Source of the DNA: an uncultured Gammaproteobacteria bacterium
GTDB taxonomy: Bacteria > Patescibacteriota > Microgenomatia > Levybacterales > UBA12049
NCBI GenBank assembly: GCA_964598355.1
Contig: CAZRBN010000002.1
Coordinates: 1 to 46,611 of the forward strand
Reading direction: 5' to 3'
DNA length: 46,611 bases
The notes beneath the pieces were generated by a model. That model had not been told where the DNA came from and did not search any database. It saw only the letters and a program-made list of their open reading frames with translations. The position numbers and the translations under genes are program-made. This document shows positions 1 through 46,611 of this stretch, piece after piece (position 1 is the stretch's first letter; the number at the start of each line of letters is the position of its first letter).

Positions 1-49
1 CGACGAATTTATATACAGAGTAACGAAAGCGATGCTCTTTTTTTGTTTT

Positions 50-238
50 TTATAACAATACCACTGGGATAGATAACCCCTTTTGAATCAACTTTTCGAA
101 TTGTGCTTTTCCTTGTCTGAGTAATACTTCTTGTTTGTAGTCATCAATAGATTTTCGAGCTGCTTTTTTGCCTTTTCCAAAGAAAGAGAAGAAGGCAGCG
201 AAGCCATGTACCGATTGGTTCATGGAGAGGATTTTCAT
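50..238 (-). CDS. hypothetical small basic protein (62 aa from Met at 238; ORF stays open to 259)
   Basis: Minus-strand ORF with no recognisable family. A sigma70-like promoter lies inside the 5' end of the longest ORF, so the ATG at 238 is the more plausible start. Confidence 0.4.
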   Translation of the reverse strand: MKILSMNQSVHGFAAFFSFFGKGKKAARKSIDDYKQEVLLRQGKAQFEKLIQKGLSIPVVLL

Positions 239-249
239 ATGTTGCATAA

Positions 250-279
250 ATTCTATCATGACTTGTCAAGATTTGTCAA
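250..279 (-). promoter_or_regulatory. sigma70-like promoter of the small ORF
   Basis: On the minus strand: TTGACA (279-274), 18-nt spacer, TAGAAT (255-250). The predicted start site is near 243, only ~5 nt before ATG 238. Confidence 0.4.
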
Positions 280-657
280 CCTATAGCCTGTAATAACAGA
301 AAATAGACAAGGCCTATAATTTATAGTGTATGGTTTAGATTGATTTATCAACCTAAATTATAATAAGAAAAATATGTGGATAACTTTGGGACAAAAATTA
401 TTTCAATCTTTGGTATTGGACTGATTAAAATAGAGGAGGTGCTATATTTAAATAGTATAACTTTTCTTTTTTAAGAAATTTAACAATCTAATAATGAGAC
501 AATTTTTATATATCTAAATAGTACTTATAAATATCTTTATGTATCAATGTGTGTAAATTTAAAACTTTATACCTACCAAGTGGTTTTTTATACAGCTTTC
601 AGTTTTTCAACTGAGCAAGAAGCTAGGAATTGGCCCTATCTCTTTTATTCTCTTGGC

Positions 658-1440
658 TTACTGAGTACTAAGGGTGGGGAATTTGAATACTGAGGAGAAG
701 AAAGAGCGGAAAGATGGTTTGTAGTCATAGGCATCCATCGACTTAATCCACAACTTAATAAGATTCGGAATGTCTTTGAGTGTTGTTTGGGTTGTCGTCA
801 GAGCTGTTCGGCGATATTGAAGAGTAAAGGGAAGGTTAACAATCTGTCCGTATTGAATGAGTTTAATTAAAAGATCGGAGTACATCATGGCTTTTTCACT
901 GGTGTCAAATTTCAAAAGATCTTTTGGTAACATCAGCCTGTTAATCATCACAGATTCAAAATTAATAGAGACGGTATGGAGAGGTTTGTGGTAGAGCGCA
1001 TCGTATTCCTGAGGGAAGTCTGTTTTGCCAATCTTCTTATTATTTGCATTAATAAGGCTGCATTGTGTCCCCACTGCAACGATTTTCTCATTGTCTAAAA
1101 GAAATTTAACTTGCTTCGTAAACCGTTCTTTATAGACAATATCTTTTGCATCCATCATTGCCAAGAATTGTCCTTTTGCACGGTTAACAGCGCGATTAAG
1201 CGTGACTCCTTTGCCATAGTGCTTTACATTGCGATATATTTTGATGCGTTTATCAAATTTTCTATAGAGTTTTAAAATTTTCCAGGAATCATCGCGTGAG
1301 AAGTCATCTATGGCAATAATTTCAATATTGTCATGGTGCTGAGCCAGGAGGCTATCAAGGCATGAGGGAAGGAAGTGCCCCACGTTGAATACTGAGATCA
1401 ATACAGAAACTAATGGTTTATGGTCAACTAAGGTATTCAT
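658..1440 (-). CDS. family 2 glycosyltransferase (GT-A fold)
   Basis: Intact 260-aa ORF. The N-terminal PLVSVLISVFN...NIEIIAIDDFSRDDS and MMDAKD motifs are typical of GT2 enzymes. Confidence 0.85.
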   Translation of the reverse strand: MNTLVDHKPLVSVLISVFNVGHFLPSCLDSLLAQHHDNIEIIAIDDFSRDDSWKILKLYRKFDKRIKIYRNVKHYGKGVTLNRAVNRAKGQFLAMMDAKDIVYKERFTKQVKFLLDNEKIVAVGTQCSLINANNKKIGKTDFPQEYDALYHKPLHTVSINFESVMINRLMLPKDLLKFDTSEKAMMYSDLLIKLIQYGQIVNLPFTLQYRRTALTTTQTTLKDIPNLIKLWIKSMDAYDYKPSFRSFFSSVFKFPTLSTQ

Positions 1441-1520
1441 AGATTGGGCAGAAATTTGAGCCGAGCTAAGCTCGGTTAGGCAGATTGAGCAGTGGTTATT
1501 AGTCTTACTTCAATGAAAAA

Positions 1521-1549
1521 AGTTTACCAAAGAAGAGATATCTTGTCAA
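1521..1549 (-). promoter_or_regulatory. sigma70-like promoter upstream of the GT2 gene
   Basis: On the minus strand: TTGACAAGATAT (-35 at 1549-1544), 17-nt spacer, TAAACT (1526-1521). The ~70-nt leader contains the hairpin CCGAGC-TAA-GCTCGG. Confidence 0.4.
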
Positions 1550-1604
1550 ATTTCAAGGCTATCTGAGGGTATACTTCAAGGGAACTAAGGTATAACCGAT
1601 TAGT

Positions 1605-4600
1605 TCAATTGCGTTTACCATATCGCATGTTTTGCAGTAACAAAATAACAATACTGAGCCCCAGTATTCCGAATCCCAGATATTCTAAATATTGAGGAAG
1701 GAAGAGGATGATGACATGTCCATGGTTTGTAGTTGGCAGTTCATTGTTTGGCAGCACCCATCCATTCTCCCAATTGTTGACTTTGACATGATCTTTTAAT
1801 TCTTCCCCCCCAAAAAAAGGGAAAATAGTATGTAGTATTTGGTGGAATGTAGTATTTGGTATAAAGTATGCGTGCCAGCCGGGGTCAAAGGCTTGGGAGA
1901 GGACAATCGTCGCATTTTCAGGTAACCCGGAAGTATCTATAGAGTACATAGAAGGGTTGGGATGGGTAAAAGATACGTCTTCTGTACTTGTTGCGGACTG
2001 ATTCTTCCCAGTGTCTGCTAAAATATGGGTGAGAAATTGAGAGGGAATAGGAGAGAGTGAGAGGGACTGTAATTCATTCTCACTTGCGTCATTTCCTGTT
2101 GAAATATTTTCCACATGGAATGTATACCCCAAATTAAAGTTTTCCCGGGTAGGAACCATGAAGTAAGAAATTGCTTCATTCGAATCAATGGGTAATTGGG
2201 TATAGAGAAATGTATACTCTTCAGAGGAATCTTCCGCCCACAGAGTGAGTGGTTCGCCAGTAATATGACGACTGGTAAGAGAAAGCAGATAGCCTTCACT
2301 GCTTTGAGCAGCTCTATCTAAGAAAGAGAGACAAGCATCTGCATGCAAAGCCGAAAGGGAGATCCCTATATTTTGTGTTTTGTCTAATCTTTCCTTAGTT
2401 TGAGCAAGTTGGATAGTACCTTGGGCAAGAGTGTTGCAATTGTTGGCAGCAATTGTTTGGATGTTAGGTAAAAATGTATCTGGAGAAGTGGAAATTTTTA
2501 CCGTAAGTGGGAGTACCTTATTACTTTTGGCTAGTGAAATACTGACTGGGTGAGAAAACGTTTCTTGTATTTTCTCCTTTGGGAGAATTGCTTCCGCAGT
2601 ACCTCTTTGTTGATCTGTTGCTATGACAATAGTGTTTTGTGAAACAGGAAGAAGTACCGTCCCAAGTGTTTGAGAAGGATTAGATAGAAGTGTAAAGTTA
2701 TATTGGCCATTTATTTGGATGTGAAGGGGAAAAGCCGGATTATCAGGGAGCCTAAAGAGAGGATAAATAAGGCTTTGATTGGATATATTTTGCCCAGCAA
2801 TAAATGTTTGAGGAGTTTGGACAAGAAGCGAGATAATTTTTGTAGTAGGAGAATAGATGAGTTTGCCTGGAATAAGTGACTCCACAGCAGTAAATGAAGG
2901 AAGTGTTATATGAGATGTGTAAGCATCGAGGTTTGTTGTGAAGGAGATTTCTTGAGCGTTTTTCTCAATACGAAATGGCAGGGACTTCTGAGTTTTATTG
3001 GTAAAAAGCGACCTGAAGGGAAGGGTAAAGTTAGCTCTATCAGTGGCAATGTAATTCCCATGGAGCTGATAAAACACATCAGTATCTCCCCATTGGTATG
3101 GATTAACTGTTGGCAGATTGGTGGCAGTAAAAAGGGGAGAAGCAGGTAGTCTATAGAGAGTTATTTTCCCAAACTGTTTTATTTCCTGTGCGCCACTATT
3201 GGTCACCATAGCTTTTGTTTCCTGGATTTGCAAACTTTTGGGAGCAAAAGGATAGATACGATTCTCATCCAGAAGAATATAGGTGACTTGATACTTGGCA
3301 AATACCTTATGTAAGGCTTGGGTATTGTGGGAGTAGAGGGCTTGAGAAAGCTCCCAATAATAATTTTCATTTATATTACTCCAAGGATCGAAAGATCTCT
3401 CAAGAGTAGCTTGAGGAATTCCGTACCAAACAAACCCCGATCCACGATAATTATTTTGGTGGTATTCCCAGTTATAAAACGTTGGTTGGGGCAAAGTGGC
3501 AATACGAGCTGGAGTGGGTTGATTGTCTAAGAATCGAATCACATCCATATATTCAGGTTCCATTTTTACCCGAAGTGCATCAAAGAGAAAGTGACCCTGG
3601 AAGACGGGAAAGGAGTAGAGGAGTAAGGCAATAGGCAATAGGGAATAAGCAATAATAATTCCTAGTGATTTAACATACCTATTTTCTTTTTTCCAATCGC
3701 TTGATAGTCTAAAAATTTTACGGTATGGTATATAATCCAGAAAACTGTTTGTAATCTTTTCAGTCACTTTCGAAAACGCGAAAATATGCACGGTTTCACC
3801 ATTAATTTTTTTAATGATTTCTTGTACTCCAACTGCCAATACTATGGTATAGGAAAAGGCAAAAAGAGTGGAGAATTTCGTAAAAGGGAAGCGAAATGCC
3901 TCATTAAAAATTGGTAATAGCCATCGAAGGAATGAGTTCAATAGACTCAACCCCCAGATGTCATTTCCTAAAAAGAAAAAGCTGAGACCAAAGCTGATAA
4001 CAAAAGGATAGAATTCTATCTGTTTGGTCTTTCTTATGGTATATATTCCAAAAAGTAGAAGGGTAATAAAGATAAGACTAGGAATGATAAAAAAGAGCGA
4101 TGTGGTATGATTCCTCCACTGGGGCATAATATATCCATACTCCTGATTCACAAATTCGGCCCCATCAAGCATAAATCCTTTCATAGTTAGGACATCGGCC
4201 AGATTGCCACGGGTTTTATTCATGAGGTAAATTTTATTGCTAGCCATTTGATTGATTTTTGAATTCATAATAACTGGTGCATTTTGAGGAAGACCATATA
4301 TATATGGAAGAAGCCAAAAAGCATTGACACAGAAAATAACAATCAGGATGTTGGTAGTAGCTTGGAAAGCAGCTTTTCCGTATTGGTGCAGGTATACTCC
4401 TAGAATTGATGCAACCAGGAGGAGGTAACAAATAAAAATTTGGGGAACAAAGCCTTGGGGGGTAGAGAGAAGTGAAAAAATAAAAAATGGAATTATTTTC
4501 TTTCGTGTTGGGGTTTGCAGATAGGCAAGGAGTGACCAAGCAAGAAAGGGAAGAAATGCAAAGTGAATGGCAAATACTTCTAAGGGTGTATAAAACATTT

Positions 4601-5006
4601 GAGTAATTCCTAGATTAAAGCCATAAAAAAGAGAACCAAACAAAGCAACAAGCCTGTTTTTTACCAGATGCTGAAGTAGCATATACATGCCAATTACTCC
4701 GAGAGCATGCATCAGAAAGATAAAAAAGTAGCGTAAAATATCTTGAGGTAAGAAAATATGTAAAAGCCAAAGAAACAGAGTATGAAGAAGGTTTGAAGCA
4801 TGAGACATACCATCATACAATCCCACTCCTCGGTATTCTTGCCACACGGAGAAAATATTTCTTTGAAAATTAACTGAAAAATTAAGCTCGGGATATAATC
4901 CATCCCAGCCTGCTAGATAAGTTGCAGGTCGATAATTTGTCAGAAAGAGCAGCATCTCTATACAAAAGATAATGAGGAGTGGCCAGAATCGTTTGAGTAG
5001 ATGCAT
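1605..5006 (-). CDS. large polytopic membrane protein, GT-C-type glycosyltransferase-like (AftD/DUF3367-like)
   Basis: 1133-aa ORF with roughly a dozen hydrophobic helices in the first ~470 aa. A ~600-aa non-membrane region and one terminal TM follow. The N-terminal WDGLYPE...WQEYRGVGLYDG loop resembles GT-C polymerising transferases. Its ATG lies 1 nt after the stop of 5008-5961, suggesting translational coupling. Family assignment is tentative. Confidence 0.8.
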   Translation of the reverse strand: MHLLKRFWPLLIIFCIEMLLFLTNYRPATYLAGWDGLYPELNFSVNFQRNIFSVWQEYRGVGLYDGMSHASNLLHTLFLWLLHIFLPQDILRYFFIFLMHALGVIGMYMLLQHLVKNRLVALFGSLFYGFNLGITQMFYTPLEVFAIHFAFLPFLAWSLLAYLQTPTRKKIIPFFIFSLLSTPQGFVPQIFICYLLLVASILGVYLHQYGKAAFQATTNILIVIFCVNAFWLLPYIYGLPQNAPVIMNSKINQMASNKIYLMNKTRGNLADVLTMKGFMLDGAEFVNQEYGYIMPQWRNHTTSLFFIIPSLIFITLLLFGIYTIRKTKQIEFYPFVISFGLSFFFLGNDIWGLSLLNSFLRWLLPIFNEAFRFPFTKFSTLFAFSYTIVLAVGVQEIIKKINGETVHIFAFSKVTEKITNSFLDYIPYRKIFRLSSDWKKENRYVKSLGIIIAYSLLPIALLLYSFPVFQGHFLFDALRVKMEPEYMDVIRFLDNQPTPARIATLPQPTFYNWEYHQNNYRGSGFVWYGIPQATLERSFDPWSNINENYYWELSQALYSHNTQALHKVFAKYQVTYILLDENRIYPFAPKSLQIQETKAMVTNSGAQEIKQFGKITLYRLPASPLFTATNLPTVNPYQWGDTDVFYQLHGNYIATDRANFTLPFRSLFTNKTQKSLPFRIEKNAQEISFTTNLDAYTSHITLPSFTAVESLIPGKLIYSPTTKIISLLVQTPQTFIAGQNISNQSLIYPLFRLPDNPAFPLHIQINGQYNFTLLSNPSQTLGTVLLPVSQNTIVIATDQQRGTAEAILPKEKIQETFSHPVSISLAKSNKVLPLTVKISTSPDTFLPNIQTIAANNCNTLAQGTIQLAQTKERLDKTQNIGISLSALHADACLSFLDRAAQSSEGYLLSLTSRHITGEPLTLWAEDSSEEYTFLYTQLPIDSNEAISYFMVPTRENFNLGYTFHVENISTGNDASENELQSLSLSPIPSQFLTHILADTGKNQSATSTEDVSFTHPNPSMYSIDTSGLPENATIVLSQAFDPGWHAYFIPNTTFHQILHTIFPFFGGEELKDHVKVNNWENGWVLPNNELPTTNHGHVIILFLPQYLEYLGFGILGLSIVILLLQNMRYGKRN

Positions 5007-5007
5007 A

Positions 5008-5961
5008 TTATGCCTTTATAGAAATACTCGTTTTTGGTACAGAAGTTGTAGCGGAAGAGAATCGCTTGATAGTCAGATGTGGGGTATATACCCCACGAAG
5101 GAGCATGTACAAAGGGACAATTGTTTTTTCAGGAAGCAGTAAGACAGCAAGGGTTTGTAGCAAATTCTGTATTTTGCAACTGAAAGACATATTGTAGGAA
5201 AGTTTTTTGACTGCTTGCTTTCGTATAGTCATAATTGCTCTAAATCGTTTCTTTGGATTTTTCAGTGAGTTATTTTTTCCATGAATTCGATAATAGAGCA
5301 ATTTGTCTGAAAGATTTGCAAACTGTCCATATCTTAGATAAGAGAAAAATGTGTAATAATCTGCATGAATGCTTCTGATTTCTTGATAGAGAATGCGTGG
5401 GTTGGGGAGCAAACTGCGACGTATCATGCATGATGGATGAAGTATAGGGTTATACACACCAAATTTTTGGTAAATATCTTTGTGCGTAATAGGGAATTTC
5501 TTTTCTCCAATAAGTCTATTGTCTGCATTCATAACATAACTTTGGCTTCCCAAAACAAACACTTCAGGATGAGACAGGAAAAAAGCAATTTGTTTTTCCA
5601 AGCGAGTAGGGTGGGCAATATCGTCAGCATCCATGCGAGCAATAAAATCTCCTTTTGCAATCGCAAATCCTTTATTGGCTGCTTTCGTATCTCCACACTG
5701 CTTTTGTAAAAAAACAGCTTTCACTACTGGAGAAAAACGTTTGGTGTATTCTGCAATAATTTCTGTTGTTGCATCTGTTGAATTGTCATCAACAAGAATA
5801 AGTTCAAAATTTGTGTAGGTTTGGTGAATAATACTTTCTATTGCATCATGAATAAACCTACTGCAATTATAAGCAGGCATAACAACTGATACCAACGGTT
5901 GTTTTTTCAATCTACATATCCTTTCTTTGATCTTGATAAGGATGAGTTTTAACGACCTCAC
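5008..5961 (-). CDS. family 2 glycosyltransferase
   Basis: Carries the canonical GT2 signature PLVSVVMPAYNCSRFIHDAIESIIHQTYTNFELILVDDNSTDAT plus RMDADD. The longest ORF begins with GTG at 5961. An internal TTG at 5910, preceded by AAGGA, is an alternative start. Confidence 0.85.
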   Translation of the reverse strand: MRSLKLILIKIKERICRLKKQPLVSVVMPAYNCSRFIHDAIESIIHQTYTNFELILVDDNSTDATTEIIAEYTKRFSPVVKAVFLQKQCGDTKAANKGFAIAKGDFIARMDADDIAHPTRLEKQIAFFLSHPEVFVLGSQSYVMNADNRLIGEKKFPITHKDIYQKFGVYNPILHPSCMIRRSLLPNPRILYQEIRSIHADYYTFFSYLRYGQFANLSDKLLYYRIHGKNNSLKNPKKRFRAIMTIRKQAVKKLSYNMSFSCKIQNLLQTLAVLLLPEKTIVPLYMLLRGVYTPHLTIKRFSSATTSVPKTSISIKA

Positions 5962-5965
5962 CCTA

Positions 5966-5988
5966 CCCCTCTCCTATTAGGAGAGGGG
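5966..5988 (-). terminator. stem-loop downstream of 6045-6926 (no U-tract)
   Basis: Perfect 9-bp stem CCCCTCTCC / GGAGAGGGG with a 5-nt loop, in the gap between two minus-strand genes. The missing T-run lowers confidence that it is an intrinsic terminator. Confidence 0.35.
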
Positions 5989-6044
5989 AGTTGATTAGAT
6001 TTTCCATCTGCTGACAGAGTAAACGACACCCTCATCTCTTAGAC

Positions 6045-6926
6045 CTAAACTGTAAAAACTCTTCTCCAAACTGGCATTTCTTGCCTTGTTCTCACAGCTT
6101 TTCTTTGCGCTATCCTATCGTGCATTGCCAATTGGGAAGCCGTTGCAACTGGACTATCCGTTGCAGTAACAGAATGGTAATCAGAGACAAAGGGATCGTT
6201 AGCTGTGGCTGCATGATCTCTTGCTTGTTGTGTTATTTGGTCAATGCTGCAGTCAGAGTTGTACAACCATTCATGAATAGCTCCGCTAATTGATACATCT
6301 GTATTTGGTGGAATTACAGTAACCACGGTATGTTGTCCTGGCTTGGTAACATCGAGGACTGCTCCGCCTTTTCCAATTGTGTCTACAAATGCTCCATCTA
6401 CAAATGCTCCTACATTAGTGGCGGGACTACAGGCAAACTCCCAATTAGGAGGTCTTCCTGTTGCTATTCCAGTTGTTGGAGTTGCTTTCTCCTTGTAGAT
6501 TTCTGCTTTTTTAGTAAGCAGAAGATATTCGGCAAGTGCTCCGACAGCACAAAGTACAATTCCCCCAACAACAATAATTGGGATAGCCCTGTCTCTCACA
6601 AATATGACTGGCTGACGGTCGTACCACCTTACCCTTCCACCTCTCGTTGGTTCAGTACCTTGTATTGGGCTTGGAGGTTGTGCTTCAGTCTGGGTAGATG
6701 GCCTTACCCTTTGTAATGACGGTACTGTCTCTTCATCTTCTTTGATTTGCCCAGCCGGTACTGCACTAGGTTCAGGTCTCTGAGGTCTTCCAGGTAATGG
6801 TTGAGTTCTCTCTAACCCTAAATCTCCTCCAGCACTTGGTGCCATTGGTGCTCTGGGTAGTTGTCCTGGTTGTTGCCTGTTTGGTCTTTCTGGTATTGTC
6901 ATATCTTCACCCCCTTCCTGGCTCAT
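6045..6926 (-). CDS. hypothetical single-pass membrane protein with Pro/Gln/Arg-rich N-terminus
   Basis: 293-aa ORF. It has a low-complexity proline-rich first ~110 aa, one TM helix (PIIVVGGIVLCAVGALAEYLLL) and a ~150-aa C-terminal domain with no recognisable family. Confidence 0.7.
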   Translation of the reverse strand: MSQEGGEDMTIPERPNRQQPGQLPRAPMAPSAGGDLGLERTQPLPGRPQRPEPSAVPAGQIKEDEETVPSLQRVRPSTQTEAQPPSPIQGTEPTRGGRVRWYDRQPVIFVRDRAIPIIVVGGIVLCAVGALAEYLLLTKKAEIYKEKATPTTGIATGRPPNWEFACSPATNVGAFVDGAFVDTIGKGGAVLDVTKPGQHTVVTVIPPNTDVSISGAIHEWLYNSDCSIDQITQQARDHAATANDPFVSDYHSVTATDSPVATASQLAMHDRIAQRKAVRTRQEMPVWRRVFTV

Positions 6927-6954
6927 TGTTGATAGTAGTTCTATGAACCGTGAA

Positions 6955-7716
6955 CTATGAACTTATTTTTTTCATCTTCTTTGCTAGTTTTTGTAAAATA
7001 AATCCTGTTACTCCTGTTGGGAAAAGTGCCAAAAGTGGTAGTGCTTCTGGGCCTGTAGGAGGGAGGGTTGTTGTGGGGGTTGTTGGGAAAACAGTTGGGA
7101 CAATGGTGGGGGTTGTTGGGACTATGGTAGGCGTTACATTGGTAAGTCCGCCGGTAGGAGTAGGGGCTACTTGCTCTACACAAAATTGAGAGAAATCGCT
7201 TGTTGCATTAGTATCTTCCTGAGATTTAACTTGTGCTTGGTTATTGCTACAAGAGACACCCTGAGGAATTGAGCTAGCCACTTGTCCGACAACGGTAAAA
7301 GTGGCTGTTTGACCAGGATTTAAATCATTCGACTGAATTGTGATTGTTACGCCACTTGGACCAGTGCTACTATCTGGATTGGGTGCAACAGCCAAGAGTG
7401 AGGAAGGTAAGAAATCTGTAATGACAACATGAGTTGCTTTTCCATCTCCAGTATTGTTTACGGTAATTTTAAAACTAACTCTTTCTCCAGGATGAAATCT
7501 GGTGTCGTTAATGCCTAAGTCATGGACATAAGAATTACTTACTGGGTTAAAAACTGTTTTGGTAATAGACAAGTGTGGGTTGGTACACGATTGACCTCCT
7601 CCATATAAGGGAACACATTCTGCATGAGATGAGGGAATGAAAAAGAATCCAAGTAGTCCTAGCAACAACAAAACTGACGCAAAAATAAGGCGTTTCATTG
7701 ACCTGTAGTTTCTCAA
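6955..7716 (-). CDS. LPXTG-anchored surface protein with DUF11-type repeat domain
   Basis: Signal peptide (LLLLGLLGFFFIPSSHA). DUF11-like pattern LSITKTV...GERVSFKITVNNTGDGKATHVVITDFLP. The C-terminal LPPTG, a hydrophobic stretch and a KKMKK tail form a sortase sorting signal. Confidence 0.8.
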   Translation of the reverse strand: MRNYRSMKRLIFASVLLLLGLLGFFFIPSSHAECVPLYGGGQSCTNPHLSITKTVFNPVSNSYVHDLGINDTRFHPGERVSFKITVNNTGDGKATHVVITDFLPSSLLAVAPNPDSSTGPSGVTITIQSNDLNPGQTATFTVVGQVASSIPQGVSCSNNQAQVKSQEDTNATSDFSQFCVEQVAPTPTGGLTNVTPTIVPTTPTIVPTVFPTTPTTTLPPTGPEALPLLALFPTGVTGFILQKLAKKMKKISS

Positions 7717-7922
7717 GAGGCAGTATGAGAGCTGTGTGAAGTTTGTAAAATAAGAGTAAGAGGCCGCCCAATAGACAGGATAGTCTATTATCAGCTTCTA
7801 GATCTCAGTTTCTATAACTAGGAGCTCATACTGATATAAGCCAAGAGAGTCAAAAGGGATTTCTCCATTTGTCTCATCTGGCTCAGTGGTACCTTTGACC
7901 CCTTTATCTCCATTTTTAGGGA

Positions 7923-7952
7923 TTGACAAACCTCAGATGCTCACTCTATAAT
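7923..7952 (+). promoter_or_regulatory. consensus sigma70 promoter upstream of rho
   Basis: Perfect TTGACA (7923-7928), 18-nt spacer, perfect TATAAT (7947-7952). This predicts a ~95-nt leader before ATG 8055. Confidence 0.6.
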
Positions 7953-8054
7953 ACCTTCAGTTGCATTTCGAATCTTCTCGATAGCACGTTGGTTTCCGTT
8001 TCATGATAAAAAATCTCAAAGCTATCCCGGTAACTTTTAATTTTTAAACTTATT

Positions 8055-9401
8055 ATGCCTTATACAAAAAAAGTTCATACACCCAGTGATTTTGTTGGCA
8101 GTGCAGATACAAAAAACACAGAGAATTTCACAGAAACACAAAGTGAAAATGCTGTGCCACCGGTGGATACTGCTGCGCCTTCTATGAATCCAAGGCCACT
8201 TGAAGTAAAACCGTTTCATCATACAACTCACGCTCCACGACCAGTGCAACAAGATAGTGGTGGACTTACGACACCAGCTGTTATGGCACTACAAGGTCCA
8301 ACAGAAGAGGTGAGTGGTATTTTAGATGTTCAGCCAGAAGGTCATGGATTTTTGAGACCTAAATTTATTCCTTCTAATCGTGATGTGTATATTTCCCAAT
8401 CTCAAATTCGACGCTTTTTGCTTCGAGCAGGGGATAAGGTAGCAGGAGTTGCAAGACCTCCAAAAGATAATGAGCGCTACTATGGACTTTTGAAAGTTGA
8501 AAAAGTTAATGAAGAGCCTGCAGATCAGATAGCACGACGACCATGGTTTGATGACTTGATGCCTATTTACCCAAATAAACAGCTTGTTTTGGCAACAGAT
8601 AAAACACCATATTCAACCCGACTTATTGACCTAGTTGCACCAATTGGGTTTGGTCAACGAGGACTTATCGTATCTCCTCCAAAGGCTGGTAAAACGACTA
8701 TCCTTAAAGAGATAGCAGCAGGTATTACCAAGAATTTCCCAGAAGTGCATCTTATGGCAGCGCTCATTGGAGAGCGTCCTGAAGAAGTGACAGATCTCAC
8801 AATGTCTGTAAAAGGCGAAGTCATTGCTTCTAATTTTGACGAAGCACCTGAGCACCAGACGCGAGTTGCAGAAATAGCTCTTGAGCGAGCAAAGCGATTG
8901 GTTGAAATGGGGAAAGACGTGGTTATTCTCATGGATTCCATCACCAGACTTGCACGCGCATACAATTTGGCAGTTGCACCATCGGGTCGAACTCTTTCCG
9001 GAGGATTTGATCCAGCTGCTCTCTGGCCAGCAAAGAAATTCTTTGGAGCAGCACGAAATGTTCAGGATGGGGGAAGTCTTACCATTATTGCAACAGCACT
9101 TGTTGAAACAGGTTCTCGAATGGATGACCTTATCTATGAAGAATTCAAAGGAACAGGCAATATGGAATTGCACCTGGTTCGAAGTTTAGCTGAAAGACGA
9201 GTCTTCCCAGCAATTGATGTTGCACGATCTGGAACACGAGAAGAACAGCGAATCCTTTCTCCAGAAACATATGAAAAATTGGTTACCCTCCATCGTATGT
9301 TGGATATGCTCGGCGAAGATGACAGAACAGAACGATTTATTGAGCAGCTGGGTAAAACAGCTTCAAATGACGATTTCCTCAAGACACTGAAGGCAGCATA
9401 A
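8055..9401 (+). CDS. rho: transcription termination factor Rho
   Basis: Collinear with E. coli Rho from about its residue 50. Matching elements: OB-fold GHGFLRPKF...YISQSQIRRFLLRAGD, Walker A GQRGLIVSPPKAGKTT, VVILMDSITRLARAYN, GGSLTIIATALVETGSRMDDLIYEEFKGTGNMELHL and SGTREEQ. Confidence 0.95.
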   Translation: MPYTKKVHTPSDFVGSADTKNTENFTETQSENAVPPVDTAAPSMNPRPLEVKPFHHTTHAPRPVQQDSGGLTTPAVMALQGPTEEVSGILDVQPEGHGFLRPKFIPSNRDVYISQSQIRRFLLRAGDKVAGVARPPKDNERYYGLLKVEKVNEEPADQIARRPWFDDLMPIYPNKQLVLATDKTPYSTRLIDLVAPIGFGQRGLIVSPPKAGKTTILKEIAAGITKNFPEVHLMAALIGERPEEVTDLTMSVKGEVIASNFDEAPEHQTRVAEIALERAKRLVEMGKDVVILMDSITRLARAYNLAVAPSGRTLSGGFDPAALWPAKKFFGAARNVQDGGSLTIIATALVETGSRMDDLIYEEFKGTGNMELHLVRSLAERRVFPAIDVARSGTREEQRILSPETYEKLVTLHRMLDMLGEDDRTERFIEQLGKTASNDDFLKTLKAA

Positions 9402-9663
9402 CATAAGGTACCTTTTCATACAAAATACTAAGTACCAGATACTACATATACCCCGGCCGAGTTGACTTCCAAGCCCTTCTTTGGTAGCATTAACAATACT
9501 CCTGATGCGTGTTTTAGCAAAGTTTTCCAAGGGAAGTCCTCTTATCAAATGGGGAAAAAATCTTTGGGATTTTAGCCTCTTTCTTTCTTCTTATGCTCAA
9601 AAAAGAATATTTGGCTCTTTAATGTTTTTTGAGGGAAATAAGAATACTTTGGTAAAGTTTTTT

Positions 9664-10641
9664 ATGATGAAACGAGGACGATACAATCGTCCTTTTTTGC
9701 ATTTTGCCACCATGGCTGTATTGGGCATTGGTGTCATGATAGCACCACTACTTGCAGACACATATCCATTATTCGCTGCTAGTGGAGCAGGACTTGAAAA
9801 AGCCCCTAGCTCCCAGTCTGAGCAATCTATTGCTGTTGATGAGAATGTTTTTAATACGAAAGAGTCTGAAAAACCTCGATCTCAAATTGTAAAATATACG
9901 GTAGAAAGAGGGGATACTCTTTCTACCATTGCTCAGAAATTTAGTATTTCTGTTGATACGATTCGGTGGCAGAATGATTTGAGTGATGACAGCGTTACTG
10001 TGGGTGATACTCTGGAAATTTTACCAGTGAGTGGTATTGCGTATAAAGTGCAAAAAGGTGATACAGTTTATTCTATTGCCAAGAAGTATGCCACAGACGC
10101 ACAGAAAATCGTCGACTTTCCATTTAATGACTTTGCTAATCCCGAAACATTCTCCCTGGTTGATGGACAAATTGTTATTGTCCCAGACGGCGTAAAGCCC
10201 TCTCCACAATCAACGTATCAAGCACCTACGCCGTCATATGCTTCTGTACCTCAAACATCCAATCAGATTCCTTCTGGTGGCGGATTTATTTGGCCTATAT
10301 TTGGAGATATCACACAGTACTTTACGTGGTATCACACTGGTCTTGATATTGCCGGTCCTGTTGGTACCCCAATTTATGCAGCAAAATCTGGAACAGTTAT
10401 GGAAGCATCTTGTGGCTGGAATTGGGGATATGGGTGTCATGTCCTTATGAATAACGGTGGATCTTTCTCAACAATGTATGCACATATGGTAACTCAGCCA
10501 TCAGTGAGTGTTGGGCAGTCGGTAGGGCAGGGACAGCTCATTGGATATAGAGGGAATACTGGGCGTTCGACTGGTCCCCACACTCATTTTGAAATCAGAA
10601 TTAACGGACATGTTGTTAATCCACTTCCGTATTTGAGATAG
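9664..10641 (+). CDS. LysM-domain M23 family metallopeptidase (peptidoglycan hydrolase)
   Basis: Two LysM repeats (YTVERGDTLSTIAQKF, YKVQKGDTVYSIAKKY) are followed by M23 motifs (HTGLDIAG; GNTGRSTGPHTHFEI). The start is uncertain: the ORF is open from TTG 9481, and ATGs lie at 9622 and 9664. I chose 9664 because it gives a short basic N-terminus followed directly by the TM helix. Confidence 0.85.
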   Translation: MMKRGRYNRPFLHFATMAVLGIGVMIAPLLADTYPLFAASGAGLEKAPSSQSEQSIAVDENVFNTKESEKPRSQIVKYTVERGDTLSTIAQKFSISVDTIRWQNDLSDDSVTVGDTLEILPVSGIAYKVQKGDTVYSIAKKYATDAQKIVDFPFNDFANPETFSLVDGQIVIVPDGVKPSPQSTYQAPTPSYASVPQTSNQIPSGGGFIWPIFGDITQYFTWYHTGLDIAGPVGTPIYAAKSGTVMEASCGWNWGYGCHVLMNNGGSFSTMYAHMVTQPSVSVGQSVGQGQLIGYRGNTGRSTGPHTHFEIRINGHVVNPLPYLR

Positions 10642-10728
10642 CTTCACCTCAGTAGCTAGTAGTAAGTAGTTTCGGATTTCTGTTTATGTATACTAGATAC
10701 AAAATACCATATACTAAATACTAATTTG

Positions 10729-10799
10729 GGGCCTATGGTTGAACGGTACAACGCAGCATTCGCATTGCTGAAGTCCGGGTTCAATTCCCGGTAGGTCCA
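10729..10799 (+). tRNA. tRNA-Ala (anticodon CGC)
   Basis: Hand-folded cloverleaf. Acceptor GGGCCTA/TAGGTCC with the G3:U70 alanine identity pair. D-arm GTTG-AACGGTA-CAAC. Anticodon arm CAGCA-TTCGCAT-TGCTG. T-arm CCGGG-TTCAATT-CCCGG. Discriminator A. CCA is not encoded. Confidence 0.85.
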
Positions 10800-10879
10800 C
10801 TAGGGTAAGTATTTAGTGTATTGATTGAATTACCTCTTTATACTCAGTACAAAATACCATATACTAGATACTCATTCTG

Positions 10880-10955
10880 GGGCCTGTAGCGTAATGGTTA
10901 TCGCGTGACTATGGCATAGTCAAGACTAGGGGTCCGATTCCCCTCAGGTCCACCA
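10880..10955 (+). tRNA. tRNA-Ala (anticodon GGC), CCA encoded
   Basis: Acceptor GGGCCTG/CAGGTCC with G3:U70. The anticodon arm TGACT-ATGGCAT-AGTCA has the same AUGGCAU loop as E. coli tRNA-Ala(GGC). T-arm AGGGG-TCCGATT-CCCCT. Discriminator A followed by CCA (10953-10955). Confidence 0.85.
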
Positions 10956-11089
10956 AGCTAATTTAGGCACATTTTTCTCACACCATTTGTCTTTCTTGAC
11001 CATTTCTGATATACTACACGTAGTATTTCTCCATGGGTTGCCTTCTCAAAGGAAAAACACCGGGAAAATCGAGAGGAGGTGACTCACAC

Positions 11090-11389
11090 ATGCAAGATCA
11101 AACATTAACCTGCGCAGATTGCGGAAAGCAATTTACTTGGACAGCATCCGAACAACAGTTCTATCAACAAAAAGGATTTACAAATCCTCCAAAACGATGT
11201 CCTGATTGTCGAGCAGCTAAGAAATCCCGAATGGGAGATAATCGAGGCGGCGGATTCAGTAGTGGACCTAGACAGTCCTTTCAAATTACTTGTGCAAATT
11301 GTGGCAAATCTGATACTGTTCCTTTTCAACCAAAAGGTGACCGACCAGTTTTGTGCCGCGATTGCTTTAGACAGCAAAACGCACGATAA
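11090..11389 (+). CDS. double zinc-ribbon protein (CxxC-x17-CxxC type)
   Basis: Two zinc-ribbon units: CADCG...CPDCR and CANCG...CRDCF. A strong GGAGG (11075-11079) lies 10 nt before ATG 11090. The longer ORF from 11033 lacks such a site. Confidence 0.8.
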   Translation: MQDQTLTCADCGKQFTWTASEQQFYQQKGFTNPPKRCPDCRAAKKSRMGDNRGGGFSSGPRQSFQITCANCGKSDTVPFQPKGDRPVLCRDCFRQQNAR

Positions 11390-11393
11390 TTTA

Positions 11394-11548
11394 TTTGTCA
11401 TTCCGGATATGCATGTCATTCTGAATTAGTCCTGAGTTTTATCGAAGGGCTCATCTAGAACCTGCATACCATCCGTGAACAGTAGATTATGACTACCTCA
11501 GCCTTGTGGTTGATGTACCAGAATGACAGTTATGTTCAGGATGACAAA
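11394..11548. repeat. 155-bp element bounded by 30-nt imperfect terminal inverted repeats (MITE-like or structured RNA)
   Basis: 11394-11423 (TTTGTCATTCCGGATATGCATGTCATTCTG) pairs with 11519-11548 at 23 Watson-Crick plus 4 G:U of 30 positions. Each arm carries two GTCATYCTGRA-like units 18 nt apart. Confidence 0.5.
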
Positions 11549-11581
11549 GAAAAAATACCCTCAGTAATGAGGGTATTTTTG
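11549..11581. terminator. bidirectional intrinsic terminator between convergent genes
   Basis: AAAAA-ATACCCTCA-GTAA-TGAGGGTAT-TTTT: a 9-bp stem flanked by an A-run and a T-run. It lies between the + strand zinc-ribbon gene and the - strand gene ending at 11681. Confidence 0.7.
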
Positions 11582-11680
11582 TGGAAAAGATACCAGTATC
11601 TGTAAGTGAAAGTAGAGAGAAACGAAGCATTAGTATGCGCAATTAGTACTGCTTAGTACGAATTTTTAAATTCTAAATCT

Positions 11681-13753
11681 CTACTTGGTAGGAGTTGGGG
11701 TAACCAGGGGGAGTTGTTCTTTTTGTGTAGGAATGGTTGTCTGAGTCTGTGGGAGAGACAATTGTTGTTGTGCTGCGACAGGTGTTACTTTTGGAGTAGG
11801 AGGTGTCGTGGCTGCTGCTTGCCCTCCGCTCAATTTTGCTTGCATATCTGCTAATTCTTTGGCTACTTTATCATTATTTTGCTTATCAGCTGCAACGAGT
11901 TGCTTGACTACCTGGAGTGCTGCGACTGCATTTTGATAGTCTTGCTTTTGCTGGTATGCATGAGCCAAATTGTAGTATGCATTTGCATAGTCTTGCTTTA
12001 GGTTAGCAGCAATTTGGAATTGTCTAATGGCATTATCATATTGTCCCAGTTGGTAATAAAGTCCTCCAAGGGTTAAGTATTCCTGTGGATTGGTTGGGTC
12101 TAGCGTTACTGCTTGTTGTGTTGCAGCAATTGCAAAACTATCTGCATTTTGTCCTACGCCAATAAGAGTACGGTAAATAGAGGCAAGATTTTGCCATTCA
12201 ATAACAGAAGTAGGCGAGAGTGTGGTTGCTGCTTTTCCAGCAGTGATTGCCTGCTGAATTAAGGTAAATGCTGTTTGTTGGGTCTGAGCACTTGGAGAAC
12301 CATTTTTTGATGTCAGGAGTAACAGCGAATTGGAAAGTGCTATATTAGTTTGTGAAAAGATACGGTAGTATCCACTACGATATGGAAAGGTAGTAATCGC
12401 TTGTGTTTCTAATCTGTAGGCAGCTGTTCCATTATTATTACTTGCTGCGACTAACGCACTTTGGAAAGTAATATCTGAAATGGCAAAGGTTGTTGTGTAA
12501 AATCCTAGGAAAACAACAACGGCAAGAAGGAATACAAAAGCAAAGAGGGGAGTCAGATTGTTTCTTCGTGGCTTTTCTTCTGCTGGTTGAGTGAAACTGA
12601 ATATTCCTTTTTTGAGTGCAACAAATTGGAATTCTACATCAAAGAAGTTGTGAGAATCTCTGTGAGATTGTGCAAGAGTAAATAGTGCAAGTAAGATAAA
12701 GAGTAAGGCAATCAACGTGAAGGATAATGGTAAGACAAAAGAAATTGCCATAAGCAGAAGGAGTGCAAAATATGTTGGATTTTGTGTTTTGAGGCCCTTA
12801 TATGTGACCAATTTTACAATCAGGAAAATGTAAGCAAGGATACCAATAATACCTGTTGTTGCCAAAAGCTCGAGTATAAAGCTTGATGATGACCCAAAGG
12901 TAAGGTACCATAATGGATTTACATTGAAGGAAATTGGTTTGAATTTTGTAAAGACATCTGCATAATTCCCAAAACCACTTCCAAAGAAGAATCCTTGAGC
13001 AACCCGCCCTGCATCTTGGGATATTGCTGCAAATCCAGTTTGGAATCCTACTTCAAAAGGAAGAAGACTTGGCTTTTGAGACGTAAAAAGAAGATAAACA
13101 GAGCTGAGCAAACCTACTAAGACGACTCCTCCAAATACGGCAAAGATGCTTCCTTGCGTTGTTTTCTGTTTTTTAAAGAGTGGTATAGCAAGTATTCCGG
13201 CAACAAGTAACAGTACTGCACTATAAATAGCCTGATCGATATAGCTTCCGAAAGGAGTGAAGGTTGCTGAGTGCGTTGAGCTAAAAGGCAACAAATATAC
13301 TTTATAATGGTTGGCAATACTAATAATACTGGCGAGTGCCCCGCCACTTAAGAGGCAAGTGAGTAAAAAGCCGAGGGTGTTTTCTCTCCTCGCTGCGTTG
13401 TTTACAACAAAATATCCCAAAACCAAATAGACAACTGGTAATACAGCGATAAGACTATTCACACGATTAACTGAGAAAAGAGAGGAAAGAACAATTGCTA
13501 CTCCGAAAAGCATGACTGGTAAATCAAATGGCGTTCTACGGATTTTTACTTGACCTTCGAGCATCATCTTCGCTCCCCACATAAGGAGTGAGAGAAGAGT
13601 AACTCCGGCAAAGAGCATTTCTTTTGGAAGAAGTACACCTTCGGTTGTTAACGGTGTAAAGAAAAGGGGAAAGAGAAGTAAAGAGATCCCCCAGACAAAC
13701 AGAAGTCCGGTGTCCAGGTAGGCAGTTAATTGTTGGCGTTTTTCGGGCGACAT
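11681..13753 (-). CDS. O-antigen ligase/polymerase-like (Wzy_C) polytopic membrane protein with C-terminal TPR repeats
   Basis: 690-aa ORF with at least 10 hydrophobic helices. A Wzy_C-like loop (FGSSSSFILELLATTGIIGILAY) and C-terminal TPR units (AIRQFQIAANLKQDYANAYYNLAHAYQQKQDYQNAVAALQ) are present. Confidence 0.85.
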   Translation of the reverse strand: MSPEKRQQLTAYLDTGLLFVWGISLLLFPLFFTPLTTEGVLLPKEMLFAGVTLLSLLMWGAKMMLEGQVKIRRTPFDLPVMLFGVAIVLSSLFSVNRVNSLIAVLPVVYLVLGYFVVNNAARRENTLGFLLTCLLSGGALASIISIANHYKVYLLPFSSTHSATFTPFGSYIDQAIYSAVLLLVAGILAIPLFKKQKTTQGSIFAVFGGVVLVGLLSSVYLLFTSQKPSLLPFEVGFQTGFAAISQDAGRVAQGFFFGSGFGNYADVFTKFKPISFNVNPLWYLTFGSSSSFILELLATTGIIGILAYIFLIVKLVTYKGLKTQNPTYFALLLLMAISFVLPLSFTLIALLFILLALFTLAQSHRDSHNFFDVEFQFVALKKGIFSFTQPAEEKPRRNNLTPLFAFVFLLAVVVFLGFYTTTFAISDITFQSALVAASNNNGTAAYRLETQAITTFPYRSGYYRIFSQTNIALSNSLLLLTSKNGSPSAQTQQTAFTLIQQAITAGKAATTLSPTSVIEWQNLASIYRTLIGVGQNADSFAIAATQQAVTLDPTNPQEYLTLGGLYYQLGQYDNAIRQFQIAANLKQDYANAYYNLAHAYQQKQDYQNAVAALQVVKQLVAADKQNNDKVAKELADMQAKLSGGQAAATTPPTPKVTPVAAQQQLSLPQTQTTIPTQKEQLPLVTPTPTK

Positions 13754-13854
13754 AGAATAGCTTTCAATTATTAGCTCCTAGCTGTTGAGTACTAGATGCT
13801 AAGGAATGTTTGAGTCATTCTAGCGTACAGTCATTATAAGCATAATGTCAAGGA

Positions 13855-14104
13855 TAAATTTTACTATGCATCTTTTGCTCTTTGTTTGACAAGATAGCTT
13901 TCTTTTCTCCATACTCTATCTATGGATCCTGTACCAGTACAATCGACTCCTTTTATTCGTGAAGAAAGCAAGTGGGAGCGAGTGAAAAGCTTTCTTTCTT
14001 CTGTAAAATATCTCTTTGGGGGTTTCCTGACTATTGCGTTAGTTGGAGGGTTAGTAGGGTCTGTTTTCTTGTCTCAGCAAAAACAAGATATTCACCAGCA
14101 TGCA
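13855..14104 (+). repeat. 5' conserved cassette, copy A (promoter plus first ~60 codons)
   Basis: Aligns with 15776-16027. By hand count, 52/54 nt are identical upstream (13855-13908 vs 15776-15829) and 50/60 in the first 60 coding nt. Confidence 0.85.
13886..13915 (+). promoter_or_regulatory. promoter of the GH26-dockerin gene (near-leaderless)
   Basis: TTGACAAGATAG (-35 at 13886-13891), 18-nt spacer, CATACT (13910-13915). ATG 13922 lies 7 nt after the -10, and no Shine-Dalgarno sequence is present. Confidence 0.5.
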
Positions 14105-15634
14105 TATGATACTAGTTGGCCTGGCAATATCTATTTTGGTGTCGTTGTACCAAATTTATATGGAGGGAGTTTGTTTGATCTTACCAGTTTTGAACAAATG
14201 GTTAATAAGCGTGTTTCTATTGTTTTAAACTATTACTCGTGGAATATAACCAGCCAAAATGGAGGTTGGCAATTAGATACAAATTTTCTTAATACAGTAC
14301 GCAATCATGGATCCATTCCTATGGTTGCCTGGTATTCAAGAGAAGACGCCTCTTCAGATCAATCCGCGTACCAATTACGAAATATTTATAATGGTAAGTT
14401 TGATGGTTATATCAGACGATGGGCAACAGATGCCAAGAATTGGGGTCATCCATTTTTCCTCCGATTTGATAGTGAGATGAATGGAGATTGGACAGCCTGG
14501 TGTGATTGTTCTAATGGAAACAGTAAAGGAGATTATGTAAAAGCATGGCGTCATGTTCATGATATTTTTACACAAGTGGGTGCGACAAACGTTATGTGGG
14601 TGTGGGATGTTAATATTGAATTTGCGGGGATAAGCTCGATTAATTATCTCTATCCCGGTGATGTGTACGTTGATTGGGTGGGAATGAATGGATACAATAA
14701 TGGCACTGCATTTTCCGGTAGTTCTTGGCAGAGTTTTTATCAAGTCTTCTATCAGACGTATGTGGACTTACAAGCAATTACTTCCAAACCAATCATGATT
14801 GGGGAAATGGGATCTGCAGAAAAAGGAGGTAATAAGGCAAACTGGATAAGCGATATGCTCTATGCACAATTAGTAACAAATTTTACCAAAGTAAAAGCAG
14901 TTATCTGGTTTGACTTGAATAAAGAAACAGATTGGAGAGTTGATTCCTCAACCACATCTCTACAAGCCTTCAAAGATGCAATTCAAGAACCAATGTATGC
15001 ACAAAATACATTTGGGGATGTATCTTCTCCTATTACTCCTTTGAAGCAAGTTGGTACCAGACCTACACAGTTATATGCTGATTGTAGCAAAAACACATCT
15101 GTCTGTGGTGGTATGACGTGTTCATCAGTTCCATTTGGCAGTGGAAAAGGGTGTGAAGTGCAAACATGGGGTGATTGTAGCTTTGGCGCAGGGGCATGTG
15201 CTGGTGGGCTTACCTGCGCAACTGTTGATTTTGGTACGCAGCGTGCATGTGTTCCTCATTCTTCCATCTCAACACCTACTCCAACAAATACCCGTGCTCC
15301 TACTCCGACACCTATTCCTACATCTAGACCTACACCTACATCTACGCCTACTCCAACAGGAAGTCCAACGCCAACTCTAACAGGTGATCCTTCAAGGAGT
15401 CCGACCCCTACTCCAAGCGCGTCTCCAACATCAACTCCAAAAGAGAAAGTAGGAGATATTAATCACGACGGAGTAGTGAATATTGTTGATTATCGGCTAC
15501 TTATGGATTGTTATGGAAGTAAATTTCATACTGCTTCCTGTACTGCAGGATCTGCTGCTGATTTAAATGGAGATGGAGTAGTTGATGGTATTGATTACAA
15601 TATCCTCCTTCGAGCAATGATTGGAAACCAGTAA
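13922..15634 (+). CDS. membrane-anchored GH26-family glycoside hydrolase (beta-mannanase-like) with Cys-rich module, Pro/Thr linker and C-terminal dockerin
   Basis: N-terminal TM (LFGGFLTIALVGGLVGSVFL). GH26 acid/base motif FFLRFDSEMNGDWTAW and nucleophile motif PIMIGEMGS. A PT-rich linker precedes two dockerin Ca-binding repeats (GDINHDGVVNIVD; ADLNGDGVVDGID). Confidence 0.85.
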   Translation: MDPVPVQSTPFIREESKWERVKSFLSSVKYLFGGFLTIALVGGLVGSVFLSQQKQDIHQHAYDTSWPGNIYFGVVVPNLYGGSLFDLTSFEQMVNKRVSIVLNYYSWNITSQNGGWQLDTNFLNTVRNHGSIPMVAWYSREDASSDQSAYQLRNIYNGKFDGYIRRWATDAKNWGHPFFLRFDSEMNGDWTAWCDCSNGNSKGDYVKAWRHVHDIFTQVGATNVMWVWDVNIEFAGISSINYLYPGDVYVDWVGMNGYNNGTAFSGSSWQSFYQVFYQTYVDLQAITSKPIMIGEMGSAEKGGNKANWISDMLYAQLVTNFTKVKAVIWFDLNKETDWRVDSSTTSLQAFKDAIQEPMYAQNTFGDVSSPITPLKQVGTRPTQLYADCSKNTSVCGGMTCSSVPFGSGKGCEVQTWGDCSFGAGACAGGLTCATVDFGTQRACVPHSSISTPTPTNTRAPTPTPIPTSRPTPTSTPTPTGSPTPTLTGDPSRSPTPTPSASPTSTPKEKVGDINHDGVVNIVDYRLLMDCYGSKFHTASCTAGSAADLNGDGVVDGIDYNILLRAMIGNQ

Positions 15635-15640
15635 AAGTTA
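15452..15640 (+). repeat. 3' conserved cassette, copy A (dockerin module)
   Basis: Aligns without gaps to 17378-17567. The dockerin-coding DNA and stop context are clearly homologous, while the catalytic cores between the cassettes are unrelated. Confidence 0.8.
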
Positions 15641-15775
15641 ATAGTTAGTATCTAAAACTCATTTCAAAACTTAGTTTTATTCTTCGAGCGAATCTGCCAG
15701 CTGGCGGATGAGTCGAGAAGCTTACGATAAAATAGTTCTTGACTGCGGAGACGATGCCTCCCTACGCTCGAATAG

Positions 15776-16027
15776 TAAATTTTACCATGCATCTTTTGCT
15801 CTTTGTTTGACAAGATAGCCTTCTTTTCTGCATTATATATAATATATGGGTCCTATACCACAACAATCGACTCCTTTTATTCATGAAGAGAGTAGGTGGG
15901 AGAAAGTGAGAAGCTTTCTTTCTTCTGTAAGATATCTCTTTGGGGGTTTTCTGGCTATTACGTTAGTCGGCGGATTGGTAGTATCTGTTTTCTTGTCTCA
16001 GCAAAAACAAACTATCCAACAGCATGC
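15776..16027 (+). repeat. 5' conserved cassette, copy B
   Basis: Homologous to 13855-14104 (see copy A). Confidence 0.85.
15807..15836 (+). promoter_or_regulatory. promoter of the second glycosidase-dockerin gene (short or no leader)
   Basis: TTGACAAGATAG (-35 at 15807-15812), 18-nt spacer, CATTAT (15831-15836). ATG 15846 lies 9 nt after the -10, and no Shine-Dalgarno sequence is present. Confidence 0.45.
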
Positions 16028-17561
16028 CTCTTCAAATTATACCCCTCCTGATGGACAAGGAGTCTATGATTCCTGTGGAGCATCGTGTTTGGGAAATTTA
16101 GATAAATTTTCTTCAGCCGGATTTAAACTTGTTTTGGATTACAGCATTTGGGGAAGTAGTACGACCCCAGCAGATATACAAAAATATGCTGAGAGAGCAG
16201 CGCAGGATAATATAAAAATTATATGGTCTCTGAAGGATATGTGGACAGATAAATGGACGACAGTTGACAGTTATACCAATCTTGTCTCTGCCTGTGGGTG
16301 TCATGATAAATTGAGTTTGACAAGGTATTTAGTTACATTGGTTAAAAATTACCCTGCAACGTGGGGATATTATGTTGCTGATGAGCCATCTTCGGGAGAC
16401 TATGGAGCTGTTGCAAATCTCAGTAGTACTATCCATACAACAGACCCCAATCATCCGCGTCTTATTATCAAATTGGATGCACTGACCAATAGCAACGCAG
16501 GGAATGTAGGTAACTTGGCGCAGTTTACTCCACTTGCAGAGGTAGTAGGAGAGGACTGGTATCCTATCAGTTATAACCAAAATATAGGCGCAACAGGGTC
16601 GATTGCCTCAGCAGTACAAGGGGTAGCAAATAGTCATGGAAGAAATAGTGCAATGGTTTTGGAAGTAAATAGTGGGAACAGTTCGGATTATATTCATGCA
16701 ACGCAATATCCATCCTTGACAGATATGGAAGTCATGCTTACTATGACGCTCCAGAATTCGCAACCCAGACTGGTTTTGTGGTATTGGGCTCCGGGATTAT
16801 CTGATGGGCAGTGGAACAACTTGGTCACAGCAAGCAAGTATCCTTTTCAGGGACAAGGAACATACCATCAATGCTCCCAAACCAATGGCGGATGTGCCAT
16901 GAATTATCCTTACTTTACCGATCTTACCATTGTCAAAAGTCCCGACGGTTCTGGAGGATATAATTATTCTTGTACTAACCCTCAAACAGCCTCAATAGGG
17001 GAATGTATGTATCCAGCTAATGTAAGTTGTTCTAATCACGGCGGACTGGCACAGCAGTACTCACAATGCTCAAGAACAGTAGGTGGGTGTGCGTATGATT
17101 TTGCGAGTGGTGTAGTATTACAGGTACAACACTGTAAGGATGGAACATATATTTGTCCGGCAAATCTAGCAAAAGTTATTCCTGGTCAATGTGGGATTCC
17201 TGGTCCTACACTCACACCTACTTCTGTCCCAACACCAACGTCTGCATCTACACCCACTCCTACTTCAGTACCGGCATTTACACCTACCCCGACACCAACT
17301 CCTTCGACAGGCTCAGGGTCTCCGACACCTACTCCTTCACAGGGTGCGTCTCCAACTCCAACTGGAGCTGCGATACAGGGGGATATTGACCACGATGGGG
17401 TAGTGGATATTGTTGATTATCGGTTGCTTATGGCATGCTTTGGGGATAAGTTTAAAACACCTTCCTGTACTGCAGGAAGTGCTGCTGATTTAAATGGAGA
17501 CGGATTAGTTGATGGCATAGATTACAATATTCTCCTTAGGGCAATGATAGGAAACCAGTAA
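15846..17561 (+). CDS. membrane-anchored TIM-barrel glycosidase-like protein (family unassigned) with Cys-rich modules, Pro/Thr linker and C-terminal dockerin
   Basis: Its N-terminal ~55 aa are almost identical to those of the upstream paralogue. The core carries WGYYVADEP (clan GH-A-like NEP-type motif) and VVGEDWYP. A PT linker precedes dockerin repeats GDIDHDGVVDIVD and ADLNGDGLVDGID. Confidence 0.8.
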   Translation: MGPIPQQSTPFIHEESRWEKVRSFLSSVRYLFGGFLAITLVGGLVVSVFLSQQKQTIQQHASSNYTPPDGQGVYDSCGASCLGNLDKFSSAGFKLVLDYSIWGSSTTPADIQKYAERAAQDNIKIIWSLKDMWTDKWTTVDSYTNLVSACGCHDKLSLTRYLVTLVKNYPATWGYYVADEPSSGDYGAVANLSSTIHTTDPNHPRLIIKLDALTNSNAGNVGNLAQFTPLAEVVGEDWYPISYNQNIGATGSIASAVQGVANSHGRNSAMVLEVNSGNSSDYIHATQYPSLTDMEVMLTMTLQNSQPRLVLWYWAPGLSDGQWNNLVTASKYPFQGQGTYHQCSQTNGGCAMNYPYFTDLTIVKSPDGSGGYNYSCTNPQTASIGECMYPANVSCSNHGGLAQQYSQCSRTVGGCAYDFASGVVLQVQHCKDGTYICPANLAKVIPGQCGIPGPTLTPTSVPTPTSASTPTPTSVPAFTPTPTPTPSTGSGSPTPTPSQGASPTPTGAAIQGDIDHDGVVDIVDYRLLMACFGDKFKTPSCTAGSAADLNGDGLVDGIDYNILLRAMIGNQ

Positions 17562-17567
17562 AGGTTG
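17378..17567 (+). repeat. 3' conserved cassette, copy B (dockerin module)
   Basis: Homologous to 15452-15640. Confidence 0.8.
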
Positions 17568-17601
17568 AATTCAAAATGGTTTAGCAGTTTCTTAAAGGAT
17601 A

Positions 17602-18504
17602 TTAAAGATGTCCGACACAGGTATTTCCGTTGTTGTTTGAGTTAGTTCCATCTGGACAGGTGGTATTAGACCAGATTGCACCAGTAAGAGTGGCTGTACC
17701 CATATTAGTAGTGTACCGTAAATTGGCTCCTGTAAAGTTTGCATTGCTTAAATTAACATTTGAAAAGTCTGAAGGATTACTTTGGGAAGAAAGATTTGTA
17801 TTGGTAAAATCAGATCCAGAGAAGTCAGGATCTGAGCCTGAAAACCCAATGCCAAATTGTAGAATAGCTACAGCACTCTGAAAGTTTGCGTGTGTTAGTG
17901 TAATATTGTGTGTACTAAAGGTAAATACTGTTGGTCCTGAAATCCCATGAATACCTGAGAAATTTGTACTGTCTCCGTGGATGTTATATATAAGTAACGA
18001 GTTGCTTACCACATTGTGAAAGTTTGTATTATTTAATAATGCACGTGGTGAAGGACCGCCTGAAGAAAATCCAGTTCCACTTAAATATGCATTTGTGAAA
18101 TTCGTTTGGGTAAGATCAGTTGCAAATTGCGCATCATTTAGTTCAGAATCGGAAAGATCTTTTCCGGCGCGATTTGGGAGATCGTACATGAATCGACATC
18201 CTGGGCAAACTAGTGTTCCACCTCCACTTCCAGCAGGGCCTGGGATACCTTGAGGGCCTTGAATATTCCAGGTGATGGCTGTTTCATCTGGACGACAATT
18301 GGTTCCAGTTGAGACCATACGAAGATTACCAGTCTGCTTTTGAGCACAGGCATAGATGGTATTGTTAGCTGTTTGTGCGAGGACATGGGTAACAAATAAT
18401 GTTCCGAGTACTCCCAGAACTAAAGTAATTACACTTAAAAATGGGTGGAAATGGGGGAGGCTTTTGTGTGATTTTATTCTACTTCGGGCAGGAGATTTTT
18501 TCAT
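17602..18504 (-). CDS. secreted/anchored pentapeptide-repeat protein
   Basis: N-terminal basic segment plus TM/signal (FLSVITLVLGVLGTLFV). A collagen-like GPQGIPGPAGSGGG segment follows. Then come long runs of A(D/N)LxX-type pentapeptides (LSDSELNDAQFATDLTQTNFTNAYLSGTGF...NLSNANFTGANLRYT). Confidence 0.8.
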   Translation of the reverse strand: MKKSPARSRIKSHKSLPHFHPFLSVITLVLGVLGTLFVTHVLAQTANNTIYACAQKQTGNLRMVSTGTNCRPDETAITWNIQGPQGIPGPAGSGGGTLVCPGCRFMYDLPNRAGKDLSDSELNDAQFATDLTQTNFTNAYLSGTGFSSGGPSPRALLNNTNFHNVVSNSLLIYNIHGDSTNFSGIHGISGPTVFTFSTHNITLTHANFQSAVAILQFGIGFSGSDPDFSGSDFTNTNLSSQSNPSDFSNVNLSNANFTGANLRYTTNMGTATLTGAIWSNTTCPDGTNSNNNGNTCVGHL

Positions 18505-18553
18505 ATACCATATCTTACGCTACATCTGGGGAAGTATGTTGTCAAGATAGGGG

Positions 18554-21500
18554 TTAGTTAACTATCAGCCAGTTGAATGTTGTATCAGTAAATTGTTGGA
18601 CTGGGATACCTACGGTAAAGGAAGTTCCTCCGACTTGTCTCAAAAGATATGGAGTATATGTTGTCTGTCCTACAGGTGTGATGTAGATAAGTGATTTTGG
18701 TGTGACCAGCTTATTATCAATAGTCACTTCGACTTGGTGCGCTTTGACTGCTGCTGTTCCTGCAGACCCTGTTGCAACAACTTCAATATTACTGACTGCA
18801 AGGGCTGGTTGAATAGCTGGGAAGTTAAGCTTGGCAATACTTGCCGCTCCTGAGGCAATAACATTGCCCAATTGGTCGATGTTAAAGATACCAGAGCCTG
18901 ATGCATTCTGGACAGACAATGTTGTTGTTGCGAGTGCAGAACCAGTGGCCATTGTATTCTCACCTAATTTAAATGTAAGGTCTCGATCATTGGCAAGTGA
19001 GGTAATAACGTTGGCTGCCAAATTCTTTGTAAAGATTGCATTGCCATTGACTGTCAAATTACCATCTGTATCTATTGCAATAAGCCCTCCTTCAAATGAT
19101 ACGTTTCCTTGTCTGAGATTTTGGATTTGGAAAGTACCACCTAAGACATTGACTGAGTTGTCAGCAATAATAAGTTGTGTCCCAATTGCCAGCTGTCCGT
19201 TAATAGTGGTATCAGAGAGAGACGTCTGACCAAGCGAGACAAGTCCTTGACTAAACATGGCAGTATTTGCATTCAGGTTAGGAACATAGGCAAGGAAGCC
19301 AGAATAGGAAGCAATATTTGCATAGCCCAAGGAGGGAGCTAGCAGACCTGAGTTAGAGCTGCTAATAGAGCTAGATCCTGTAATAGTATTTGTTCCAATC
19401 GTGTTAGCAGAAGGGGTAGCGAAGTAAATATTGGTGACATTTGTGATATTTTGAGCAGAAAGTGTACCCACTGCTGCAGAAAGTCCAGTGATTTCATCAG
19501 CCACGATTCGATGGGCATGAAGGGTACCGGAGACTGTAGCATCAGCATTTACTGCAAGATTTTGCGAGTTTAATTGTCCAGAAAATGTTGCATTGCCATT
19601 GTTGTCAATACTAGCCACAGCAGAGGAAGATGCGTCTTTTGCTACTTCTATCCCAGAGTTAGTTAGTCTTAATGCAACATTACCACCATTTAGTGGTGAA
19701 ATGACATTTGTTTTCACAGAATCACTTTGGGCAACTTGGCCACTCGTAAGGCCGGCATTTTGGACAACAGACAAGATATAGTCGTGCAAACTTTGTCCAG
19801 CAATGGTGACATTTGCTGTTGCAATTGCTAGAGAATTTGTGAAAAGTTGTTGGGTTTGTATAGATCCTGCTCGAAGATTTGCAACTGCTAATTCAAGGAA
19901 AGTTCCCATTCTTGTAATAGATCCACCAAGTGTATCATTGAGTGTGTAATAATGTGGGACAGTAAAGTTAGCAGATGGGGAAGCATCAGCTAAATGCATA
20001 TCTCCAGTTGATGTAAGGTAAACTTGTGGATCATACCAAGAAGTATTAACAAATATGAATGCCTTTCCGCAAATAACTCCGTTGGGTGTCCCGGCAGGGC
20101 AGTCAATAAGGCCTTCTCCATTCTGGCCATTTGCAGGGTCAAATTCCTGCATCGCTTTTCCTACTACAGCACCTGGTTTGGTCACTTTCATGCCAAAAGC
20201 TTTTATGTTACTACTAGTAATCCTATCTCCAATATGAATTGAGCCATTTAGTGTAGAAACTTTTACAGGGACACGTCCTGCCATAGCAACAGGGGGTTTA
20301 AGAGAGGGGACGACTGATGGTCCATCAGCAGAATTTCCTCCAAGTGATAATCTTCCCTCCTCAATGATAATTGCTGGATCTGTTGATACGACACCAATGA
20401 CATTTGAATCGTATTCTGAGTTAGCAAGTCTCACCATTTTCCCAGAAGGAGAAGACTCATCAAGAGTTATAATATCAGCAGGTGCTGCAATCTCTGTTGA
20501 ATTATAAAATTCAGCATAGTCAATACAAGCATTAGTGCCTACGGTAGTACATCCTCCACCTATCGTGAGTATTTTTGTACCATGAGTTCCAAAGTTTCCA
20601 TTAAGAACAGTCCAATTCCCACTGGTATTTACCCAAAAAGGGTGAGGGTTAGTATGTGCATTGTTATCAATAACAAAGGCATTTCCATTATTTGTTGGTT
20701 TAAAACCAAGGTAGTGAACAGAAGACTCTGAGTAATCTCCAATAGTATAATCACTATTCGCATTACCTCCACCAAAGTGAATAAAGTCTCCTCCTCCACC
20801 AAGGTCAAGACGAGCAGCAGGATTATTTGTTCCAATACCCACATTGCCACCAAATTCTTGGAGAGCAAGAGGCTCTTTAACGGTATTGCCAACATTATAT
20901 GATTCCATTCCAAGGTAAGTAGTCGATCCATTATAGCTCCTATAAATTTCTCCTGTTTGTCCATCGGACGGTCCCAAAGCTATCAATGATTCGAAGGCGC
21001 CTGTGGATACGGTACTGCCACGAACATCAAGTTTACCATTTGGTCCAGTTGTACCAATACCAACCTTACCAGGAGTTGTACCATTTGAAAAATATATATT
21101 ATCTGAATTATTAGGGAGTATAAGTTGCCTATCATTATTCCAGACTCCGTATTGACTCCCTGAATTGGTGTGGAGGAAATATGTATTGCTGCCATCATTT
21201 CTGAAAAAGGCACCATAGTTGCCAAAAACCATACGGAATTGTCCACCATTACCTCCATTATCATCACCAGTCCCAATAAAGCCGGTACTGGACCGCACAT
21301 TGCCGACAACATCCAAAGGATACGCTGGTGCAGTAGTTCCAATACCCACATTGCCAGCTCCGTCAGGATTTAGGTTGATAGACTTATTTGCATAGACTAT
21401 TTTTATAGGATTCCAAAAGGATGCATTATCATACTCATATAACCACAAATCTTGATTATTAGTTCTATGAGAAAACACATATTCATTGGAAGCTGTATTT

Positions 21501-24500
21501 AATGGAGAATTTCTTATGACTAGGGCATCGTTATTAGCATTTATATTGCCATAAATTGTTGCAGATCCCGAAGCATTGATACTCCCAACGACATCAAGAG
21601 CTACGGCGGGGTTGATGGTGCCTATTCCTACTTTTCCATTAACAGCCATGGCAATGCCCGAGGCAGCAGGGTCCAGGAAATATCTTGTATCCTGTAGGTC
21701 TTGGAACGAACTTACTCTCAGAATACCACTGTTAGTAAGTTGGAGTTGGGTACCTGCTGATGAAGAAGCAGTTAAGATATCTCCTGCACCAGGCTGTAAA
21801 ATACTGACTGTTGCATTGCCAAGACTTGTGGTATCAATATTAACGATATTATTTCCACTTGCGTCTTGGAACTGCATGGCATTGGCTGAATTGATAAGAG
21901 ATCTGGAAAGTAAATTACCGTTGTTATCAACTCGAAAAGCATCAGCAAGCACAGCAGAGGAGGTTGCACCAAAAGCTACGTTATCGAGTCTGGTTGAGAG
22001 CTGGTTGGTGACTCGCAAAAGAGAATCAACATTTAAGTTTGATTGTGTAAGACTTGCTCCAAATGGATTGTATGAGCTTGCTAAGAAGTCTTTAAAGTTG
22101 GTATCTTGCGTCTCAATCCAGGTATTACTTGATGCTCCAATAGCGATTGCTGAGCCATTCCCATAGGACTGCCCAACAGCAAGAGAAGTAACAAAGTTAT
22201 TAGAGCTGGTATTCCAGGAAGTCCCAACATCATCTTTAGTGGATACTCCTGATGAATAGATATCAGTTACTGTATCAGTATCCATACCAACAACAGAGAC
22301 GCCGCCTCCTTGTGTGCCAATATATATTTGCCCATTTTGCATATTTGCAGCAACAGCTGAGACGTTTGAGTTGCCATTAATAAGCTTCTGATTAGAATCA
22401 GCTCCTGTTACGATACTTCGAATAGTCTTGCTGCTGTGATTTTGCAAGGCTCTGTACCCAACTTGATATATATGGGCAATTTCACTTCCGGTCAATGTGT
22501 TTGCAGTGACAAATGGCTCATCAATTGATCCGTTGAAGAAGTCAGCTGGAGATCCAGAACTAAAGTATGCACCAATAGCAAAATCAAGATTGTTGTCGGG
22601 GATGGTTTGGCTGTGTGGTTGTGATGCTTCAAGTTGACCATCGATATATACCTTGGAATTGACGCCATCATACGTTGCAACCACGTGGTGCCACACGCCA
22701 TCATTGATTGACCGTGTTGAAGTTGCATCAGGAGATGCATTTATGGAAAATATAGCTTTGCCTATGGAGTTAATATACAAGAAATATTCTCCAGCAACTC
22801 CTGAGTTAAATTTAGAAATTATCATTTGATTAGTCGATCCACTTGTCTTGACCCATGCTCCAAGCGACCACGTCTTACCACCAGAAGCTAGTTTAGATGT
22901 CCCTCCACAATTTGCATTGGTACAAGTTAGATAACCTGTTGTGCCGTTAAAAGTAAGCGCAGTACCGCGAACACCAGAAGTAGAGTAAGTGACACCACCA
23001 CTCGAAGTAGCAGTAAGAGTGATACCTTTTACAGATGCATCGCTAACATTTCCTGACGTTTCATTAAATGACCACATGCCTCGGATATCTCCAACCATAT
23101 CTTCAGTAATAAAGTTGCTGTTGTAATATTTCACAGATCCATTCGCAATGTCTCCTTGTTTTTCCTGAATCACAGCTAATGCACCATTACTTCCACCTTC
23201 GCCAATGTAAATAGTATTTGATTTTCCATCAACAGTTGATGTCCCTTCAGTAACAAACATACTTGTGGCATTCATTACTGCAGCTGTTGTTGCGGTTGGA
23301 CCAGCAGTAAGGGTAAGAGAACTGAAGGTATTATTGTCAGTTGTCGTAGTGCCATAATTAGTACTTGCTTGATATGCATACACTTCATCATACGTTTGGT
23401 TATTCGTATTACTCGGTGTCAAATTTTGTATACCACGTTTTACCTTCAATGCATATGTGGCTGGCGTTGTTTGGTCTCCAACCAACGCATACAAGTCTCC
23501 CTGAGCAGTAATCCATAGAGATTTGACTTGTGCTGCAGGACCAAATTTACCAACGAGTTGTCCTTGCGTTTCATTAATAATGGATACTCCTCCAGCAGAA
23601 TTACCAGTATTAGCAGCAGCAAAATAGGTTTTACCATTGACAACCCGTACAGCAATATCGGTAACTGCGGTACTATTAATAAATGCATTTACAGAAGGAT
23701 TGAGTGCATAAGTGACAGGAGTATTTCGTGCACTTATATTAGAGGTTGTGTTATAGAAGCCAGTATTATTATACTTGTAAGCAGTATCATCTCTGAAATT
23801 CATCACGTAAAGACCCCCGGCAGATCCAGTTGTTCCAAAATAAATTTTGCCATTTATTGCAGTGACTGTATTTCCTGAAGAATTGGTTGTTGGGCCAACC
23901 ATTTGCTCAGTAGCTCCTGAGCCTTTATCAAATTCCATCCACAGAGAATTATCTTTTGCATCAAAGATATAGAGTGCGCCGGTTGTGCCTGAAGTAACAA
24001 CCAAGACTGCTTTCTTCGGGAAGGGCTGTGCTCCACAGCGGGTATTGGTGTTAATGACACAGCTGTCAACAGAAGTTCGGGATTCATTGTACCAGGATGC
24101 TGATTGGGCCCGCTCATCATTCGTCCATCGTCCACCATCTGCATCTTTTGATGTGTCATAGACAAACACTTTTTGGACGTTACTGAGAGCAAAAAGATTC
24201 TTATGGCCACCAATGGTTAAATCTTTGTCATTGAGTGTCATGTAGGTATGGTTGGTTGAGGCAATGTTAATGATGTTGTTGGTTGGGGGAAGGGTACCCG
24301 TGTTACTATTTACTTTAGGATCGTTAGGTGTCAGGGCAATTGTCCCAGCATTTATGCCTGAGCCAAAGACTTGGAATCTGGCTGATGCAGTAGAGCTTCC
24401 TCCAACAGCTAAGTCATTGGTAAGATTGGCAGGAGCGAGTACCCCTTGACTGGAAAGCTGCCAAAATCCAGCAAGGCCTCCGTTAACTGGCGTAACAATT

Positions 24501-27500
24501 TGTCTGACATAGAGCGTATCCCACTCTTTTCCTCCAGCGGTTGGGTCTGAGCCTAAGTTATACGTGTTATTTGCATTTGGAATAAGGCTATTTTTAATTG
24601 TGCCATCATTGGCAATGGTGAAGAGGGGTGTTCCCGATGCTGAAGCAGTAAAGACATCGCCAAGTCCTGAGACATTGGTTTGGTTGACTACCAGTTGAGC
24701 ATTGCCAAGATTGGTTGAAGCTCCAACACCGGTGTTACCGATAAATGCATTCAAGAAAAGATTGGTTGAGCTGCCACTATTTGTCGAAAAATCTATGTTA
24801 TGCCCTTGAGATCTCAAGAGTAAGTCACCAATGCTGGATCCAGTAATAACTCCTCCAGCACTGTTAGAGACGCCAATAAATGCTTGTGTTGTCCCATTTG
24901 TCTGGAAGCCTAAGACATTGTTTCCTGATGTTTTATTAAGGCTCAATGTTTCAAGTGGTGCTCCGTTATTAATCCCCACGTTCCCTCCGTTGAAGATGAT
25001 ATTTCCTGTTTGAGAGTCCCCAATCGTAATACCTGCATTATTTCGTGCAGCAATCAGGTTGGTGGCTGATGTTCCACCAAATACTATGTTACCACTGGTT
25101 GTTGCATTGCCGGTTAAGCCAAAGACTTGAAATTTAGCAGACGTGGTTGCGGTCCCACCAATAGCCACATCATTGGTCATATTAAATGGTGAGAGAACAC
25201 CACTGTTGAGCTGCCAGTACCCATCGTATCCTCCAGTTGCAGGCAGAAGAAGATTCTGAGCGTAGATAGTACCAAAGTTATTCGCCGAAGATCCAAGGTT
25301 GATACTGGTTGAGTTTGGAATAAGACTACCTGTGAAAAGACCAACTGGATTGATACCGTTCGTTACTGAAGATCCAAGCGTTATATTGCCTCGAATGAGA
25401 TTTGCACCGCTTGCGTTGCCAATATTAATACCGGTTATAGCTTGGCTTCCAATGTTGAGAGTTGCTACAGTTGTATTGAAAAGATTGACTGCTCCTTGTG
25501 TGGTAATAATATTGCTACCTCCCAAGGTAAGGTCTCCATTAGTTGCCAATGTTAATTGGTTGGTAAGTCCTGCATCTCCACCAACTGAAGTTTTAATGTT
25601 TAAGGCACTGCCGTTAAGAAGTGAAACATTGGTATTTGCCCCGCGGAAGGAAAGGCCTCCAGAGGAGGTTGCTGTGCCTGCTGTGTTGACTCCCGCTGTT
25701 GTTGAGAAAATTTGCCATGGAGTTGCAGAACCTGTTGCTGTTCCACCAATTGCCAAATCATAAAAGGTATTAATTGGGAAAATAAGATTATTAGTGAGAG
25801 ACCAAAATCCAGATGTTCCGCCAGTAATTGGTGAAACAATATTGTTGGCATAGACAGTATTGTAGTAGTGGATTGAAGAGCCAAGATTGACTGAGCCATT
25901 GCCTGTTGGAATTATATCGCTATTATATAATGCAGTGGATGTAATAGTGTTGGTGTTTGAAGTACCAAGAGTAATATTGCCATTGAGAGTTGTTGTTCCT
26001 GCTGAGTTGCCTACATTTACTGCTGTTGTTGCTCCACCTGCAAAATTTATCGTTGTTGCCGTGGTATTGAGTAGTGAAAATGTTGTTTGATTGGTTGTGA
26101 GTGAGGTTCCTTTAATTTGTAGAGGATTATTGATGCTAGTAGTGCCTGTGGTTGCACCTATACTAAGCGTACTTGCTGCTCCTGCGAAATTGACATTCGT
26201 TGCTCCGGTATTAATCAGATCAAATCCTCCTGAATTTGCATCAAGTCTTGCCCCATTAATGGTAACGCCTCCTGTTCCATTATGAGGAGTAAGAGCAATA
26301 TCCCCAGTTGTTGCTCCTCCAACTGTTAGATTGCTAAATCGTGTGGTCTGGAGTGTCCCGTCAGCAGCCATATATATTGACGTACCATTGAGTCCACTGG
26401 ATACAGAAGCGGTTGGTGTTCCAGATCCAGTCATATTTAAGACTGCAAACTTTGCAGAACTAGTTGCTGTTCCGCCTATAAAAACATCTAGAGTTGCATT
26501 TATAGGATAGAGGGCTCCAGTATTCAATACCCAGTAGGATCCATTGCCTCCTGTGCCACAAGTGCCCCAGCTTGGGCCACCTCCTGCATTCGACTTAAGA
26601 CATTCTCCTAAATTACCAGTGGTTGTTTGTGAAATAACGCCAGTTGTACTGCCATAGAGAACTCCGCCATCAGTTATATATTTGGCATCTTTAATTGTTC
26701 CATCATTTTGCACAGTGAATTTTGTACCTGCAGAGTTGGAAGCGGTTATCAGGTCACCTGCAGTATTCAAGTTAGCAACAACGAGCGCTGCATTACCTTG
26801 GGCATTTTTTTCTATATCCAGTCCAGAAAGAGAGAGAGGAGTAAGTGTTCCAATACCTTGCGTGCCTGCGATAAGAAGGGCGATGCCTGATGCAGCTGGA
26901 TCCAAGAAGTATGATGTATTATCAAGGTCTTGGAACGAGCGAACTTTTAGAATGCCTCCATTGCTGACAATAAATTGTGTGCCTGCAGAATTGGAAGCTG
27001 TGAGCAAATCACCTGCAGTATTGAGGTTGGCAAAAATAGCACCGGCATTTCCCAGAGAATCTTTTTCTACATCAAGTGCCGTTGCTGTAGCAGGACTTAC
27101 ACCAATACCCAGCCTGCCTGCAATAAAGGATGCGCCTGTGCCATTTACTGTCAGGTTTGAGGCAATGGTCAATGCTCCAGCATTGGTTATTTTATTTGAA
27201 GAGTTGAAGAATTGAATATCCCCTCCTGTGCTATTGGTCCCAAGAGTGATTGTGCCTGAGCCTGCCAGAATGGAAAGGGCATTATTACTGATTGTTGTAA
27301 CAGTAGGGGTTGTCCCAGTCAGTGCGACTGTTGCAGCTGCAAGGCTCACGGCCCCGGTACCATTATTTGGTGATAAGGTTATTCCTCCAGTGTTATTGCC
27401 ACCCAAAGTAAGTGGCTGGTTGTTGGTTGTTTGGATGTTCCCAGTAGTATTGAAAGTCAGGGTACCAGCAGTGGTAGCATTACCAGTGTTGCCAAAAATT

Positions 27501-30500
27501 TGGAATTTGGCAGAGCTTGTCGCAGTACCGCCAACTAACACATCATTGGTAATGTTGGTTGGGGAGAGAGCTCCGCTATTTAATTGCCAGTAGCCATCTA
27601 TTCCACCAGAGGAGGGGAGAATAATATTGGTTGCATAGAGAGTGCCAAAATTATTGGAAGGAGATCCGAGATTAATACTATTGCCTGTTGGGATAAGGGA
27701 TGCAGCAAATTGTCCGTTAGGGGTAATATTTCCTGTGATAGTCAGTGCACTGTTAACCGTTGTTGTCCCACCAGTAACACCCAGACCTAATGTGGTTGCA
27801 TTAGTCGTAAACACATTAAAGGTAGAGGCCGTTGTTTGGAGAGCACTGCCATTGATAGTGACTACACCTGAGCCATTGTTTGGAGATAAGGTAATTCCAC
27901 CAGTAGTTGTTCCACCCAGAGTAAGGGGAAGATTACTTGTTGTCTGGATTTGTGATCCACCAGTTGTAAATGTCAGGGTGCCAGTGCTAGTTGCATTGCC
28001 AGTGAGACCAAAGATTTGGAATTTTGCAGAAGAGGTAGAAGTTCCTCCAATAGCCACATCATCAGCAATACTCAGGGGGGACAAGACCCCCAGATTTCTT
28101 TGCCAATTTTGGCTGAGACTTTGACCGTTTACGACAACATTATTTGCATAGACGTTATTCCATTGCAGACTGCTCGTGCCTAAATCATAGGCATTGGTAA
28201 CAGAAGGAATTAGACTGGAATTGAACTTGCCGTTGATAGTGATGGTTCCAGTCCCATTGTTGGGGGAGAGTATAAGGCCACCGGTACTTGTCCCGCCAAG
28301 AGTAAGAGGAAGATTATTGGTTGTTTGAATACTCCCTGCGGTATTGAACGTCAGATTTCCGGCAGTAGTTGCATTACCGGTGTTAGCAAAGATTTGGAAT
28401 TTTGCTGTACTGGTAGCGGTGCCTCCAATAGCGAGATCATCGGTGATATTCGTAGGGGATAAGACTCCTAGATTCCTTTGCCAGACACCTGAGATGCTTC
28501 CTCCGGAAATAATATTTTTCACATACAAATTATTCCATTCCGAAGACGAAGCTCCGAGATCGTAGGTATCAGTGGTTACTGGGATAAGATTGGAGTTAAA
28601 CCTACCACTGATGGTAATAGCTCCAGTCCCATTGTTGGGAGAAAGGATGATTCCACCAGTACTTGCTCCACCAAGGGTAAGGGGTTGATTGTTGGTTGTT
28701 TGTATGTTGCCAGCGGTATTGAAAGTCAGATTCCCGGCAGTAGTTGCATTGCCAGAGAGACCAAAAATTTGGAACTTTGCTGTACTGGTAGCAGTACCTC
28801 CGATAGTGACATCGTCAGCGATATTGAAAGGAGCCAAAACACCCAAATTTCTTTGCCATGTAGCAACAATAGGTTGGCCATTTTGGAATATGTTATTTGC
28901 ATATAGATTATTCCATTGTAGGGTATTTGACCCTAAGTCATAGGTATTTGTTACTGATGGGATAAGATTTGAAGCAACTTTTCCATTGAGAGTGACGGTT
29001 CCAGTGCCATTGTTTGGAGAGAGGAGAATGCCACCAGTACTTGTTCCGCCCAGGGTAAGCGTTTGATTATTGGTTGTCTGAATATTCCCTGCAGTATTGA
29101 AGGTCAACGTCCCGGCAGTAGTTGCGTTTCCTGTAGTACCAAATATCTGGAATTTCGCTGTACTGGTAGCTGTTCCACCAATTGCCAAGTCGTCAGTAAT
29201 GTTAGTAGGAGAGGTGACTCCTAAGAATCTTTGCCAGAAGCCAGAGATAGTGCCTCCAGAAGTAATATTTTTTACATAGATATTATTCCATTCCAAAGAA
29301 TTTGAACCTAAATCATAGGTATCAGTTACAGCTGGGATGAGATTTGAGTTTACTTTGCCGTTGATAGTAACAGTGCCATTTCCACTTAATGGAGAAAGGA
29401 TAATATTCCCTGTGCTATTGCCGCCAAGTGTTAGTGCTTGGTTGTTGGTTGTCTGGATAATACCAGCACTGTTGAGCGTAATATTACCAGAGATAGAAGC
29501 AGTTGGTGTTCCTGCTGCAACATTAATGAACGCAAATTTTGCTGAAGACGTCCCTGTTCCTCCAAGTACTAAGTCTAGGGTAGTATTAACAGGGAAGAGA
29601 GTACCAAGATTCATGTTCCACCAGTTGCTACCACCACCAACAGTACAATTACCCCAGCTAGGAGCTCCAGACCCACCAGAAAAAAGACATTGTCCAGTGG
29701 TAGCAGAGTGAGCAAGGATCTGTAGCTTTGAAGCATCTGAGTACACAATGCCACCATTGTCTGCAGTAAGATTGTTGTTTGTTCCACCATTTCCAAGAGG
29801 AAGAGTCCCTGTTACTTCACTTGCTCCACCAGCTAAGTTAAGAGCAGATGAGGTAAGAACGCCAACATTAGTACTATGAACCAAGCCTGTTGTTAGTCCT
29901 GCAATAGTGACGTTACCTAAGCCATTGAGGGGGGAGAGGATGATGTTTCCAGTGGAAGGGCCTCCAAGAGTAAGCGCTTGATTTTTAGTTGTTTGGACAA
30001 CTCCATTGCTATTGAGAGTAAGATTCCCAGAGATAGAAGCAGTAGGAGTACCTGATCCAGGAGCATTGTTGATAAAAGCAAAATTAGCAGAAGCAGTTGA
30101 TGTTCCGCCAAAAAATACATCCAGCGTCGTGTTGATAGGATACAGTATGCCTTGAGTACTATTCAATGTCCAGAAATTAGAACCACTTCCACAAGCTGTC
30201 CATGTTGGTGCTCCAACACCATTTGAGGTAAGACATTGTCCTAAACTCCCAGTTCCTGTTTGAAGGAAGAGCCCTGTGCCGTTTGTATAGAGAATACCTC
30301 CATTGACAGTATAATTTGCAGAAGTAATGTCTCCTGCATTGCCTACAGTGAACTTGGTAGCTCCACTGGATGATGCGGTAATCAGTGGGCCAGAACCGTT
30401 TTGATTAACAATAACTGCTGAAGCAGCGCTCGTTGCCAGGACAGCAAATAAACTATCAACCTCAACAGCTCTAAGCCCAGGAGCAATATTGTTATTGAGT

Positions 30501-32347
30501 GTGCTATTTTGGAGTGGTTTCTGAAGGTCAATAACTCCCGACCCATCTGGTGCGAAAACAATATTACCATTTGTTCCTGGATTGGTATTGAATGCTAAGG
30601 TGTTGCCTGCAACAGTAAATTGACCAGTGGTTGATTGGAAGGTTGTGGATGCTCCGATAGTCAGGTTGCCTGAAGAGTTAAGAGCTAAGATAACATTATT
30701 TGTCCCGGCTCCTGACTGGGTGATAGGAGGAAGTCCTTGGAGTGTTTCAGCATTGGTTGCGTAGGCAACTGTAGCAAGCTGTTGGCGTGGAGTCAGCTCA
30801 GCTGTCTGGTTAACGGCAATTCCCAAGAACAAATTTTGATTGTTGGCAAAAAGAGACTGAGGAATTGTTGTGCCTTTACCGAGCAAAATTGAAAAAACGC
30901 CATTTTTGTCTGGGGTAACTCCATTTACCTCTTGCCACAACAGAGCCCCTCCTGTTGCAGTACTGTCCGAATAAATCGCAAATCGCAAGTTGGTACTTGC
31001 GGTGATTGGGGCATCTGAGGTATCGCTCAGCCGTCCTTGGAAAGATAAAATTCTGGGCGGTGAGCTAGCAGCCAGAGTCTGTGATTGCTCTTTTGGTTTG
31101 GCAATAAAGCTGTTATACATACCAAATCCAATTGTTGTACAAAAAACGATGAGTATTGCCCAATTGAAATAATGAGCGAGTGCTATATTATGATACCTTC
31201 TGTACCAATTAGGGCGTGTGTGCCTAGCGTGATGGACAAGTTTTCTATACCAAGGGAAATGTTCAATTGAGATAGCTAGAGGACTATAGAGCGCTTTTGA
31301 GATATTAGATACTTTGAACTTTAAAGCTGATGTATTATTGGAAATTGGAAATTGGAAATTGGAAATTCTCTTTGCCTTAGCAAAGAGTGGCTTGCCTTGT
31401 ATTTTCCAAAGCTGCTTATGAGCGACAATAACAACTTTGGTCAAAGGAGAGATAACAACGACCTCTATTCCCAGATCTATCCCTTTACCAATTTTTTGGA
31501 TAAGGCGAAGGGGAGGGAAGGAGGAGTAATGAGTAACCGTTAACTGTGAAGCGTTAAGGTTTTCTGGCTTATTTTCTTCTTGATGGTTGACTGTTAACGC
31601 TTCACCATCCTCGCGTGACAGATTGTGATGCGTATTGATGTCCTTTTCTGTCAGAGGCAGATCCTGAGTGCTATCGATGTTTGGCTTTATGTTTATATTG
31701 TCAGGGATTGCTATTTGTGCATTTATGAATCCTTGCTGGTTTGCCCAGGCAAAATATTTACGCAGGGATGACAGTTTCCTGTTGATTGATGATGCAGAGA
31801 AGGCCCCTTCTTCGTAGAGCCTTTGCTTATATTCTTCCAACAGTGAAGGATACAAGTAACTAAAAGCATTTTTCTCACCAACTCGTAGTGTCTCATTTGT
31901 GCCGGAAACTGTTTCTACCCATTGAAGAAATTGTTTCACATCGATGATGTAGTTTTTTATAGTTAGATTGCTTGCGTTATAGACATAAAGAAAGTCTTTA
32001 AATTCTTTTATATGCCATGGATCTTGATTGGTATGTCCGTTACTGTTAGCCATCGCATCAAAGGGAGATTGCGAAGCAGCTCCTTGAAGTTTTAGTGCGT
32101 GAAAAAACTTTCTGAGAGAGGAGAGGTGACGTTCAATTGATCGTACTGAATATGCTTTAGATTTATCTTCTACAAACATCTTAATCTGTTCTTGTGTTGT
32201 TTCATTTGGATTAAAAGATTTAGAGAGAGAAGATTCATACCAGGAAATAAACTGTCTGACGTCTGCAATATAATTTTTCACAGTCGCAGTTGAAGGGACT
32301 GGTTTTTGCGATAGTAAGAAATTTTTAAATTTTAGAATAAATTCCAT
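18554..32347 (-). CDS. giant (4,597 aa) single-pass membrane surface protein: 2x recombinase core-binding domain, TM, fibre repeats, blade-like region with LamG insert, Peptidase_G2-like segment
   Basis: Uninterrupted 13,794-nt ORF. Two CB/SAM-like domains at aa 20-95 and 126-207. TM at aa 395-415 (nt 31103-31165), preceded by a basic patch. Repeated ~126-aa modules. LamG-like domain at aa ~3092-3280 (nt 22505-23075). CIDYAEFY...VIGVVS...GRVPVKV segment at aa ~3940-4070 (nt 20135-20545). Confidence 0.9.
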   Translation of the reverse strand: MEFILKFKNFLLSQKPVPSTATVKNYIADVRQFISWYESSLSKSFNPNETTQEQIKMFVEDKSKAYSVRSIERHLSSLRKFFHALKLQGAASQSPFDAMANSNGHTNQDPWHIKEFKDFLYVYNASNLTIKNYIIDVKQFLQWVETVSGTNETLRVGEKNAFSYLYPSLLEEYKQRLYEEGAFSASSINRKLSSLRKYFAWANQQGFINAQIAIPDNINIKPNIDSTQDLPLTEKDINTHHNLSREDGEALTVNHQEENKPENLNASQLTVTHYSSFPPLRLIQKIGKGIDLGIEVVVISPLTKVVIVAHKQLWKIQGKPLFAKAKRISNFQFPISNNTSALKFKVSNISKALYSPLAISIEHFPWYRKLVHHARHTRPNWYRRYHNIALAHYFNWAILIVFCTTIGFGMYNSFIAKPKEQSQTLAASSPPRILSFQGRLSDTSDAPITASTNLRFAIYSDSTATGGALLWQEVNGVTPDKNGVFSILLGKGTTIPQSLFANNQNLFLGIAVNQTAELTPRQQLATVAYATNAETLQGLPPITQSGAGTNNVILALNSSGNLTIGASTTFQSTTGQFTVAGNTLAFNTNPGTNGNIVFAPDGSGVIDLQKPLQNSTLNNNIAPGLRAVEVDSLFAVLATSAASAVIVNQNGSGPLITASSSGATKFTVGNAGDITSANYTVNGGILYTNGTGLFLQTGTGSLGQCLTSNGVGAPTWTACGSGSNFWTLNSTQGILYPINTTLDVFFGGTSTASANFAFINNAPGSGTPTASISGNLTLNSNGVVQTTKNQALTLGGPSTGNIILSPLNGLGNVTIAGLTTGLVHSTNVGVLTSSALNLAGGASEVTGTLPLGNGGTNNNLTADNGGIVYSDASKLQILAHSATTGQCLFSGGSGAPSWGNCTVGGGSNWWNMNLGTLFPVNTTLDLVLGGTGTSSAKFAFINVAAGTPTASISGNITLNSAGIIQTTNNQALTLGGNSTGNIILSPLSGNGTVTINGKVNSNLIPAVTDTYDLGSNSLEWNNIYVKNITSGGTISGFWQRFLGVTSPTNITDDLAIGGTATSTAKFQIFGTTGNATTAGTLTFNTAGNIQTTNNQTLTLGGTSTGGILLSPNNGTGTVTLNGKVASNLIPSVTNTYDLGSNTLQWNNLYANNIFQNGQPIVATWQRNLGVLAPFNIADDVTIGGTATSTAKFQIFGLSGNATTAGNLTFNTAGNIQTTNNQPLTLGGASTGGIILSPNNGTGAITISGRFNSNLIPVTTDTYDLGASSSEWNNLYVKNIISGGSISGVWQRNLGVLSPTNITDDLAIGGTATSTAKFQIFANTGNATTAGNLTFNTAGSIQTTNNLPLTLGGTSTGGLILSPNNGTGTITINGKFNSSLIPSVTNAYDLGTSSLQWNNVYANNVVVNGQSLSQNWQRNLGVLSPLSIADDVAIGGTSTSSAKFQIFGLTGNATSTGTLTFTTGGSQIQTTSNLPLTLGGTTTGGITLSPNNGSGVVTINGSALQTTASTFNVFTTNATTLGLGVTGGTTTVNSALTITGNITPNGQFAASLIPTGNSINLGSPSNNFGTLYATNIILPSSGGIDGYWQLNSGALSPTNITNDVLVGGTATSSAKFQIFGNTGNATTAGTLTFNTTGNIQTTNNQPLTLGGNNTGGITLSPNNGTGAVSLAAATVALTGTTPTVTTISNNALSILAGSGTITLGTNSTGGDIQFFNSSNKITNAGALTIASNLTVNGTGASFIAGRLGIGVSPATATALDVEKDSLGNAGAIFANLNTAGDLLTASNSAGTQFIVSNGGILKVRSFQDLDNTSYFLDPAASGIALLIAGTQGIGTLTPLSLSGLDIEKNAQGNAALVVANLNTAGDLITASNSAGTKFTVQNDGTIKDAKYITDGGVLYGSTTGVISQTTTGNLGECLKSNAGGGPSWGTCGTGGNGSYWVLNTGALYPINATLDVFIGGTATSSAKFAVLNMTGSGTPTASVSSGLNGTSIYMAADGTLQTTRFSNLTVGGATTGDIALTPHNGTGGVTINGARLDANSGGFDLINTGATNVNFAGAASTLSIGATTGTTSINNPLQIKGTSLTTNQTTFSLLNTTATTINFAGGATTAVNVGNSAGTTTLNGNITLGTSNTNTITSTALYNSDIIPTGNGSVNLGSSIHYYNTVYANNIVSPITGGTSGFWSLTNNLIFPINTFYDLAIGGTATGSATPWQIFSTTAGVNTAGTATSSGGLSFRGANTNVSLLNGSALNIKTSVGGDAGLTNQLTLATNGDLTLGGSNIITTQGAVNLFNTTVATLNIGSQAITGINIGNASGANLIRGNITLGSSVTNGINPVGLFTGSLIPNSTSINLGSSANNFGTIYAQNLLLPATGGYDGYWQLNSGVLSPFNMTNDVAIGGTATTSAKFQVFGLTGNATTSGNIVFGGTSATNLIAARNNAGITIGDSQTGNIIFNGGNVGINNGAPLETLSLNKTSGNNVLGFQTNGTTQAFIGVSNSAGGVITGSSIGDLLLRSQGHNIDFSTNSGSSTNLFLNAFIGNTGVGASTNLGNAQLVVNQTNVSGLGDVFTASASGTPLFTIANDGTIKNSLIPNANNTYNLGSDPTAGGKEWDTLYVRQIVTPVNGGLAGFWQLSSQGVLAPANLTNDLAVGGSSTASARFQVFGSGINAGTIALTPNDPKVNSNTGTLPPTNNIINIASTNHTYMTLNDKDLTIGGHKNLFALSNVQKVFVYDTSKDADGGRWTNDERAQSASWYNESRTSVDSCVINTNTRCGAQPFPKKAVLVVTSGTTGALYIFDAKDNSLWMEFDKGSGATEQMVGPTTNSSGNTVTAINGKIYFGTTGSAGGLYVMNFRDDTAYKYNNTGFYNTTSNISARNTPVTYALNPSVNAFINSTAVTDIAVRVVNGKTYFAAANTGNSAGGVSIINETQGQLVGKFGPAAQVKSLWITAQGDLYALVGDQTTPATYALKVKRGIQNLTPSNTNNQTYDEVYAYQASTNYGTTTTDNNTFSSLTLTAGPTATTAAVMNATSMFVTEGTSTVDGKSNTIYIGEGGSNGALAVIQEKQGDIANGSVKYYNSNFITEDMVGDIRGMWSFNETSGNVSDASVKGITLTATSSGGVTYSTSGVRGTALTFNGTTGYLTCTNANCGGTSKLASGGKTWSLGAWVKTSGSTNQMIISKFNSGVAGEYFLYINSIGKAIFSINASPDATSTRSINDGVWHHVVATYDGVNSKVYIDGQLEASQPHSQTIPDNNLDFAIGAYFSSGSPADFFNGSIDEPFVTANTLTGSEIAHIYQVGYRALQNHSSKTIRSIVTGADSNQKLINGNSNVSAVAANMQNGQIYIGTQGGGVSVVGMDTDTVTDIYSSGVSTKDDVGTSWNTSSNNFVTSLAVGQSYGNGSAIAIGASSNTWIETQDTNFKDFLASSYNPFGASLTQSNLNVDSLLRVTNQLSTRLDNVAFGATSSAVLADAFRVDNNGNLLSRSLINSANAMQFQDASGNNIVNIDTTSLGNATVSILQPGAGDILTASSSAGTQLQLTNSGILRVSSFQDLQDTRYFLDPAASGIAMAVNGKVGIGTINPAVALDVVGSINASGSATIYGNINANNDALVIRNSPLNTASNEYVFSHRTNNQDLWLYEYDNASFWNPIKIVYANKSINLNPDGAGNVGIGTTAPAYPLDVVGNVRSSTGFIGTGDDNGGNGGQFRMVFGNYGAFFRNDGSNTYFLHTNSGSQYGVWNNDRQLILPNNSDNIYFSNGTTPGKVGIGTTGPNGKLDVRGSTVSTGAFESLIALGPSDGQTGEIYRSYNGSTTYLGMESYNVGNTVKEPLALQEFGGNVGIGTNNPAARLDLGGGGDFIHFGGGNANSDYTIGDYSESSVHYLGFKPTNNGNAFVIDNNAHTNPHPFWVNTSGNWTVLNGNFGTHGTKILTIGGGCTTVGTNACIDYAEFYNSTEIAAPADIITLDESSPSGKMVRLANSEYDSNVIGVVSTDPAIIIEEGRLSLGGNSADGPSVVPSLKPPVAMAGRVPVKVSTLNGSIHIGDRITSSNIKAFGMKVTKPGAVVGKAMQEFDPANGQNGEGLIDCPAGTPNGVICGKAFIFVNTSWYDPQVYLTSTGDMHLADASPSANFTVPHYYTLNDTLGGSITRMGTFLELAVANLRAGSIQTQQLFTNSLAIATANVTIAGQSLHDYILSVVQNAGLTSGQVAQSDSVKTNVISPLNGGNVALRLTNSGIEVAKDASSSAVASIDNNGNATFSGQLNSQNLAVNADATVSGTLHAHRIVADEITGLSAAVGTLSAQNITNVTNIYFATPSANTIGTNTITGSSSISSSNSGLLAPSLGYANIASYSGFLAYVPNLNANTAMFSQGLVSLGQTSLSDTTINGQLAIGTQLIIADNSVNVLGGTFQIQNLRQGNVSFEGGLIAIDTDGNLTVNGNAIFTKNLAANVITSLANDRDLTFKLGENTMATGSALATTTLSVQNASGSGIFNIDQLGNVIASGAASIAKLNFPAIQPALAVSNIEVVATGSAGTAAVKAHQVEVTIDNKLVTPKSLIYITPVGQTTYTPYLLRQVGGTSFTVGIPVQQFTDTTFNWLIVN
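27850..29360 (-). repeat. in-frame tandem array of four ~376-nt (125-126 aa) fibre modules in A-B-A-B order
   Basis: The landmark CCAAADATYTGGAA (antisense of AKFQIFG) recurs at 29139, 28761, 28386 and 28008, giving periods of 378/375/378 nt. More diverged copies of the same module extend over ~24.3-30.2 kb. Confidence 0.85.
31337..31367 (-). repeat. heptanucleotide microsatellite (ATTGGAA on + strand, AATTTCC on coding strand), 4.4 copies, inside the giant ORF
   Basis: Read directly: ATTGGAA x4 followed by ATT. It encodes RISNFQFPISN (aa 327-337), upstream of the TM helix. Confidence 0.9.
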
Positions 32348-32896
32348 AGGCAGTTAGTTGACGGATGTGAAATGTGAGTGAAAATATGTTTAGCTTCGAA
32401 ATTATACGGATTATACTCATTATCAACCCCACAATCACTACTACTATTAGATTAGAAAGTATATACTATCTTGTCAATGCCCTGGAGTAATAGCATCATG
32501 ATATATTTAGATATATTTTTATGCTCATGAAAAATATGTTTCACATCTCTGTGAAATATATGTTCTATAAATTAATTCGAAAATAAAGAATTAATTGAGG
32601 CTAAATTGATCGATTTACCATTAAAGGGGTATTATGAAGCAAAAGTGAAAAAACAGCCTTAATTCGACTTATTTTTTTGCAAAATTTTATTTTCACTTCT
32701 TTATTTTCACGCTTAAAGAGCTATTTAAATCGTTTTGGCAAAAAGACAATCTAAGTGATAGGTAATAATACTAGGGTATTTGGACTAGATTTATAACCTA
32801 ACTTTTATCTTGAGTTGTAAGCGCAGACTTTTGAGTGTTTTCACGCATATTTTTGTCTCTCTTGTACTCTTTTTGCTAACCTTCTAGAATAAGCAT

Positions 32897-33871
32897 ATGC
32901 CCTTTCAAATATTTAAATACTTACATGCAAAAATATCTAGATGCCAGCATATATTACTATACAAATTAGTCCCTTTGTTTATTTGTTTGTCTATCTATTT
33001 ATTCACCTTTAGTTTGCTTAAGGGACTTGGATTTCAAGGACAGGTATATGCTCAATCAGCATCGCAGAGTGGAGATGTAAATATAATGGTCAGTATAAAC
33101 GGGTATGTCTTAGATCTTTCAGGATATATTGCCCCATACGCATCAATTACCCTTACAAGCAATGGGAATGTTTTTGCTTCGACAGTTGCTGACTCCCAAG
33201 GGAACTTCTCTTTTTCTTCCGTACGCGTTGCAAAAGGTTTTACTACCTTTTGTCTTGATGCAATTGACTTTAAAAGACTAGGAGAGTCTGAGGCGTGCTT
33301 CACAATTCCTCCTGTTACTGGTCCATATAGTAAGTCTCAAATATTTCTGCCTCCAACACTAGGTGTTTTTCGTACTTCAATCAATGTGGGGGATAAGGCA
33401 TTGGTATTTGGGTATGGCATGCCAGGAGCATCAATCAGTATCAAACTAGATAATAAAGTTATTTGTGAAAAGAATGCTGATGAAGGAGGATATTATGAAT
33501 GTAACTTTGCTATTCAAAAAGAAGGAAGCCATGAAGTTTATGCGGATTCCAAGCTGAATAGTAAAGCCTCAGAGCCTCAGCTGAAGAGAGTGTTGATTAA
33601 AGGGATAGGACTTTTGAAGATTGCCAACCCAACTCCAGCTATAGGGAAAAATATTACCAACATTCTTTTCGGTCTGCCAGGCTTACTGATAGCACTCTTC
33701 CTCTTATTTCTGCTAATTATCCTTCTTATTGTATGGCTAAGGAAGGCTAACCCTGCTTGGCTGCCACACGTATTCGTGCCAGATCCTAAGCAGAGTCTCC
33801 GGCATGCCTTTGATAGCCTCTTCAGAGAACGCAAACTGCACCATTGGTGGATGGAAGGGGTAGGATACTAG
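32897..33871 (+). CDS. hypothetical membrane-anchored surface protein with two Ig/carboxypeptidase-regulatory-like beta modules
   Basis: N-terminal hydrophobic segment. Beta-rich modules carry ADSQGNFSFSSVRV and ADEGGYYECNFAIQKEGSHEVYA. A C-terminal TM (LLIALFLLFLLIILLIVWL) is followed by a short basic tail. Confidence 0.65.
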   Translation: MPFQIFKYLHAKISRCQHILLYKLVPLFICLSIYLFTFSLLKGLGFQGQVYAQSASQSGDVNIMVSINGYVLDLSGYIAPYASITLTSNGNVFASTVADSQGNFSFSSVRVAKGFTTFCLDAIDFKRLGESEACFTIPPVTGPYSKSQIFLPPTLGVFRTSINVGDKALVFGYGMPGASISIKLDNKVICEKNADEGGYYECNFAIQKEGSHEVYADSKLNSKASEPQLKRVLIKGIGLLKIANPTPAIGKNITNILFGLPGLLIALFLLFLLIILLIVWLRKANPAWLPHVFVPDPKQSLRHAFDSLFRERKLHHWWMEGVGY

Positions 33872-34769
33872 AGGGATGTTATGGTGTTTTGGATAATTTA
33901 GGACTGTTTGGGAAAGATCTAATATCCCTAGCCTAAATCTTCCCAATAATCCCGAAGAAGCAGCTAATATACTCATGCCAGACGGAAACCTTTCTTCTCC
34001 CAAAACAAATCGAGTCTCTGCAGAGTAAATTTATTAAAGAAGGTAATTTTTGAGAAAAGCTTTTCAAGCAAAGGCTAGTACACAAAAATAAAAGATAATT
34101 TTTGCAGGCCTCATTGGTAGAGTCTTGCTTTAGAGTCTTGTAGTTTTGAAAAGAGGACGTTGTAGGGAAAAATGTGGACAACCCAAGAATTATAGGGGAT
34201 AAGTTTTAAGACCCATAGAACTACTGAAGCTAGGTTACGGTAAAACTGGAATCGCGTATGAAATAGTTGTTTATAAGTATCTGCTCTACTTATGAACCAA
34301 TCCCTTCTTCTAGGTCTATTCATGGTTTCGTATTCTTTTTCACATCAAAAGGAGTAAGGTAAGGAATCAGGGAACAAAAAATAAGGATATTTAAGATATT
34401 TCCTAGAATGATAGGCCAAATGAAATGTCAAAAAACATTATCACTTGCTTTGGAAGCATGCTAGTTATGGCATCAATAGGTATATAAATACATCAATCTC
34501 TCTATGAAAAATGAAAATTACAAGACGCGAAATAGTAATAAGTCCATAGTTCATTGTTAACAGTTCATGCCTTCCTGTAATATACCTGATACTACCTCTA
34601 GCTTCTCTATTTCCATAGTTTAGAGTTTCGGGCATGTTAAAGAAAGGGGTATTACTTGTTTCAGGATAGCCAGAGGGGAAATACGATACATAAAGCATAC
34701 ACTAATTATTATACGTAAGCTCGCATATCTCTTTATCGTCTATCTCAACGGTATAGCCTAAGTAACAAA

Positions 34770-35747
34770 TTATACTTGTTTTATCCGCTTTTTCACTCGT
34801 GTAAAAAGGAAAATGCCAATTACTATCATAAGAGTTATGCCGATAAGATACTGGAGTGGTAAGGCAAAAAAATAGATAGTTCGTTGATAAATAGGACCTT
34901 CAGGAGAAAGTGCTACAGTAAGTGTTGCCTTATATGGTCCAAAAAGAAACTGCTCATTCCAAACAGCTTTTCCAGGCATAAATTGACTTGTGTCAGTGAG
35001 AGTTCGGGATGAGTTAGCAAGGACATTTACCTGGAGAAGGTCAACTGTTCCAATGAGCTGGTCATAAAGATTACGGATGAAAATGTGACCTTGAGGTGAT
35101 ATATAGTAGGGGCTCAGATTTTGTACTGACACACTGAAGGGGATTGGTCCATTGGTGACATAAATAGGCGAATTGAATTTTTCTATAAATCCTCGAGCTG
35201 GGTCTTTCGGCCCGATGGAAAGCAATACGTTACTTGCTATGCCACCAGCTATAGATGACCCATTAGAGTTACCTTCGGGATTTTTGGAAAGAAAGACAAT
35301 AGAGAAGTAATAATCGGCTGGAGGTTCATCTTTGGGCAAGCCAATCTTAAGAGTAAGCTGTTTCTCTTCCTGAGGGCCAAGAGTGACTTCATTGACTGGA
35401 TTATCTCCATCGAGAACTTGGATTTTTTGAAAAATATTTTTATCTCTAAGTTGCAAGTCTTTTTCATCAACAAAATCTACATGTCCCAGGTCATCTTTAG
35501 ATCTGAATGGCCTGAGAGTGATAGAAAGGGTGGTGGGTTGATCCGAGCCATTTTTTATGCTGACTGGGTGGCGGATATCTGTTGGAGCAGTCGCATCAAT
35601 CTGGATAATAGGAGGCTGGATTCCGAGCTGAAGCTCAGAAGCGCTGGCGGTAGTGATATGCAGTAGACTATATGCAGTAAGCAATAAAGGGAAAAATAGT
35701 ACTAACAAACTTTTCCATATGTGCTTAATTCGTAATTGATTACTCAT
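34770..35747 (-). CDS. hypothetical cell-surface protein with signal peptide and C-terminal TM anchor (DUF916/DUF3324-like architecture)
   Basis: Signal peptide ending ITTASA. Two beta-rich domains, then a C-terminal TM (IGITLMIVIGIFLF) and a KKRIKQV tail. Its start lies 7 nt after the stop of the upstream gene. The family call is tentative. Confidence 0.75.
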   Translation of the reverse strand: MSNQLRIKHIWKSLLVLFFPLLLTAYSLLHITTASASELQLGIQPPIIQIDATAPTDIRHPVSIKNGSDQPTTLSITLRPFRSKDDLGHVDFVDEKDLQLRDKNIFQKIQVLDGDNPVNEVTLGPQEEKQLTLKIGLPKDEPPADYYFSIVFLSKNPEGNSNGSSIAGGIASNVLLSIGPKDPARGFIEKFNSPIYVTNGPIPFSVSVQNLSPYYISPQGHIFIRNLYDQLIGTVDLLQVNVLANSSRTLTDTSQFMPGKAVWNEQFLFGPYKATLTVALSPEGPIYQRTIYFFALPLQYLIGITLMIVIGIFLFTRVKKRIKQV

Positions 35748-35754
35748 ACTGCTT

Positions 35755-36528
35755 TTAAAAGGTTGGGATAGCGATATATGTTACGGTATTGTTGTAGGTT
35801 GCAGGCTGTTGGGAAGCTGAAACATTGACTTTGTAGGTTATTCCTCCAGAGCTTCCTGCTGTTTTGGTTGTTCCATTCATAATGATTTGTGCGCTTTTCC
35901 CAAGCTCGCTGTTAGCAAATGCTTTGTATGCATTGGTTGTTGAAAAATCAGCTACACAATCTGTACCAAGGATATTGTCGCATCGATACCCAAAGCCGTA
36001 GGTAAGCGTGTTAATCCAGACAGAGGCTGTTGTATCACTGCAGAGGCCTGTATCGCAGGTAGTATCTGGAATAATGGTGTTTGCTGTTTTGAGTGGGTGG
36101 TTTTCACGGCCAGTAATGGTGTAGGTAAAGGGTTGGCTTCCGCTGACTGTGAGCGTATTGGTACGACTGACAGGATTGGTTGGGTCAATTGTTCCAAAGT
36201 CAATTGCAGTTGGTGAGACAGTAAAGGTAAAGGTAGGCGTTCCACTTGAGGTAGAGGATATTGTTTGGTTGCAGAAGATCCCTCCATAGAATCCAGCACA
36301 GAGTTTGTAATTTGTCCCTGTATAGAGACCGGGAGCGAGTTCTCCTGAAGTGAAGGTGAGCTTGTTATTCCCTCCTGAGACTTGACCTGCTATAGAGTTA
36401 AAGTTGCCTAGGTTGATAATAAAGAAGTCATTAGCCATCCTAAACGCAAACGAAGTTTGCGTAATAAACAAATAAACAAATAAACAAATAGACAAATGTA
36501 AAAAGAAAGTAGGCAGAAATATTCTCAT
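35755..36528 (-). CDS. hypothetical secreted Thr/Gly/Asn-rich beta protein (possibly WxL-like)
   Basis: Signal peptide (HLSICLFVYLFITQTSFA) and no TM helix. The C-terminal ...ATYNNTVTYIAIPTF is loosely reminiscent of WxL-domain ends. Confidence 0.7.
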   Translation of the reverse strand: MRIFLPTFFLHLSICLFVYLFITQTSFAFRMANDFFIINLGNFNSIAGQVSGGNNKLTFTSGELAPGLYTGTNYKLCAGFYGGIFCNQTISSTSSGTPTFTFTVSPTAIDFGTIDPTNPVSRTNTLTVSGSQPFTYTITGRENHPLKTANTIIPDTTCDTGLCSDTTASVWINTLTYGFGYRCDNILGTDCVADFSTTNAYKAFANSELGKSAQIIMNGTTKTAGSSGGITYKVNVSASQQPATYNNTVTYIAIPTF

Positions 36529-36561
36529 AGAATGTGACTATTGGATTATTTGAATATTTGT

Positions 36562-37200
36562 TTATTTTTGAGAAGTTTCACTTCTCAAATCCTCAGTTTG
36601 TTCCAATATCTCATTGAGCTTTGCCACGTCTTCTTCCTTCAGATTCTTTTTCTCATTTTTAATAACATCTTCTACATCCTGAGAAATAGTATCTGCTGCT
36701 TCTTCGCTTCTCTCCTGAAGCTCTTCTATCTCTTCTTCTTGCTTTTCACGGTCTTTGTATTCCTTGCCAAAGAAATAGGGTAGAGGAGCAATCAGGATAA
36801 AAGATCCTAATTGGATATATGTACCCAAAGAACCACCGTTTTTAAGGACTTCAGGCACAAACATTGCAACAGTACAGAGTGCATACACAAAAACTGTTTC
36901 TGGTTCAAATATAAAAGTAATGCCAAAGCCTAAGAAGTAGAGAAGAAAGAAAAACCAACTTGTCATTTGTCCAGTTGCATAAATCAGAAGAAAGATAACA
37001 GTATTTAAGATAAAAATGTCTGGAATTCCACCAGCAAAGGCGTCTTTTTTCTGTCTGTGGCGTATAAAACTAAGTATAATGTAGATCAGAATGAGCCCCG
37101 CAAGGCCTTGAATGACATATGTATTCAAAAATGTTTGCTCCCATAGAAAAATGAATCCAAAAGAGCAAAGCAATACAAGCGCGTGGAGAATAAACTTCAT
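36562..37200 (-). CDS. hypothetical polytopic membrane protein with acidic coiled-coil tail
   Basis: About five hydrophobic helices, then EKQEEEIEELQERSEEAADTISQDVEDVIKNEKK. First gene of a three-gene minus-strand operon. Confidence 0.7.
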   Translation of the reverse strand: MKFILHALVLLCSFGFIFLWEQTFLNTYVIQGLAGLILIYIILSFIRHRQKKDAFAGGIPDIFILNTVIFLLIYATGQMTSWFFFLLYFLGFGITFIFEPETVFVYALCTVAMFVPEVLKNGGSLGTYIQLGSFILIAPLPYFFGKEYKDREKQEEEIEELQERSEEAADTISQDVEDVIKNEKKNLKEEDVAKLNEILEQTEDLRSETSQK

Positions 37201-37508
37201 ATAGAGATAGTAAAGGATTTTGCTGATAGAGGCAAGAGATTAAGGCTCTTAAAAGAGCCAAAGCGAACATAAAAGACAAAGGAGAAAAGGGGAGAGCATT
37301 ATGCCTGTTCTACTCACTACTCTTTTTTAGGTGTTTTCTCTTTTTTCTTCTCCCATTTATTCTGTTTTGTTCTTTTGGTATATAATCTTACTCCTTAAGA
37401 TTCCAATATGTATCGCGACTTATTCATTCAAAGATACCGTAGGTAATACTTAAGACGACTAGATACAATATACTTTATACTAGGTACCATCTTTGGTATA
37501 CTAGGTAT

Positions 37509-40079
37509 ATGAAGAGCAAGGTTAAAAGTGAAAAAATAAAAATGGAAAGTGTAGAATCCTCAGATTCGAAGAGCTCAGGATATCGTGGAGCAAATGATAC
37601 CAGATATTTCCCCTCTCAAATTGAAGAGAAATGGCAATCTGTGTGGAAAGATGCTGGATTATATAAATTTGGTTCAGAAGGGGGTTCAAAAGGCAAGTAT
37701 TATACCTTAGTTGAGCTCCCATATCCTTCAGGAGATTTGCATATTGGTCACTGGTTTACGTTTGTCGCACCCGATGTTTTGTCTCGCTTTAAAAAAATGC
37801 AAGGCTATAATGTCTTTTTTCCCATGGGATACGATGCATTTGGCCTGCCTGCAGAGAATGCTGCTATCAAACGCGGTATCCATCCAAAAGATTGGACTGA
37901 AAAAAATATTGAGACCATGACCAAACAATTTGAGACCATGGGGACAATGATTGATTGGGATCATGTCACCATAACCTGCAAGCCTGAGTACTACAAATGG
38001 AATCAATGGATTTTCCAGAAAATGTATGAACGAGGGATTGCTTACAAAGGGAAAAAGCTATCAAACTGGTGCCCAGTAGATCAAACTGTCTTAGCAAACG
38101 AGCATGTAGAGGATGGAAGATGTTGGAGATGTGGATCGGTTGTTATCCAAAAGGAAGTCGAGCAATGGTTTTTAAAGATTACTGACTATGCAGAAAAATT
38201 ACTTTGGAATGAAAATGGAAATGGGGTTGACTGGCCAAAATCAGTTATGGTTGCCCAAAATGATTGGATAGGGAAGAAAGATGGAATAGAGATAACCTAT
38301 CCTGTTGTTATTGAAGAGCCAAAGGAGACAAAAGGGGAAGGTTTAACAGTTACTGTATTTACAACTCGCCCTGATACAAATTTTGGTGCAACTTTTGTTG
38401 CTCTAGCTCCTGAACACCCATTGGTTGAAAAGATCCTGAAACAAGTTCAAGATGAAAAAATTAAGGAGGAAGTGAGAGCTTATGTACAAGCAGCCTCGGA
38501 AAAAACAGAGCTTGAACGAAAAGAAGAAGGAAAAGATAAATCTGGAGCATTTACTGGTGCTTATGCAATTAATCAGTTAACTGGCTATAAAATGCCTATT
38601 TGGGTATCAGATTTTGTGTTAATGAACTTTGGAACAGGGGTTTTGGTTGGGGTTCCTGCACATGATAAGCGGGATTTTGAATTTGCAAATAAGTTTGGAT
38701 TGGAGATCAAAAGAGTAGTTGTTGGCAGTGATGGAGATACATCGCCAATTACCACAATAGAGAATGTCCAGGAAGAGGAAGGAACGATGATTCATTCGGA
38801 TTTCCTTAATGGTATGGATATTCATGATGCCACACAAAAGAGTATGGATTATATGGAGGAGAAAGGGTGGGGGAAAAGGGTTGTTACCTATCATCTGCAT
38901 GACTGGTCCGTCTCACGGCAGAGATATTGGGGAACGCCTGTCCCAATGATTGACTGTGAAAAATGTGGTATCGTGCCTGTTCCTGAAGACCAACTACCGG
39001 TTGAATTGCCCTACGATGTAGACTACCAGCCAAAAGGCAAGGCTCCTTTAGCTTCAAATGAAGCATGGATGAACGTTACCTGTCCACAGTGTGGAGGTTC
39101 TGCAAGACGAGATCCAGAGACACTAGACACCTTCTTTGACTCATCCTGGTATTACTATCGATATGTTGATCCACACTATAAGGAAGGGCCTTTCGACAAG
39201 CATAGGGTAAAAGAACTTTTACCGGTTGATATTTACTTTGGTGGAGGAGAGCATACATTGGGTCATACATTGTATGCCAGATTTTTCACAAAATTCTTTA
39301 AAGACTTAGGGTTGGTTGATTTTGACGAATTTGCTTTAAAAAGAGTGCAACATGGGATTGTTTTGGGTCCAGATGGGAATAAGATGAGTAAATCCAAGGG
39401 GAATGTTATCAATCCTGATCAATTGGTGAAGGAATTTGGAACGGATGCGGTACGAGTCTATTTATCATTTATGATGCCATATAGCGCGACCGGGCCATGG
39501 TCTACAACTGCTATGTATGGGATGTTTAAGTTTCTGAAGCGGGTCTGGGATTTACGAGATAAGGTTGGAGAGGCAGAAATGACTAAAACTGATCTTTTCC
39601 ATATGCACTCTACCATTCAAAAAGTCGGTGATGATATTGCAGCAACGAAATTTAATACTGCGGTGGCTGAAATGATGAAGTGGCTCAACCATTTGGAGTC
39701 TAAAGAGACAGTAAGTGAGGAAGAATATAGAAATTTACTCCTCATTCTTGCTCCTTTTGCTCCACATATGACAGAAGAATTGTGGCAGTTAGATAGATTG
39801 GCTGAGAGTGAAGAAGGAGATATTGCATTCAAATCGATTCACAGCGAATCATGGCCTGCTGTTGAAGAATCATTATTAGTAGCAGAAGAGATAACCGTTG
39901 TTGTCCAGGTCAATGGCAAGATGAGAGCTTCTTTAACCGTTAAGGGTGAAGCGTCAAGGGTGAAGGAGGAAATAGAAAAGTTAGCACTGGAGAATGAAAG
40001 GGTACAAGAATATTTGAATGGGAAAACTATCAAACAAACTTTTTTTGTTCCTCAAAAGCTGATCAACTTCGTAATTTAG
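37509..40079 (+). CDS. leuS: leucine--tRNA ligase
   Basis: HIGH motif (PSGDLHIGHW), KMSKS motif (NKMSKSKGN), CP1 editing domain and zinc-binding cysteines (CWRCG; CPQCG). Collinear with bacterial LeuRS. ATG 37542 is an alternative start. Confidence 0.95.
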   Translation: MKSKVKSEKIKMESVESSDSKSSGYRGANDTRYFPSQIEEKWQSVWKDAGLYKFGSEGGSKGKYYTLVELPYPSGDLHIGHWFTFVAPDVLSRFKKMQGYNVFFPMGYDAFGLPAENAAIKRGIHPKDWTEKNIETMTKQFETMGTMIDWDHVTITCKPEYYKWNQWIFQKMYERGIAYKGKKLSNWCPVDQTVLANEHVEDGRCWRCGSVVIQKEVEQWFLKITDYAEKLLWNENGNGVDWPKSVMVAQNDWIGKKDGIEITYPVVIEEPKETKGEGLTVTVFTTRPDTNFGATFVALAPEHPLVEKILKQVQDEKIKEEVRAYVQAASEKTELERKEEGKDKSGAFTGAYAINQLTGYKMPIWVSDFVLMNFGTGVLVGVPAHDKRDFEFANKFGLEIKRVVVGSDGDTSPITTIENVQEEEGTMIHSDFLNGMDIHDATQKSMDYMEEKGWGKRVVTYHLHDWSVSRQRYWGTPVPMIDCEKCGIVPVPEDQLPVELPYDVDYQPKGKAPLASNEAWMNVTCPQCGGSARRDPETLDTFFDSSWYYYRYVDPHYKEGPFDKHRVKELLPVDIYFGGGEHTLGHTLYARFFTKFFKDLGLVDFDEFALKRVQHGIVLGPDGNKMSKSKGNVINPDQLVKEFGTDAVRVYLSFMMPYSATGPWSTTAMYGMFKFLKRVWDLRDKVGEAEMTKTDLFHMHSTIQKVGDDIAATKFNTAVAEMMKWLNHLESKETVSEEEYRNLLLILAPFAPHMTEELWQLDRLAESEEGDIAFKSIHSESWPAVEESLLVAEEITVVVQVNGKMRASLTVKGEASRVKEEIEKLALENERVQEYLNGKTIKQTFFVPQKLINFVI

Positions 40080-40282
40080 CCTGCCAACACAGGTAAATCT
40101 GCAGTAAGAAGTTTACAATCAGGTGTAAGAGCCGAGTGCTAATGGTGAAAACAGTATTCTATTGTCAGATCGTGAAAAAAAGGTCAATTTGAGCTCAATT
40201 TTTATTATCTTAGGCATTAGAACTTTTGACATCTGATATTGAAAATTGGATATTCTATCCAGAAAGAATGTATTGAGATATT

Positions 40283-40864
40283 GTGAAAGAAAAAACTTTG
40301 GAAGTGCTTAAAAAAATCCCTCCTTTTTACTACCTTCCAATCCTCATTTTTGTGGCTAGCATGATATCTTTAGTAACTGTTTTGATCCAGTTAACACAAA
40401 AAACACAGATGATAACAAATTAATACTGAATCAAGATCAACAAGAGCAGCTAACTAAAGGCTCCACAGAGATGTTGAGGGAGCAGTCCTTCACCAGGAGT
40501 CTATTTACTGCCAGCCGGATTACAGATAAAAGATACATTACTCTCTGCTGGAGGACTGAGCAGAGAATAATGCAGAGCAGTTATTTCCAAGCAATTAAAT
40601 TTTAGCTGTGAAGTTAGCAGACGGAGCAAAAGTGTATATTTCGTGTATTGCTGATGCGATACAAAATCAAACGTTTCTGCTGACAACTACAGGTCTGCTT
40701 AGTATTGATACAGCAACTACAGAAGAGTTGGATAATTTGCCCGGAATAGGGCAGGTGATGCCCAAAAAAATATAGCCTTTGGCAGTATAGAAAATTTGGT
40801 GACAAAGAAAGTTGTAAGCAATTCCGTCTACCAAAAGATAAAAGGAAAAGTGACTGTGTGTTAA
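40283..40864 (+). pseudogene. comEA: comEA-like (helix-hairpin-helix DNA receptor) pseudogene
   Basis: Conserved ComEA segments lie in at least two frames and are broken by stops. They are the N-terminal TM (IPPFYYLPILIFVASMISLVTVL, then TAA at 40421), VYLLPAGLQIKDTLLSAGGLSRE*, ILAVKLADGAKVYIS, LLSIDTATTEELDNLPGIGQVMPKKI* and FGSIENLVTKKVVSNSVYQKIKGKVTVC*. Confidence 0.7.
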
Positions 40865-40865
40865 C

Positions 40866-41921
40866 ATGAAGCGTCAAGCGTTAACCGTAAACAAATTTTT
40901 AAAACCGGTTAACGCTTTCTTTATGTCCAGACTTTTCTCTATTTTGTCTTAGGTCATTATTTTAGTAGTCGTAATTCGTCTTGTCCTTTTGTTCTCTTTT
41001 TCTCTAGAAATTTCTGATAATGAAAATATGCATTTCACATAAAACATTTTTGATGATCCAAAAGTAGTTAACAGTAACGAACAGTGAAAGTGAGTTATGG
41101 AACTTTCTGGTAATCAACGCCAATAACCATTCTCACGACGTTTACAATAACACTAACCTAGCTGATACGGCAGAAATTACTAGCAGAGTTAATTTTAAAT
41201 TGCTAAAAAACAAATAGCATGTAATAGCAATCTCTTCCCCGCAAATCAAAGCTAAAAAGCAAGCAGTTATGCCCATTTTTGCAAGAATGAGGCAAGGAGT
41301 TAACGCTTTTTGTGAAAATACGTTTTCACAACCATACAGCAGCCATGCTACTGGGGGTAAAGAATGCTCTTCAAGACGTGTAACTAGATCATTCCCCATC
41401 ACAGGTATAAGTCATGTTGTTACTGCATCTGTCATGAATGTGACACTTGTTACTGGTTTTTACTAAGTCTTTTTTGAAGACTTCTTAAAAGACAGCGGGT
41501 AATACTTTTTCGTATGGTAGGAATTGTTGGGTATATGATTTTGTCAGAACTTGATGTATCAATTCTTCGGACGGGGATAATGGGAGTATTGGTTTTTGGT
41601 GTAAAACTTTTTGGCAGACAGTATACAGTATTGTTAGTCTCTCTATTAATGACCGAAATTTTACTGTTGTATGAACCAGCACTTTTTGGCGATATTGGTT
41701 TTCAACTGTCAGCCCTAGCAACAGTGTGGATGGTTTTTCTCAAACCGCTGATTCCTTTGAAAGGATTTTTACTGACGATTTTGGGGCAACAGTTGCAGCA
41801 TAGAGCAACATTGCCGGTCATGCTGTCGACTTTTGAAAATTACGGACTCGTATTAATTTTAGTCAATACAGTGGTACTCTGGACTATTCCGACCATCACA
41901 GTTTTGGTGAATTTAGAATAA
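40866..41921 (+). pseudogene. comEC: comEC/rec2-like competence channel pseudogene (fragmented and shortened)
   Basis: Fragments match the ComEC competence domain but are separated by stops and frameshifts. They are ...FPITGISHVVTASVMNVTLVTGF (cf. TG.SHLLAISG.H) and LRTGIMGVLVFGVKLFGRQ...GDIGFQLSALATV (cf. RA.IM...GFQLSF.A). The total is far shorter than intact ComEC. Confidence 0.65.
40876..40917. repeat. perfect 12-bp inverted repeat AAGCGTTAACCG / CGGTTAACGCTT with 18-nt spacer
   Basis: Read directly: arms at 40876-40887 and 40906-40917. Member of the dispersed AAGCGTTAAC motif family. Confidence 0.9.
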
Positions 41922-42112
41922 CTCTAGGTTTTATTTTTCAATCATTTTGACAGGTGATTCTTTTCCTCACTTTTCCATTTCTTTGGTAATTTGAAAGAGT
42001 GGTTGAGTATTTTGTAGCGTTGCTTTTGTTTGCCAAGTGACACAGTGGCAGATATTTTTGCGTGTTGGATAGTATCTAATACTGATAAGTATTTTTGTTT
42101 TCTTAAAAGATA

Positions 42113-43882
42113 TTAATTTAATACCCGTGGGGTATACTGTTCCAAAACTTGTTGTAATTTTGGATTGAGAAGCGTTTTTTTCTCTTCTTGAGCAACTGGA
42201 AGGGTAAAGAAAACGGTTGTCCCTTGTTGAGGAGTTGAATTGATATAGATATTGCCTCCATGAGCTTCAACAATACCCTTGGCAATATACAGCCCCAGCC
42301 CTGTTCCTTCAGACAATTCAGGATTCTGAGCATGTTTTATCTGGGAAAACTTGTTAAAGAGCATTTTCTGCTTTTCTAAAGGTATGCCAATGCCAGTATC
42401 TGTTACCGATACCAATATGCCTGGATTAGTGAGCGTGTGAGGAAGCTGCCGATTATATTGGCTTACTACTTTTATTTTAATCTCTCCGCCGAAAGGAGTG
42501 AATTTGAGACTGTTGGAAATAAGGTTATTCACTACTTGGTCAATTCTAGTTGTATCAATAAATGCCTGAGGTAGAGTGTCTTCCATGGATCCGGTTATCT
42601 TAATATGTTTTCTCTCTGCTTCTGGCTGGAATAATTCGATACTTTCAGTGATTACTTTTCCGATATCATTTGGTGCCTGCCAGATAGTAAAGTGGCCTGC
42701 CTCGAGCTTGGCAGCATCCAGAAGTGAATTAATATCGTTGAGGAGTCTTTTTGACTGCTCATCAATAATAATGGCTAGTCTTTGCTGACTTTGCTGAAGG
42801 TGAGGGTCTTGAATCAGAATCTCGGCTGCGGCCCTCATGGCAGTAAGAGGCGAGCGAAGTTCGTGAACAACAGCATTGGTAAAGTCTTCTTTCATCTGTT
42901 GGAGTGATTTTTCAAGCGTAATATCGTGAATAAGGACTGTTACTCCCATAATCTTTTTTTCTTGGCTGCTTGCAATATCCTCGTTAGGACCAAAAACAGG
43001 CGTTACAATAACCTGAACAGTCTTTTCAACTAACAGAAGCTCCTTTACTTCAATAGTTTTTCCAAGACTTAATGCTTCTTTTATTTTTGTTCCAAAGTCA
43101 GATTGCTTGGAAAGCATATTTACTGCGTCAAAAATGGTTGGATTGGTGAGGTGGGGAATGCCGAGGAGGTTTTTTGCAGCCTGATTGATAAGCGTGAGCT
43201 TGTAGGAGACATCAATCATAAGAATACCGTCAGCAAGACTGGCAATCATGGATAGCAATTTTTCCTGCTCTGTCGAGATAACTTCTTCTAATTTGGAAAG
43301 TGCATTGGAAGCAGAAGAAGTAAGCTGGTAGAGAATAGTCATATCTTCTTCTTTATAGAGACCTGGTTGAGTAGAGCAGATACTAATAAGCCCGACAATT
43401 TCTCCTTTGATTATGAGTGGAATATGGAAGAATGAAGCCAGTGGATTGGTATTGTCATCATCGACAATAAGACCTGTCTTAAATTCCTCAGAATGTTGTG
43501 GAAGAGGGTGATCCATAAGAGAGGCAAGTGAGGCAAGCATATTTTTTTTGACTTGCTCGACAAAATTTGTTCCAACCCGCTCTTCAAGGGCAATTTTGAA
43601 GACATACTTGTCTTGATGGATGACAATAGAAGATACTGTCGAATAGGGAAAGAGATTTTTGAGACTGCCTGTGAGAGTATCTATAACACGTTCCACATCT
43701 AAAGAGTAGCCAATTCTTTCTTGAAGAGTTTTAAGCACCGACAATTCGTACATTCTGCGCTTGCGACTGGCATCACGACTAACCAATTCTTTTCTAAGGC
43801 GTTGTTCGCGAATAGAAAAATAGACAGCCAAGACTCCGAAAAGCCCCATGCTGGCGAGAGAGAGGATAGTAGTGATATTCAT
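42113..43882 (-). CDS. sensor histidine kinase (TM, GAF-like, PAS-like, HisKA, HATPase_c)
   Basis: N-terminal TM (ILSLASMGLFGVLAVYF), H-box VVHELRSPLTAM, N-box NLISNSLKFT, and G-boxes DTGIGI and GTGLGLYIAKGIVEAHGG. Confidence 0.9.
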   Translation of the reverse strand: MNITTILSLASMGLFGVLAVYFSIREQRLRKELVSRDASRKRRMYELSVLKTLQERIGYSLDVERVIDTLTGSLKNLFPYSTVSSIVIHQDKYVFKIALEERVGTNFVEQVKKNMLASLASLMDHPLPQHSEEFKTGLIVDDDNTNPLASFFHIPLIIKGEIVGLISICSTQPGLYKEEDMTILYQLTSSASNALSKLEEVISTEQEKLLSMIASLADGILMIDVSYKLTLINQAAKNLLGIPHLTNPTIFDAVNMLSKQSDFGTKIKEALSLGKTIEVKELLLVEKTVQVIVTPVFGPNEDIASSQEKKIMGVTVLIHDITLEKSLQQMKEDFTNAVVHELRSPLTAMRAAAEILIQDPHLQQSQQRLAIIIDEQSKRLLNDINSLLDAAKLEAGHFTIWQAPNDIGKVITESIELFQPEAERKHIKITGSMEDTLPQAFIDTTRIDQVVNNLISNSLKFTPFGGEIKIKVVSQYNRQLPHTLTNPGILVSVTDTGIGIPLEKQKMLFNKFSQIKHAQNPELSEGTGLGLYIAKGIVEAHGGNIYINSTPQQGTTVFFTLPVAQEEKKTLLNPKLQQVLEQYTPRVLN

Positions 43883-43938
43883 ATATAGGAGCCAAAGGGG
43901 TTAAAAGAGCCAACTGAGCCATATGTTATCCCTTTGGC

Positions 43939-44301
43939 TCATTTCATTAAAGACTCGAGCTTGTCTCCTGTTTTTTTACTTCCGATAACAATAATGTAGG
44001 TGCCGATAACAAAGCATGCTTCTTTTGCAATCAGCATACCAATGGTTGCGACTTGGGGAAGCAGATTGGAATAGCCACTAACAACAAGATAAGAGCTGCC
44101 AGCATCAATAATAATACCAAGTGCTATACATAAAACGCCGAGAGAATTTGTTTTAAATCCTGAGGCTAAGATACCAGTGCCGAATTTTTTTGTGACAGAG
44201 GCCATAACAATTCCCGCAGCAATGGCAGCAAAAGCAGCGACAAAGGAGCCTGCTTCAACAATAATGGTTAATATTCGTTGTGTATCAATTCCTTCAAACA
44301 T
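43939..44301 (-). CDS. hypothetical small membrane protein (about 4 TM)
   Basis: 120-aa ORF rich in hydrophobic/Gly/Ala helices, located between the kinase and the Pro-rich protein on the same strand. Confidence 0.6.
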   Translation of the reverse strand: MFEGIDTQRILTIIVEAGSFVAAFAAIAAGIVMASVTKKFGTGILASGFKTNSLGVLCIALGIIIDAGSSYLVVSGYSNLLPQVATIGMLIAKEACFVIGTYIIVIGSKKTGDKLESLMK

Positions 44302-44396
44302 ATATTTAGCTTCTAGTTATTAGCTTTCAGATACTAGTTTTATAATTATCTTTCTTTACTTATCTGTCAACTAGCATCTAGTAACTGCTACCTGAC

Positions 44397-45041
44397 TTAG
44401 GCTGCCAACGGATTCGTCGCTGGTGTTGGCGGTGTGTTGGGTATAGATGCTTGTGGTTGTTCTGCGGATGGTGTCTCTGCCGAAGTCACAGGTTGTGGCT
44501 GTGAATTAGAAGTGGGTATTACTTCAAGCTGTGGTGGAGCAGGAGGTACAGGTGGTACGATAGTTTGAACAGCTTCAGGTAGAGGCGTTGGTGGAATTAA
44601 CTGTTGAGTAGGGAGGGAGACAGGTGCTGGAGGCTGATCTACGACTGGCGCAGGTTGGTTAGGAGCAGTTGGTTGTGTAGGTTGAGGGACAACAGGTACT
44701 GGAGCCTGATCTACAACTGGTGCTGGTTGGTTGGGGACAGTTGGTTGAATAGGTTGAGGTGTAGGCAATGGAGCTGGAGGAATTGGCTGCTGTGTAGCTA
44801 GCAAAGGTTCCATTGTTTTTTTAACAATAAGACCTGATAATTGCACAAATTGGTCTATAAGAGCTTGGATTACCTCCTGAGGGGAGCCTGCTACTTCAGT
44901 AACTGTTCCATCATTCAAGACTGTTAGCCCTTTCACGTTGCGTGCTTTTGAAAGAGTAATATCCGGACCCAGAATAACTATCTGTTTTTTTATAACTTCT
45001 GTTAAAAGATTTTTATAGTCTTGGGCAGATTGTGGTTGCAT
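44397..45041 (-). CDS. hypothetical protein: ~80-aa globular N-domain plus proline-rich repetitive tail
   Basis: 214-aa ORF. The tail contains the duplicated 24-aa unit PNQPAPVVDQ(A/P)P(V/A)PV. Confidence 0.7.
   Translation of the reverse strand: MQPQSAQDYKNLLTEVIKKQIVILGPDITLSKARNVKGLTVLNDGTVTEVAGSPQEVIQALIDQFVQLSGLIVKKTMEPLLATQQPIPPAPLPTPQPIQPTVPNQPAPVVDQAPVPVVPQPTQPTAPNQPAPVVDQPPAPVSLPTQQLIPPTPLPEAVQTIVPPVPPAPPQLEVIPTSNSQPQPVTSAETPSAEQPQASIPNTPPTPATNPLAA
44627..44770 (-). repeat. two tandem copies of a 72-nt (24-codon) unit in the proline-rich tail
   Basis: CTGGAGGCTGATCTACGACTGG... at 44627 is repeated as CTGGAGCCTGATCTACAACTGG... at 44699. Confidence 0.8.
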
Positions 45042-45120
45042 AGGACAGTGTTAACGGGGAAGCGTTAATTGTTAAGGATTTGTTGACAGTTAACGATTGA
45101 CGCTTTTACCCTTTTTTAAT

Positions 45121-45549
45121 TTACGATTTTTCTTTATCTGGAACTGGCGTGACTGCTTGCACAGGGGGAGCACCGAAGGTATCTCCTTTAAGGAGTTGTT
45201 TTGCTTTTTCACGTAGATCCTGGGGAGCTACTTGATACTTTAATATATAGTCTGATGCACCAATCTTCATTGCATTTTGTACCAGAGTATCCTGATTGAA
45301 ATTTGAGAGGATAGCAACAGGAATACCTTTGGTCTCTGAATCTGCTTTGAGTTGCTCAAGGAGTTGATTGCCATTCATGTCTGGCAAGACTTGGTCAAGA
45401 AAAATACCATCAGGATGCTCTTTTTTCGCTTTTTCTAGACCCTCGCTACCCGTAAGAGCTGTAATCACTTGGAAATCTGGGTCTTGCTCAAGAGCTTGTT
45501 TAAAAACCTCTGAAATTGCTTCCTCATCATCTATAAGTAAAATCTTCAT
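45121..45549 (-). CDS. single-domain response regulator (CheY-like receiver, no output domain)
   Basis: MKILLIDDEE acidic pocket, phospho-acceptor context IFLDQVLPDMNG, and conserved T/S and K (AILSN; YILK). The 142-aa protein ends in a short Pro-rich tail. Confidence 0.9.
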   Translation of the reverse strand: MKILLIDDEEAISEVFKQALEQDPDFQVITALTGSEGLEKAKKEHPDGIFLDQVLPDMNGNQLLEQLKADSETKGIPVAILSNFNQDTLVQNAMKIGASDYILKYQVAPQDLREKAKQLLKGDTFGAPPVQAVTPVPDKEKS

Positions 45550-45688
45550 AGTAATAATATTTCAGCTATTAGCTTCTAACAGAGAGCTGAAACCTAGTAA
45601 CTAGTTACTCATTAAATCATGACAGGAATACTTACAGTGTGTCAAGAGGGGAGAGGGATTTATTGTAAGGCTATTCTTGTTCCTTCTT

Positions 45689-46024
45689 TTAATTTTTTTG
45701 TGCTTTTTTTTGATCTTCAACTATATGGTCCTTAATTCGACTTTCTTCAGGTCTATTTCTTCTTAATTCAGGCTGTCCCCCGAAGTTATGGGTGTCAAAA
45801 ACAAGAACTTGCTCAGTGTCTCCCCAATATCCACTCTGAAAGCGTGCGTCACCTGGGACATTTCTCGTGCAATCTCCATCTAGACCGACTATAAGTATTC
45901 GTCTTTCCGTAACATCAGGAGCTTCAGGAAAAGGTCCTGAAAGCATTCTTTCATCTCTCACGTGATTTATATGTCTAGGAACACCACACGTATAACCAAT
46001 TTTTACTCTTCGTTCGACTACCAT
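45689..46024 (-). CDS. hypothetical protein
   Basis: 111-aa ORF with a plausible globular composition and no recognisable motif. Confidence 0.5.
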   Translation of the reverse strand: MVVERRVKIGYTCGVPRHINHVRDERMLSGPFPEAPDVTERRILIVGLDGDCTRNVPGDARFQSGYWGDTEQVLVFDTHNFGGQPELRRNRPEESRIKDHIVEDQKKAQKN

Positions 46025-46118
46025 AGGGTAATTAGATCATTTCTTGTGCTCAAGTATTATCATTTTCTTATTAAAATGAATTTGCTTGACAAAAATCAGA
46101 CAATTAGCATTTTGCCTC

Positions 46119-46147
46119 TTGACAAGGATGGTGACTCATAGTATAAA
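46119..46147 (+). promoter_or_regulatory. sigma70-like promoter
   Basis: TTGACA (46119-46124), 17-nt spacer, TATAAA(T) (46142-46147). Confidence 0.55.
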
Positions 46148-46153
46148 TATCCT

Positions 46154-46231
46154 TATAATTAAAGCGGAAAGGCTTGAATAAGTCCGTCGCTTCAGGGCCT
46201 CAGTAAGGAGGCCTGAAGGGGCGGATTTTTT
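46154..46231 (+). ncRNA. candidate ~78-nt small RNA defined by promoter plus intrinsic terminator
   Basis: The predicted start ~46154 lies 7 nt after the -10. The terminator ends at 46231. There is no ORF with a start codon in between. The family is unknown. Confidence 0.3.
46183..46231 (+). terminator. strong intrinsic terminator
   Basis: A ~17-bp interrupted stem (TCCGTCGCTTCAGGGCCTC / GAGGCCTGAAGGGGCGGA, with one bulged G and one mismatch) and a 6-nt loop, followed by TTTTTT (46226-46231). Confidence 0.7.
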
Positions 46232-46567
46232 GTGCGCTACATGTACAAATGATTTACATAGATTAAGAGTGGATTTACACTGATACGTATTCTCGTCTTT
46301 GTGAGCGAATTGAAACAAGCTATTTGGATGAAATATCCAAACCTGCGATGTCGAATATAAGAAAAGCATAAAGAGTACCTTATTAAATGAGTTTGTGATT
46401 ACTTGTTTTTCAGGTATAATAAGGGAGCGAATATGAATACAATAGATATTGTGATAGAAGGGTAAAGCGTTAACAAAAAAAATATTTTTCGAGCGTCATC
46501 CAGAGATGATGGACTTCTGGCATACGCATAGCGAGTTAAGAAGTTCTTTAGCTAACTCTTATATCTT

Positions 46568-46611
46568 ATGAAAGAAGATGTGATTCAAAAATTAGAAGAG
46601 GTTGTGAAGCA
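46568..46611 (+). CDS. 5' end of an unidentified CDS running off the window (MKEDVIQKLEEVVK...)
   Basis: An ATG with an open frame to the window edge. Only 14 codons are visible and there is no Shine-Dalgarno sequence. Confidence 0.3.
   Translation, partial: MKEDVIQKLEEVVK

What the first reader, a model, noticed from the sequence alone, without database searches (positions are those of the whole stretch)
18554..32347. Single 13.8-kb ORF: membrane-anchored 4,597-aa surface giant with a recombinase-CB / fibre / lectin / phage auto-cleavage domain plan
Seen in sequence: one uninterrupted minus-strand ORF fills ~30% of the window. Its translation reads, in order:
- two tandem tyrosine-recombinase core-binding (SAM-like) domains (aa 1-215);
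- a basic patch (HHARHTRPNWYRRYH) and a single TM helix (aa 395-415);
- ~2,100 aa of G/T/N/S-rich fibre modules punctuated by YDLG(S/T)xxxxWNN(L/I/V)Y;
- a blade-like region (GALYIFD, GKIYFGT, GKTYFAA, GDLYALV, NTIYIGE, GQIYIGT) interrupted by a LamG/ConA-like domain;
- a Peptidase_G2-like segment;
- ~520 further residues.
By the positive-inside rule, ~390 aa are cytoplasmic and ~4,180 aa are outside.

Inference: this is a host- or substrate-contact fibre built partly from phage tail-fibre parts and physically coupled to a cytoplasmic DNA-binding-type module. I cannot name a characterised protein with this layout.
Basis: partly seen in the sequence, partly recalled or inferred. Interest (0 to 1): 0.8.

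Follow-up and report, generated by a model that had tools for sequence, protein, structure and literature searches.

The report
Membrane-anchored giant phage-fibre-like surface protein
A 4,597-residue protein of an uncultivated ultrasmall bacterium (Levybacteria, CPR) is a membrane-anchored surface fibre built from phage tail-fibre parts, with two recombinase DNA-binding-type domains and no recombinase enzyme on its cytoplasmic end; it belongs to a large, conserved family that has not been studied and that databases mislabel as "integrase".

Summary
Window 18554-32347 (-) is one stop-free 4,597-codon ORF.

Domain plan, N to C:
- Two tyrosine-recombinase core-binding (CB) domains and no catalytic domain.
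- One conserved TM helix (aa 389-416).
- A conserved ectodomain base.
- A G/T/N/S-rich repeat fibre.
- A cassette with a LamG domain inside it.
- A T4 gp34-type tail-fibre domain.
- A phi29 gp12-type self-cleaving chaperone (IMC) domain with an invariant DxxE.
- About 480 more conserved residues, ending in a beta-sandwich.

The Peptidase_G2 call is below threshold on this sequence alone. Profile, homologue and fold evidence support it. The "blades" are only partly verified.

The protein is not a one-off. At least 196 clusters (50% identity) share the N-terminal module, always at residue 1, with lengths from about 1,300 to 6,048 aa. Nearly all come from Levybacteria. The ends are conserved and the middle is shuffled in modules.

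The gene sits at a fixed chromosomal position next to a PamT-like pilin and a WxLIP-like membrane protein.

Best reading: a trimeric, N-terminally anchored host- or substrate-contact fibre. What the cytoplasmic CB pair does is unknown and is the novel part. Verdict: new variant of a known kind, interest about 0.6.

The parts
18554..32347 (-). Whole gene: 4,597 codons plus stop
   Evidence: Every internal junction is spanned by collinear BLASTP matches in independent assemblies.
32042..32347 (-). CB domain 1 (aa 1-102), cytoplasmic, pI 9.65
   Evidence: Pfam and NCBIfam; AF2 pLDDT >90; Foldseek; invariant N25 Y26 D29 R73 S76 F81; pI
31712..32026 (-). CB domain 2 (aa 108-212), cytoplasmic
   Evidence: invariant T129 K131 N132 Y133 D136 R190 S193 S194
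31517..31711 (-). Acidic, disordered, poorly conserved linker (aa 213-277)
   Evidence: pLDDT <50; pI 4.7
31184..31516 (-). Basic juxtamembrane region (aa 278-388): long amphipathic helix 278-317 and the conserved TRPxWYxxYH motif
   Evidence: family pI 9.8-10.8
31337..31367 (-). Perfect (AATTTCC)x4.4 heptanucleotide array inside the linker (aa ~327-338, ISNFQFPISN)
31100..31183 (-). Single TM helix / signal anchor (aa 389-416), N-in
30248..31099 (-). Conserved ectodomain base (aa 417-700; starts PPRILSFQGRL)
   Evidence: Covered in 74-77 of 80 homologues; consensus; no Pfam or PDB match
24281..30247 (-). Variable G/T/N/S-rich fibre (aa 701-2689) with YDLGSxxxWNNxY-type motifs
   Evidence: weak matches to three phage tail-fibre genes
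27988..29344 (-). Tandem 375-378-nt (125/126-aa) repeat array within the fibre, 61-78% identical
21650..24280 (-). Cassette (aa 2690-3566): repeated 'G-x-IY-x-GT' motif region with LamG inserted. It is shared with 5 cassette copies in 4 Levybacteria loci and with Roizmanbacteria and WWE3 proteins.
22475..22945 (-). LamG / ConA-like lectin domain (aa 3135-3291)
   Evidence: PF13385 E 2e-21; PDB profile 4qvs E 2e-14 and neurexin
20903..21316 (-). T4 gp34 / Mu S-type tail-fibre domain (aa ~3678-3815)
   Evidence: PF21446 E 1e-14; 5yvq, 4uxe, 5nxf; 393 phage records
20003..20521 (-). IMC / Peptidase_G2-like auto-cleavage domain (aa 3943-4115). Predicted cleavage is I3942|D3943 (DYAEFY).
18794..20002 (-). 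Conserved post-IMC region (aa 4116-4518), low-confidence as a monomer model, fibre-like
   Evidence: In some relatives it sits behind Peptidase_S74 instead of G2.
18557..18793 (-). C-terminal beta-sandwich (aa 4519-4597) ending in FNWLIVN. That ending is conserved in all 44 complete homologues.
35755..36528 (-). Conserved upstream neighbour: PamT-like pilin (signal peptide, 257 aa)
   Evidence: Window protein is sub-threshold. 30/30 orthologues hit CPR_Pam_pilin_C and 27/30 hit PamT. Synteny.
34770..35747 (-). Conserved upstream neighbour: WxLIP_PGBD-like protein with a signal peptide and a C-terminal TM helix (candidate PamC/D-type chaperone)
   Evidence: 21/30 orthologues; the chaperone role is inferred
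36562..37200 (-). Conserved upstream neighbour: small multi-pass membrane protein with an acidic tail
32897..33871 (+). Divergent neighbour: Ig-like (Big_6 / CarboxypepD_reg) protein with a C-terminal TM helix, conserved in 29 loci
11681..13753 (-). Conserved downstream neighbour: multi-TM plus TPR protein. In this window it is separated from the giant gene by an insertion of one pentapeptide gene and two dockerin genes.

Best explanation
The gene encodes a type II (N-in, C-out) membrane protein of a Levybacteria (Patescibacteria/CPR) cell. It most likely forms a long trimeric surface fibre of the phage tail-fibre kind.

Shown:
- The domain order and the single conserved TM helix.
- The phage-derived gp34 and gp12-IMC modules, with an invariant D-x-x-E at the position where phi29 gp12 cleaves itself.
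- Conservation of both ends across at least 196 sequence clusters, with modular turnover of the middle.
- A fixed chromosomal position beside Pam-pilus-like genes.

Inferred:
1. The chain is exported through Sec, using aa 389-416 as a signal anchor.
2. The C-terminal IMC domain emerges last. It nucleates trimerisation and folding, then cleaves at I3942|D3943.
3. The mature stalk (aa ~417-3942, roughly 100-200 nm when scaled from T4 fibres) stays anchored by three TM helices.
4. The variable middle, including the LamG lectin cassette, sets what the fibre binds, such as a host-cell surface or a polysaccharide. It evolves by module shuffling, as phage receptor-binding proteins do.
5. The six cytoplasmic CB domains per trimer are basic and the best-conserved part of the protein. 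They bind nucleic acid, or a partner, at the fibre base.

The role of the CB domains is the least certain step. The fate of the conserved 655-residue C-terminal fragment (shed, or retained non-covalently as the tip) is also open.
For: - Intact ORF.
- CB x2 without a catalytic domain.
- Conserved TM and juxtamembrane motif, with a single TM helix.
- gp34 domain.
- IMC domain: the homologue L001 passes Pfam at the aligned site. The family profile aligns its invariant DxAE onto residue 1 of the cleaved gp12 fragment 3gqh. 15 of 32 members hit PF11962. Fold hits include 3suc and viral preneck-appendage and IMC proteins.
- LamG.
- Family size and lengths up to 6,048 aa, with the N-module always at residue 1.
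- At least 240 loci in species-representative genomes, nearly all Levybacteria.
- Conserved ends and a modular middle.
- The cassette is shared with other CPR phyla.
- Synteny: LeuRS - membrane protein - PamT-like - WxLIP-like - fibre - TPR protein.
- PamT-like identity of the neighbour.
- A preprint notes a 'tail fibre-like protein' co-localised with pam operons across CPR.
- No phage genes in the window.
Against: - There is no expression, localisation, oligomer or cleavage data.
- Peptidase_G2 is below Pfam's threshold on this sequence itself.
- In gp12 the cleaved fragment is ~160 aa. Here ~480 further conserved residues lie beyond the IMC domain, which the simple 'chaperone is discarded' model does not explain.
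- The AF2 monomer models are poor for the fibre parts.
- No binding partner or host is known.
- Nothing here shows that the CB domains bind DNA.
Confidence: 0.6

Rival explanations
1. Contact-sensing signal transducer. The fibre is mainly a sensor. The cytoplasmic CB pair is a membrane-tethered DNA-binding regulator, held at or released from the membrane when the fibre engages a target. This would be analogous to ToxR/CadC-type or RsgI-type systems.
For: - The layout is cytoplasmic DNA-binding-type domains, one TM helix and an extracytoplasmic domain.
- The CB domains and the juxtamembrane segment are the most conserved parts, and they are basic.
- A disordered linker separates the CB pair from the membrane-proximal helix.
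Against: - No protease site, site-2 protease or regulator partner is seen in the conserved neighbourhood.
- CB domains are not known to act as transcription factors on their own (my knowledge).
- A stalk of 1,300-6,000 aa is an unusual sensor.
- The phage-fibre modules point to a structural or adhesive role.
Confidence: 0.15
2. Structural envelope, matrix or cell-cell fibre with no host-recognition role. For example, a spacer, a sheath component or a biofilm scaffold that works with the adjacent Pam-like pilus proteins.
For: - The gene looks like a lineage-wide, fixed-position core gene rather than an accessory island.
- Its neighbours are envelope proteins: pilin-like, PG-binding-domain-like, and a multi-TM TPR protein.
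Against: - A purely structural element would not be expected to vary 4-fold in length and swap lectin-type cassettes between close relatives.
- The LamG and gp34 modules are typical of binding proteins.
Confidence: 0.15
3. Tail fibre of a prophage or tailocin that happens to lie in the chromosome.
For: gp34-like and gp12-like modules, and structural hits to many phage fibre and spike proteins.
Against: - No capsid, tail, baseplate, terminase or lysis genes are in the 46.6 kb. The flanks are Rho, LeuRS, tRNAs and a two-component system.
- The chromosomal position is the same in dozens of genomes.
- The N-terminal TM anchor and the cytoplasmic domains do not fit a virion protein.
- The only PHROG hit is the CB region, against phrog_1.
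Confidence: 0.03
4. The database view is right: it is a site-specific integrase. Alternatively, the ORF is an assembly or frame artefact that fuses an integrase fragment to a surface protein.
For: Public records name relatives 'site-specific integrase, partial' or 'recombinase XerD'.
Against: - There is no catalytic domain. Xer models are matched only over their first ~100 positions and far below the cut-off.
- The fusion is conserved from residue 1 through the TM helix into the ectodomain in 70 close homologues and at least 196 clusters from many projects.
- The internal repeats are only 61-78% identical, so collapse in assembly is unlikely.
Confidence: 0.02

Closest known systems
Bacteriophage phi29 gp12 pre-neck appendage (tailspike; MEROPS/Pfam Peptidase_G2, PDB 3suc/3gqh)
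   Same: - It has a C-terminal intramolecular-chaperone domain.
- The family's invariant D-x-A-E aligns with DFAEYF at the N-terminus of gp12's cleaved fragment.
- The fold match is the top PDB hit.
   Different: - gp12 is a soluble virion protein of ~850 aa, and its cleaved piece is ~160 aa and C-terminal.
- Here the IMC domain is followed by ~480 more conserved residues.
- Here the protein is membrane-anchored and cellular.
- The Pfam score on this sequence is below threshold.
T4 long tail fibre proximal subunit gp34 / phage Mu tail fibre S (PF21446; PDB 4uxe, 5nxf, 5yvq)
   Same: One ~120-residue domain (aa ~3678-3815) is clearly homologous, with 39-45% identity to phage fibres. The overall elongated, repeat-rich, presumably trimeric design is also shared.
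   Different: Only this one domain is shared. The rest of the 4,597 aa has no close phage relative. There is no baseplate attachment part.
Cellular 'tail fiber domain-containing proteins' with a C-terminal Peptidase_S74 or Peptidase_G2 chaperone domain
   Same: They have the same logic of a cell-surface fibre that folds through a self-cleaving C-terminal chaperone. Some relatives of the post-IMC module carry S74 in place of G2.
   Different: As far as I know, those proteins have ordinary signal peptides and no cytoplasmic domain. The CB-CB-TM anchor is specific to this family.
Tyrosine recombinases XerC/XerD/XerA (N-terminal core-binding domain)
   Same: Both N-terminal domains match the CB/SAM-like fold and its sequence motifs (T-x-x-Y-x-x-D and R-x-L-S-x-L-R-x-F).
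   Different: - There is no catalytic domain, so no recombination chemistry is possible.
- The CB domain is duplicated in tandem.
- The pair is tethered to the membrane.
Pam pilus system of CPR bacteria (preprint 10.64898/2026.03.03.709456)
   Same: The gene lies next to a PamT-like pilin and a membrane-anchored two-domain protein with the PamC/D architecture. The preprint reports a 'tail fibre-like protein' consistently co-located with pam operons.
   Different: The giant protein is not a pilin and shows no donor-strand architecture. The preprint does not describe the fibre protein. Whether its fibre protein is homologous to this one was not tested.
Membrane-bound one-component regulators (ToxR, CadC) and RsgI-type anti-sigma factors
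   Same: They share the topology: an N-terminal cytoplasmic nucleic-acid- or regulator-binding module, one TM helix and an extracytoplasmic domain.
   Different: The cytoplasmic fold differs (winged helix or anti-sigma domain rather than CB). Their ectodomains are small sensors, not multi-thousand-residue fibres. This is analogy only.

Membership tests
Tyrosine recombinase / site-specific integrase (the name public records give) | N-terminal core-binding (SAM-like) domain | tested here: met
   Two copies: Pfam E 4e-15 and 4e-10; AF2 plus Foldseek
Tyrosine recombinase / site-specific integrase (the name public records give) | C-terminal catalytic domain (Pfam Phage_integrase, with the R-K-H-R-H/W-Y active site) | tested here: not met
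   No hit at E<=1 anywhere in the 4,597 aa. After aa 212 come a disordered linker and the TM helix.
Tyrosine recombinase / site-specific integrase (the name public records give) | Score above the NCBIfam XerC/XerD cut-off | tested here: not met
   65.8 and 62.3 bits against cut-offs of 335 and 330. Only model positions ~7-96 are matched.
Peptidase_G2 / gp12-type intramolecular chaperone | Pfam PF11962 at or above the gathering score | tested here: not met
   13.4-15.2 bits against 25 on this sequence. The homologue L001 scores 38.7 bits at the aligned site. 15 of 32 homologues hit at E<=0.01.
Peptidase_G2 / gp12-type intramolecular chaperone | Asp and Glu (D-x-x-E) at the self-cleavage site | tested here: met
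   D3943 and E3946 are invariant in 32/32 sequences. They align to residues 1 and 4 of the cleaved gp12 fragment 3gqh. That these are the catalytic residues is from my knowledge of gp12.
Peptidase_G2 / gp12-type intramolecular chaperone | Fold of the chaperone domain | tested here: met
   The AF2 model has pLDDT ~90 for aa 3940-4115. The top PDB hit is 3suc (probability 1.0). A viral 'preneck appendage protein' matches with TMt 0.61.
Peptidase_G2 / gp12-type intramolecular chaperone | Trimerisation and actual autoproteolysis | not testable with these tools
   Needs multimer modelling or biochemistry.
T4 gp34-type tail-fibre domain (PF21446) | Pfam hit above the gathering score, and a match to solved fibres | tested here: met
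   55.5 bits against 27; 4uxe E 9e-8 and 5yvq E 3e-8
LamG / ConA-like lectin superfamily (PF13385) | Pfam hit above the gathering score | tested here: met
   77.2 bits against 27.6; PDB profile hits
LamG / ConA-like lectin superfamily (PF13385) | Carbohydrate or ligand binding | not testable with these tools
   Four mutually similar ~25-aa motifs. No Pfam or PDB match.
Pam pilus locus (neighbourhood, not the giant protein itself) | Pam pilin / PamT homologue adjacent | tested here: met
   30/30 orthologues of window 35755-36528 hit NF058581 and 27/30 hit NF058579 (best E 6.5e-16). The window copy itself scores only 21 and 17.5 bits, below the cut-offs.
Pam pilus locus (neighbourhood, not the giant protein itself) | Membrane-anchored PapD/FimC-like chaperone (PamC/D) | tested here: inconclusive
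   Window 34770-35747 has a signal peptide and a C-terminal TM helix. 21/30 orthologues hit WxLIP_PGBD. There is no NCBIfam or PDB match.
Prophage / tailocin | Neighbouring virion or tail-module genes | tested here: not met
   None in the window. The cellular synteny is conserved.

The most novel reading that the evidence does not exclude
The tandem catalysis-dead CB domains are a working DNA clamp at the cytoplasmic foot of an extracellular fibre. As a pair they would mimic the two CB domains of a XerC/XerD dimer on a dif-like site, or grip DNA non-specifically. This would physically tie a chromosomal site, or incoming DNA, to the point of host contact, or relay contact into gene regulation. 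It would be a previously unknown class of trans-envelope coupling between a surface adhesin and DNA, in bacteria that depend on a host.
Probability: 0.15. Interest if true: 0.9.

Novelty: new variant of a known kind. Interest (0 to 1): 0.6.

Why it matters
CPR/Patescibacteria make up a large share of bacterial diversity and appear to live attached to other cells. The molecules that make and specify that contact are mostly unknown outside Saccharibacteria.

This family is a strong candidate for such a molecule in Levybacteria, for four reasons:
- It appears lineage-wide and sits at a fixed locus.
- It lies beside Pam-type pilus genes.
- It is built like a phage receptor-binding fibre.
- Its middle diversifies by cassette exchange, as would be expected for a specificity determinant.

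The family also has practical weight for annotation. Hundreds of records are labelled 'site-specific integrase', which inflates counts of mobile elements in CPR genomes.

The recombinase-derived cytoplasmic module is unexplained. Its DNA binding can be tested directly. If it binds DNA, it would define a new way of linking a surface structure to the nucleoid.

Tried and rejected
- **Second TM helix at aa 289-310.** Rejected. The segment is charged and amphipathic across homologues.
- **Prophage origin.** Rejected on gene content and synteny.
- **DGR targeting.** One relative (L002) has a bAvd-like gene upstream. The window has no RT and no template/variable repeat pair.
- **ON/OFF phase variation through the 7-nt array in the linker.** Weakened. 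The same kind of array sits inside the essential LeuRS gene in ten cases, and four copies equal an in-frame +21 nt.
- **Naming the fibre base (aa 417-1100) and the 'blade' flanks.** Pfam tiles and PDB sequence or profile searches found nothing.
- **Single-sequence PDB search with the CB pair.** It gave only a spurious guanylate kinase hit. Profile and fold methods were needed.
- **PDB profile searches for the two pilus-like neighbours.** Nothing found.
- **Promoter and terminator scans around the gene.** At background level.
- **Literature.** Four searches found no description of the family. One search found nothing on heptanucleotide repeats in CPR.
- **Length ceiling in the search for homologous proteins.** It listed no hit longer than ~1,500 aa in any of the three searches, so the full-length picture came from genome loci and the representatives search.
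Full report
**1. The observation**

Window 18554-32347 (-) is a single ATG-initiated ORF of 4,597 codons with no internal stop. It takes up 29.6% of the window.

The surrounding genes are cellular:
- Rho, LeuRS and two tRNA-Ala genes.
- An M23/LysM peptidase and GT2 glycosyltransferases.
- A histidine kinase and response regulator.
- Dockerin proteins.

There are no phage structural genes. Best matches of the protein and of its neighbours come almost entirely from Candidatus Levybacteria/Levyibacteriota MAGs (Microgenomates group, Patescibacteria/CPR).

**2. Cytoplasmic part**

- Pfam finds two Phage_int_SAM domains (aa 19-84 and 113-206).
- NCBIfam XerC/XerD models match only over their first ~100 positions and far below their cut-offs.
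- No catalytic integrase domain is detectable.
- An AF2 model built on 35 homologues gives two confident four-helix CB domains (aa 2-102 and 113-204, pLDDT >90). These are followed by a disordered acidic linker (213-270), a long helix (278-317) and a terminal helix at 389-416.
- The top Foldseek PDB matches are recombinase CB domains: 3nrw (TMt 0.70), XerA, lambda Int and IntI.
- Both CB domains are basic across the family (median pI 9.3-9.4). The juxtamembrane segment is more basic still (pI 9.8-10.8).
- The invariant residues of the whole N-terminal region sit in the CB motifs and in TRPxWYxxYH just before the membrane.
- The hydropathy peak at 388-416, and its conservation, support one TM helix with the N-terminus inside.
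- A second hydrophobic patch (289-310) is amphipathic and charged in relatives, so it is not a TM segment.

**3. Ectodomain**

- After a conserved base (aa 417-700) comes about 2,000 aa of T/G/N/S-rich sequence.
- This stretch contains YDLGSxxxWNNxY-type motifs and 125/126-aa tandem units.
- The units are only 61-78% identical at the DNA level, so collapse during assembly is unlikely.
- A cassette at aa 2690-3566 holds a LamG domain (aa 3135-3291, E 2e-21).
- The LamG domain is flanked by a repeated G-x-IY-x-GT motif. Four copies are demonstrably homologous to each other, on both sides of the LamG insert. The fold could not be named.
- The same cassette occurs in five copies at four Levybacteria loci. 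It also occurs in Roizmanbacteria and WWE3 proteins that lack the CB module.
- aa ~3678-3815 is a true T4 gp34 / Mu S tail-fibre domain. It matches 393 phage tail-fibre records.

**4. The self-cleavage domain**

On this sequence alone, Peptidase_G2 scores only 13-15 bits against a cut-off of 25. Four other lines support the assignment:
- A homologue that is 33% identical over 700 aa (E 2e-79) passes Pfam at the aligned place.
- A 32-sequence family profile hits the cleaved C-terminal fragment of phi29 gp12 (3gqh, E 7.7e-6). The family's invariant D-x-A-E falls on residues 1-4 of that fragment.
- 15 of 32 members hit PF11962 at E<=0.01.
- The AF2 model of aa 3940-4115 is confident, and its best PDB match is pre-mature gp12 (3suc). 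Many viral preneck-appendage, IMC and K1-lyase C-domain hits follow.

The predicted cleavage site is I3942|D3943. Unlike gp12, about 480 further residues follow the IMC domain. They are conserved to the last residue: all 44 complete homologues end in FNW(L/W/I)I(I/V)N. The last ~80 residues form a confident beta-sandwich. In some relatives this post-IMC module sits behind a Peptidase_S74 chaperone instead of G2.

**5. Family context**

- The N-terminal 541 aa find 70 close relatives. Those that carry a source name are mostly labelled 'site-specific integrase, partial'.
- An exhaustive search of 1.84 billion cluster representatives finds 196 clusters at E<=1e-30. The module is always at residue 1, and protein lengths run from ~1,300 to 6,048 aa.
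- A scan of species-representative genomes finds at least 240 loci. Complete ORFs cluster at ~1,350-1,600 aa, and a tail extends beyond 3,700 aa.
- Coverage mapping shows that aa 1-700 and ~3930-4597 form the conserved core. The part between them is a mosaic of modules shared with only 4-20 relatives.
- Every junction in the window protein is bridged by a collinear match in at least one independent assembly. This argues against a chimera.

**6. Neighbourhood**

The gene occupies one chromosomal position in dozens of genomes. The order is LeuRS, a small multi-pass membrane protein, a 257-aa secreted protein, a 325-aa protein with a signal peptide and a C-terminal TM helix, (a divergent Ig-like membrane protein), the fibre gene, and a multi-TM TPR protein.

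- All 30 orthologues of the 257-aa protein hit NCBIfam CPR_Pam_pilin_C, and 27 hit PamT.
- 21 of 30 orthologues of the 325-aa protein hit WxLIP_PGBD. This protein has the membrane-anchored two-domain architecture that a 2026 preprint describes for the PamC/D chaperones of the CPR-specific Pam pilus.
- The same preprint notes, without further analysis, that a 'tail fibre-like protein' is consistently co-located with pam operons.
- In this window, a pentapeptide-repeat gene and two paralogous dockerin genes are inserted between the fibre gene and the TPR gene.

**7. Interpretation**

The best-supported model is a trimeric, N-terminally anchored surface fibre. It folds from its C-terminal chaperone domain as phage spikes do. 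It carries exchangeable binding cassettes and acts in host or substrate contact, together with or alongside a Pam-type pilus.

The architecture is well supported. Trimerisation, cleavage, surface display and binding are inferred.

The cytoplasmic CB pair is the real novelty. It is the best-conserved part of the protein, it is basic, and it cannot catalyse recombination. A DNA-tethering or signalling role is possible but untested.

Rival readings are listed separately with probabilities: sensor/regulator, purely structural fibre, prophage fibre, and real integrase or artefact.

**8. Novelty**

Phage-fibre-like cell-surface proteins with self-cleaving chaperone domains are a known, if poorly studied, kind. 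The CB-CB-TM anchor, the long conserved post-IMC module and the lineage-wide syntenic link to Pam-like genes are new features. I found them described in no paper. I therefore rate this a new variant of a known kind, of moderate to high interest.

Noticed in passing
window 31337-31367; also 3626-3654, 10690-10724, 36463-36497; loci L002-L082: Heptanucleotide tandem arrays are a lineage feature. In 1.30 Mb of Levybacteria sequence, perfect tandem repeats of at least 4 copies have these unit lengths: 7 nt in 27 cases, 8 nt in 4, 4 nt in 2, 5 nt in 1, 6 nt in 1, and 9-12 nt in none. Shuffled sequence has none. Among the 7- and 8-nt arrays, ten lie in the cytoplasmic linker of the giant-gene orthologues, seven lie at aa 13-27 (signal-peptide region) of the pilin-like and WxLIP-like neighbours, and eleven lie inside LeuRS at insertion-tolerant positions. 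One unit, AAATTGG/CCAATTT, recurs at non-homologous sites in four genomes and encodes the same peptide (FQFPISN) in any frame. Four copies equal an in-frame +21 nt. The mechanism is unknown, and I found no paper on it.
   Followed up: partly
window 40080-42112: The comEA/comEC region downstream of LeuRS is broken into short ORFs: a 55-aa HhH fragment at 40608-40775 and a 135-aa Competence-domain fragment at 41514-41921. The syntenic genes look intact in a relative (L002). Because the 13.8-kb ORF nearby is intact, this looks like real decay of the DNA-uptake genes rather than sequencing error.
   Followed up: partly
window 13855-15640 and 15776-17566: There are two tandem paralogous genes of 570/571 aa with C-terminal dockerin domains; one also has a GH26-like region. 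Their ends and upstream regions are 79-91% identical. Together with a secreted pentapeptide-repeat gene (17602-18504), they are an insertion relative to the conserved Levybacteria gene order.
   Followed up: partly
window 9417-9459, 10689-10731, 10839-10881, 37455-37497: A ~43-nt AT-rich motif (TATACTAGATACAAAATACCATATACTA...) recurs just upstream of the M23 peptidase gene, both tRNA-Ala genes and LeuRS. It may be a shared promoter element.
   Followed up: no
L002 8783-9196: One relative has a bAvd / 23S_rRNA_IVP-like gene directly upstream of its fibre gene. That gene type is the accessory protein of diversity-generating retroelements. No such element is in the window.
   Followed up: partly
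L001/L063 10001-14627: In a 1.14-Mb Levybacteria chromosome the orthologue is split into 677-aa and 868-aa ORFs that overlap by 14 nt. This is either a frameshift or sequencing error, or a real split.
   Followed up: no
window 1605-5006 and 11681-13753: Two large multi-pass membrane proteins have no family assignment for their membrane parts. One is 1,133 aa and sits between two GT2 genes. The other is the conserved 690-aa TPR protein next to the fibre locus. Either could be a glycosyltransferase- or ligase-type enzyme acting on the S/T/N-rich fibre or pilin; this was not tested.
   Followed up: no
record titles of loci L003-L082: Many of the MAGs that carry this Levybacteria-specific locus are titled 'uncultured Gammaproteobacteria', 'Sulfotelmatobacter', 'Eisenbacteria' or 'Methylomirabilota'. 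These look like placeholder or mis-binned labels.
   Followed up: no

Follow-up and report, generated by a model that had tools for sequence, protein, structure and literature searches.

FliZ of Escherichia coli and Salmonella is a catalysis-free repressor with a core-binding (CB)-like fold that binds extended −10-like words (PMC3367168). Its operator just downstream of the flhDC promoter is a non-promoter site (PMC3367168), and recognition runs through a helix equivalent to integrase helix 2/B (PMC3367168; Pesavento & Hengge 2012). Helices B and D are, as is also established knowledge, the DNA-contacting helices of Cre and Xer (PMC3367168). Going by its published description, FliZ resembles the protein reported here in having a CB-like domain without a catalytic domain. 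It differs in being small and soluble, in having a single CB-like region, and in controlling a global regulon. Here a membrane anchor links two CB domains to a fibre of 1.4 to 7 kaa, and the candidate operator, a phased tandem array, is private to the one gene. The membrane-integrated one-component regulators ToxR, CadC, and TcpP offer another comparison: like the present protein as predicted, each is a single polypeptide that joins a cytoplasmic N-terminal DNA-binding module to an extracytoplasmic domain through one transmembrane (TM) helix, and DNA binding from the membrane is the mechanism we propose here. Theirs is an OmpR-type winged helix on a small sensor, while ours is a CB fold on a giant structural fibre, with putative regulation. 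Phage long tail fibres and tailspikes of the T4 gp34 type share with the giant protein a Gp34_trimer domain and long Gly/Thr/Asn-rich repeats in the ectodomain, as well as Peptidase_S74 (PF13884), which precomputed Pfam annotation places in its relatives; unlike them, it has a fixed chromosomal locus, an N-terminal TM anchor, and a predicted cytoplasmic head. A literature search found no paper describing this CB-CB-anchor-fibre architecture.

The window, that is, the whole stretch of 46,611 nucleotides analysed, comes from an ultra-small Levybacteria/CPR bacterium. The giant protein and its parts are as follows.

18554 to 32347, minus strand: giant open reading frame (ORF), 4,597 aa, uninterrupted, with CB-CB head, membrane anchor, and fibre ectodomain
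32063 to 32347, minus strand: CB1, aa 1-95; helices 2-13, 20-41, 52-62, and 68-87; net charge +6
32012 to 32062, minus strand: inter-CB linker, aa 96-112; D109 near-invariant (DPW motif)
31727 to 32011, minus strand: CB2, aa 113-207; conservation within the head is highest here; net charge +2
31538 to 31726, minus strand: acidic linker, aa 208-270; net charge −7; low-confidence, non-conserved
31388 to 31537, minus strand: YSxFPPxRLxQK motif and hydrophobic helix 278-316, both conserved; topology predicted
31268 to 31387, minus strand: variable low-confidence segment, aa 321-360
31337 to 31367: (AATTTCC)4 heptanucleotide repeat within that variable segment
31184 to 31267, minus strand: basic juxtamembrane block HxRxTRPxWYxxYH, aa 361-388; conserved; net charge +5
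31103 to 31183, minus strand: single TM helix (signal anchor), aa 389-415
aa 3135-3291 of the ectodomain: Laminin_G_3 (Pfam)
aa 3691-3743 of the ectodomain: Gp34_trimer (Pfam)

Residues 1-207 of the giant protein are two core-binding ("SAM-like") domains. An earlier sequence-only reading had placed them at aa 20-95 and 126-207; the two domains stand, but helix A of each (2-13 and 113-122) had been left out. The Pfam profiles it proposed as a check match strongly: over aa 1-440, Phage_int_SAM_1 reaches E = 1.1e-18 (67.7 bits, cut-off 22.3) in two stretches, the best being aa 113-206, with Phage_int_SAM_4 at E = 1.4e-12 (aa 19-84) and Phage_int_SAM_5 at E = 2.4e-5. AlphaFold2, run on an alignment of 40 sequences, models residues 2-87 and 113-204 as four-helix domains (pLDDT mostly >90). 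The anticipated structural likeness was borne out, as the top Foldseek matches of this model in the PDB are all tyrosine-recombinase CB domains (probabilities 0.9-1.0), among them 3nrw (TM 0.69), the lambda Int CB 2oxo (TM 0.73, rmsd 2.2), and the CB domains of XerA and IntI.

The head thus has in common with the CB domains of XerC, XerD, XerA, and lambda Int (PF02899/PF13495; 3nrw, 2oxo, 5hxy) significant profile matches, the four-helix fold, and conserved motifs on helices B and D. These are TVKNYIADVRQF (helix B) and SIERHLSSLRKFF (helix D) in CB1 and TIKNYIIDVKQF and SINRKLSSLRKY in CB2, with T[VI]KNY common to helix B of both. Near-invariant polar or basic residues fall on the same two helices (K24, N25, Y26, D29, R73, S76, R79, and K80 in CB1; K131, N132, Y133, D136, N189, R190, K191, S193, S194, and R196 in CB2), and R190, S193, and S194 are invariant across the 40 aligned sequences. 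The head differs from those recombinases in its tandem duplication, its membrane tether, its lack of a catalytic domain, and the change of YRRDL to KNYxxDV; this replacement of the Xer helix-B arginines (KNYIADV here) counts against DNA binding.

That no catalytic domain follows the CB pair, as first claimed, holds: the Phage_integrase domain is absent from the whole giant protein at E ≤ 1, and a catalytic domain was not found in 20 further window ORFs either, leaving none in frame or adjacent. NCBIfam XerC/XerD models are matched only at their N-terminal positions ~7-97 (~72 bits against cut-offs of ~330), and the catalytic half is therefore absent. Among the recurring neighbour gene families of 80 related loci, some of them scanned against Pfam, none is recombinase-like. 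Without a catalytic domain, recombination is impossible.

A survey of giant ORFs in related genomes, which had also been proposed, found the 440-residue head at 31-62% identity over 100% of its length in at least 76 giant proteins of 2.5-7.1 kaa. Their ectodomains differ in Pfam content; the conserved part of the family is the head and not the fibre. Clustering at 50% identity gives at least 242 clusters with the anchor module (aa 270-440), most of them from Levybacteria, and ~240-290 aa almost always precede the module. The CB-headed fibre is a lineage-wide family, not a one-off, although databases label its members "site-specific integrase." In split variants, CB1 and helices A-B of CB2 are encoded by a separate ORF of ~160 aa, while helices C-D open the giant ORF. 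In Logan contigs from four soil-metagenome runs of three studies, one of which may be the window's own source sample, the head region is identical save for single-base differences.

Behind the CB pair come the acidic linker, hydrophobic helix, very basic segment, one TM helix, and fibre, in agreement with the linker, TM helix, and ectodomain read earlier; the TM helix spans 389-415, and a conserved LAA..PPRILSFQGRLTD comes next on the predicted outer side. The conserved helix 278-316 and the juxtamembrane block had gone unmentioned in that reading. This helix is long, carries a conserved proline at its centre and basic residues at either flank, and is probably a membrane-embedded hairpin or interfacial helix and not a second TM pass. 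The 118 residues ahead of the TM helix carry a net charge of +16, which argues for an N-terminus inside and a cytoplasmic CB pair.

The control region of the gene comprises the following.

32449 to 32477, minus strand: core promoter TTGACA-N17-TAATCT
32401 to 32425, minus strand: three-word array with a 9-bp period (TGATAAT, degenerate, 32425-32419; GTATAAT 32416-32410; GTATAAT 32407-32401)
32391 to 32400, minus strand: conserved box TTCGAAGCTA directly after the array; family consensus YTYGWRGCTR
32367 to 32384, minus strand: leader words TTTTCAC (32384-32378) and ATTTCAC (32373-32367)

The first array word begins 23 nt past the −10 box, so the array is predicted to lie within the initially transcribed region. 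RNA runs containing this sequence were looked for and none was found. At least two words at the 9-bp period occur in 75 of 81 loci. In 69 of these 75 the promoter has the same geometry (TTGACA, 16-18 nt, TAnnnT), and the array begins 10-59 nt (median 34) past its −10 box. Exact GTATAAT-N2-GTATAAT doublets, counted on either strand over 1.29 Mb of related loci, are associated exclusively with head genes: all 71 lie upstream of one, on its strand. The array also remains upstream of the CB ORF in the split variants. When metagenomes were searched in reverse, starting from the array, 14 of 120 matches had a CB-head gene behind them, among them the diverged-head families L102/L132, L133/L135, L178, and L190; L147, outside those 14, has a diverged CB head too. 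TTTTCAC is ~25-fold enriched in leaders of the head-gene family. The helix-B motif shared by both CB domains parallels the identical words of the direct repeat.

Upstream of the giant ORF lies a conserved module.

34770 to 37200, minus strand: conserved same-strand module c4-c2-c1
36562 to 37200, minus strand: c4, multi-TM protein with an acidic coiled-coil tail
35755 to 36528, minus strand: c2, secreted, beta-rich protein
34770 to 35747, minus strand: c1, WxL-interacting-protein-like, with a C-terminal TM

Of 81 loci, 42-67 have the conserved module next to the head gene and on its strand. In its layout (signal peptide, beta domains, C-terminal TM), c1 matches the WxL/Csc clusters of Gram-positives, as in E. 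faecium WxLIP1 (PDB 9i25). It matches EfmWxLIP1 at E = 7e-5, and 9 of 14 c1 members match Pfam WxLIP_PGBD; every hit is under the Pfam gathering score, and c2 yielded no WxL domain. We know of no giant CB-headed protein in WxL clusters.

The sequence-only reading had offered DNA tethering, surface-to-DNA signalling, and protein binding without choosing among them; the evidence favours the two DNA options over protein binding. Co-option of the CB fold as a cytoplasmic assembly or docking platform, with the array read by RNA polymerase or another regulator, is unlikely but deserves weight. The head might oligomerise a probably trimeric fibre or bind a partner such as the c4 tail, which is strongly acidic (whole-protein pI 4.66) against a basic head. 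The linkage of c4-c2-c1 fits such a platform, although synteny inside a single order may reflect shared descent. The split-CB2 variants demonstrate that a CB domain can serve as an interface of two polypeptides, and CB domains make protein-protein contacts in recombinase synapses too. However, the conserved surface residues are basic or polar and belong to helices B and D, the DNA-contacting ones, and protein binding does not account for the private array, whose perfectly phased words go with CB heads even in diverged families. A tether of low or no specificity at the fibre base, holding chromosomal or incoming DNA without gene-specific regulation beside an unrelated promoter feature, seems improbable. 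The CB domains are basic, the nucleoid of ultra-small cells is always close to the membrane, and a ComEC-like competence gene belongs to the conserved neighbourhood; yet the window's copy of that gene is frameshifted, near-invariant polar residues (KNY, NRKLSS) suggest a defined ligand, and the exclusivity of the array stays unexplained.

RNA polymerase or an unlinked regulator could also read the array, since its word contains the consensus −10 hexamer, and an RNA-level role is possible because the array is transcribed. Because the array and head are passed on together as a unit, finding them side by side does not tell reading by the head apart from a need of the operon. We nevertheless consider it improbable that the array acts through polymerase or as RNA (by sigma-dependent promoter-proximal pausing, as a second, −35-less promoter, or as a 5′-UTR element) with a head that is unrelated to it or binds RNA. 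The words contain TATAAT within the predicted initially transcribed region of 69 loci, and the gap between the last word and the ATG is 6-17 nt in some divergent families, as would suit a short-leader or leaderless transcript. Against this, genuine −10 boxes here are degenerate TAnnnT: the same loci contain 81 TTGACA-N17-TAnnnT sites, of which just 2 have TATAAT and just 7 a G preceding the hexamer, making the array more constrained than the −10 box. Sigma-70 needs T at −7, which is missing where array words of divergent families end in C (GTATAAC). Nothing about polymerase would call for the exact 9-bp phasing or the conserved G, and pausing is ill-suited to a promoter distance that varies over 10-59 nt. 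Past the array, leader length runs from 11 to 539 nt, making a conserved RNA fold unlikely, and an Rfam search matched no family. Finally, the integrase label given by databases might suggest that a decayed integrase gene was joined to a surface-protein gene through an assembly error or the loss of a stop codon. This is effectively refuted: the architecture recurs in hundreds of independent assemblies, the head region was recovered in contigs of four runs, conservation is strong through the head, anchor, and first ectodomain residues, and no catalytic remnant was found in the giant protein or the window ORFs scanned.

The reading we prefer, tentatively and as somewhat short of probable, is a surface fibre whose membrane-tethered, FliZ-like DNA-binding head reads an array in its own leader. 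The giant protein would be a type-II (N-in) membrane-anchored surface fibre resembling phage tail fibres, and its cytoplasmic head a domesticated Xer-type CB pair retaining DNA binding. The most likely target of the head would be the private array, with its two or three [G/A]TATAA[T/C] words repeated every 9 bp. A membrane-tethered head can reach DNA only when the locus is near the membrane. It might work in cis, because translation of the head would take only seconds and be over before transcription of the 13.8-kb gene and insertion of its product are complete. Bound to the array, it would be a membrane-tethered operator-binding protein with FliZ-like logic and ToxR/CadC-like topology, and as such may throttle its own gene, a very costly one, or gate its transcription.

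The giant open reading frame (ORF) at 18554..32347 on the reverse strand runs without interruption for 4,597 amino acids, and residues 1-207 of its product are two tandem tyrosine-recombinase-type core-binding domains (CB1 and CB2). The sequence-only reading had recognized two Xer-type CB domains at this N terminus, and the Pfam profiles bear it out: Phage_int_SAM_1 (PF02899) matches the head in two stretches (E = 1.1e-18), accompanied by Phage_int_SAM_4 (PF13495; E = 1.4e-12) and Phage_int_SAM_5 (E = 2.4e-5). The NCBIfam XerC/XerD equivalog models reach about 72 bits, far below their cut-offs of about 330, and align only over model positions ~7 to 97, which is their N-terminal domain. An AlphaFold2 model computed from an alignment of 40 family sequences contains four-helix bundles at residues 2-87 and 113-204, with pLDDT above 90 for the most part. 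The structure comparison suggested in that reading gave top PDB matches that are all recombinase CB domains, at probabilities of 0.9-1.0: 3nrw, 2oxo (the lambda Int CB domain), 5hxy (XerA), and 2a3v (IntI). The lambda Int domain superimposes with a TM score of 0.73 and an rmsd of 2.2 Å, and a sequence-level profile of the family also retrieves 3nrw and XerA from the PDB. A guanylate kinase, the lone PDB match of a single-sequence search, was judged spurious. The best PDB profile match is chain 14 of 9i5v ("RaiA," 401 amino acids), in which the ~100 residues at the N terminus fit the CB profile (E = 6.5e-10); this chain looks like a fusion of a Xer-like part with RaiA. Because only 34 HPF-like residues of this chain were modeled on the Porphyromonas gingivalis ribosome (PMC12123416), the structure is uninformative about RNA binding by CB domains.

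The absence of a catalytic domain, also part of the sequence-only reading, was confirmed. The Phage_integrase catalytic domain (PF00589, with its R-K-H-R-H/W-Y active site) had no match at E ≤ 1 anywhere in the 4,597-residue protein and none in 20 other ORFs of the window, and no recombinase-like gene was evident among the recurring neighbor gene families of 80 related loci. With significant CB profile matches found and no catalytic domain in or beside the gene, the original observation therefore stands. The giant protein shares the N-terminal CB domain of tyrosine recombinases but not their C-terminal catalytic domain; it is not a recombinase, and the label "site-specific integrase" is wrong. 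This label, or "XerD," is nearly always the source name of head proteins where one is given, and it inflates mobile-element counts in CPR genomes.

The CB pair is followed by a membrane anchor, and the parts of the head beyond residue 207 are as follows.

aa 208-270: acidic linker, directly after CB2, unconserved
aa 278-316: 39-residue helix that the conserved YSxFPPxRLxQK motif leads into; its hydrophobic core contains a conserved proline and both flanks are basic
aa 321-360: variable stretch
aa 361-388: conserved, very basic block HxRxTRPxWYxxYH
aa 389-415: single transmembrane (TM) helix
just after the TM helix: conserved, predicted external start LAA..PPRILSFQGRLTD

Residues 271-388 carry a net charge of +16 ahead of the TM helix, so by the positive-inside rule the N terminus would be cytoplasmic and the fibre outside. 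The helix at 278-316 would then be a monotopic hairpin or an interfacial helix. We discarded a further membrane crossing at 290-308, given the basic flanks on both sides, the conserved proline, and the charged residues, and because two passes would place the lectin- and tail-fibre-like ectodomain (Laminin_G_3, Gp34_trimer) in the cytoplasm. With this predicted topology, a single chain would hold the CB pair at 1-207, the TM helix at 389-415, and an ectodomain past 415. A heptanucleotide repeat, (AATTTCC)4, lies at 31337-31367 on the reverse strand, within unconserved sequence of low pLDDT that separates the hydrophobic helix from the juxtamembrane block, and a shift of frame in the repeat would produce a CB-CB protein that lacks the TM helix. 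The repeat had the same length in the contigs of four runs, although contigs can hide rare variants. The public sequencing runs matching the window sequence yielded low-depth soil DNA contigs only and included no RNA-seq run.

The ectodomain resembles phage tail-fibre proteins in having Gp34_trimer (aa 3691-3743, E = 9.6e-15; trimerization itself is a prediction) and Laminin_G_3 (E = 1.9e-21). A survey for giant ORFs that start the same way, also proposed from the sequence alone, found the 440-residue head at full length and 31-62% identity in 76 proteins of 2,500-7,100 amino acids, among which the Pfam content of the ectodomain varies (Laminin_G_3, Peptidase_S74, Kelch, Gp34_trimer, and others); dozens of contig-end fragments also carry the head. 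The head gene comes in two size classes in the 80 retained loci, one of ~1,400-1,600 amino acids and one giant. At least 231 relatives occur in species-representative genomes, mostly Levybacteria/Levyibacteriota where identifiable, and most of the Levybacteria loci sampled have a member of the family. A search of 1.84 billion representatives with only the anchor module (aa 270-440) as query returned at least 242 clusters at 50% identity, and the module starts at residue ~235-300, that is, behind the CB pair, in essentially every full-length member. The CB pair and the anchor thus form an obligate unit and are the conserved portion of the protein. Used alone as a query, the CB pair retrieved only same-family fragments; neither a closely related genuine recombinase nor a soluble CB-CB protein that convincingly stands alone was among the matches. 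Family members that look short owe this to a contig end or to a gene call split in two: an overlapping ORF of 1,544 residues comes after P0019, and P0203 is truncated by the contig start. On one contig (L202:274-1100, protein P0050), a CB-CB ORF preceded by an ordinary promoter and array ends past the linker and runs straight into uvrB-uvrA; this single case could be a chimeric assembly or a natural deletion or truncation leaving a soluble CB-CB protein. Public databases already include the proteins themselves, misleadingly named, and literature searches yielded no description of such a CB-headed, membrane-anchored fibre architecture.

The locus is chromosomal, with synteny kept across the order: leuS on the opposite strand; the neighbor families c4, c2, and c1 on the strand of the head gene; c8, divergent; the head gene; and a TPR protein. 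Family c4 is a multi-TM protein with an acidic coiled-coil tail, c2 is secreted and beta-rich, and c8 has CarboxypepD_reg/Big_6 domains. The c4-c2-c1 module (34770-37200, reverse strand) adjoins the head gene in 42 to 67 of 81 loci, and pairs of c1 with another family, c15, are repeated in many relatives, between c1 and c8. The c1 profile matches Enterococcus faecium WxLIP1 (EfmWxLIP1; E = 6.8e-5), and 9 of 14 c1 members match WxLIP_PGBD (best E = 4.7e-6), all under the Pfam gathering score. At these subthreshold scores, c1 appears to be distantly related to the WxL-interacting (DUF916-type) proteins found in surface complexes of Gram-positive bacteria. A WxL domain in c2 was found in neither Pfam nor the PDB; its C-terminal TVTYIAIPTF resembles the WxL motif by eye only. 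The fibre gene therefore seems to sit beside an envelope-complex operon and not among mobile-element genes. A ComEC-like competence gene, ~410 residues long in relatives, is broken here across three reading frames, and the ~200-residue gene preceding it across two (both within 40470-42013, forward strand; tblastn pieces at 41161-41490, 41487-41897, 41906-42013, and 40470-40855); both are either frameshifted pseudogenes or assembly errors.

The leader of the head gene contains a short periodic array, located as follows.

32477-32449, reverse strand: predicted promoter TTGACA-N17-TAATCT, from sequence and conservation
32425-32401, reverse strand: array TGATAAT-ga-GTATAAT-cc-GTATAAT, starting 23 nt past the -10
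32400-32391, reverse strand: TTCGAAGCTA box directly after the array, then a 43-nt leader to the ATG

The 1.29 Mb of related loci, searched on both strands, contain 71 exact GTATAAT-N2-GTATAAT doublets, every one of them upstream of a head gene and on its strand. Words at the exact 9-bp period are present in 75 of 81 loci, with two words in 60 and three in 14 (G or A allowed at the first position); a degenerate ATAAT copy usually comes before them and YTYGWRGCTR after them. A TTGACA-N16-18-TAnnnT promoter candidate precedes the array in 69 loci, at a distance of 10-59 nt (median, 34) from the end of the -10 to the first full word. A consensus promoter scanner made no call at TTGACA-N17-TAATCT, where the -10 matches at just 3 of 6 positions; the predicted promoter assignment rests on conservation. 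A further word, TTTTCAC (in the window within 32367-32384, reverse strand), occurs at 5.2 per kb in array-to-ATG leaders (25 of 67 loci) versus 0.2 per kb elsewhere in the loci and is a second conserved leader word. In the three far-array cases with an ORF read (L009:2495-3199, L017:5519-5980, and L018:286-753), small ORFs are inserted between array and head gene; by eye these look like selfish elements of the GxxExxY/PD-(D/E)XK and 23S-rRNA-IVS four-helix types.

The array word includes TATAAT, so that the array might be read by RNA polymerase, or work as RNA, with the head unrelated to it, which we consider quite improbable. The TTGACA-N17-TAnnnT pattern occurs four times in the window versus 0.8 times expected, and three of the four sites are just upstream of genes.

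1521-1549, reverse strand: -10 TAAACT
16716-16744, forward strand: -10 TACTAT
18517-18545, reverse strand: -10 TAGCGT
32449-32477, reverse strand: -10 TAATCT

The degenerate -10 boxes of these four sites suggest a local promoter style of strong -35 and weak -10. Of 81 such sites across the loci surveyed for the array, 2 have TATAAT as the -10 and 7 have a G just before the hexamer; positions 3-5 are almost free, with C favored at position 5. The array is thus much more constrained than the genuine -10 boxes of these loci. Moreover, arrays of divergent families include the C-ending words GTATAAC and ATATAAC, which lack T-7, one of the two bases most needed by sigma-70, and sigma-dependent pausing is ill-suited to an exact 9-bp phasing combined with a variable promoter distance. 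These three observations argue against polymerase as the sole reader and leave a protein reader, and the head as that reader, as candidates.

Our tentative proposal is that the array is bound by the CB pair, which would serve as a membrane-tethered operator-binding head at its own promoter-proximal region. In Cre/Xer complexes, CB helices B and D read the major groove at the inner part of each arm, and the near-invariant polar and basic residues of the head family are located on these same two helices. The motif T[VI]KNY is common to both CB domains, which matches the identical direct-repeat words of the array, and GTATAAT would differ by a single base from the inner arm of Xer sites (…CATAA|T). 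The co-inheritance of array and head fits equally an array read by the head and one needed by the operon, and it cannot separate the two. The CB fold may instead have been co-opted for protein docking, for example to the acidic tail of c4, which we consider rather unlikely; that the head is a nonspecific nucleoid tether seems improbable, and an artefact is hardly conceivable.

The kinds of system on which the operator-binding reading draws are CB-only regulators and membrane-integrated one-component regulators. Among the former, FliZ is the closest characterized analogue, likened here by layout (NCBIfam returned Xer models only): FliZ and the head both have a CB-like domain without a catalytic domain. 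FliZ binds extended -10-like words via a helix equivalent to integrase helix 2 and represses flhDC from a -10-like nonpromoter site just downstream of the promoter (PMC3367168). The candidate operator of the head is a private [G/A]TATAA[T/C] array, compared with the -10-like operator words of FliZ. The chains of ToxR and CadC likewise run from a cytoplasmic DNA-binding domain through a lone TM helix to an external domain, as the predicted topology has it here, but their DNA-binding domain is an OmpR-type winged helix, whereas the head has the CB fold; Pfam gives only Phage_int_SAM families in the head and no OmpR-type winged helix.

It is possible that the head acts in cis, while the gene is being transcribed and its product is simultaneously translated and inserted. 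The CB pair would be the first part out of the ribosome and could bind the array of the gene copy still under transcription. Such binding would anchor the locus where the fibre is inserted and control re-initiation, giving the promoter direct feedback from the synthesis or assembly of the fibre or from load on it. That the fibre in this way serves as a membrane-spanning transcription factor for its own gene is a more doubtful proposition than array binding itself.

Heads that are diverged or split also come with the array. A search of metagenome contigs for GTATAATNNGTATAATNTNG gave 120 matches dominated by chance matches in unrelated organisms (106 of 120), and it is therefore no measure of array uniqueness within CPR genomes. 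Behind the other 14, a CB-head ORF lies within 1.6 kb, and these include clearly different subfamilies (L102/L132, L133/L135, L178, and L190); another contig, L147, has a diverged CB head too but was missed by the motif filter. What looked like a "half" CB domain in the distant relatives P0127, P0128, and P0129 is in fact a split gene, the split CB2 domains being the following.

L203:1002-1560, array-oriented strand: split CB2
L204:1001-1560, array-oriented strand: split CB2
L205:919-1600, array-oriented strand: split CB2
L133 and L135: split CB2, broken at the same loop, between helices B and C

ORF1 (~160 residues) comprises CB1 and helices A-B of CB2 and then stops; ORF2, the giant, begins 4-105 nt downstream with helices C-D, followed by anchor and fibre. 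Four of the five ORF2 products start with M[PS]NLP[KY]I[TS]..., and P0129 (L205) starts with MNQIWSKINQQ. The array lies upstream of ORF1. Sequencing error is unlikely because five independent sequences break at the same structural position, and two polypeptides are assumed because the ORF1 and ORF2 frames differ and no single recoding mechanism rejoins them. In these lineages the DNA-contacting helices B and D of CB2 are taken to be supplied by different chains, and the split CB2 may be a fragment-complementing DNA-binding head. Its full DNA surface, with helix B from the soluble ORF and helix D from the fibre, would then form only once the soluble head docks on the fibre foot. In L207 (2209-3040) the break falls after the CB pair instead: ORF1 (262 residues) is CB-CB plus the start of the hydrophobic helix, and after an in-frame stop, one codon on, ORF2 (1,215 residues) has the juxtamembrane block, TM helix, and fibre. 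Its array is ATATAAC-cg-GTATAAT-tc-GTATAAC, and the split, seen in a single Logan contig, may be a nonsense mutation.

CPR/Patescibacteria are not culturable alone and are believed to spend their lives on host cells, to which they attach; to our knowledge almost nothing is known about their gene regulation and contact sensing. The family described here, with its at least 242 clusters, joins a host-contact-type fibre, via one membrane helix, to a recombinase-derived DNA-reading module with a candidate operator. If the head binds the array, it would represent a new class of DNA-binding domain for membrane-tethered regulators and would provide these organisms with a route from the cell surface to a gene.
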